DNA of 32,105 bases. It comes from a virus (Duplodnaviria > Caudoviricetes). Positions 1-32,105 of this stretch are shown piece by piece (within the stretch, counting starts at the first letter, position 1; every line of letters starts with the position of its first letter). Where the stretch lies: positions 1-32,105 of IMG/VR virus record IMGVR_UViG_3300033516_000059; one strand, written 5' to 3'. The notes under the pieces are model-generated. The model searched no databases. It had not been told where the DNA came from and worked only from the letters and a program-made list of their open reading frames with translations. The position numbers and the translations under genes were made by a program.

Positions 1-1075
1 AATCCTCTTTTGAAATTTCACTTATAGAACCAGGAAGCAACTTAATGACTTCTGCATCATCAGATCCGAAAATTTCCCTGACAAGGAAATCAAATGCTCG
101 TTTAGAAAAATCATAAGTCGCATCTTTCTTTTGAAGTTGTGATTCAAGAACTTCTGTTGCTTTATTGATAGCTATCCAGTATTGTTCCTCAACGGCATCG
201 CTAAGTGCCTGTTTGTTATCTGGATTCGTATTACCATACATACGATCTTGTGCGGTCATCACATTTCTAATGTAATACATCAAATGATTTGGGTCTTGTG
301 CTTGCTTTTCAAAAGGCGCACCACGACCACGAATCATGTCCCAAATTTTATTGCTACCGGCTCCACCAACTGTAGGGAACGATGACATGCTCTCTAAGCC
401 TTTTATGAGGGGCAATCCAAAGAAATTTCCCATACGAAGAATAGCTGTGAATATACTCAACTGTGCTGTTTTCGACGTATCGGTTTTGATAGAGAAACGA
501 ACAGGAGCTTCGATATCTTCTGGAACAGGAGTATTCGACTTGGCTTCGACGCGGAGCATTACGTCGCCTTTGATTTCATCTTTTGAAGCTGATGTTTGCG
601 ATCCATCAGCAACTACATAGAATGTGATGTTATCTGGTGAGCGGTTAGTAAGTACCTTGATGATGAACGCCTCAATGCGCTTAACAGCTTTTGTTCCAGC
701 GATCTGCTTCGTCATTGTATCGATGGTAGATTCAATGTCTGGAATTGGTTTTGACGTAGGACCGAATGCGGTCTTGGTAGTAGCCTTCAAGTTGATAACG
801 ACTTTGACTGCCAGCTTATTACCCGGTTGAATATGCGGTAACTTGTTGGCGATCCAACCATCTGCTGCAAGGTTGGAATCAACCATTGTCTGAAATGGCT
901 CCTTCGGTTTGACGATAACACGCTTTCTAATTTCATTAAGCTTAGCAACGTCAATCTTTCCATCTGCAATGTACAAAGCAACAGCAATGGCAAATATGCC
1001 TTCCATAGCATCGCCAACGACTGACTCCGCTTCATCAATGAGCATTGCTTCGGTGAAAAAAGATTTGAATCCCAT
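1..1075 (-). CDS. Putative capsid-internal protein with possible PD-(D/E)xK nuclease-like fold; 3'-partial, missing from the ORF track
   Basis: Manual translation from ATG at 1075 (GGAG RBS upstream) gives MGFKSFFTEAMLIDEAESVVGDAMEGIFAIAVALY...KGDVMLRV...FSIKTD..., open to the window edge. The E...D...SxK spacing is restriction-endonuclease-like. The CDS is well supported; the function is inference. Confidence 0.8.
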   Translation of the reverse strand, partial: MGFKSFFTEAMLIDEAESVVGDAMEGIFAIAVALYIADGKIDVAKLNEIRKRVIVKPKEPFQTMVDSNLAADGWIANKLPHIQPGNKLAVKVVINLKATTKTAFGPTSKPIPDIESTIDTMTKQIAGTKAVKRIEAFIIKVLTNRSPDNITFYVVADGSQTSASKDEIKGDVMLRVEAKSNTPVPEDIEAPVRFSIKTDTSKTAQLSIFTAILRMGNFFGLPLIKGLESMSSFPTVGGAGSNKIWDMIRGRGAPFEKQAQDPNHLMYYIRNVMTAQDRMYGNTNPDNKQALSDAVEEQYWIAINKATEVLESQLQKKDATYDFSKRAFDFLVREIFGSDDAEVIKLLPGSISEISKED

Positions 1076-1106
1076 GTTACTCCAGAGATATGGCTATGAG
1101 TTTAAT

Positions 1107-1367
1107 TTACTTCTTCTTTCCACAACCGCATCCCCCACGTCTTGGTGCCTGCTTCGGTATAGGATTCTGCGATGGCTGCGAAAGCGGTTGGGGTGGCGTA
1201 GGAATCGGTGTCGGCGTCGGTGGTTGTGGTGGCTGTGGCTTCGGTATATTTGGTGGTATGTATGCTGGTGGCTGTACCGGAGGTTGTGTGCTTGGTGGTG
1301 TTTGAATTGGCGACGGAACAGTTGGGTCTACTGGTTTCCCGTTCCGAAATCTCTTGATGAATGCCAT
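1107..1367 (-). CDS. Small Pro/Gln/Thr-rich protein with a C-terminal GGCGCGKKK motif
   Basis: 86-aa ORF tightly coupled to the upstream gene (TAATAATG); low-complexity Pro-rich core. Confidence 0.7.
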   Translation of the reverse strand: MAFIKRFRNGKPVDPTVPSPIQTPPSTQPPVQPPAYIPPNIPKPQPPQPPTPTPIPTPPQPLSQPSQNPIPKQAPRRGGCGCGKKK

Positions 1368-1369
1368 TA

Positions 1370-4300
1370 TTATCCTTCGAAGATGTTTCTGAGTTTATAT
1401 CTAAGTTCATCGATTGACTCATATACTGCTTCCTTTGCTATTGGTTGTGGATCAGATGTGCCACCAAGTACGGCATATGCTTGTTTATATCCAGAACTTG
1501 CATCGGATGATCCGATATACTTCTCAGGGCATACTTCCTTGAACCAGTGTTGGAAGTCTAATTTTGATGCTAACATACGTGCCAACGTTCCACTCATCTG
1601 CGCGACTGGAATAACTGGAGTCTCTGATGTTTTGGCTTTTGCAGCTAACATTTCATCTTTAGTTGCTTTTTCGGCGGCAGCAGCCGCTTTGCCAGCTTTG
1701 TCGCGTGGTTTTGGTGCTTTGTCACCGGCTTCTCTACCCACGTCGATAAAAATGATATCATCTTCAATAGGATATGCATTTCCTGGGGATGTCTTTTGTT
1801 CGTATTCTGCTTTGTACTTATCGGTCTTAAATGCATCGAATTGTGCCTTATATCCGGCTATACGGTCGCTTCCTGCGAGCCAACCCTTAACTATAATACC
1901 TTGTTTTGACGCAACTACAAGTATATCAACAATGGAACCGGTGGGGACCGGCAAACTACTAACATCTACTTTCTCTTCATTTGCATATACTGCGCCAATT
2001 AACTCAGCCTGTGTATTGAAATCCATTGGATTCTTATTCTTGTCATCTGCCGTTCCTGCGCCCTTAACCAACATTACGAATACCATATCGGCACCAACTT
2101 CGCTGAGCTTAGAAAGTCCCTGTTGAATTAATGTGTCGTGTCCCTTATGCCATGGTTGTGCGCGACCAACCCATACAATTGCACGTTTTCCACGTGCTTG
2201 GTGTTCTGGTGCCGAGTCTGGTGTTACATCGGGTGTCGGTGGCGCGATATCGACAGAAGCTTCTGCATCGTCATTTATCTCTGGTTCTTTGGGGTCCATA
2301 ATCCATCTTCCTTTTTCGTCTATGAATGTGTAGCCAAGCTTCTTCATTAACTTTCTGATATGCTTGGATCGAAGAATATACTTACCTTTTTGGTCGCGTT
2401 CATAAGCTTTTGGATAACCAAGCTTTGATAATGTGTTACGTGCCATCTTAACCTTTTCGAACTTACGCTCGTCAAGAATCTCATTCTCTTCAAACTCTTC
2501 GGCTGCCTCTTCCCAAAGCTCATCTGTATGACCATGTACATAATCAAGTGCGCGATCAACGTTACGCTGGCGTTCCTTCTCGGGATCTTCTTCATGACCC
2601 TGTGCCATCGCACGTATGTCATTAACATCAAGCTTAAAATGCTTAGTAATCTTTGGAAGAATTTTCTCTGGATTACTATCATAAGCTTGCATGATTCTTT
2701 TTATCTCAACTTCTGGGATATTCTTATCGGCAAGTTTCTGTGAGATGAAGTTCCTAACAGTGACAGGAAGCCACTTTGGGTCTTGATCTGGAAGGTTGTC
2801 GTGAAGTGGGTCGCTTGCTCTTGATGAAGGCTGAGCGTGTGGTGGTTCTGAAGGAAGGTCATCATCGATGTCGCGCATACTAGACGGATCTTGCTTCTTT
2901 GACATCATCTGTTTGACTCTTGACAAAATATTTGATACGTCAAGTTCATCAAGCCCAGCATCTTCCAACTTATCATAATAGTCTGGATCATCACCAGCTA
3001 GATGATCCTTTGTTATTTCCCCAGCAATCGCTGGATCATTTGTATGTTCCTTTTCATCATCTATACCTTTATTGTATTGTGTCCTAATCTGACTAACTGG
3101 AACTTCCTGTTTTTTTGCTATGTCGGCTAGTGACATATTATCTGCTTGCCCACCATGAATCTTATCCGTCAACTCGTCAATTTCTCCGACTGAAGGCTCG
3201 CTGTTAATGAATCCTTCAATGCGGCGACCAATAAGCATACGAAGTAAGTAAACCATGTACGCATCGCCAGAATATTTGGCATCAACAACTCTATCTTGGA
3301 GTTTGTTAAGCATTTCTTTAGTATACTTCATCTGATTTTCAGTCTTATCGACTGTATCTGGGTCTACTTGTGTCTTTGTTTGTTCCCACTTCTTTTCTAT
3401 GTCAGAAAGTTGAGTGGTAGCGGCTTTCATATATGCTTGCGCCTTATCACGCGAAGCATTGGCGTCACCAGCAGCGCCACCCACAATGAGCTTTTTACGA
3501 AGCTCGTTAGTGAACTCGTTAATCAACTCTTCGCCTTGTTTGTCGCTATGAAACTCCTTACCAACTTCCGCAATAGCTCTATTCAAAGCTGCTGGTTGAT
3601 CAGTACGTAGACCAATTACGTCCTTAAGGAACTGACCAGTTAATGTTTTTTCAATCGCACCAAGCTCCTTACGAGTACCCCATGTGCCAGCGGCAATGTC
3701 GTGGAATATCTGCGAGGTTCCCTTGATGAATGTAGGACCATCTGGAAGGTTGACCTTCAAAACAACGCCTTCGATTGGCGACTTACCTGTTTCATTACCG
3801 AGACTTGAAGAAGTCTTTTCAGCATATGCGTCAAGCTGCTTTTGAAGCCCAGGACGAATCTTTGCAATGAGATCCTTGATTGCTTTAGAGTTTGGATCAT
3901 TTTTCTTGCGGAGTAACGAAATGGATTGTGCCAGTTTTTCTGGACTTGAAATCCAATCATTGATACCAGTGAAGTCAAATTGAAGGTTGCCGTTGAGTTT
4001 ACCATCACGTTCTATATAGAAACACTTCCACTCCGTATCGTCTGTTGAACGAATGATATCAAGAAGCATGTCTTTGATATCTTCGTTTGGTTCAACCCAT
4101 GAATCGCCTTCTTTGACTTTAACATCAAAGATCATGAACGCACCCATATTACCAAGCTTACTCTTGTTATACTTGGTTGAGCAGAAAATAAAGTCGCCGC
4201 AATCATCTCCTTTGTGGGTTAGGACAGGGAACATCTCGGAAATAAATTTGACGGGAGCGCCTGCATAATCGGCAGCCTTCTTGAGACGTTCTTGGAATGG

Positions 4301-4636
4301 ACCATAATCGGCAAGGAACTTAAATGCTTTATAAAAGTGAACTGTGTACGGGTTGTTTAATTTCTCAATGTTACTATTAGTTACTTCGCCCGAGTTTGCC
4401 GATTCCATAAACCATTCTGGGTTGTGTCCCCAATTGGCTGGGGAACCGTCAAACTTCTCTGACATGGAAACCTTGTCATTTGTGTTTAGATCAATAGATC
4501 CATCAGCAGCCACCTGTTGAAGCTGGTGAAGAAACGTGAGAAGTTGTGAATCTGACATTTCATTCGATCCAGAGAATCTCTGAATGGACATCTTCTTTTC
4601 ATAAACCATACTCTCGTAGAAGTTACTAAATGACAT
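1370..4636 (-). CDS. Multidomain protein: ATP-dependent RNA-ligase-like domain, DUF5661-like domain, and HIGH-family (cytidylyltransferase/NMNAT-like) nucleotidyltransferase
   Basis: Ligase motifs SEKFDGS (I), EMF (III), FMIFDV (IIIa), EGVVLK (IV), FIK (V). Middle segment KGIDDEKEHTND..AGEITKDHL..DPDYYDKL. C-terminal VGRAQPWHKGH, KNPMDF, AGSDR and MSGTLAR. Confidence 0.8.
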   Translation of the reverse strand: MSFSNFYESMVYEKKMSIQRFSGSNEMSDSQLLTFLHQLQQVAADGSIDLNTNDKVSMSEKFDGSPANWGHNPEWFMESANSGEVTNSNIEKLNNPYTVHFYKAFKFLADYGPFQERLKKAADYAGAPVKFISEMFPVLTHKGDDCGDFIFCSTKYNKSKLGNMGAFMIFDVKVKEGDSWVEPNEDIKDMLLDIIRSTDDTEWKCFYIERDGKLNGNLQFDFTGINDWISSPEKLAQSISLLRKKNDPNSKAIKDLIAKIRPGLQKQLDAYAEKTSSSLGNETGKSPIEGVVLKVNLPDGPTFIKGTSQIFHDIAAGTWGTRKELGAIEKTLTGQFLKDVIGLRTDQPAALNRAIAEVGKEFHSDKQGEELINEFTNELRKKLIVGGAAGDANASRDKAQAYMKAATTQLSDIEKKWEQTKTQVDPDTVDKTENQMKYTKEMLNKLQDRVVDAKYSGDAYMVYLLRMLIGRRIEGFINSEPSVGEIDELTDKIHGGQADNMSLADIAKKQEVPVSQIRTQYNKGIDDEKEHTNDPAIAGEITKDHLAGDDPDYYDKLEDAGLDELDVSNILSRVKQMMSKKQDPSSMRDIDDDLPSEPPHAQPSSRASDPLHDNLPDQDPKWLPVTVRNFISQKLADKNIPEVEIKRIMQAYDSNPEKILPKITKHFKLDVNDIRAMAQGHEEDPEKERQRNVDRALDYVHGHTDELWEEAAEEFEENEILDERKFEKVKMARNTLSKLGYPKAYERDQKGKYILRSKHIRKLMKKLGYTFIDEKGRWIMDPKEPEINDDAEASVDIAPPTPDVTPDSAPEHQARGKRAIVWVGRAQPWHKGHDTLIQQGLSKLSEVGADMVFVMLVKGAGTADDKNKNPMDFNTQAELIGAVYANEEKVDVSSLPVPTGSIVDILVVASKQGIIVKGWLAGSDRIAGYKAQFDAFKTDKYKAEYEQKTSPGNAYPIEDDIIFIDVGREAGDKAPKPRDKAGKAAAAAEKATKDEMLAAKAKTSETPVIPVAQMSGTLARMLASKLDFQHWFKEVCPEKYIGSSDASSGYKQAYAVLGGTSDPQPIAKEAVYESIDELRYKLRNIFEG

Positions 4637-4637
4637 G

Positions 4638-5723
4638 TTACCCCTTAATCGCTTTTTGTATATCGGCAGGCGGAACTCCGAGTTGTGTACCTAATACCTG
4701 AAATACGTTCGTAGCTTCTTTCTCACCTATTCTACCATCTACGATTGCAAACTTTGTTTTATCTACGAGCATGTTCCAAATTGACTGGGTACGATCTGGA
4801 TGCTTCTGTTTCATAAACTGAGCCATCTTGACAGCACTAAACATATCTTCCTTTGTAACCGAATCGTCTTGAAGAATTACTTGGGCAAGCTTATCAAGAT
4901 CCTCTGATGTGACACGTTGCTTGTCCTCAAGGTCAAGAGTTTTGCGTCCCTTAACCCCGTCCTTTTCCATATCGACAACAACACGAAGCCCTTTTGGACC
5001 AAGTAGGAATCTTCCCATATTAACAAGACGGTATCCTTTAGATGTCCATTTTTGAATTTCTTGATGGTTCTTGATAATTTCAGCTAACTTGAATTTATCT
5101 TCTTGGTCAAATGGAAGGGTTTGTACAATACATGCGATGAATAGTTTATGAGTAAACCCCTTGATGTTCTCTGCTGTATCGGCATAACTACTGGATTGAT
5201 CAAATTCCCAATTCTGTCTGTTCACTGCAACGTCAACGATGTCTATTTGTATGACTTTATCTCCTACTTTAGCAGCTACGTTGGCTTCTTTACCAGCGTC
5301 CTTTACTGCCATACGAGATGGATCAATTTTAGAAATGACCGACACAACATCTTTCATTGTTTTTTCAGGAAGCAGTTCAATGTCGATGTCTAAGTCTCCG
5401 AAGTCCTGCTTTGCCATAGTGGCTTTAGCAACCGTTGAAGGATCTTCATGTGCTAACCGAGATACTGGCTTCCCGGCTATATCGGCAGCTAGACGAGTTG
5501 ATCCAAGCGAATACTTCGGTTGATATGAAGGAGATATGAGCTTGTTCTTTTTAAGGACATCAAGAATCTCAACAACAGTCGTATCAAAAACTGTTCCTAG
5601 ATCCTTCTGGGATATCTTAGTGTACGTAAGTGGCTTATCGGAGGATGGTTGAAGCTGCGGAATAAGCTTCTCCGCAGCATTACCACCCTCTAATAGCAAC
5701 TTACGTATCTGAACAAGCTTCAT
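4638..5723 (-). CDS. Pol-beta-superfamily nucleotidyltransferase, probably virion-associated
   Basis: Catalytic signature LGST...FGDLDIDI...IQIDIV; N-terminal LLLE-GGNA. Confidence 0.7.
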   Translation of the reverse strand: MKLVQIRKLLLEGGNAAEKLIPQLQPSSDKPLTYTKISQKDLGTVFDTTVVEILDVLKKNKLISPSYQPKYSLGSTRLAADIAGKPVSRLAHEDPSTVAKATMAKQDFGDLDIDIELLPEKTMKDVVSVISKIDPSRMAVKDAGKEANVAAKVGDKVIQIDIVDVAVNRQNWEFDQSSSYADTAENIKGFTHKLFIACIVQTLPFDQEDKFKLAEIIKNHQEIQKWTSKGYRLVNMGRFLLGPKGLRVVVDMEKDGVKGRKTLDLEDKQRVTSEDLDKLAQVILQDDSVTKEDMFSAVKMAQFMKQKHPDRTQSIWNMLVDKTKFAIVDGRIGEKEATNVFQVLGTQLGVPPADIQKAIKG

Positions 5724-5726
5724 GTA

Positions 5727-6389
5727 TTAAGCCTTCGCGTCCGTGTACACCCCACGGTTCCATTCGTCAGTATTCTTGTCGAATGTTGGTTCGCCGTTGG
5801 GCATAGTGGTATTTGGCTTAGCAGTTGCGCGGCGTTCGCGTAATGTAGCATTTGGGTCAAATGAAGCATCATTTGTATTAGGCGACCCTGTTCCCTGACG
5901 CACACGTGGAGTAGCTGGTCCAAGCGTCTGTTCTGGGTTGAACGCCTTCTTCTTATTTTGAACAGCCTTTTGAATAAGTTCCTTACCACCACCTATACTA
6001 GCGGCTGATTTTCCCTGTGATGGCTTAAGTGTAAATAACTCAAATACAAGTTTACCGTCCACTTCCTTGAAGATACCTTTTGGCTTGATAAGATGCTTCT
6101 TACCAGACTTCATACGAATGCAATGGAACTTGCCTTCTGTGGCGCGGAATAGACCATAACGGGCACCATTACGAGCCTCTAGAACATAAGCTGGGCTGTT
6201 GCCATTACCATCCTCTTCCATTTTACAAACCTTGAACTTCTTGGGTTTACCGTCGTGGTCTTTGTATTCAAGTAACGATGTTGCATCTTCTTTGAACTTA
6301 CCCCACCAACGGGACTCGTTAATGGTCTTGAAATTTGCTTTAAACTCGGATTCGGTAAGATGTGTACTGAAAAAGTGTTTGAACGACAT
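5727..6389 (-). CDS. Hypothetical protein, probably capsid-internal
   Basis: 220 aa, AGGAG RBS, first gene after a late promoter; N-terminus MSFKHFFSTHLTE. Confidence 0.75.
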   Translation of the reverse strand: MSFKHFFSTHLTESEFKANFKTINESRWWGKFKEDATSLLEYKDHDGKPKKFKVCKMEEDGNGNSPAYVLEARNGARYGLFRATEGKFHCIRMKSGKKHLIKPKGIFKEVDGKLVFELFTLKPSQGKSAASIGGGKELIQKAVQNKKKAFNPEQTLGPATPRVRQGTGSPNTNDASFDPNATLRERRATAKPNTTMPNGEPTFDKNTDEWNRGVYTDAKA

Positions 6390-6420
6390 TTGAGGACTCC
6401 TATGGGGTGGACTTTTACAG

Positions 6421-6428
6421 TATTTATA
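6421..6428 (-). promoter_or_regulatory. T4-type late promoter TATAAATA
   Basis: Exact TATAAATA(CT) about 30 nt upstream of the ATG at 6389. Confidence 0.75.
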
Positions 6429-6477
6429 ATAATTATAACTTATTTTTCTTGTATAATATTAAAATAGGAGAGCATCG

Positions 6478-7299
6478 ATGGATACCATATTTATTCAACC
6501 TATTTTCGCACCGGACAAAAAGAGATTCGATAGAAACTGGGAATCGTTAACAAGTTTTTTAAAATATAGCACAAAGTATAACTATGATGTTAAGTTTGCC
6601 ACAGGTGGCTGGTGTACTGACGAATATTGGACGGAATTTACCAAGTTGATCAATGACTCATATCCAGCAAACAAAATCACATTGATGCGGTTCGACAAGA
6701 ACTATGGTAAAGCTGCCGTTGTCAATGCGATTCATGCTAAAGTCAAAGAAAAGAACGTACCACATAAGTACATTTTAACATGTGACTCGGACATCCTCTT
6801 TCCAGAGGATACAACGAACCTTATTGAGAGACTTGAACAGGTTGCGGTTGAGTCGCCTAAATACACTAAGAAGCCATTCGGTATGGTTTCGTTAAATCAG
6901 CTAGGCGCTAACTGCCACTGGAAGGTGTGTTACGAAAACCAATATAAGTACACCAATAGCTTCGGTGGTCAAGAGAATATTGTTTACCCAACAAACCCTA
7001 GTGGAATCGCTGGTGGTTGTTTGTTCATTTCCAAGGAGTGCTGGGAAGCTGTCGGTGGGTATAGACAGCTTGGTGTTTATGCTGGTGATGATGCATACTT
7101 CCTGTTAGACACACACCACAAATGGTTTAGTTATCAGATGTCAGACACAATTGGTATAATTCACCCAACCGAAGATGATAAAGAATATGCGGAATGGAAG
7201 CTTAGAGTTTGCCAACGAGACTCTCATGGTGTTTCTAAGCGCGAAAACATAGATGCTATTGTAAACGAGGCGGAAGCCTTCTGGAAAAACAGAAAATGA
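6478..7299 (+). CDS. Glycosyltransferase, GT-A fold (GT2-like)
   Basis: NYGKAAVVN, DxD motif LTCDSDILF, GGCLFISKECWEAVGGY...YAGDD; AGGAG RBS. Confidence 0.85.
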   Translation: MDTIFIQPIFAPDKKRFDRNWESLTSFLKYSTKYNYDVKFATGGWCTDEYWTEFTKLINDSYPANKITLMRFDKNYGKAAVVNAIHAKVKEKNVPHKYILTCDSDILFPEDTTNLIERLEQVAVESPKYTKKPFGMVSLNQLGANCHWKVCYENQYKYTNSFGGQENIVYPTNPSGIAGGCLFISKECWEAVGGYRQLGVYAGDDAYFLLDTHHKWFSYQMSDTIGIIHPTEDDKEYAEWKLRVCQRDSHGVSKRENIDAIVNEAEAFWKNRK

Positions 7300-8033
7300 C
7301 CCCTATTAAAGTAACATATTTCGATGCTTTGCCAAATTACGGTTCTGCATTAAACGAGTGGTTTCTTAAAAACGTTGCGAAAGTTCCTTTTGAGAAATGC
7401 AAGGATCAACATAGTGAAGATCACTATGTTCTATTTGGTTCAATTTTACACTGTACAACCAAACATAGTACAGTTTGGGGTAGCGGGTTGATAAGCCCAG
7501 AGTATGGAATAGATGACAACGCAAATATCTTATGTGTGAGAGGTCCGATAAGTAAGAAATACTCTAAAAAGGATGTTCCTATTGGTGACCCGACGTTGTT
7601 ACTTCCTCTATATTTCAAGAATACGTTTGATAAGAAGTATGCCGTATCAATATGTCCACACTACGTTGACTATGGGTACGTACTAGCCAATAACCCTAGA
7701 AATTACCATGTTATTAATATGCTAGATCCTGTTGAAAAAGTAACACAAGAAATACTTGAAAGTAATGTGGTTTTCTCAAGTAGCTTAAGTAGCATAATCG
7801 TGTCAGATGCATATGGTATACCAAATTCTTGGGTGGGTACACAGAATGAAGTATGTGGTAGGGATTTTAAATTCACTGACTATATGGCATCTGTTAATAG
7901 ACCGGCACGTAAATACTTATACGATAATGTTTCTTCTGGAGCAATTAAACCATCAACGTGTTCAAGGTCTATATTAAAAACACTTCAAAACAATTTGATT
8001 TCTACTTGCCCATTTGAAATTGGTGGTAGATGA
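7296..8033 (+). CDS. Polysaccharide pyruvyltransferase (ExoV-like)
   Basis: GSIL, VWGSG, VRGP, GDPTLLLP, PHY, SDAYGIP and FKFxDY motifs; ATGA overlap with the previous gene. Confidence 0.8.
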   Translation: MTPIKVTYFDALPNYGSALNEWFLKNVAKVPFEKCKDQHSEDHYVLFGSILHCTTKHSTVWGSGLISPEYGIDDNANILCVRGPISKKYSKKDVPIGDPTLLLPLYFKNTFDKKYAVSICPHYVDYGYVLANNPRNYHVINMLDPVEKVTQEILESNVVFSSSLSSIIVSDAYGIPNSWVGTQNEVCGRDFKFTDYMASVNRPARKYLYDNVSSGAIKPSTCSRSILKTLQNNLISTCPFEIGGR

Positions 8034-8656
8034 AAGTTTGTATTATAGGTAATAGTAACAGAATATTAGAAGGTGAATTTGGTGAGTTTATCGACTCATG
8101 TGATGTTGTTATACGAATGAATAGATTTAGTGTCGATGAAAGGCTGTCTAAGCACGTTGGGAAAAAGATAAGTATTATTTCCATACGTGCTACTGGGGAG
8201 GGTGTGTCTAAGGAACTTGCAGACCATATACCAAAAAAATATTTCGATGAATGTAATGAAATATGGATACCTGTTATATAGGAATTTTATACAATTCCAT
8301 TAAAAAATAGGTTTTTTGATTTGCGTAAAGATGTGAGTATAGAAAAGGCTAGATTTGCAACCAAGAGCGAGTATCACTGTATTGTAAATAATGTTATAAC
8401 TGAATCAGATAGTGTTATTGCATCGGCATGGAATGAGAATTTTCTAACAACTGGCTATCTTACGATAGAACTAGCAATAACGCGATACCCAGGTGCCAGT
8501 ATCTATATAGTAGGGGTTGATCCACTACAGAAAAGAAATTATACACATTACTGGCTACCAGAAATTATCCCCAAACATGGTCATTTAGACCTTGAAGCTA
8601 AAATGTTACTCAAGAGAATTAAAGATGGAAAAGTTATTTCTCTAATGGAAATTTAA
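8030..8656 (+). pseudogene. GT29/sialyltransferase-like gene interrupted by one in-frame TAG at 8279-8281 (pseudogene, readthrough or sequence error)
   Basis: ORFs 8030-8281 and 8321-8656 share a frame with only one TAG between them. Sialylmotif-L-like CIIGNS..GEFIDSCDVVIRMN precedes the stop. S-like TTGYLTI..YIVGVD and HYW..H..E follow it. Confidence 0.7.
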
Positions 8657-9507
8657 TATTTGTACTTTGGATGGGCGTCCATCCATACCTTCAAGTCTTT
8701 TAGCATGTTTTCAAATGACTTGACAGTAAAATCAAAGTCGGCTCTTGTGTTTATAACTGACTTATCACATCCGTTTGGTGCAAATGTCTCTTCAATCTCA
8801 GTAGACTTGTTAAAGACCTTTGCAATCAGCTTTAGAAGAGTGTATTTTGAAAGTTTATCATTGTTGGTCAGATGATAAAGACCAGTGAGATTCTGGTCGA
8901 TAGCAGAATCGATTGCCCTGGCTAATTCTAATGTTGTGACGCCATTCCATATCAAGTTAACGAAACCATTTACTTTTTTGTCTTGTGTCATAAACCAGTG
9001 GAACAAACCAGTTCCGTTATACAACTCTGGTCCAATAATTGACATTCTAAAAGTCAAATCCTTACTGTTGTTTATTTCACCAAGAGCCTTACTGCGTCCA
9101 TAGAAATTTGTCTCGGTAGGAAGATCGGTTTCTTTGTAACTTTTCCCCTGAAGCCCGTTGAAAATACAATCTGTACTCAGATGAATAACCTTAGTCTTAC
9201 GAGTAGAATAAATCTTCTCAAGGAACTTTGGAAAGAAACTATTGATCATTATTGCTTTCGGATTGTCCTCGTTAGAATTCTTAACAAGCAGCCCTACGCA
9301 ATTTATAACGACATCGGCTTCCGAGTCTAAATTATGGGCAAACGCATTCAACTGAATAAAATCTTGAACGTTTATAATAAGACTCTTGTCATTCAGCTTG
9401 TTCTTATTACACACAGTGACGATATCATACTTACCAGTTTCCTGTAAGTAGTCGTACACAATATGACCAGCCATTCCTGATGCGCCGAAGATGATTACTT
9501 TTTTCAT
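8653..9507 (-). CDS. RmlD-like NDP-4-keto-6-deoxy-sugar reductase (QnlA/WbvR-type)
   Basis: SDR motifs GASGMAG, INCVG, STDCIFNG, YGRSKALGE. Confidence 0.85.
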   Translation of the reverse strand: MKKVIIFGASGMAGHIVYDYLQETGKYDIVTVCNKNKLNDKSLIINVQDFIQLNAFAHNLDSEADVVINCVGLLVKNSNEDNPKAIMINSFFPKFLEKIYSTRKTKVIHLSTDCIFNGLQGKSYKETDLPTETNFYGRSKALGEINNSKDLTFRMSIIGPELYNGTGLFHWFMTQDKKVNGFVNLIWNGVTTLELARAIDSAIDQNLTGLYHLTNNDKLSKYTLLKLIAKVFNKSTEIEETFAPNGCDKSVINTRADFDFTVKSFENMLKDLKVWMDAHPKYKY

Positions 9508-10370
9508 AATATTCCTTCTCTATTATACATGTAGATGTCGCGTTGTCCGTGGTACTTTAACCCATTGATATTAAACCACTCATTAAGTTCCTTTTCGTAG
9601 AACTTATAAACGCCCGGACCTCCCATTGGACAGTCTGAATGTGGTACATGTGATGGTTTGATATATTGATTGAATTTCTTGGCAGAAATTGACACATACC
9701 CCTGTAAAGAAACGATACGGTGGAAGTCTACTTCAAACATGTATATACTGTAATCCCCAAATGGGAACTTATCAAAGAATGTTTCTGAGCAATTCTTCAA
9801 GAAGTTTTCGACAATTGGATATTTGATAACGTACATGGTTCCCATAGGAAACCACTCAACCGGGGTGAAGTTAAACTTCATATACTTTTGAATATGATTT
9901 CCATTTATCGAATGTACTTTTGGTACGACATAGTTACATACGGATGATGTGAAGTTTGATGACCCTACAATATCATTTTGGTAGTATTTCCAATATGATT
10001 CTCGTTCGTGGAGAAGGAAATTATAGTGGGCACGTCTAACATCATGCCTGCCGCTTTTAGTACCCTGTGTATGAAAGAACCAGACATTCTTATATTTGCT
10101 GTCTAAATTTTCTCTGAAAAGTTTCAATCCAGATTGGTAAGCAGAAGCATCCGACATAACTGCCTTTTCTGGAGGCGTGTCGATGAACTTCGCACCATAC
10201 TGTGTGAGAAGAGCTTTCCATTCAGTAGAAGCTCCACATGGATTAATACCAGCGAAAATATCAGCGTCGGGTAGGTAATGCCTGATGATATCTAATACTT
10301 CTTTACCTATCCATAATTTATCTACGGAAGGTATATGTGATGCTAGTATTACAGCATCTTCCGTCATCAT
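9504..10370 (-). CDS. Hypothetical protein, possibly a glycan transferase
   Basis: 288-aa ORF coupled by ATGA overlaps on both sides within the glycan operon; WFFHTQG resembles the HTKG motif of some putative glycosyltransferases (weak). Confidence 0.6.
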   Translation of the reverse strand: MMTEDAVILASHIPSVDKLWIGKEVLDIIRHYLPDADIFAGINPCGASTEWKALLTQYGAKFIDTPPEKAVMSDASAYQSGLKLFRENLDSKYKNVWFFHTQGTKSGRHDVRRAHYNFLLHERESYWKYYQNDIVGSSNFTSSVCNYVVPKVHSINGNHIQKYMKFNFTPVEWFPMGTMYVIKYPIVENFLKNCSETFFDKFPFGDYSIYMFEVDFHRIVSLQGYVSISAKKFNQYIKPSHVPHSDCPMGGPGVYKFYEKELNEWFNINGLKYHGQRDIYMYNREGIL

Positions 10371-11365
10371 ATAAATCCACCATTCTTTAACATGATCTTG
10401 ATTTCTTCCTTGCTCATGATTTTCGTTCTTGATGAGAACTCAACGAAGTCTACCTTCGGGAACTTGCTCTTGATATCGACGTAGTGTTGCTCGCTGTCAT
10501 TAATGGCAAGTGTTGGAAGTATGACGAAATACGAAGAGTCAAATACGTATGCGTTAACCGCTTCGTGCTTCGATACAAGTACCTCGTCAAGCTTCTCGCC
10601 TGGGCGCATACCAATCTCAATAATAGGAACTGTCACGCCAGCATCTTCAATAAGTACCTCTGCAAGCTCCTTGATGTAGCATGCTGGCATGTTCATTACA
10701 AAGGTTTCGCCACCAGCAGAGAACTCCGCAGCCTTAAATAGTAAATTAATAGCTTCATCAAGGGTCAAGAAGTATCGTGTCATTTGGAAATCTGTAATTT
10801 TCACGGTTCCACTCTTTATTTGATCTTTAAAGAATGGGATAACACTTCCATTACTTCCCATAACATTTCCACCACGAATACATACAAACCTAGTATGGTC
10901 TGAAATATTATTTGCTTGTATAATGAGCTTCTCGCCGGTCGCCTTTGTCATTCCATACAGGTTCAGTGGTTCTACAGCTTTATCAGTAGATACATCTATT
11001 ACTTTCTTGACTTTATTCTGAATAGCGGCATTGATTATATTAATGGTTCCTTGAATATTGGTCTTTACTGCTTCCTGTGGGTGATCTTCACATACGGGTA
11101 CGTGTTTAAGAGCAGCAAGATGGAAAATGTAATCAACCCCAACACATGCACTTTTTATAGTTTCAAAATCTCTAATGTCACCGATAACATATTTTATTTT
11201 TTTAGCATATTTTTCAAACTTGCGAGCCATGAGAACTTGTTGGAGTTCTCCTCGTGAGTAGATGATAACCTCTTTCGGATTATAAGATTCAAAAAGGTGT
11301 GTCGTAAGAGTCTGTCCCCACGATCCAGTTCCACCAGTGATTAAAACGCGAGCGTTATTAAACAT
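10367..11365 (-). CDS. UDP-GlcNAc 4,6-dehydratase (FnlA/CapE/PseB family)
   Basis: TGGTGSWG, HLAALKHVP, STDKAVEP, YGMTK, GNVMGSNGSVIP, RPGEKLDE. Confidence 0.9.
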   Translation of the reverse strand: MFNNARVLITGGTGSWGQTLTTHLFESYNPKEVIIYSRGELQQVLMARKFEKYAKKIKYVIGDIRDFETIKSACVGVDYIFHLAALKHVPVCEDHPQEAVKTNIQGTINIINAAIQNKVKKVIDVSTDKAVEPLNLYGMTKATGEKLIIQANNISDHTRFVCIRGGNVMGSNGSVIPFFKDQIKSGTVKITDFQMTRYFLTLDEAINLLFKAAEFSAGGETFVMNMPACYIKELAEVLIEDAGVTVPIIEIGMRPGEKLDEVLVSKHEAVNAYVFDSSYFVILPTLAINDSEQHYVDIKSKFPKVDFVEFSSRTKIMSKEEIKIMLKNGGFI

Positions 11366-12450
11366 TAATTTTCTCCTAAGATATATTGTATCACATTATC
11401 TGCCACACTTTCATCACAATATCCTGTAGGACGTGCCCACAAAGACTTGCGCCTACGCATGATGTTGTAGCATGATAATATGTTTGCCGAGTCGAGTCCA
11501 GAAACTATATTAGATCCACATTTGACTGTTTCGGGGCGTTCGGTAGTCTCTCTGATAGTTACGGCAGGAACATGGAAGATGCAGGCTTCTTCTTGACACG
11601 TTCCACTATCCGTTATCACCATACTAGCGTTCTTCTCAAGCTTAATGAAATCAAAGAATCCAAACGGGTCACAGATATCAATTGCTGGGTGTGAAGTATC
11701 AATATCAAATCTCTGCAACATGTTCAGTGTGCGTGGGTGGCAACTAAAAATTACAGGAGAAACATCAGCTATCATTTTAAGCGCATGGAAAATGTTAGCT
11801 AGTCTGGATGGGTTATCTACGTTTTCGGCTCGGTGTGAAGTAACTAACGTGTAGCCGCGTCTAGTCAACTTTTTAGTTTCTAAAATTGTGCTAAGTTCGA
11901 CTGTATCTTTGTAATATTCCAAAACTTCATATATTGGGTTACCGCATTCGAAAATCTTGGTAGCGGGAAGTCCTTCATTAAGTAGGTTCTCTCGGCTTCC
12001 TGGTGTGTATGGTAAGTTGTACGAAGAAATATGATCAATAACCTTACGGTTCTTCTCTTCTGGAACCTTGAGGTCATAACAACGGTTGCCTGCCTCCATA
12101 TGAAATACAGGAACTCCCATCTTCTCACATATGACTGCCATAAGACCCGAGTTAGTGTCTCCAAGTATCAAAACAGCATCAGGAAGGAACTCTTTAATTA
12201 CCTTTTCAACTCCTTCCATCATAACACCAAGCTGCTTTGCTAGCGACACACCCTTTACGTCAAGGATAATGTCTGGTGTTCTAAGACCCATATCCTTGAA
12301 GAAAATATCGTTCAACTTTGGATCATAATTCTGACCAGTATGAAGTACCTTATGGTTACATAGGTCATCAAGCTTCTTCATTATGAGCGAGAGTCTGATG
12401 ATTTCTGGTCTTGTACCGAGTATGGTTAGGATTTTCTTATTACTGATCAT
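11365..12450 (-). CDS. Non-hydrolysing UDP-HexNAc 2-epimerase (FnlC/QnlB/WbjD type)
   Basis: GTRPEIIR, HTGQNYD, GDTNS, HMEAGNRC, PEEKNR, TDSGT, TERPE. Confidence 0.9.
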   Translation of the reverse strand: MISNKKILTILGTRPEIIRLSLIMKKLDDLCNHKVLHTGQNYDPKLNDIFFKDMGLRTPDIILDVKGVSLAKQLGVMMEGVEKVIKEFLPDAVLILGDTNSGLMAVICEKMGVPVFHMEAGNRCYDLKVPEEKNRKVIDHISSYNLPYTPGSRENLLNEGLPATKIFECGNPIYEVLEYYKDTVELSTILETKKLTRRGYTLVTSHRAENVDNPSRLANIFHALKMIADVSPVIFSCHPRTLNMLQRFDIDTSHPAIDICDPFGFFDFIKLEKNASMVITDSGTCQEEACIFHVPAVTIRETTERPETVKCGSNIVSGLDSANILSCYNIMRRRKSLWARPTGYCDESVADNVIQYILGEN

Positions 12451-13199
12451 TTGTTGGTTTCTATGATGTTTGTTTTTAAAGTGTAGTCATGGAATAAAGC
12501 TTTGTTATCCTGCTTTATTTTTGACGTATCGATCTTACTGCCGTAGTGGAATTGATGGACCACATATGGAGACTTGATAAAGGAAATACCAAGACCCATT
12601 CTCTGAATTCTAACCAGAATCTCGTTATCATCCCAACCATGACCGTTGGCATACTTCTGATCAAATCCGCCAAGTCTATCAAGGTTCTTTCGTGTTATGC
12701 ATGATGTGAAATGGTAGCCGACTGGACGATATTCAGGATGATTGTACCATCCACTATCACCATCTGAAGAAACCGATTTATTTTGTATTACAAACTTATT
12801 GTTTTTCTGCAACTCTTCTGTTTCTGTTTTGTTAAGTGAATAGCACGCGAATGTTAAGTAGTTTTTATTGTTAACGTATTGTACGCATGCGCTAAGAACA
12901 TCACCAACATGACAACATTCTGGATTTTGGATAACAATTATATCGCCTTTAGCTTCTTTGAATCCAATGTTAAATGGGACACATGGATTGGCATAATTCT
13001 TTTCAACAACTTTGTCAGCCATCCTAATTATTTTTATAAATGGGTAGTCTTTTTGTAATATAAGTAACTTATCGTAATCATCGCTGAAATCATCTACGAC
13101 AATCATTTCAAAGTCTTTTACGACGGTTTGATGCATGCACCGCAAAGTGTATGCTAACTGAGAAACTCTATTATGGTATGCCGTGACTATTGATATCAT
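12447..13199 (-). CDS. Glycosyltransferase, GT2/GT7-like
   Basis: ISIVTAYHNR, IVVDDFS, NIGFKEAKGD, GGFDQKYANGHGWDDNE, HQFH. Confidence 0.85.
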   Translation of the reverse strand: MISIVTAYHNRVSQLAYTLRCMHQTVVKDFEMIVVDDFSDDYDKLLILQKDYPFIKIIRMADKVVEKNYANPCVPFNIGFKEAKGDIIVIQNPECCHVGDVLSACVQYVNNKNYLTFACYSLNKTETEELQKNNKFVIQNKSVSSDGDSGWYNHPEYRPVGYHFTSCITRKNLDRLGGFDQKYANGHGWDDNEILVRIQRMGLGISFIKSPYVVHQFHYGSKIDTSKIKQDNKALFHDYTLKTNIIETNK

Positions 13200-13278
13200 A
13201 TGTATAATTATTATACTTCATCTATATAATATACAACAGTCAAAAGTATTCGGTATTCTCATATTAATGTTTATCATT

Positions 13279-14022
13279 TTAATCTTCCTTTTCGCCTTCT
13301 TTAAAATGATAAACAATTGAGTCCATTGCGGTGAAATGATTTACGCCTATATCTTTAAGTTTATCGTAAAATTTCTCGTCTCCATATCTGATTATATGAG
13401 CAAAAGATGACCCTGCTATATTTCCTTCTGGGTAGTATCCAGCCTTTTCTACTAAATCTTTATAAATCATACATGGCATATAACCGCCACCAGCGACAAT
13501 TCCGTTAGCTGATATCATTTTTGCGAAAGCAAGGAACATGCCTTCATTAAAATTTCTCGGGTGATTACCAAACTCACCCCTTTTAGCTTTTGGGAAAACT
13601 CCGAATCTTGGATGCATGCGCTCGACAAGTTGCGAACATACTATTTTTGTTCTATCCAATTTATTCAACATATTCTCAAGCCAATTCGGAGAGAACATGT
13701 TGTCGCTATTTATTAACACAACAATATCTCCTGTACATGCCTTTATTCCTGCATTATATCCTTTATAAACTCTACTAATATATTCGGGAGTACCGTAACC
13801 CGATGCAAATAATTCACTATCTGTTAACACTTTATTATTATTGATAATATACTTATATTTGTTGTTTTTTAGAAATTCAATGACCTGTGGTGTTGCGTCA
13901 TTAGCGACAAACAATAATTCAGCAGAACCATTTGATATCATGGGGGTGTATTTCATTACCGAGTCATATACCGCCTGGGCAAATGCAGTAGATTTGTATA
14001 TTAGACAAATAATGCTAATCAT
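13279..14022 (-). CDS. Glycosyltransferase, GT2-like
   Basis: FVANDA, YNAGIKACTGDIVVLINSDNMF, GDE and VYH motifs. Confidence 0.8.
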   Translation of the reverse strand: MISIICLIYKSTAFAQAVYDSVMKYTPMISNGSAELLFVANDATPQVIEFLKNNKYKYIINNNKVLTDSELFASGYGTPEYISRVYKGYNAGIKACTGDIVVLINSDNMFSPNWLENMLNKLDRTKIVCSQLVERMHPRFGVFPKAKRGEFGNHPRNFNEGMFLAFAKMISANGIVAGGGYMPCMIYKDLVEKAGYYPEGNIAGSSFAHIIRYGDEKFYDKLKDIGVNHFTAMDSIVYHFKEGEKED

Positions 14023-14540
14023 TATAATCCTTTATATGATAGAACTCTTCTATCATTTTTTCTTTTCATAATAGTTAATCCCATCACATCGATTGGTAGG
14101 GTTATAGATTCATATTCAGGAAGATCCCTTATTACTTCTACTATTCTATATGCGCTGCCGCACCATGTGTTGCCGATTTCGTCAATTAATTCTTTACTAT
14201 TTGGGTCTGTATCATGTAATAGTATTATTCCATTTTTATTAAGAACTTTGATGGAATTGTAAAGGTCTTTTTTCACTTGTTCAATTTGATGTGATGCATC
14301 TATAAAAATATAATCAAATGATTTTAAGTTTGTCTTAAAAAAATCATCAGTTGTACACGTATGAAAAATACATCTATTTTTATTTTTTCTGTTATCAACC
14401 ACATCAACGCCAACACAATTATTTGATATTTGTGATATGAGGTCCATTAACTCACCCACATGTACTCCCAATTCAAGATATGAGAACCCTTGATGTGAAG
14501 TAGATTTAATAAAATCAAATATAAAGTTCTTATATGACAT
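14022..14540 (-). CDS. Class I SAM-dependent methyltransferase (Methyltransf_24-like)
   Basis: YLELGVHVG, GVD, FDYIFIDASH, GIILLHD. Confidence 0.85.
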   Translation of the reverse strand: MSYKNFIFDFIKSTSHQGFSYLELGVHVGELMDLISQISNNCVGVDVVDNRKNKNRCIFHTCTTDDFFKTNLKSFDYIFIDASHQIEQVKKDLYNSIKVLNKNGIILLHDTDPNSKELIDEIGNTWCGSAYRIVEVIRDLPEYESITLPIDVMGLTIMKRKNDRRVLSYKGL

Positions 14541-15384
14541 GCTGTGCGTTATTCTTTTTAATTATACTGTCAATGTACGATAACCAAGTTTTCTTTGCTG
14601 TTTCTCTATCCCATCCTAATTCAATAACTTGATCGCGGGGGTTTTCCGAAGGAGTAAAATCCTTTTGGATATTGTCAAGGATGATAAAATTCAGATTTGA
14701 AGCCAGTGCTTCCCATTCCATCATGTAGAACGGTCGCAACCTGCTTGTTGATAAGAAAAAGTCTGCACAATTAAAAAGTTCATTCATCTGCTCTTGTGGT
14801 ACTTGTATGTAATTAAAGCATCCTGCGACTTCGGATGCTTCCTGTTTCCATTTCCACAAAATTATCCATACTATATCTGGATTATCCTGTTTATATTTCA
14901 AAAACTTGTCATGACCTTTCATTGTGTGGGTAGTGCCACCCCATACCCCAACTCTCTTATCTAATGGAATCCCGTACTTCTTTCGCAGGGCATCTTTAGA
15001 GTTTAATGGTTTAAATAAATTGGTATTTACGCCTATAGGTAAAACATTCAGTTTACTACACATATGCTCATAGTAAGGTATCATTATCTTACTTGATAGT
15101 ACATGGTGTTCGGCAGATTTAATTGCAGAGTTGATTGTTGTCATTCTAAAGTCCCATGTGTTACTTTTCAACATCTCTTTCATCTCTGGATATAGTTCCC
15201 ACAATAAGCATATAGTATGTTTTGGGTTCGTGTGTCCGTTGGCGGTGGAATACCGCAAAACAACATCATTATTAGTTGTTGTTTCGCCTCTATAGAATTT
15301 TGAGTCGGGTATTTCCCGTTTAAACCATGTCCAAAATGTATCTTCACCCAATCCACTTGCTACTTCTGGTGCCAAATAAATCAT
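14530..15384 (-). CDS. Glycosyltransferase, GT-B fold (GT4-like)
   Basis: PIGVNTNLFKP, KGHD, ELFNCADFFLSTS...EWEALAS. Confidence 0.8.
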   Translation of the reverse strand: MIYLAPEVASGLGEDTFWTWFKREIPDSKFYRGETTTNNDVVLRYSTANGHTNPKHTICLLWELYPEMKEMLKSNTWDFRMTTINSAIKSAEHHVLSSKIMIPYYEHMCSKLNVLPIGVNTNLFKPLNSKDALRKKYGIPLDKRVGVWGGTTHTMKGHDKFLKYKQDNPDIVWIILWKWKQEASEVAGCFNYIQVPQEQMNELFNCADFFLSTSRLRPFYMMEWEALASNLNFIILDNIQKDFTPSENPRDQVIELGWDRETAKKTWLSYIDSIIKKNNAQHVI

Positions 15385-15425
15385 ATTATTATATCCTTTT
15401 TATTATTATATCATATTATTATATC
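15384..15425. repeat. Three copies of the 12-mer TATTATTATATC
   Basis: Copies at 15384-15395, 15401-15412 and 15414-15425; each contains TATAAT on the minus strand. Confidence 0.8.
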
Positions 15426-16480
15426 ATATTTTTAAGTTGTACTCTCAACTTCGACAGACCAGCCTTGCCTTCATACATGTTTTCATTGACATATGACATC
15501 GGTATATACATCTTATCTTTAAAAGTGAACTTGATAAGATCGTTTGCGTCTTTCTTATCAATCTGGTCACGGGGAATGATAAAGCACTTCTCACCCATCA
15601 TCAACAAGCGGTTCGTTAGATCCCTTCCAGCCTCGTCTATCCAATAATTATCGACACACCAGACTCGGTTAGGGAACTCGGCAATAACATTGTTAACGAA
15701 GAAATCACTGATGGTAGCGCCACATGTAGAAACGCTGTTCTCAAACGCACAAGCGTCAAGAGTTCCTTCACAGATCATAACTGGCTGATCCTTCATGACC
15801 CGCCATGTTCCCCAAATTGGTTTGTTTTCAAGTTCAATATTGTATTGTTCGTCTTTTATAAACAGATACTTCTGTTGCTTAGTCTGTCCCTTGCGAGGTA
15901 ACACCAATCGACCTTGAAGGTGAATGATGTTTGTTTTACTGCGGTCATAGAATGGGATACCTACGTATCCAGCGAGAGGTCCAGAATAGATACAGTAGAA
16001 GTCTCTAAAAATTGTCTCTGGTATGCGGCGGTCAAACAGATACTTCAAACAATACGCACGATATTTTTCGTGGCGAGAATTTGTTTGCTCTTCCATGATA
16101 TTGAATGAGACTTGTGGAAGGTAGCCAGTGAGCTTCCTATTGACTTCATCATCTGAAAGGTTCTTGATGATTTCCTGTCGGTATTCCTGCCGCTTAAACG
16201 CTGATCCATCGCTCATGGCTTTCAGAACATATGGGCGAAGCTGGCGGTATTCTTCTGGAAAGTTGCCTTTCAAGAATACTTCAAGCTTATGTGAGTAACC
16301 GCAGTTGTGGCAATATACAAGGTAATGATCAGAATATTCCTTGATATACATACGCTTTTTGTAATCGTTACATAGCGGACAACAGCCACGATGTAAAAAC
16401 AAATGGCTTGTTTTGACAACTTCACACGCTTTCGCGGTCTTATAAAAGATTTCCCGCACAACGTGTTGTGGAAGCTTCAT
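15419..16480 (-). CDS. gp61: DNA primase, T4 gp61-like
   Basis: Zn finger CPLCND...CHNCG, YLFDRRI, IPFYD, LQGR, TOPRIM motifs ICEGTLDA and VDN, KDAND. Confidence 0.9.
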   Translation of the reverse strand: MKLPQHVVREIFYKTAKACEVVKTSHLFLHRGCCPLCNDYKKRMYIKEYSDHYLVYCHNCGYSHKLEVFLKGNFPEEYRQLRPYVLKAMSDGSAFKRQEYRQEIIKNLSDDEVNRKLTGYLPQVSFNIMEEQTNSRHEKYRAYCLKYLFDRRIPETIFRDFYCIYSGPLAGYVGIPFYDRSKTNIIHLQGRLVLPRKGQTKQQKYLFIKDEQYNIELENKPIWGTWRVMKDQPVMICEGTLDACAFENSVSTCGATISDFFVNNVIAEFPNRVWCVDNYWIDEAGRDLTNRLLMMGEKCFIIPRDQIDKKDANDLIKFTFKDKMYIPMSYVNENMYEGKAGLSKLRVQLKNMI

Positions 16481-16486
16481 AGCTCT

Positions 16487-16514
16487 ATCTTAACACACAT
16501 TACTGTTTTGACAA
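16487..16514 (-). promoter_or_regulatory. sigma70-like promoter TTGTCA-N16-TAAGAT (primase, probably leaderless)
   Basis: -10 ends 6 nt before the ATG at 16480; no SD sequence. Confidence 0.55.
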
Positions 16515-16524
16515 GGTACTAACA

Positions 16525-16794
16525 TTAGTTATGTAACGTCTTGCCACGCTTCTTAGTTTGACGGAACTTCTGACTCTTGAGGTTATTCACCCGGCGTTCA
16601 TATTCTTTGACCAACGCTCCAAGGCGCTGAATTTCATTCTTTTGTGTTCTATTTTTTTCCTCAAGATTTGCAATGAACTGCATAATGAGAGGAATAGAGT
16701 CACATACATCGTCAACAGGACAATCGTCACCTTCCATAGCAGCATCTTGAATGATGCGAACACGGTTATTTGTGTAGCTGATGTCGTAGATCAT
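16525..16794 (-). CDS. Hypothetical coiled-coil protein
   Basis: 89 aa, AAGGA RBS, ATGA overlap with the upstream gene. Confidence 0.65.
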   Translation of the reverse strand: MIYDISYTNNRVRIIQDAAMEGDDCPVDDVCDSIPLIMQFIANLEEKNRTQKNEIQRLGALVKEYERRVNNLKSQKFRQTKKRGKTLHN

Positions 16795-17171
16795 TTCATT
16801 TTCCTTGTTTCGATGTACGCTCTCGCGTCTTGTGGAGTTATGCCAACATTCTTAGATAGTTGTCCAACGAACCTTCCGATAGCCTGATCCTTACCGCTTG
16901 TGTATTCCTTCCAGGCTTTTTCGTTGGCTGCGATCAGCTTATCAAGAGCCGGTCCAAGGGCGCTTGTATCGACTTCCTTGATAAGCAAGTCTCTGTAGTA
17001 AAAGAACTTGCGAACATAATCGTCACCGTCTTTGACGCGAAGAATGCAACTGATCAATCCAAACATATCAGCGAAGTCCTCTTTGCGTTCCTTTTCAGTG
17101 AATGCAGAGAAGAACTGTACGATTTCCTCGTCAGTTGCTTCGTTGAAATATGCTTGAAATGAATTTAGCAT
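16791..17171 (-). CDS. Protein with a C-terminal GatB/YqeY-like helical domain
   Basis: LDKLIAANEKAWKEYTSGKDQAIGRFVGQLSK matches the pattern of the GatB C-terminal tail. Confidence 0.65.
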   Translation of the reverse strand: MLNSFQAYFNEATDEEIVQFFSAFTEKERKEDFADMFGLISCILRVKDGDDYVRKFFYYRDLLIKEVDTSALGPALDKLIAANEKAWKEYTSGKDQAIGRFVGQLSKNVGITPQDARAYIETRKMK

Positions 17172-17344
17172 TAGAATGGTGGCTCGTCGCCAGTGGCTTC
17201 TTTTTCGTTAATGTGTTCAACGAGATTCTTCGCCAGTTCATTAAGCTCCTTGATAGTTAATGAATCAAAGGATCTTTCAAGACCCAATCGTTCAAACTCA
17301 TCAAGAAGTATGCGTGACACGTAGTGGCGGGTGTGTGGGTTCAT
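17171..17344 (-). CDS. 57-aa protein ending in DEPPF (not in the ORF track)
   Basis: MNPHTRHYVSRILLDEFERLGLERSFDSLTIKELNELAKNLVEHINEKEATGDEPPF*; TAATG coupling to the next gene and a promoter directly upstream. Confidence 0.7.
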   Translation of the reverse strand: MNPHTRHYVSRILLDEFERLGLERSFDSLTIKELNELAKNLVEHINEKEATGDEPPF

Positions 17345-17351
17345 TATATTA

Positions 17352-17379
17352 ATTGTAAAAGATTTTTCCTAGAAGTCAA
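17352..17379 (-). promoter_or_regulatory. sigma70-like promoter TTGACT-N16-TACAAT
   Basis: -10 ends 7 nt before the ATG at 17344. Confidence 0.6.
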
Positions 17380-17387
17380 TAGAGGCT

Positions 17388-17395
17388 TATAAATA
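17388..17395 (+). promoter_or_regulatory. T4-type late promoter TATAAATA
   Basis: Exact match upstream of an AGGAG RBS and the ATG at 17418. Confidence 0.7.
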
Positions 17396-17417
17396 TTGTG
17401 TATCTAGGAGATACACA

Positions 17418-17573
17418 ATGTCTAAAGAAAAACAGGTCCATATCCGCATAACCGATGAAGAAAAGGAGAAGATGGTTTTAAAAGCAAATGACTTGGGATT
17501 TAAACAATTGAGTGAGTACCTTCGATTTGTTGGCTTAAATGCCAATGTAAAAGTTAATGTGAAGGAGAAGTAA
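17418..17573 (+). CDS. Ribbon-helix-helix DNA-binding protein, 51 aa (not in the ORF track)
   Basis: MSKEKQVHIRITDEEKEKMVLKANDLGFKQLSEYLRFVGLN...; beta-strand VHIRI, helix, then G-x-x-x-LSEYLR helix; AGGAG RBS. Confidence 0.75.
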   Translation: MSKEKQVHIRITDEEKEKMVLKANDLGFKQLSEYLRFVGLNANVKVNVKEK

Positions 17574-18299
17574 ATGCCATACAAAGAGATTTCTGGAATT
17601 TATAAAATAGTAAACAAAACAAATGGTAAGTTTTATTTAGGTAGCAGTAAGTCTATTCATAGTCGCTGGAGCCAACATAAGAAGGAATTAAGAAATAACT
17701 GTCATCATTCACGATACTTACAAAATGCATGGAATAAGTACGGAGAAGATGCATTTAGTTTTGAGATTTATGAGCTTATTAATGTTGAGGAATTAATAAT
17801 AAAAGAACAATACTATCTAGATTCACTTAAGCCATATGATGAAACTATAGGTTATAACATATTACCTACCGCTGGTGGTGGGGATACTATATCTAAAAAT
17901 CCAAACAGAGAAGCTATTATAGAAAAGTTGAGAATTTCTTCTAGAAATGCAATTAATAATATGTCATATTATAAGAAAGTAGAGTGGAAGAAGAAAATAA
18001 GTAATAGTTTAAAAGGAAGAGTTTTTTCGGAAGAACATAGTAAACATAAAAGTGAAGCGCAAATGGGAGAAAAGAATCATCAATATGGTGTAAAGTGGTC
18101 AAAAGAAAGAAGAAAAAATCAAAGTGAATCTCATAAAGGAAAGAATAGCTGTCAGATAATGAGAAAAGTTTGTATATATGGTGTTATATATGAAAGTGTA
18201 TTAAGTGCATGTAGAGCATTAAACATAAAAAGACATCTTATGAGATACCGTTTAGATTCTGGAAAGTATAAAGATTACTCTTATGTTAAACAGCCATAG
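17574..18299 (+). CDS. Free-standing GIY-YIG homing endonuclease (I-TevI/I-BmoI-like) with NUMOD3-type repeats
   Basis: SGIYKIVN..FYLGSS..RWSQH..LQNAWNKYG..EQYYLD..GYN; SEEHSKHKSEAQMGEKNHQYG; C-terminal YESVLSACRAL helix-turn-helix; AT-rich. Confidence 0.9.
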   Translation: MPYKEISGIYKIVNKTNGKFYLGSSKSIHSRWSQHKKELRNNCHHSRYLQNAWNKYGEDAFSFEIYELINVEELIIKEQYYLDSLKPYDETIGYNILPTAGGGDTISKNPNREAIIEKLRISSRNAINNMSYYKKVEWKKKISNSLKGRVFSEEHSKHKSEAQMGEKNHQYGVKWSKERRKNQSESHKGKNSCQIMRKVCIYGVIYESVLSACRALNIKRHLMRYRLDSGKYKDYSYVKQP

Positions 18300-19242
18300 G
18301 TGCTTTAATCGCTGGATGACACTTATAATCAATCAATTCAAAATCTTCAAATTGTAGATTCTCAATATCCTCAAGTGTCTTAATATCTTTCTTGATGTTC
18401 AATTTAGGGAACGGATATGGTGTTCTTGAAATTTGTTCTTTTACTTGATCTATATGATTTAGATAGATATGTGTATCAGCCATAGCACATGTTATAGATC
18501 CAGGCGTCAATCCAGTTATTTTAGCAATAAGATAAGTTAATATTGCATAACTACAAATATTAAATGTGCTACCAAGAAACACATCATTCGATCTTTGAAA
18601 CCACATTAAATGTAGATGTCCATTTTCAACATAGTATTGATGAAGTACATGACATGGCGGCAAAGTCATCATATCAAGTTGATCTGGATTGTATGCCGAT
18701 ACAATCATACGACGATCATTTGGATTCTTTTTCAAGGTTTCAATTACTTGTGCTAATTGATCAATTCCCCCTGCTTGCACACGATTTATGCAAACCACAT
18801 TTGGATTTGGATTTGGATTGTAATATTTTCCCCACGCTCTCCATTGTGCGCCATAAATTGGTCCGCACTCGCCAACTGGATAGTTCAGCCCACGCTTATC
18901 TAAGAACTCCCTAGTGGTATTATCCCGCCAAATATTAACCCCCTTGGCTTCAAGTTTCTTGGAGTCAGTCTCTCCGCGTATAAACCAAAGCAACTCTTCC
19001 ACTACCCCACGAAAGAAAACCTTCTTGGTTGTCAGCACGGGCAGTGAGTTGCGAAGATCGAATTTAAGTTGAGTTCCATATATTGATTTAGTACCAACAC
19101 CAGTACGATCACCCTTAACGCTACCCTCATCAAGAATCTTTTGCAGTAGATGGAGATACTTGTATTCCTCATGTTGCTTTTCTTTTCTAAGACGTTCAAT
19201 GATGGCAAACTCTTCATTAGATACTACGTTAAAGTCGTTCAT
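18286..19242 (-). CDS. thyA: Thymidylate synthase
   Basis: DRTGVGT, ELLWF, GPIYG, DRRMIVSAYN, LPPCH, QRSNDVFLG, DTHIY, MAV end. Start moved to the ATG at 19242 (AAGGA RBS). Confidence 0.95.
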   Translation of the reverse strand: MNDFNVVSNEEFAIIERLRKEKQHEEYKYLHLLQKILDEGSVKGDRTGVGTKSIYGTQLKFDLRNSLPVLTTKKVFFRGVVEELLWFIRGETDSKKLEAKGVNIWRDNTTREFLDKRGLNYPVGECGPIYGAQWRAWGKYYNPNPNPNVVCINRVQAGGIDQLAQVIETLKKNPNDRRMIVSAYNPDQLDMMTLPPCHVLHQYYVENGHLHLMWFQRSNDVFLGSTFNICSYAILTYLIAKITGLTPGSITCAMADTHIYLNHIDQVKEQISRTPYPFPKLNIKKDIKTLEDIENLQFEDFELIDYKCHPAIKAPMAV

Positions 19243-19260
19243 GATGTTCCTTGTCATTTT

Positions 19261-19288
19261 ATTATACGACAGACTGGAAAATAGTCAA
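19261..19288 (-). promoter_or_regulatory. sigma70-like promoter TTGACT-N16-TATAAT (thyA)
   Basis: Near-consensus hexamers in the intergenic gap. Confidence 0.7.
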
Positions 19289-19289
19289 T

Positions 19290-19592
19290 CTACGAAGTAG
19301 CTTTTCGCGCTGCTGGTTCGGTAGCCATTTCGGTCAGGAAGTCTTTGACTGGAAGTTGCGGAACAGGAGATATATTTGTCTCTTTCTGATTTGTTTTATC
19401 TATTATTTCACTTGTAGTCGGAATATCTACCCACGATCCCTGATACCATACTTGAAGTATAGTTTCTTCTTCACGAACTACACTTAATTTAGTTGGAGAA
19501 CCATAGCGCGTATATCCTTCTTTGGGATACACCGGAACACGTTGCTCGCATATGACTGTTCGCTTAAGCCATCGAAGGGGAGGATTGGTCAT
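19290..19592 (-). CDS. Hypothetical protein
   Basis: 100 aa, AAGGAG RBS, fills the operon gap. Confidence 0.65.
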   Translation of the reverse strand: MTNPPLRWLKRTVICEQRVPVYPKEGYTRYGSPTKLSVVREEETILQVWYQGSWVDIPTTSEIIDKTNQKETNISPVPQLPVKDFLTEMATEPAARKATS

Positions 19593-19601
19593 AATGACTC
19601 C

Positions 19602-20102
19602 TTAAACGTGGCGAACTTCGCCTATGATATACGGAACGAACTTAAGCATATCGTTGATAACTTCCTTGTTAGTGCCAGTGAAGAACGGGATACCGTATCT
19701 CTCACATACAATATCGACATTACCCTTACGGTAGAAGCCATCGGGACATCCGACAATCAGCTTCTCGCTATGGGCGAAGATTCCCAATTCCAAGAGACTA
19801 ATAGGCGACTTGGTTGCGGGATCGAAGTAGAGGAATATACAGCTTGCCATTTCAAGCGCAGCCAATTCCCACGATACTTGTTCGAAGAACTGAGGATTGC
19901 TCTTCTCTTGCTTCCATGACGAATCCCACGCTATGCGGCGGGGGTTGAACACAGTTACTTTGCGGTCATCCAGATACTTACCAACTTTCGTCTGCCAATC
20001 CTCCGCAACCCCCATTTCAATTGAACCAGCGAGGAATACCGATCTAGGTACTACTCCATTGACTCGCTTGAGTGTAAGGGTTTCGGGGGCGGTGATAATC
20101 AT
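19602..20102 (-). CDS. Nucleoside 2-deoxyribosyltransferase-like protein
   Basis: VFLAGSI, DWQ, VFNPRR, QVSWE, SPISLLELG, RKGNV. Confidence 0.85.
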   Translation of the reverse strand: MIITAPETLTLKRVNGVVPRSVFLAGSIEMGVAEDWQTKVGKYLDDRKVTVFNPRRIAWDSSWKQEKSNPQFFEQVSWELAALEMASCIFLYFDPATKSPISLLELGIFAHSEKLIVGCPDGFYRKGNVDIVCERYGIPFFTGTNKEVINDMLKFVPYIIGEVRHV

Positions 20103-20110
20103 TGGTGTTC

Positions 20111-20503
20111 CTAGTGTGGGATTTCGTTGAGGATGTTGGTCCAGCCCTGCTTAGGGTTGAAAGACCTGTCATCTATGATGATCTGATAGTAGGGCTTGTT
20201 CTTGACCACGTTATGAAACGGAATCTTGTGTACGCGAAGGTACGCAATCATTTCCTCTTCAAGCGTGCGAGCTACCCATTGCTTCTCCAGAGTGGTTGGA
20301 TGTTGTGTCAACATCTTCCGCTTGATGTTTCCAACCACTTCTGGATTTGAGCGGCAACTGTATATCGTGATTTCATGACCAGCGTTATACAGAGCATTGA
20401 TAGCATCTACACAGCCCGGTTGCGGATCGCGTTCTACCGCTGTGGCAAAGTCCACATCGGGATCAGTGATGGTCCCGTCGAAGTCAATGTAGATGTCTAC
20501 CAT
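20111..20503 (-). CDS. Minimal HAD-superfamily phosphatase
   Basis: IDFDGTI, IYSCR, KP, IIDDR. Confidence 0.8.
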   Translation of the reverse strand: MVDIYIDFDGTITDPDVDFATAVERDPQPGCVDAINALYNAGHEITIYSCRSNPEVVGNIKRKMLTQHPTTLEKQWVARTLEEEMIAYLRVHKIPFHNVVKNKPYYQIIIDDRSFNPKQGWTNILNEIPH

Positions 20504-20506
20504 GAC

Positions 20507-20866
20507 TTACTTTCCGGTTGCGGTCGAATCGACTACCTTGGCTGGAGCCGCAGGGTCTTTGCGACCAGCAGCGAGAAGCGCGGCAAGGTCGATGTTCAGA
20601 CACTTGGCAAGCTCTTCCAAGAGAACTGTTGGGCGCTCCGAAATCTGCTTATGAATTCCCTGGTTGAACTCGGTTGGAGTACGCAGCCACTTACGAGGAG
20701 CGCCACGCTCTTGCTTGACGATTTCGGTGAGGCGATGTGTCATTTCGCCATCATCATAGATTTCAATAAGAACTTCAAAAGCCTTCTTTGGCTTCTGTGG
20801 CTTGGTTGCCTCGTCATCAGGAACATCCTTAGACTGGTCACGTTCTTTTTTTGGGTACTTGGGCAT
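20507..20866 (-). CDS. Hypothetical protein
   Basis: 119 aa, AAGGAG RBS. Confidence 0.65.
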   Translation of the reverse strand: MPKYPKKERDQSKDVPDDEATKPQKPKKAFEVLIEIYDDGEMTHRLTEIVKQERGAPRKWLRTPTEFNQGIHKQISERPTVLLEELAKCLNIDLAALLAAGRKDPAAPAKVVDSTATGK

Positions 20867-20887
20867 GTTTTCTCCTTGTTATGGTGT

Positions 20888-21160
20888 TTACGACTTGGGT
20901 GTAACGAGAAACATCGGCGTCTTTTTACCGACGTATGATCCTAGTTGATTGAATTCGAAGTATTCGTATGCGCCTTCGTAATCTGTCTTAAGAAGTCGCA
21001 TATTTTTACGTATAACTTTTTCGGTGTCATACACCAAGATGAAGTCATGGTCAATGTTCTCAATCATGCCTATGACACAATCATCATAGTTATCCATCTT
21101 TAAAAACTCTTCGTCTGGATAATCGTCCATCAGCCTTTCTAGAATATTTCTTTTCTTCAT
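20888..21160 (-). CDS. Phage hypothetical protein
   Basis: DNYDDCVIG..VYD..AYEYFEFN..GSYVGKKTP. Start placed at ATG 21160, 6 nt after a -10 box. Confidence 0.7.
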   Translation of the reverse strand: MKKRNILERLMDDYPDEEFLKMDNYDDCVIGMIENIDHDFILVYDTEKVIRKNMRLLKTDYEGAYEYFEFNQLGSYVGKKTPMFLVTPKS

Positions 21161-21166
21161 GAACCC

Positions 21167-21194
21167 ATTATAGGGCATGAAAAAATGAAATCAA
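21167..21194 (-). promoter_or_regulatory. sigma70-like promoter TTGATT-N16-TATAAT (probably leaderless)
   Basis: Hexamers read directly; ATG 6 nt downstream. Confidence 0.6.
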
Positions 21195-21610
21195 GAGGCT
21201 ACTTCTATAGGAGTTGCTTGGTCGAAGTTATGACGAAATTTGTGAACGATCTTGTAGTTCTTTTTGTCACTGTACTTCACAACGTCGATCTTTTCCTTAA
21301 GAATCTCGTCAATTGCGATGTCAATGGTGATCAAGTTCCACTTCTTTAAAAAGTAGACGATGGTTTTTAAACGAAGCTCGTCAACCTTGTTAAAGGTACT
21401 TGGCTTGCCCTGGAGTGCAAACAATTCCTTGAAGTGGCAGATCCGGTACTCGGTCTGGTCGCCCTTCTTCACTTCAAAACAGTAGCACGATGGGTAAATC
21501 TTTTTCTTTTCGTGACTTACGACACCCACGCGCTCTAATGTTTCGCAGATGACCGAGAATTCGGTCAGCAATTCAACTTTAATGCCCATGTCTGCGATAT
21601 CGGTACTCAT
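21191..21610 (-). CDS. regA: Translational repressor RegA
   Basis: ETLERVGV..KKIYPSC..YRICHFKELFALQGK resembles T4 RegA; follows gp62; GGAGG RBS before ATG 21610. Confidence 0.85.
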   Translation of the reverse strand: MSTDIADMGIKVELLTEFSVICETLERVGVVSHEKKKIYPSCYCFEVKKGDQTEYRICHFKELFALQGKPSTFNKVDELRLKTIVYFLKKWNLITIDIAIDEILKEKIDVVKYSDKKNYKIVHKFRHNFDQATPIEVAS

Positions 21611-22041
21611 TGTACGCCTCCGAATGATTTGTGGATTTGTTCTGCCCATTCCAAGCCCATGATCTTGACGTACTCACGGGCTTCTTTTATAGAACATTCA
21701 TAGTATTGGGCAATTTCTTCCTCATACTGCTCTTTGTCGGTTTTAGCTTTTATAAACCCGTCAAACGAATTGGTTTCTGGAATCAACTCAATGAGCAGCT
21801 TGTACATATCCTTTTTGTCAAGTACATCTTGAAGATGATTGACGGTGTTGACAAGCGGGCAAAGACCTTCGTTCATAGAAAGGAACCGCATAGCGATGAA
21901 GTTGTTGTAAGCGGCTTCCGCTTCACTTCCTTCAACATCTAGCATGTCACCCTTTTTATAATATTTGATGTCTTTAATAACATCAAAGAGTGCAGTTGAT
22001 TTTGGCTTGTCTTTCTTCTTTAAACCTTCACGTTGTTCCAC
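21607..22041 (-). CDS. gp62: Clamp loader small subunit, gp62-like
   Basis: LFDVIKDI..YNNFIAMRFLSM..EIAQYYECSIKEAREY; synteny with gp44 and regA; GTG start with GAGG RBS. Confidence 0.8.
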   Translation of the reverse strand: MEQREGLKKKDKPKSTALFDVIKDIKYYKKGDMLDVEGSEAEAAYNNFIAMRFLSMNEGLCPLVNTVNHLQDVLDKKDMYKLLIELIPETNSFDGFIKAKTDKEQYEEEIAQYYECSIKEAREYVKIMGLEWAEQIHKSFGGVQ

Positions 22042-22062
22042 GTAAACCTCACTGGTTGTGTG

Positions 22063-22971
22063 TTAGCCTTCTGCGGTCGGAATGTCAGGTCCGTCAACGA
22101 CGGCTTCTGGTGTGGCGGCGGGAGCCGCCTTGCCTCGCTTTGGCTTAGGCGCATTGGCGGCTGCGATTGCAGCCATCATCTGCTGCATCTGAGCCATCAT
22201 TGCTGCGTTCTGTTGGAGAAGCGCATTGTTAGTATCTGAAAGCTGCTTAACAGCCGTAGATTCCTGGTATGGGGTCATTGGCGGTGCCTCTTCTGGAAGC
22301 GGTGCTGCTGTACCACGCAACTTATTCAAAACCTTACCATCGGCACCGCTGAATTGAACACCACGAAGATCATCTGGTGTAATTTCTTCGCCACCAATGG
22401 GTGCATCAGGAATGTATGCTTGTGATGACGCCTGTCCATATTCATCCTGACGCAGAAGCTTAGCTGGGTCTGGTGGGACACTCTGTTGTCCCGGTTGACG
22501 CTGACCACCGAATGGAATATATGTCCAGAAATTTGCTCCTGGGCGAACGGTCTTGACAATTGCAGACAATCTGGTTGCCTTAACAGAGAACTGCAATTGT
22601 GACATTAAATCTGGGCGCTTACGAAACGTAGAAAGAACAATTTGTTTGGCGTTATCTTCATCGTTGGCGTAGATGAAATATACATTTTGCAGACCCGGCT
22701 TGAATGCCTTGGCTTCAACTCTACCAGTTGTGTCAATTGCTACGAAAAAAATCTCTGGCATGGTTTGTTCCTTCTGTGTTGTATCTATTATAGCAGCTTT
22801 TTTATTTTTAACAGGTGTTTTTTTAGCTGCTATTACTGGTGGTTGCATAGGGATGTCATGTAAAGTAGCCTCAAGAGTACCTGTATCGACAGGCACAACA
22901 GCCTCCGGTTTTTGTTCTACCGGTTGCGGTTGTTTACCTGTGAATAATACTTTGAAGAAATCAAAGATCAT
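22063..22971 (-). CDS. Hypothetical protein between gp44 and gp62; alternative start at 22761
   Basis: ATG 22971 is coupled to the gp44 stop (TAATG). Internal ATG 22761 has a GAAGGA RBS. Low-complexity Gln/Ala/Met coiled C-terminus. Confidence 0.7.
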   Translation of the reverse strand: MIFDFFKVLFTGKQPQPVEQKPEAVVPVDTGTLEATLHDIPMQPPVIAAKKTPVKNKKAAIIDTTQKEQTMPEIFFVAIDTTGRVEAKAFKPGLQNVYFIYANDEDNAKQIVLSTFRKRPDLMSQLQFSVKATRLSAIVKTVRPGANFWTYIPFGGQRQPGQQSVPPDPAKLLRQDEYGQASSQAYIPDAPIGGEEITPDDLRGVQFSGADGKVLNKLRGTAAPLPEEAPPMTPYQESTAVKQLSDTNNALLQQNAAMMAQMQQMMAAIAAANAPKPKRGKAAPAATPEAVVDGPDIPTAEG

Positions 22972-23906
22972 TACCCGCAAAGCTCCTTACATATGTTAAT
23001 AATGCATGTTACGAAGTTGATTTCTGGATCAAGAACGATTGAGTGCCAACGAGCAGCATCGCCTACTATGAGCATGATATTCAGTTTCTTTTCAACACTG
23101 ATATCTGCTGCGCGGTTGAATAGGATTTTATACAAGTCATTGTAATCTGTGTTACCAACTATTTCTGAACGAATTGTCTTAACATCCATGGTACGGATAC
23201 ATTCAAGCAACTTATTCTCTACTGCTTCACCTTCCAGAATCTCGTTGTAGTTAAAGATTCCACCAACTGTAAGCTTTTGAAGTGCGTTGATGGTGCGACG
23301 AATGTCTGGATAGAACTTGTTTGCGAGCTTGAGTAAATCTGTTTTGAGATTTGGGGCGGTTACATTCTCTTGTTTGAGAATCTCTGCACAGCGACGAACC
23401 GTGGCGAGCTTCTGTGTCTTTTCGTCAGCCGTGAACGAGAACATCTGACAACGCGACTTGATAGGCTCTGAGATTTTCTTCTCATAGTTGCATGTCAAGA
23501 TAAAGCGACTGTTGTCGATGTACTCTTCCATGGTGTTACGCATGGTGTCCATGGCTTGCCACGTCATACCGTCGAACTCGTCAAGGATGACAACACGAAG
23601 TCCACCAAACGAAGATAGGGAACAGAATGAGTCTACCTTACCACGAATAGTATCTACGCCTTTCTCTTGCGAAGCGCAGATATAGAGAATGTTACCCTCT
23701 TGTGCAATTTCCTTTGCGATCAGCTTTGCACAGGTACTTTTACCGGTGCCAGGGCGACCACAAAATAAAAGATGTTGGAGTGATTTGCTGTCGATGAATT
23801 CTTTGAATTTGGCGAGCATTATCGGATCACCGATAACCTCGTCAAGTTTTTGTGGTCTATATTTATGAACCCAAGGGTCATCGTGTTGGTTTGTATTTTT
23901 ATTCAT
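22971..23906 (-). CDS. gp44: Clamp loader ATPase subunit, gp44/RFC-like
   Basis: PWVHKYRP, Walker A GRPGTGKST, DEFD, SRC, PDIRRTIN. Confidence 0.92.
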   Translation of the reverse strand: MNKNTNQHDDPWVHKYRPQKLDEVIGDPIMLAKFKEFIDSKSLQHLLFCGRPGTGKSTCAKLIAKEIAQEGNILYICASQEKGVDTIRGKVDSFCSLSSFGGLRVVILDEFDGMTWQAMDTMRNTMEEYIDNSRFILTCNYEKKISEPIKSRCQMFSFTADEKTQKLATVRRCAEILKQENVTAPNLKTDLLKLANKFYPDIRRTINALQKLTVGGIFNYNEILEGEAVENKLLECIRTMDVKTIRSEIVGNTDYNDLYKILFNRAADISVEKKLNIMLIVGDAARWHSIVLDPEINFVTCIINICKELCG

Positions 23907-23923
23907 AAATATAATCCACCTCG

Positions 23924-23931
23924 TATAAATA
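23924..23931 (+). promoter_or_regulatory. T4-type late promoter TATAAATA
   Basis: Exact match upstream of an AGGA RBS and the ATG at 23950. Confidence 0.7.
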
Positions 23932-23958
23932 TTATAGGAAGAAATATCTATGAGTCAA
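23931..23958 (-). promoter_or_regulatory. sigma70-like promoter TTGACT-N16-TATAAT (gp44)
   Basis: The -35 lies in codons 2-3 of the opposing endonuclease gene. Confidence 0.65.
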
Positions 23959-24822
23959 GACCATTACGTTTATGTGTATTTTAATCCTTTGATGGAAGGA
24001 CATTATGAAATTGAAAATAGGTCATATAATTATAAACCATTTTATGTTGGATGTGGTAGGGATGAAAGAATATATGATCACCTATCAGAAGCAAAGCAAA
24101 AGAAATATAGTAAAAATAGTTTTTATAATTGGCATAAAATATTTACTATACGAAAAATACTTAAGTGTAATAAAACCCCTATTATTGTGAAAATTAAAGA
24201 TTCTTTAACATGTGAGGACGCTAAAAAATTGGAGGTAAAAATTATAGGTGAATTAGGAAATACATATGATAAAACTGGTATTTTAACAAATCTCACAAAA
24301 GGAGGCGATGGTACTGCGGGGGTTGATCATAAAGGTGAATTTAATCCCATGTATGGTAAAAAAGGTAAATATAATTCTAATTCCTATAAGTATATAGCTA
24401 AAATAAATAACGATTTTATAGAGTTCTATGGTGGAAACGAGAAGAAGGAATTTATCAAAAAACATAATTTATCTGGTTCTAATTTTCAACAGTTGGTTGA
24501 CGGCGATAAAAAGCATCATAGATATATACAGATTAGAAGGTTTGAAAGAAACTCAGTAGTTAACAATTTAGATATTAATTTTCTTTCTTATGAACAAATG
24601 AAAAAAATAAGTTTATTGGAAGAAAAAAGATTATGCAATATTAGAAAAACATCAAATAGAAGGATAAAGATGACTATTTTATCGCCCGATGGAAATGAAT
24701 ATATTACAGATAATTTTTCAAAGTTTTGTAAAAACAACGGAATTACTCGTTGTTATTTACGTGAAGTTGCACAAGGCAAAAGGGAACATTTTCTTGGATG
24801 GAAGTGTAGATATTTAGAGTAA
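23950..24822 (+). CDS. Free-standing GIY-YIG homing endonuclease
   Basis: YVYVYFNP..FYVGCG..RIYDH..LE..GILTNLTKGGDG; NPMYGK; C-terminal helix-turn-helix; very AT-rich. Confidence 0.85.
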   Translation: MSQDHYVYVYFNPLMEGHYEIENRSYNYKPFYVGCGRDERIYDHLSEAKQKKYSKNSFYNWHKIFTIRKILKCNKTPIIVKIKDSLTCEDAKKLEVKIIGELGNTYDKTGILTNLTKGGDGTAGVDHKGEFNPMYGKKGKYNSNSYKYIAKINNDFIEFYGGNEKKEFIKKHNLSGSNFQQLVDGDKKHHRYIQIRRFERNSVVNNLDINFLSYEQMKKISLLEEKRLCNIRKTSNRRIKMTILSPDGNEYITDNFSKFCKNNGITRCYLREVAQGKREHFLGWKCRYLE

Positions 24823-25560
24823 TGTGATAATGTAGTATTCGATATTGAAGAGTTTCTCTACCTTTTTGAGTTGAATAACTTCACGATAGACGTTGAATGA
24901 CGTATCGACTGTCAAGACGCTACTGAAATGTTCCTTGTTGATGGCGACTTTGAAATCTGACGTGACTGGTGTAAGTATCTTTTTCGTAAATGAGTTACCA
25001 CGAACGTCTTTATCTGCTACCGATAGTGTGATGAAGTTGCCGGTCAAGTTGCTTCGAAAGATAATGTGTTTATGTTCAAGCTTTCCAGCCGCACTCAGGA
25101 ACTCTTTAAAGGAGTTGTCACACTTCAATGTCGCCAAAATGGGTGAATCAACGTCGCCATCTTCACCGCGTTTGATCTTGGTTACTTCTGCTCCATAGTA
25201 ATCCAAATAGTTTTCATTGGAACTTATTGAAGCAATCTCTGGCGACATTTTCAATTCAAAACCAGACTTGAAGATTTCGATAAGTCCCACAAAGTCAGGG
25301 AGCTTTGATATACCGAATTTGAAATCCTTTTCCAGTTTAAACCCGTCTAGTAAAGCTGCATCGAACGAAACTCTTGTTGATACAGTACCTACGGCGTTAA
25401 GGGCGTTAATGTACAGTGACTTGGCATCACCTGCCTTGAATTCCAAGACGAGCTTCTCTACTCCTACTTTTGATAGACACCCGAGAGCGCCTATGAAAGC
25501 TTTAGCGTTCTCTTCGGAAAAGGTGCCAGAAAGGGCGGGTTCGTTACTCACAGTTGACAT
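24814..25560 (-). CDS. gp45: Sliding clamp, gp45-like
   Basis: FGISKLPDFVGLIEIF resembles the gp45 segment AIYDLNGFLGILSL; size 248 aa; synteny with gp44, gp62 and regA. Confidence 0.75.
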   Translation of the reverse strand: MSTVSNEPALSGTFSEENAKAFIGALGCLSKVGVEKLVLEFKAGDAKSLYINALNAVGTVSTRVSFDAALLDGFKLEKDFKFGISKLPDFVGLIEIFKSGFELKMSPEIASISSNENYLDYYGAEVTKIKRGEDGDVDSPILATLKCDNSFKEFLSAAGKLEHKHIIFRSNLTGNFITLSVADKDVRGNSFTKKILTPVTSDFKVAINKEHFSSVLTVDTSFNVYREVIQLKKVEKLFNIEYYIITLL

Positions 25561-25618
25561 AATTGGGTTTCCTTCTACCCATTATAGTCACTCGCCAAAG
25601 ATTACAAGACCCTATCTT

Positions 25619-26524
25619 TTAGACAGTTTTTTCAGTCTCTTCTTCTTCCAGTTCTTCTGACTCTTTTGCAGCAAGTGCTTGTTTCAATGCAAGCTTAAGG
25701 GATTCCTTCTCTGGATCTTTTTGCTTCTTCAATCCAAGCTTTGTACGCATAGCCTTGATATGGGTTTCCATTGGTGTATCGACATACTGACTCATATGCT
25801 TACCGAAGTCATCAATTTGATCCTTAAGAGGTTCGATACCAGTGACAACTTGCTGTAGACCGTTATGATCCTTAAACCAGTGGCGAAGAGCTACTGCTCC
25901 AAAAATAGCAGCAACTATTGCAGACAATACAAGGAGATATGGGATCAAGCCAAGTAGCCATGCGACTGTTGCGAGGCACTGAGCGACAATCAACATGATA
26001 ATTGAAATGCCACCAAGGATGGCGGCAGCCTTTGTAGCAATTGGACGAAGCAGAGGGAATCCAAAAGCAACACCACCGGCTACTATGGCAAGAATTCCAC
26101 ATATACCAGCCATCCACCATAGCTTTTCTTTCCAGGCTTCAATCTTAGCATTCTTGAGTTCTTCATCCTTCTCGGCAGACTGTGCTTTATATGACTTAGC
26201 ATTATCTTCCCATTGCTTAGCATATTGCTCAGCAATTTGTGTGCGGAGCATCAATGCTTCTTTTTCAGCAGATAGACGAGCTATGATATCGTTCTTAGCA
26301 GTTGCTTCGGCTGCTTTCTTTTCAGCATCATCAAGTTTCTTTTTAAGACTATCTATATTCTGCTCAGTAGGAGATTGTGTCTTTTCTGGTACAGGAACAT
26401 TTGTAGCTACTGGTTGTTCCTTATCTGGCGGCTTCTGCTGATTACGAGAAGCATCATCTGGACAACCAGTAAACCCACACAATAAAATTCCAGCCATTAA
26501 AACAATCAGTATGTTCTTAATCAT
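25619..26524 (-). CDS. Late lipoprotein with a coiled coil and about 3 transmembrane helices (spanin/lysis candidate)
   Basis: Signal peptide with lipobox FTG-C21, long charged coiled coil, hydrophobic stretches, charged tail. Confidence 0.65.
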   Translation of the reverse strand: MIKNILIVLMAGILLCGFTGCPDDASRNQQKPPDKEQPVATNVPVPEKTQSPTEQNIDSLKKKLDDAEKKAAEATAKNDIIARLSAEKEALMLRTQIAEQYAKQWEDNAKSYKAQSAEKDEELKNAKIEAWKEKLWWMAGICGILAIVAGGVAFGFPLLRPIATKAAAILGGISIIMLIVAQCLATVAWLLGLIPYLLVLSAIVAAIFGAVALRHWFKDHNGLQQVVTGIEPLKDQIDDFGKHMSQYVDTPMETHIKAMRTKLGLKKQKDPEKESLKLALKQALAAKESEELEEEETEKTV

Positions 26525-26542
26525 ATACGGTCCCCTTGCCCG

Positions 26543-26550
26543 TATTTATA
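26543..26550 (-). promoter_or_regulatory. T4-type late promoter TATAAATA
   Basis: Exact match 18 nt upstream of the ATG at 26524. Confidence 0.7.
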
Positions 26551-26555
26551 ATAAA

Positions 26556-27806
26556 TTACTGATTTATCTTCTGTTCAAGTTGTGTAATGCAATTAACCTG
26601 ATAGCTTGTATCCGTGAATTTATTAACATTAAAGTTAATAGGTGACTTAACATGGGTAACGTTTTTACCTCCTGTTTTTAAAAATAGCTCCTCTAACGTC
26701 ATTGGATCGCCAAAGAATCCTATTTCCTTAATGTCATTATCATCATCAATGAACTCTATAATCTTCTCGGCTAGTGCTGTAACTTCTGTGGGGAAAATAT
26801 ATTGTGCTTTGTCAACCATAAGAACATCCCCAGTCTTTGCTTTATCCTTTAGCTTGCTAACGATATTATGTACGTCATGCTGGTTAAGAGAAAACAAGTT
26901 GGCTACGCGAATAACCCTTGCATCTGTGTTTACCAACGCATCTTCCATTTTCTTTTTAGATGTTGTGTAAACAGAGTTATCATTTTCTCTAAATACATAG
27001 TCTGAACTGATTTGATAAAACTTTGCTCCGATTCTTTTGGCATGTATTGCCAACGACTCTGGTAATCTCACGTTGCACCAATCAACTTCACATGTAAATG
27101 TTAATAGCTTTTGAACATTTGTCAAACCGGCGCAGTTAATAATCCTTATATTATTTGAATGACATATAAGAGGGGTTGTTTTGGTAAGCTCTGTAATTAA
27201 CTTTTCGATATCGGCTTCACAATTCAGCTTGTCATACATAGGAATAACATGGTATTTATGGTAACCCATGTTCTTATAAAGGTGATCTGTAATAGCTTTA
27301 CCAAGTCGCCCACCAGCACCTAAAACAACATATGTGAGAATATCATCACCAATCTTTTCTTCATGGCGAATCTCGTCAATTGGAGACTTCTTATTTTCAC
27401 CCATGAATAAAGAAGTTGGAAAGTTTAATGTTTTAACACTAGTTAACTCTAGATTTCTATATGAATGAATTATTCCTACATTAACTGTAACATTTGTTAT
27501 TTTATTACTATCCGTTACAAAATATTTCATTTCGTTTGTTTTTGGATTATACATCTGATATACCATTTTAGACTTCCATGTTATAAACTCGTCCCGCTGA
27601 GATGTATGTTCGTGTGGACCACGCATAATAAGTGGTTTAGTTTCGCTTATGTAACACATTTTAGAGTCATTGTTTATATCAGAATCTACTCTAAATACTT
27701 CGCTAACCATTCCCCTATCATCGGCGTATTCTTTCATCTCTCTTATAATAACTTTTCCGTCCCACCAATTTTGAACCTCGGTATAGTTAATTGTTTTTGT
27801 GAACAT
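26556..27806 (-). CDS. RmlC-RmlD fusion (dTDP-4-dehydrorhamnose 3,5-epimerase plus reductase)
   Basis: Cupin motifs DDRGMVSE, RGPH and HSY, followed by SDR motifs GAGGRLG, INCAGLTNV, ISSDYVF and YTTSK. Start placed at ATG 27806. Confidence 0.82.
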   Translation of the reverse strand: MFTKTINYTEVQNWWDGKVIIREMKEYADDRGMVSEVFRVDSDINNDSKMCYISETKPLIMRGPHEHTSQRDEFITWKSKMVYQMYNPKTNEMKYFVTDSNKITNVTVNVGIIHSYRNLELTSVKTLNFPTSLFMGENKKSPIDEIRHEEKIGDDILTYVVLGAGGRLGKAITDHLYKNMGYHKYHVIPMYDKLNCEADIEKLITELTKTTPLICHSNNIRIINCAGLTNVQKLLTFTCEVDWCNVRLPESLAIHAKRIGAKFYQISSDYVFRENDNSVYTTSKKKMEDALVNTDARVIRVANLFSLNQHDVHNIVSKLKDKAKTGDVLMVDKAQYIFPTEVTALAEKIIEFIDDDNDIKEIGFFGDPMTLEELFLKTGGKNVTHVKSPINFNVNKFTDTSYQVNCITQLEQKINQ

Positions 27807-27820
27807 GTGGACCTTTCTTA

Positions 27821-27828
27821 TATAAATA
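27821..27828 (+). promoter_or_regulatory. T4-type late promoter TATAAATA
   Basis: Exact match 20 nt upstream of the ATG at 27849. Confidence 0.65.
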
Positions 27829-27848
27829 AAGTATAATAGTATTATAAC

Positions 27849-28616
27849 ATGAAAAACAACTACACACAATATTACGTTTACGTTTACCTTGATCCTACTT
27901 TACCTGGGATATTTAAATATGGTAATTTTTCTTTTAATTACAAACCTTTTTATATAGGTAAAGGTAAAAATAGGAGAATGTATAATCATTTACAACCAAA
28001 ATACCTTTCTAAAAAGTGTTTAAAATCAGAATATATAAATTCTCTGTTAGATAAAAATAAATTACCTATCATTGAAAAAATTAAGGATAATTTAAGTTCA
28101 CGAAATGCTTATGAATTTGAAACAGAGATGTTAAAATTAATTGGTCAAATAAATAAAGGAACTGGACCTCTTACAAATAATATGTGCAAAGGAAGAGGAC
28201 TTGATTCACATTCCCAAGAGACAAAAGATATAATAGGTAAATATTCAAGAAATAGGAGACATACATTAGAAACAAAAAGAAAATTAAGTTTTTATAAAAA
28301 AGGTAAAAATAATCCAATGTATAAAAATGGTAAATATGCTGGAATTATTAAAACTGGATTATCGCGTTCGGAGGCTAAATTGGGTGTAAGAAATCCTATG
28401 TATGGAAAAAAATTAACCAAAGATCAAAAATATGAACGTTCTATAAATTCAACTAGAAGAAAAACATATGAGATAATATACTCAGATGGTAAAATTGAAG
28501 TATTTCATGGGTTATTAGAATACTGTAGGAAACATAATATAGAGTCAAAGATGTTAAGGCGTGTTATTACTGGTGAAAGAAAACATTATAAGGGTATGAA
28601 AATTAGAGAGATATAA
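27849..28616 (+). CDS. Free-standing GIY-YIG homing endonuclease (paralog of 23950-24822)
   Basis: YVYVYLDP..FYIGKGKNRRMYNH..FE..GPLTN; NUMOD3-like HSQETK, HTLETKRKLS and NPMYGKK. Confidence 0.85.
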   Translation: MKNNYTQYYVYVYLDPTLPGIFKYGNFSFNYKPFYIGKGKNRRMYNHLQPKYLSKKCLKSEYINSLLDKNKLPIIEKIKDNLSSRNAYEFETEMLKLIGQINKGTGPLTNNMCKGRGLDSHSQETKDIIGKYSRNRRHTLETKRKLSFYKKGKNNPMYKNGKYAGIIKTGLSRSEAKLGVRNPMYGKKLTKDQKYERSINSTRRKTYEIIYSDGKIEVFHGLLEYCRKHNIESKMLRRVITGERKHYKGMKIREI

Positions 28617-28618
28617 AT

Positions 28619-29611
28619 TTATCTATAATCTTCCTTCTTCATATAGTAGAATTCTGCTGTCTTGACGAGAGCATCAGCTAACTTGACGCCTTCGAAATAC
28701 TTGTCAACTTCTGGAGTTGTTTTCAATGCATAGCATAAATCATGACCGAGACGATCAGTGACATATTCAATCTGTGGTGTAACACCCGTACAGAAACCTA
28801 TAGCTTCTGTCAATGTGTCTGCTATAAAGTTGTTATCAACAAGACCATTTTTGTTTGCGATGTGCAGGATATCAAACCGTGATGTTTTAGCAACTAAATC
28901 AAGTATGATTTCAGCGGTGATTTCTACTGGTGTCCACTGACGCTTGTTCATACCAGTGCCATATACTTTGATTGAGTCACCACGGAAAGCGCGAAGGCAT
29001 GACGCTGGAAGCATCTTCTCGGGGTGCTGGAAAGCGCCAAACTGGTTAGCCATACGGATAAAACTAACCGGCAGGTTGAAGGTACGACGCATAGACAAAA
29101 GATAAGCGTCTTGGGCAACTTTAGAGGCGCTGTATGGGTTACTTGGGTTGAAATTGCTGTATGTTCCAAACCAGTCCCTTTCATCCACTTCAAGCGGAAG
29201 ATCGCCGTATACTTCATCCGTAGATATATGATAATACTGACGAATAGAATTCAAATCTTCAAAAGCCGCGAGTAGGCGCGAAGGAATGGTTGCGTTTTCT
29301 TCAAATGTGGCTGATGGGTTTTTAATTGACACATCAACGTGTGATTCGCTGGCTAGATCCAATATATCCCAATCCCAGTTTGGTGAGAATTTAGTGTGAT
29401 TGACGATATCGTTCACATTGACATTGTGGCGCTCTATTTTAAGACCATCGCAAAGTTCATTGTAGATTTCTCTGTTGTATACAGTCGCATAACCTAGTTT
29501 ATCAATGCTTATTACACGATCATATTTGGCACGAAAGTCGGTAGACATTTTAAGTAAAATGTTAACTCCCACGAAACCAGCACATCCAGTTAAAATTAAA
29601 CCGTTCTTCAT
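28619..29611 (-). CDS. rmlB: dTDP-glucose 4,6-dehydratase
   Basis: TGCAGFVG, DKLGYA, SESHVDVSI, STDEVYG, PYSASK, HPEKMLP, DRLGHD; AAGGAG RBS before ATG 29611. Confidence 0.9.
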   Translation of the reverse strand: MKNGLILTGCAGFVGVNILLKMSTDFRAKYDRVISIDKLGYATVYNREIYNELCDGLKIERHNVNVNDIVNHTKFSPNWDWDILDLASESHVDVSIKNPSATFEENATIPSRLLAAFEDLNSIRQYYHISTDEVYGDLPLEVDERDWFGTYSNFNPSNPYSASKVAQDAYLLSMRRTFNLPVSFIRMANQFGAFQHPEKMLPASCLRAFRGDSIKVYGTGMNKRQWTPVEITAEIILDLVAKTSRFDILHIANKNGLVDNNFIADTLTEAIGFCTGVTPQIEYVTDRLGHDLCYALKTTPEVDKYFEGVKLADALVKTAEFYYMKKEDYR

Positions 29612-29636
29612 GTGTAGACTCCTTGTATCCATTATA

Positions 29637-29670
29637 ACAAAGAAGGGAGAGTATTTCTACTCTCCCTTCT
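29637..29670 (-). terminator. Rho-independent terminator after gp32
   Basis: Perfect 13-bp stem AGAAGGGAGAGTA-GAAA-TACTCTCCCTTCT followed by TTGTT. Confidence 0.85.
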
Positions 29671-29696
29671 CGTTCCTTAAGTTTTTTTAAAGAACC

Positions 29697-30668
29697 TTAC
29701 TTCGCGTCGAGGTCATCCAGTTGGGCGAGCAACTCGTCATCTGACAGTGCCTTGGTGGCTGCTGGGGTTGCTGCCTTGGCTGCTGACGCCGTAGCTGCGG
29801 CAGCCTTTGGTGGTTCAGCATCAAGATCGACAGCTTCGTTCAGTGCTGGACGAACTGTGGTCTTACCAGTTTCCGAATCGTATTCACGATCCTGTTTGAC
29901 TGGTTCCTTACCTTCCATGATTGCCTTGAGTTCATCATATGAACGTGGACCCTTACCAGTTGCGAACTTCTGAAGGTCCACGATGGCGTTGCTGATACGT
30001 TCCAACTCAGCGTCATCGGTTGCGATTGGTGAAGGATCGGATGCGAAGAAGCTGGATTCGTAGTTTGGATGTTCACCCTTCTTCTTGATGACCAAGTTGA
30101 AGTTAAATCCAGCTTGAACGTCATGGAACCGCTTACCTTGTTCCATGAGGGCTTCCTTAAGGCGGTCGTGAATCTGTGGACCCATTTCCCATACAAGGAC
30201 TTTACCCTTTTGGTTACCCTTGTCCACTGGGCGAGGATCATCCACAACGAGAACGTTTACGAAGAAACGAGGCTTTCTGTAAAACTTACGGGCAGTTTCT
30301 TCTTCTGCCTTCGAAGCAGTCTTATCATTTACCTTCTTGAAAAGTTCGCGTGCCTTTTCGCACATCGGGCACGGTGCCTTGGGATCTATTGTCGTTGGGC
30401 ACAATGCAAACTTCTTGAGTCCCATTGGGTTCGGGAAGATGTGGACATAGTTTCTGACCCACGGCTCGTCTTGCCCGTCATTAAAATATGTGTTCGGGAG
30501 AATTCTGAGTACGTAGGTGGTCTTTGATCCGATCAGTTCGCCTTTGAACTTAATCTCGTCATACGTTTGCTTTGGAGCAGACTTTGCTTCCTTAGCTTCT
30601 TGTTCAGCCAAAAGCTTTGCGCGAAGCGCGTCAGCGTTTACTGTGAGGTTTTTAAGTGATATAGCCAT
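29697..30668 (-). CDS. gp32: Single-stranded DNA-binding protein, gp32-like
   Basis: LRILP, H..CPTT..CPMC Zn site, RKPRFFVNVLVVDDP, GKV, GFNF, NYESSFF, acidic tail. Start placed at ATG 30668 (AAGGA RBS). Confidence 0.92.
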   Translation of the reverse strand: MAISLKNLTVNADALRAKLLAEQEAKEAKSAPKQTYDEIKFKGELIGSKTTYVLRILPNTYFNDGQDEPWVRNYVHIFPNPMGLKKFALCPTTIDPKAPCPMCEKARELFKKVNDKTASKAEEETARKFYRKPRFFVNVLVVDDPRPVDKGNQKGKVLVWEMGPQIHDRLKEALMEQGKRFHDVQAGFNFNLVIKKKGEHPNYESSFFASDPSPIATDDAELERISNAIVDLQKFATGKGPRSYDELKAIMEGKEPVKQDREYDSETGKTTVRPALNEAVDLDAEPPKAAAATASAAKAATPAATKALSDDELLAQLDDLDAK

Positions 30669-30739
30669 GTTCGTTTTCCTTTTTACGGGGTGTTTACGGT
30701 TCCGAGTTTCTCGGGTAGTGTATATTGGACTACACATCC

Positions 30740-30767
30740 ATTATACGATAGGAGGTTGAGGATTCAA
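30740..30767 (-). promoter_or_regulatory. sigma70-like promoter TTGAAT-N16-TATAAT (gp32)
   Basis: Hexamers read directly in the intergenic gap. Confidence 0.65.
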
Positions 30768-30785
30768 CCCCCCAAGTTTCAGTTG

Positions 30786-31052
30786 TTAATTATATACGCG
30801 CATTTGCGCTGATTCTTTAAGCAATTCTTTGTGTTCGTTTGTTAGTTTATCAACGGCTTCTTTTTCCGTCATGTTAAAGTAATTTTTCATTTCCACTACT
30901 ACGTCCCAAATGTCAAATTTCTGGTCTACCACAAGGGTATGCACCATCTTATTGTATGCAATATTTATAACAGAATTAACTTCAGATATTGGCATTTTAT
31001 ATCTTTTCGAAATCTGTTCAAATGTAAGCTGTTTTGTACGTGGTGATTTCAT
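30786..31052 (-). CDS. Small protein with a possible sigma-region-4-like helix-turn-helix
   Basis: LTFEQISKRYKMPISEVNSVINIAYNKM; AAGGA RBS. The fold call is weak. Confidence 0.6.
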   Translation of the reverse strand: MKSPRTKQLTFEQISKRYKMPISEVNSVINIAYNKMVHTLVVDQKFDIWDVVVEMKNYFNMTEKEAVDKLTNEHKELLKESAQMRVYN

Positions 31053-31066
31053 TATATTCCTTGTGT

Positions 31067-32105
31067 TTAAATGTTAATGTCGCCTTGCGTCTTTTTATAA
31101 GGAACCTGCTTATTAACGCTAGGCTCGCTTCTAGAATTCCGTAGAAGCTCACGTTGTGCATCGGTAAGCTCTTCGTTAATTGCAGGATCTTCACCGTCTG
31201 AAATCCTCATATGATCGAAGTCAACATGAACTTTTAGACCCCCTCCGTTTTTAGACCAGCGGGACTTTGCGATTTCCCACCACATCTTGTTTTGTTTGTC
31301 AAGTTCCTCGTTACGACTTACCATGATCATAAGATCGGCTGTCATTGGAATACCCATTGAGTCCGATGTATTGTTCATGCCAAGCTTCTCTTCATTGTAA
31401 CCTGCGCGGTTTACTTGCACCGCAGAGAAGATAGGAACGCCAAGCTTACTGCCGATAGCTCTCAGTTCTTCCGAAACTGTCTTGAGCTTGCCGTAAGTGT
31501 TATCACTGAATGATTTGTTGTTTGGAATCATCAGACCAACATAGTCAACACATATGAAATCTGGCTTGAATCCGCCACGCTTCGTTTCAAGCTCACGGAT
31601 GATTGACAGAATATTCTGTGACGAGATAGAAGCTGGTGGATATTCCTTGATGATAAGGCGACCGACTTCCTTACCTCGCCTCTTAGCATCTTCAACCCTG
31701 TTGGTGATTATTTCCTTAAGTCTATCAGCATTTGCGGGAATGTCTGATAGTGCGATGTCGGCAAGGTTTGCGTCAATACGGTTTGCCAACATGTAGTCAT
31801 TGATTTCAAGAGTGACATACAACCCATTGTAACCGTCTTGCATCAACTGAGCCGAGATAGCGCCAAGGATAAGTGTCTTACCAACGTTGGTTGCGGCTCC
31901 AAATATAATTAATGACTTCGGACGCCAGCCTCCACCGATCCTATCATCAAGCGACTTATTTCCAGTCGGCATGATGAACTGCTTCTCTTTCAAGTTCTCA
32001 ATACGCTTATCAAGATCGGCAATATATTCCAATCCAATATCTTCGTCAAAATTCACATGAGAGGCTTCAAGGATCTTTTGGACAGCCTCTTGTGGCTTAC
32101 CCTTC
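31067..32105 (-). CDS. gp41: Replicative DNA helicase, gp41/DnaB-like; 5'-partial
   Basis: Walker A AATNVGKT, YVTLE, IIKEYP, VDYVGL, SEELR, QVNR, DSMGIPMTAD, KSR. The frame stays open upstream of 32056 to the window edge. Confidence 0.93.
   Translation of the reverse strand, partial: KGKPQEAVQKILEASHVNFDEDIGLEYIADLDKRIENLKEKQFIMPTGNKSLDDRIGGGWRPKSLIIFGAATNVGKTLILGAISAQLMQDGYNGLYVTLEINDYMLANRIDANLADIALSDIPANADRLKEIITNRVEDAKRRGKEVGRLIIKEYPPASISSQNILSIIRELETKRGGFKPDFICVDYVGLMIPNNKSFSDNTYGKLKTVSEELRAIGSKLGVPIFSAVQVNRAGYNEEKLGMNNTSDSMGIPMTADLMIMVSRNEELDKQNKMWWEIAKSRWSKNGGGLKVHVDFDHMRISDGEDPAINEELTDAQRELLRNSRSEPSVNKQVPYKKTQGDINI

Follow-up and report, generated by a model that had tools for sequence, protein, structure and literature searches.

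The window (the whole stretch of 32,105 nucleotides analysed here) contains a minus-strand operon that includes two adjacent genes with a 1-nt gap between them, both confirmed as ORFs: a gene for a predicted Pol-beta-superfamily nucleotidyltransferase (4638..5723; hereafter Pol), and a gene of 1088 aa (1370..4636) that joins a ligase-type domain, a DUF5661 insert and a HIGH-superfamily domain. The operon exceeds these two genes, which were the ones described in the first-pass annotation. A 220-aa gene (5727..6389) forms its upstream end, and downstream lie an 86-aa proline-rich ORF ending in GCGCGKKK (1107..1367; position and ending are also found in locus L002) and a nuclease-like gene interrupted by the window end (2..1075). 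A glycosyltransferase cluster (6478-15384) adjoins the operon. The 220-aa, Pol, ligase and nuclease-like genes begin with short leaders ending in L-T-E13, L-L-E12 (then Gly-Gly), V-Y-E13 and I-D-E15, respectively.

The T4-type late promoter motif TATAAATA (6421..6428, minus strand) stands 32 nt upstream of the operon's first gene. It also lies 8-39 nt upstream of an ORF start in 9/9 non-redundant loci of the same layout (Pol and ligase-HIGH as neighbouring genes), in keeping with the late operon that had been proposed. In other layouts the motif was present within 2.5 kb in just 5/26 loci, roughly the background level. The late-promoter argument rests on the position of the motif, because its count across the window is not significantly enriched (6 seen versus 2.83 expected; 6/100 shuffles).

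The motif residues of Pol (G74-S75, D110-x-D112 and D161) are invariant among 24 close homologues, and the three aspartates also in a broader set of thirty-six sequences. The AF2 model (pLDDT 90.7) predicts a palm and a Pol X-like C-terminal (thumb) domain. The Foldseek list consists of Pol-beta-superfamily entries, with a best E of 2.3e-3 and none at E 1e-3. The longest structural alignments were to family X polymerases (residues 3-298, rmsd 4-4.7, Z 6.1-8.3), including Pol mu (Z 8.3, 182 aligned), Pol beta (Z 7.8) and ASFV Pol X (174 aa; Z 6.8, rmsd 4.0, 159 aligned of 176); TUTase and CD-NTase rows covered the head alone or had an rmsd of 7-10. These Z-scores are middling, and family X falls within 1 of TUT7 and CutA. 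Among twenty-eight Pol sequences there were no matches to the Pfam Pol X palm/thumb profile (E <= 0.5), the RlaP profile (PF10127) or the CCA-adding PolyA_pol head profile, and PDB sequence-profile searches with Pol and with the ligase gave no significant match. The two Pol subfamilies align weakly by profile (E 0.011), yet are united by iterated search. With GS, DxD and a third Asp placed on a predicted Pol-beta fold, we assign 4638-5723 to this superfamily. The model resembles a minimal Pol X more than a CCA-adding enzyme or RlaP, which weakens the analogy to CCA-type enzymes drawn in the first-pass annotation. ASFV Pol X has the minimal palm and C-terminal domain predicted for the module Pol, which is, however, double its length, contains insertions and carries a helical tail; the partner of the module Pol is RNA-ligase-like instead of a DNA ligase.

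The ligase-type domain (3215..4594, residues 15-474 of 1088) has its predicted nucleotidyl-acceptor lysine, K61 (codon 4454-4456), within KFDG. Conservation among 234 distinct aligned stretches, counting rows with a residue at the position concerned, is 98% for K61, 100% for D63, 98% for E134, 71% for F167, 98% for E289 and 92% for K305. The best structural match to the AF2 model (pLDDT 90.6) was T4 Rnl2 (E 3.7e-6), with Rnl1, NgrRnl and TbREL1 also found; DNA ligases ranked below RNA ligases (best DNA ligase E 5.2e-3). ATP-dependent DNA ligases carry an OB domain after motif V. The model has only helices there, in an all-helical C-terminal part (residues ~310-475) matching generic bundles in the structure search; with no OB domain, the protein does not fit that class. 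It also departs from the Rnl2 family in motif V, where family members have two lysines: the motif reads K-G/I/V-T-S here, with one lysine, and position 307 is T, I, V or Q. Rnl5 ligases are described as possessing an N-terminal domain and lacking any C-terminal appendage (PMC4408790), whereas the module ligase has its NTase domain at the N-terminus and the helical part after it, which speaks against Rnl5 membership as well. Motifs I, III, IIIa, IV and V together with the predicted fold identify the domain as a ligase/capping-type covalent nucleotidyltransferase, and the model supports kinship with RNA ligases (Rnl2/Rnl5-like). T4 Rnl2 and kinetoplastid REL1, its best structural matches, have the same five motifs and a helical C-terminal domain with no OB fold, but identity is 11-14%, motif V differs by its single lysine, and the likeness of the C-terminal bundle is one of helical content, not established homology.

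The DUF5661 insert (2960..3124, residues 505-559; E 4.5e-10) is one of several inserts between ligase and HIGH, with [ILV]xE sites around it at residues 485, 488, 564, 709 and 723. The insert in the proposed fusion is present, but it occurs in just 7/41 aligned proteins, and by this alignment it is a clade-specific passenger outside the module core. The HIGH-superfamily (Rossmann) domain (1463..2185, residues 818-1058) bears the motifs H830-K-G-H833 and S1015-G-T-L-A-R; HxGH is degenerate (GPHH) in the clade with the order HIGH-Pol-Lig. It matches PHROG 3041 (E 2.3e-10) and PHROG 395, the families of the cyanomyovirus 'cytidylyltransferase'. Atlas features tie the ligase to DUF6267-containing clusters (0.93), and no profile match to DUF6267 (PF19782) was present among the families listed for module proteins. 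Motifs, profile matches and the ligase and Pol models therefore bear out the earlier description of three nucleotidyl-transfer chemistries in two adjacent genes.

In the survey of gene neighbourhoods, Pol is fused or adjacent at 69/77 ligase loci and HIGH at 67/77 (duplicate contigs included), with variable domain order. The ligase of 141 new representatives at 50% identity occurs as Pol-Lig-HIGH (eleven), HIGH-Pol-Lig (two), Lig-HIGH (twenty-four), HIGH-Lig (six), Pol-Lig (six), Lig-Pol (one) or alone (ninety-one). An adjacent Pol was absent at six loci with upstream DNA (L045, L069-L072, L076), and in Campylobacter phage CP220 a Pol is present with no recognisable ligase or HIGH among the ORFs read beside it. 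Cultured carriers include phages of Stenotrophomonas, Xanthomonas and Vibrio (Menderaviruses, Xanthomonas X1 and Vibrio Va1). No relatives turned up when 185,579 prokaryote genomes were scanned with two patterns. Pol, ligase and HIGH form one conserved phage module. Our literature searches found no published description of it, though a prior mention is possible.

Both outer genes of the operon lack profile matches. The 220-aa gene matched nothing in Pfam or PHROG and had no usable Atlas match; its residues 14-125 correspond to a small domain that is N-terminally fused to Pol in relatives (phmmer E 6e-7 to 3e-4 against the N-terminal part of Pol proteins of 458-501 aa). Gene 2-1075 belongs to a family of thirteen ORFs (seven distinct sequences) with no match in Pfam, PHROG or NCBIfam; a PD-(D/E)xK-type E...GD...SxK pattern was read by eye, and the family profile does not reach other nuclease-like candidates.

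The leaders bear on packaging. In T4, the head protease gp21 cleaves after L/I-X-E (PMC9026906). The motif [IL]xE precedes the internal ligase start in 55/57 close sequences (background 12%; the sequences are not independent) and in 21/29 diverse representatives (background 18%). Pol begins with GG, AG or SG after [ILVM]xE in 89/103 DxD-bearing sequences, and directly after Met in seven. A late promoter and a leader ending in L/I-x-E are features of T4-type head-packaged proteins, and T4 Alt and IPI-III have both, with leaders of 12-15 residues ending in L/I/V-x-E. The module enzymes are unrelated to these, however, their internal sites would split a polyprotein, and their packaging is read from sequence. 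The capsid-targeting-like N-termini proposed earlier are thus upheld by the enrichment of L/I-x-E at domain starts, but not in three cultured relatives (Ps15, X1 and Va1), whose Pol has no leader. The Pol of CP220 does have a leader, but it is apparently not among the eleven identified gel bands of that phage, judging by the masses and labels given in PMC2853527, and no 'mass spectrometry' passage was found in the Ps15 and X1 papers. Support for head packaging and protease cleavage of the module proteins is indirect, and we consider both likely.

Our leading explanation, which we hold tentatively and at somewhat less than an even chance, is that the module is expressed late, enters the head, is cut into units by the prohead protease and is injected with the DNA, and that it fills and seals breaks with 3'-OH and 5'-phosphate ends. 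Transcription would start at the TATAAATA promoter. Cleavage at L/I-x-E would remove the leaders and expose the N-terminal Gly-Gly of Pol. A gapped duplex is the substrate suggested by the Pol X-like C-terminal domain, and the enzyme may extend the 3'-OH of the gap by a few nucleotides, probably ribonucleotides. The Rnl2/Rnl5-like ligase would then adenylate Lys61 and seal the nick; ligases of these families need RNA at the 3'-OH end only, and Rnl2 and Rnl5 are reported to tolerate a 5'-phosphate strand made of DNA (PMC4408790). This pathway offers the HIGH domain no clear role, though the domain may support nucleotide turnover by the ligase. We consider DNA and RNA equally plausible as substrates, and duplex RNA fits the same fill-and-seal chemistry; as the target, we slightly favour incoming phage DNA that has been cleaved by metal-dependent host nucleases.

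An alternative confined to RNA, in which ligase and Pol, in the manner of RlaP, mend host tRNA or other RNA that defence nucleases have cut, is possible, though we find it doubtful. The order of the ligase structure matches agrees with it, as does Pfam RNA_ligase, which was matched by 15/64 distant relatives scanned and not by the window protein. Representative P0119 combines HIGH-ligase and a head domain of poly(A)/CCA type (PF01743) in one protein, and in Vibrio phage Va1 a CCA enzyme is encoded 3 kb upstream; together these favour an RNA substrate. However, the ends left by PrrC, RloC and Cas13 are of the 2',3'-cyclic-phosphate/5'-OH type, and the module alone could not manage them, because no end-healing enzyme accompanies it (no kinase, phosphatase or 2H enzyme among twenty recurring neighbour families scanned). 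The RNA repair first proposed for this locus is therefore supported in part, by the ligase's kinship and not by its recurring neighbours. RlaP, predicted to restore lost nucleotides, co-occurs with phage RNA ligases and, like CCA enzymes, acts beside them (PMC7824862), and the module Pol resembles it as a Pol-beta NTase beside an RNA ligase. The Pol differs from RlaP in its profile (PF10127 in 0/28), its Pol X-like C-terminal domain with the gapped duplex that this suggests, its ligase family and its HIGH partner.

We regard as unlikely that the injected enzymes modify or attack instead of repairing, whether by transferring nucleotides to host proteins or RNA ends or by producing a nucleotide signal, with the nuclease-like protein as a partner in takeover. 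Myoviruses commonly package modifying enzymes in their heads (PMC9503650), a protein-modifying role is predicted for the Pol-beta NTases of injected polyvalent proteins (PMC5512222), and CD-NTases are among the fold matches of Pol (Z up to 7.3, rmsd 7.6). A nuclease-like gene does recur adjoining or fused to the ligase, but it is absent beside single-chain forms of the module. All five motifs are retained by the ligase, and direct repair precedents exist for a ligase paired with a Pol X-like enzyme.

Quite improbable, in our view, is a loose counter-defence bundle in which HIGH acts as an NMNAT and replenishes the NAD+ that defences deplete. The NMNAT analogy in the first-pass annotation holds for the motifs, since HIGH has the GRxQPxHxGH, NP and SGTxxR motifs of NadM-type NMNATs, which are also its closest PDB sequences (E about 1e-3), and it is NadM-like over its N-terminal third to half. 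However, the match to NF003786 (E 1.6e-7) covers domain residues 8-89 alone, at 31 bits against a cut-off of 397; no full-length NMNAT match that included the NMN-binding part was found, likeness to NadM stops after the first third, and there is no Nudix domain. A virion 'cytidylyltransferase' of S-CREM2, a possible counterpart of HIGH, has been linked to NMNAT (PMC10665884), whereas Ps15 encodes a separate NadV and NMNAT (PMC9025141). Moreover, HIGH is joined to the ligase and the cleavage motif [IL]xE is found at 0/47 ligase-HIGH junctions, which suggests that the two are coupled. Activation of sugar or polyol phosphates by HIGH for the adjoining cluster is very improbable: glycosyltransferase and nucleotide-sugar genes are neighbours of the operon here, as at several other loci, but these genes are encoded on the opposite strand or belong to separate operons; Ps15, X1 and Va1 carry the module in other genomic settings, and fusions of HIGH and ligase occur in both orders.

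The fill-and-seal reading has a precedent in Deinococcus DraRnl (Rnl5), which assists DNA repair and for which a ribo-patch laid down by Pol X has been proposed (PMC5397189). Common to both are a nick-sealing RNA-ligase fold and a family X-like polymerase. The module's partners, by contrast, are linked or fused, are phage-encoded and come with head-protease motifs and a HIGH domain, and its ligase lacks the N-domain of Rnl5 and has a helical C-terminal part. A more specific version, which we consider rather unlikely as a whole, is an injected ribo-patch kit of large T4-like phages: exposure of Gly-Gly by the head protease would activate the Pol X-like enzyme, ribonucleotides would be added to nuclease-cut phage DNA, the RNA-type ligase would reseal it before phage gene expression, and the tethered HIGH domain would recharge or clear the ligase adenylate.

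These results offer a function class for a widespread module of large phages that is annotated as hypothetical or 'cytidyltransferase', and one that is testable because cultured carriers exist. The module bears on a question raised in PMC5397189, namely which nucleic acid (DNA, RNA or both) is repaired by Rnl2/Rnl5-type ligases. If phages do package such a kit, it would represent a new way of countering defences and would supply new polymerase and ligase tools; in its ribo-patch form, it would give these phages a protection from restriction and CRISPR cuts that does not depend on sequence.

The Pol and ligase genes lie in an operon of five closely spaced minus-strand ORFs: 5727-6389, the Pol gene (4638-5723), the 1088-aa ligase-DUF5661-HIGH gene (1370-4636), 1107-1367, and 2-1075. 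The domain of the first gene is found fused to Pol in relatives. The fourth (1107-1367, minus strand), between the ligase-HIGH and nuclease-like genes, encodes a short, proline-rich product with the C-terminal sequence GCGCG(K/R)K and has a counterpart at 5644-5889 of ligase locus L002. Judging from the encoded gp32, helicase, clamp and clamp loader, primase, RegA, and thymidylate synthase, the source is a large T4-like phage, of whose genome this 32-kb fragment represents an estimated 14 per cent. The window also carries a large cluster of glycosyltransferase, nucleotide-sugar epimerase, UDP-GlcNAc 2-epimerase, and methyltransferase genes (6478-15384 and 26556-29632), and a sialyltransferase-like (GT29) gene (8030-8656, plus strand) apparently split into ORFs 8030-8281 and 8321-8656.

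TATAAATA, a T4-type late promoter motif, is sited 32 nt upstream of the operon, and all six copies in the window are oriented toward a start codon 18-224 nt away. It was found in 14 of 35 non-redundant loci having 2.5 kb upstream (background windows: 123/732), including 9/9 with the window's layout, in which Pol and ligase-HIGH are separate genes. This agrees with the late operon proposed in the first-pass annotation. Three GIY-YIG homing-endonuclease-like genes (17388, 23924, and 27821, plus strand) are each preceded by the same late promoter.

Pol, ligase, and HIGH are one module. Among 77 ligase loci retrieved with close-family patterns (duplicates included), Pol is fused or adjacent in 69 and HIGH is profile-positive in 67; nine of the ten HIGH-negative loci are truncated or disrupted close to a contig end; in the other (L030) the profile overlooked HIGH. 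Thirty loci encode single-chain Pol-Lig-HIGH, twelve single-chain HIGH-Pol-Lig, and seventeen have the window's layout. Six loci with upstream DNA present have no adjacent Pol. Distant representatives add the orders HIGH-Lig, Pol-Lig, and Lig-Pol, and 91 of 141 are ligase-only, as counted from the protein sequences. Cultured Stenotrophomonas phage Ps15 and Xanthomonas phage X1 encode Pol, a nuclease-like protein, ligase, and HIGH consecutively; cultured Vibrio phage Va1 has a Pol gene, a ligase-HIGH gene whose ligase part was identified by motif only, and a nuclease-like gene. Iterated profiles join the Ps15 (E 4e-13) and X1 (E 2e-18) ligases and all four Pol proteins, and X1 Pol has matches in 39 phage records.

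The single-chain gene of three related contigs (L038, L055, L077) is broken inside the ligase into several ORFs. In a 462-kb phage (LR756500.1, 3282-6540 of L080), a pair of neighbouring ligase-like genes was recognised by motif, and HIGH is fused to the second; the ligase profile reached neither ligase-like part. Two HIGH-ligase proteins (P0119, P0156) bear long C-terminal extensions, that of P0119 including a head domain of the poly(A)/CCA polymerase type. In L016 (12298-13059) and marine loci, the single-chain form is followed by an acidic 250-aa gene or carries it as a fused tail. Thirty-three loci encode an HExxH protein upstream. After the module in both Ps15 (L078, 6739-7092) and X1 (L079, 7558-7998) comes a small gene with a ParB/sulfiredoxin-like DGHHRW motif.

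The Pol-beta assignment held. G74-S75, D110-x-D112, and D161 are invariant among 24 close homologues, the aspartates still so in a wider set (n = 36), and the AF2 model (pLDDT 90.7) retrieves Pol-beta superfamily structures, none at E 1e-3. In a wide structure comparison of this predicted model, the matches covering residues 3-298 at rmsd 4-4.7 were family X polymerases (Pol mu with Z 8.3 over 182 aligned residues, Pol beta at 7.8, TdT at 7.1, and ASFV Pol X at 6.8). TUTases and CD-NTases come within about 1 Z of these, with head-only coverage or rmsd 7-10. RlaP, Pol X, and CCA profiles matched 0 of 28 Pol sequences. Pol resembles a minimal Pol X in modelled shape and, by profile, is not a family X member.

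A ligase-like domain was likewise borne out at residues 15-474. For its model (pLDDT 90.6), T4 Rnl2 (E 3.7e-6), Rnl1, NgrRnl, TbREL1 (Z 10.0, rmsd 4.2, 205 aligned), and archaeal Rnl3 outrank every DNA ligase; only helices follow motif V. Catalytic positions are conserved at 92-100 per cent, and the motif IIIa Phe at 71 per cent. The profile gave 232 matches at E 1e-3 among 1.84 billion representatives, and Pfam RNA_ligase matched 15 of 64 scanned distant relatives. DUF5661, present in 7 of 41 aligned proteins, is a passenger. A small basic insert (residues 723-785; window about 2280-2470, minus strand) follows an L-D-E site, is common to L001, L002, and the distant representative P0029, and has no family match. 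The C-terminal domain carries HKGH and SGTLAR, as expected of the proposed Rossmann HxGH...SxTxxR transferase.

The last operon gene (2-1075) has, by eye, a PD-(D/E)xK-like motif. Such motifs recur next to the Ps15, X1, and Va1 ligases, and distant representatives P0116, P0148, and P0163 have them following the ligase; in IME-SM1 a single 533-aa gene stands in the place of two Ps15 genes, and PHROG 12709 covers both. No profile links the nuclease-like candidates, and none lies beside single-chain forms.

T4 gp21 is described as cleaving after L/I-X-E, with 10-19-residue propeptides targeting proteins to the head (PMC9026906). The suggestion of capsid-targeting-like N-termini was upheld: [ILV]xE lies at residues 12-15 in 4/5 operon proteins, and within residues 7-18 in 6/33 other window genes. 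Fusion proteins have [IL]xE ahead of the ligase in 55/57, ahead of internal Pol in 25/25, and ahead of HIGH following ligase in 0/47. Among 50% representatives, the site is present in 44 of the 68 with a leader and at 21/29 internal positions, against a background of 18 per cent; a further 27 have no leader and 15 could not be anchored. These internal sites could alternatively be relics of gene fusion. Leaving out eight sequences without the DxD pattern, Pol starts GG/AG/SG after a cut-site motif in 89 of 103, immediately after Met in 7, and otherwise in 7; cleavage and direct-Met routes would yield an identical mature Pol end. A cytidylyltransferase was detected by three peptides in S-CREM2 virions, its authors allowing for contamination (PMC10665884), and is a candidate member of the module only. 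Packaging of the module proteins in the window phage is probable.

Ligases of this fold are described as requiring a 5'-phosphate and 3'-OH, other ends being handled by kinases and phosphoesterases (PMC7824862); neither gene type was among 20 recurring neighbour families. NgrRnl, DraRnl, and T4 Rnl2 are reported to require RNA at the 3'-OH end, two ribonucleotides sufficing for T4 Rnl2, and to tolerate DNA on the 5' side (PMC4408790). DraRnl assists genome reassembly, and a ribo-patch via a polymerase such as Pol X has been proposed (PMC5397189). A Pol X-like enzyme next to an Rnl-type ligase would suit this ribo-patch scheme, with either DNA or duplex RNA as substrate. Our leading reading, held tentatively, is that the predicted Pol X-like enzyme would fill breaks and the ligase seal them, with DNA slightly favoured as target. 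Repair of RNA only is unlikely, and modification or attack by the module enzymes is more doubtful still. NadM-type NMNAT is nearest to the HIGH domain, but the likeness is confined to its first third. NAD rescue is very improbable.

Literature searches that took in PMC7824862, PMC5512222, and PMC9503650 found no description of the module. The module is real and is related to known repair pairs. The window locus adds a conserved late promoter, a convergent Gly-Gly start, an upstream fused domain, and cultured carriers.
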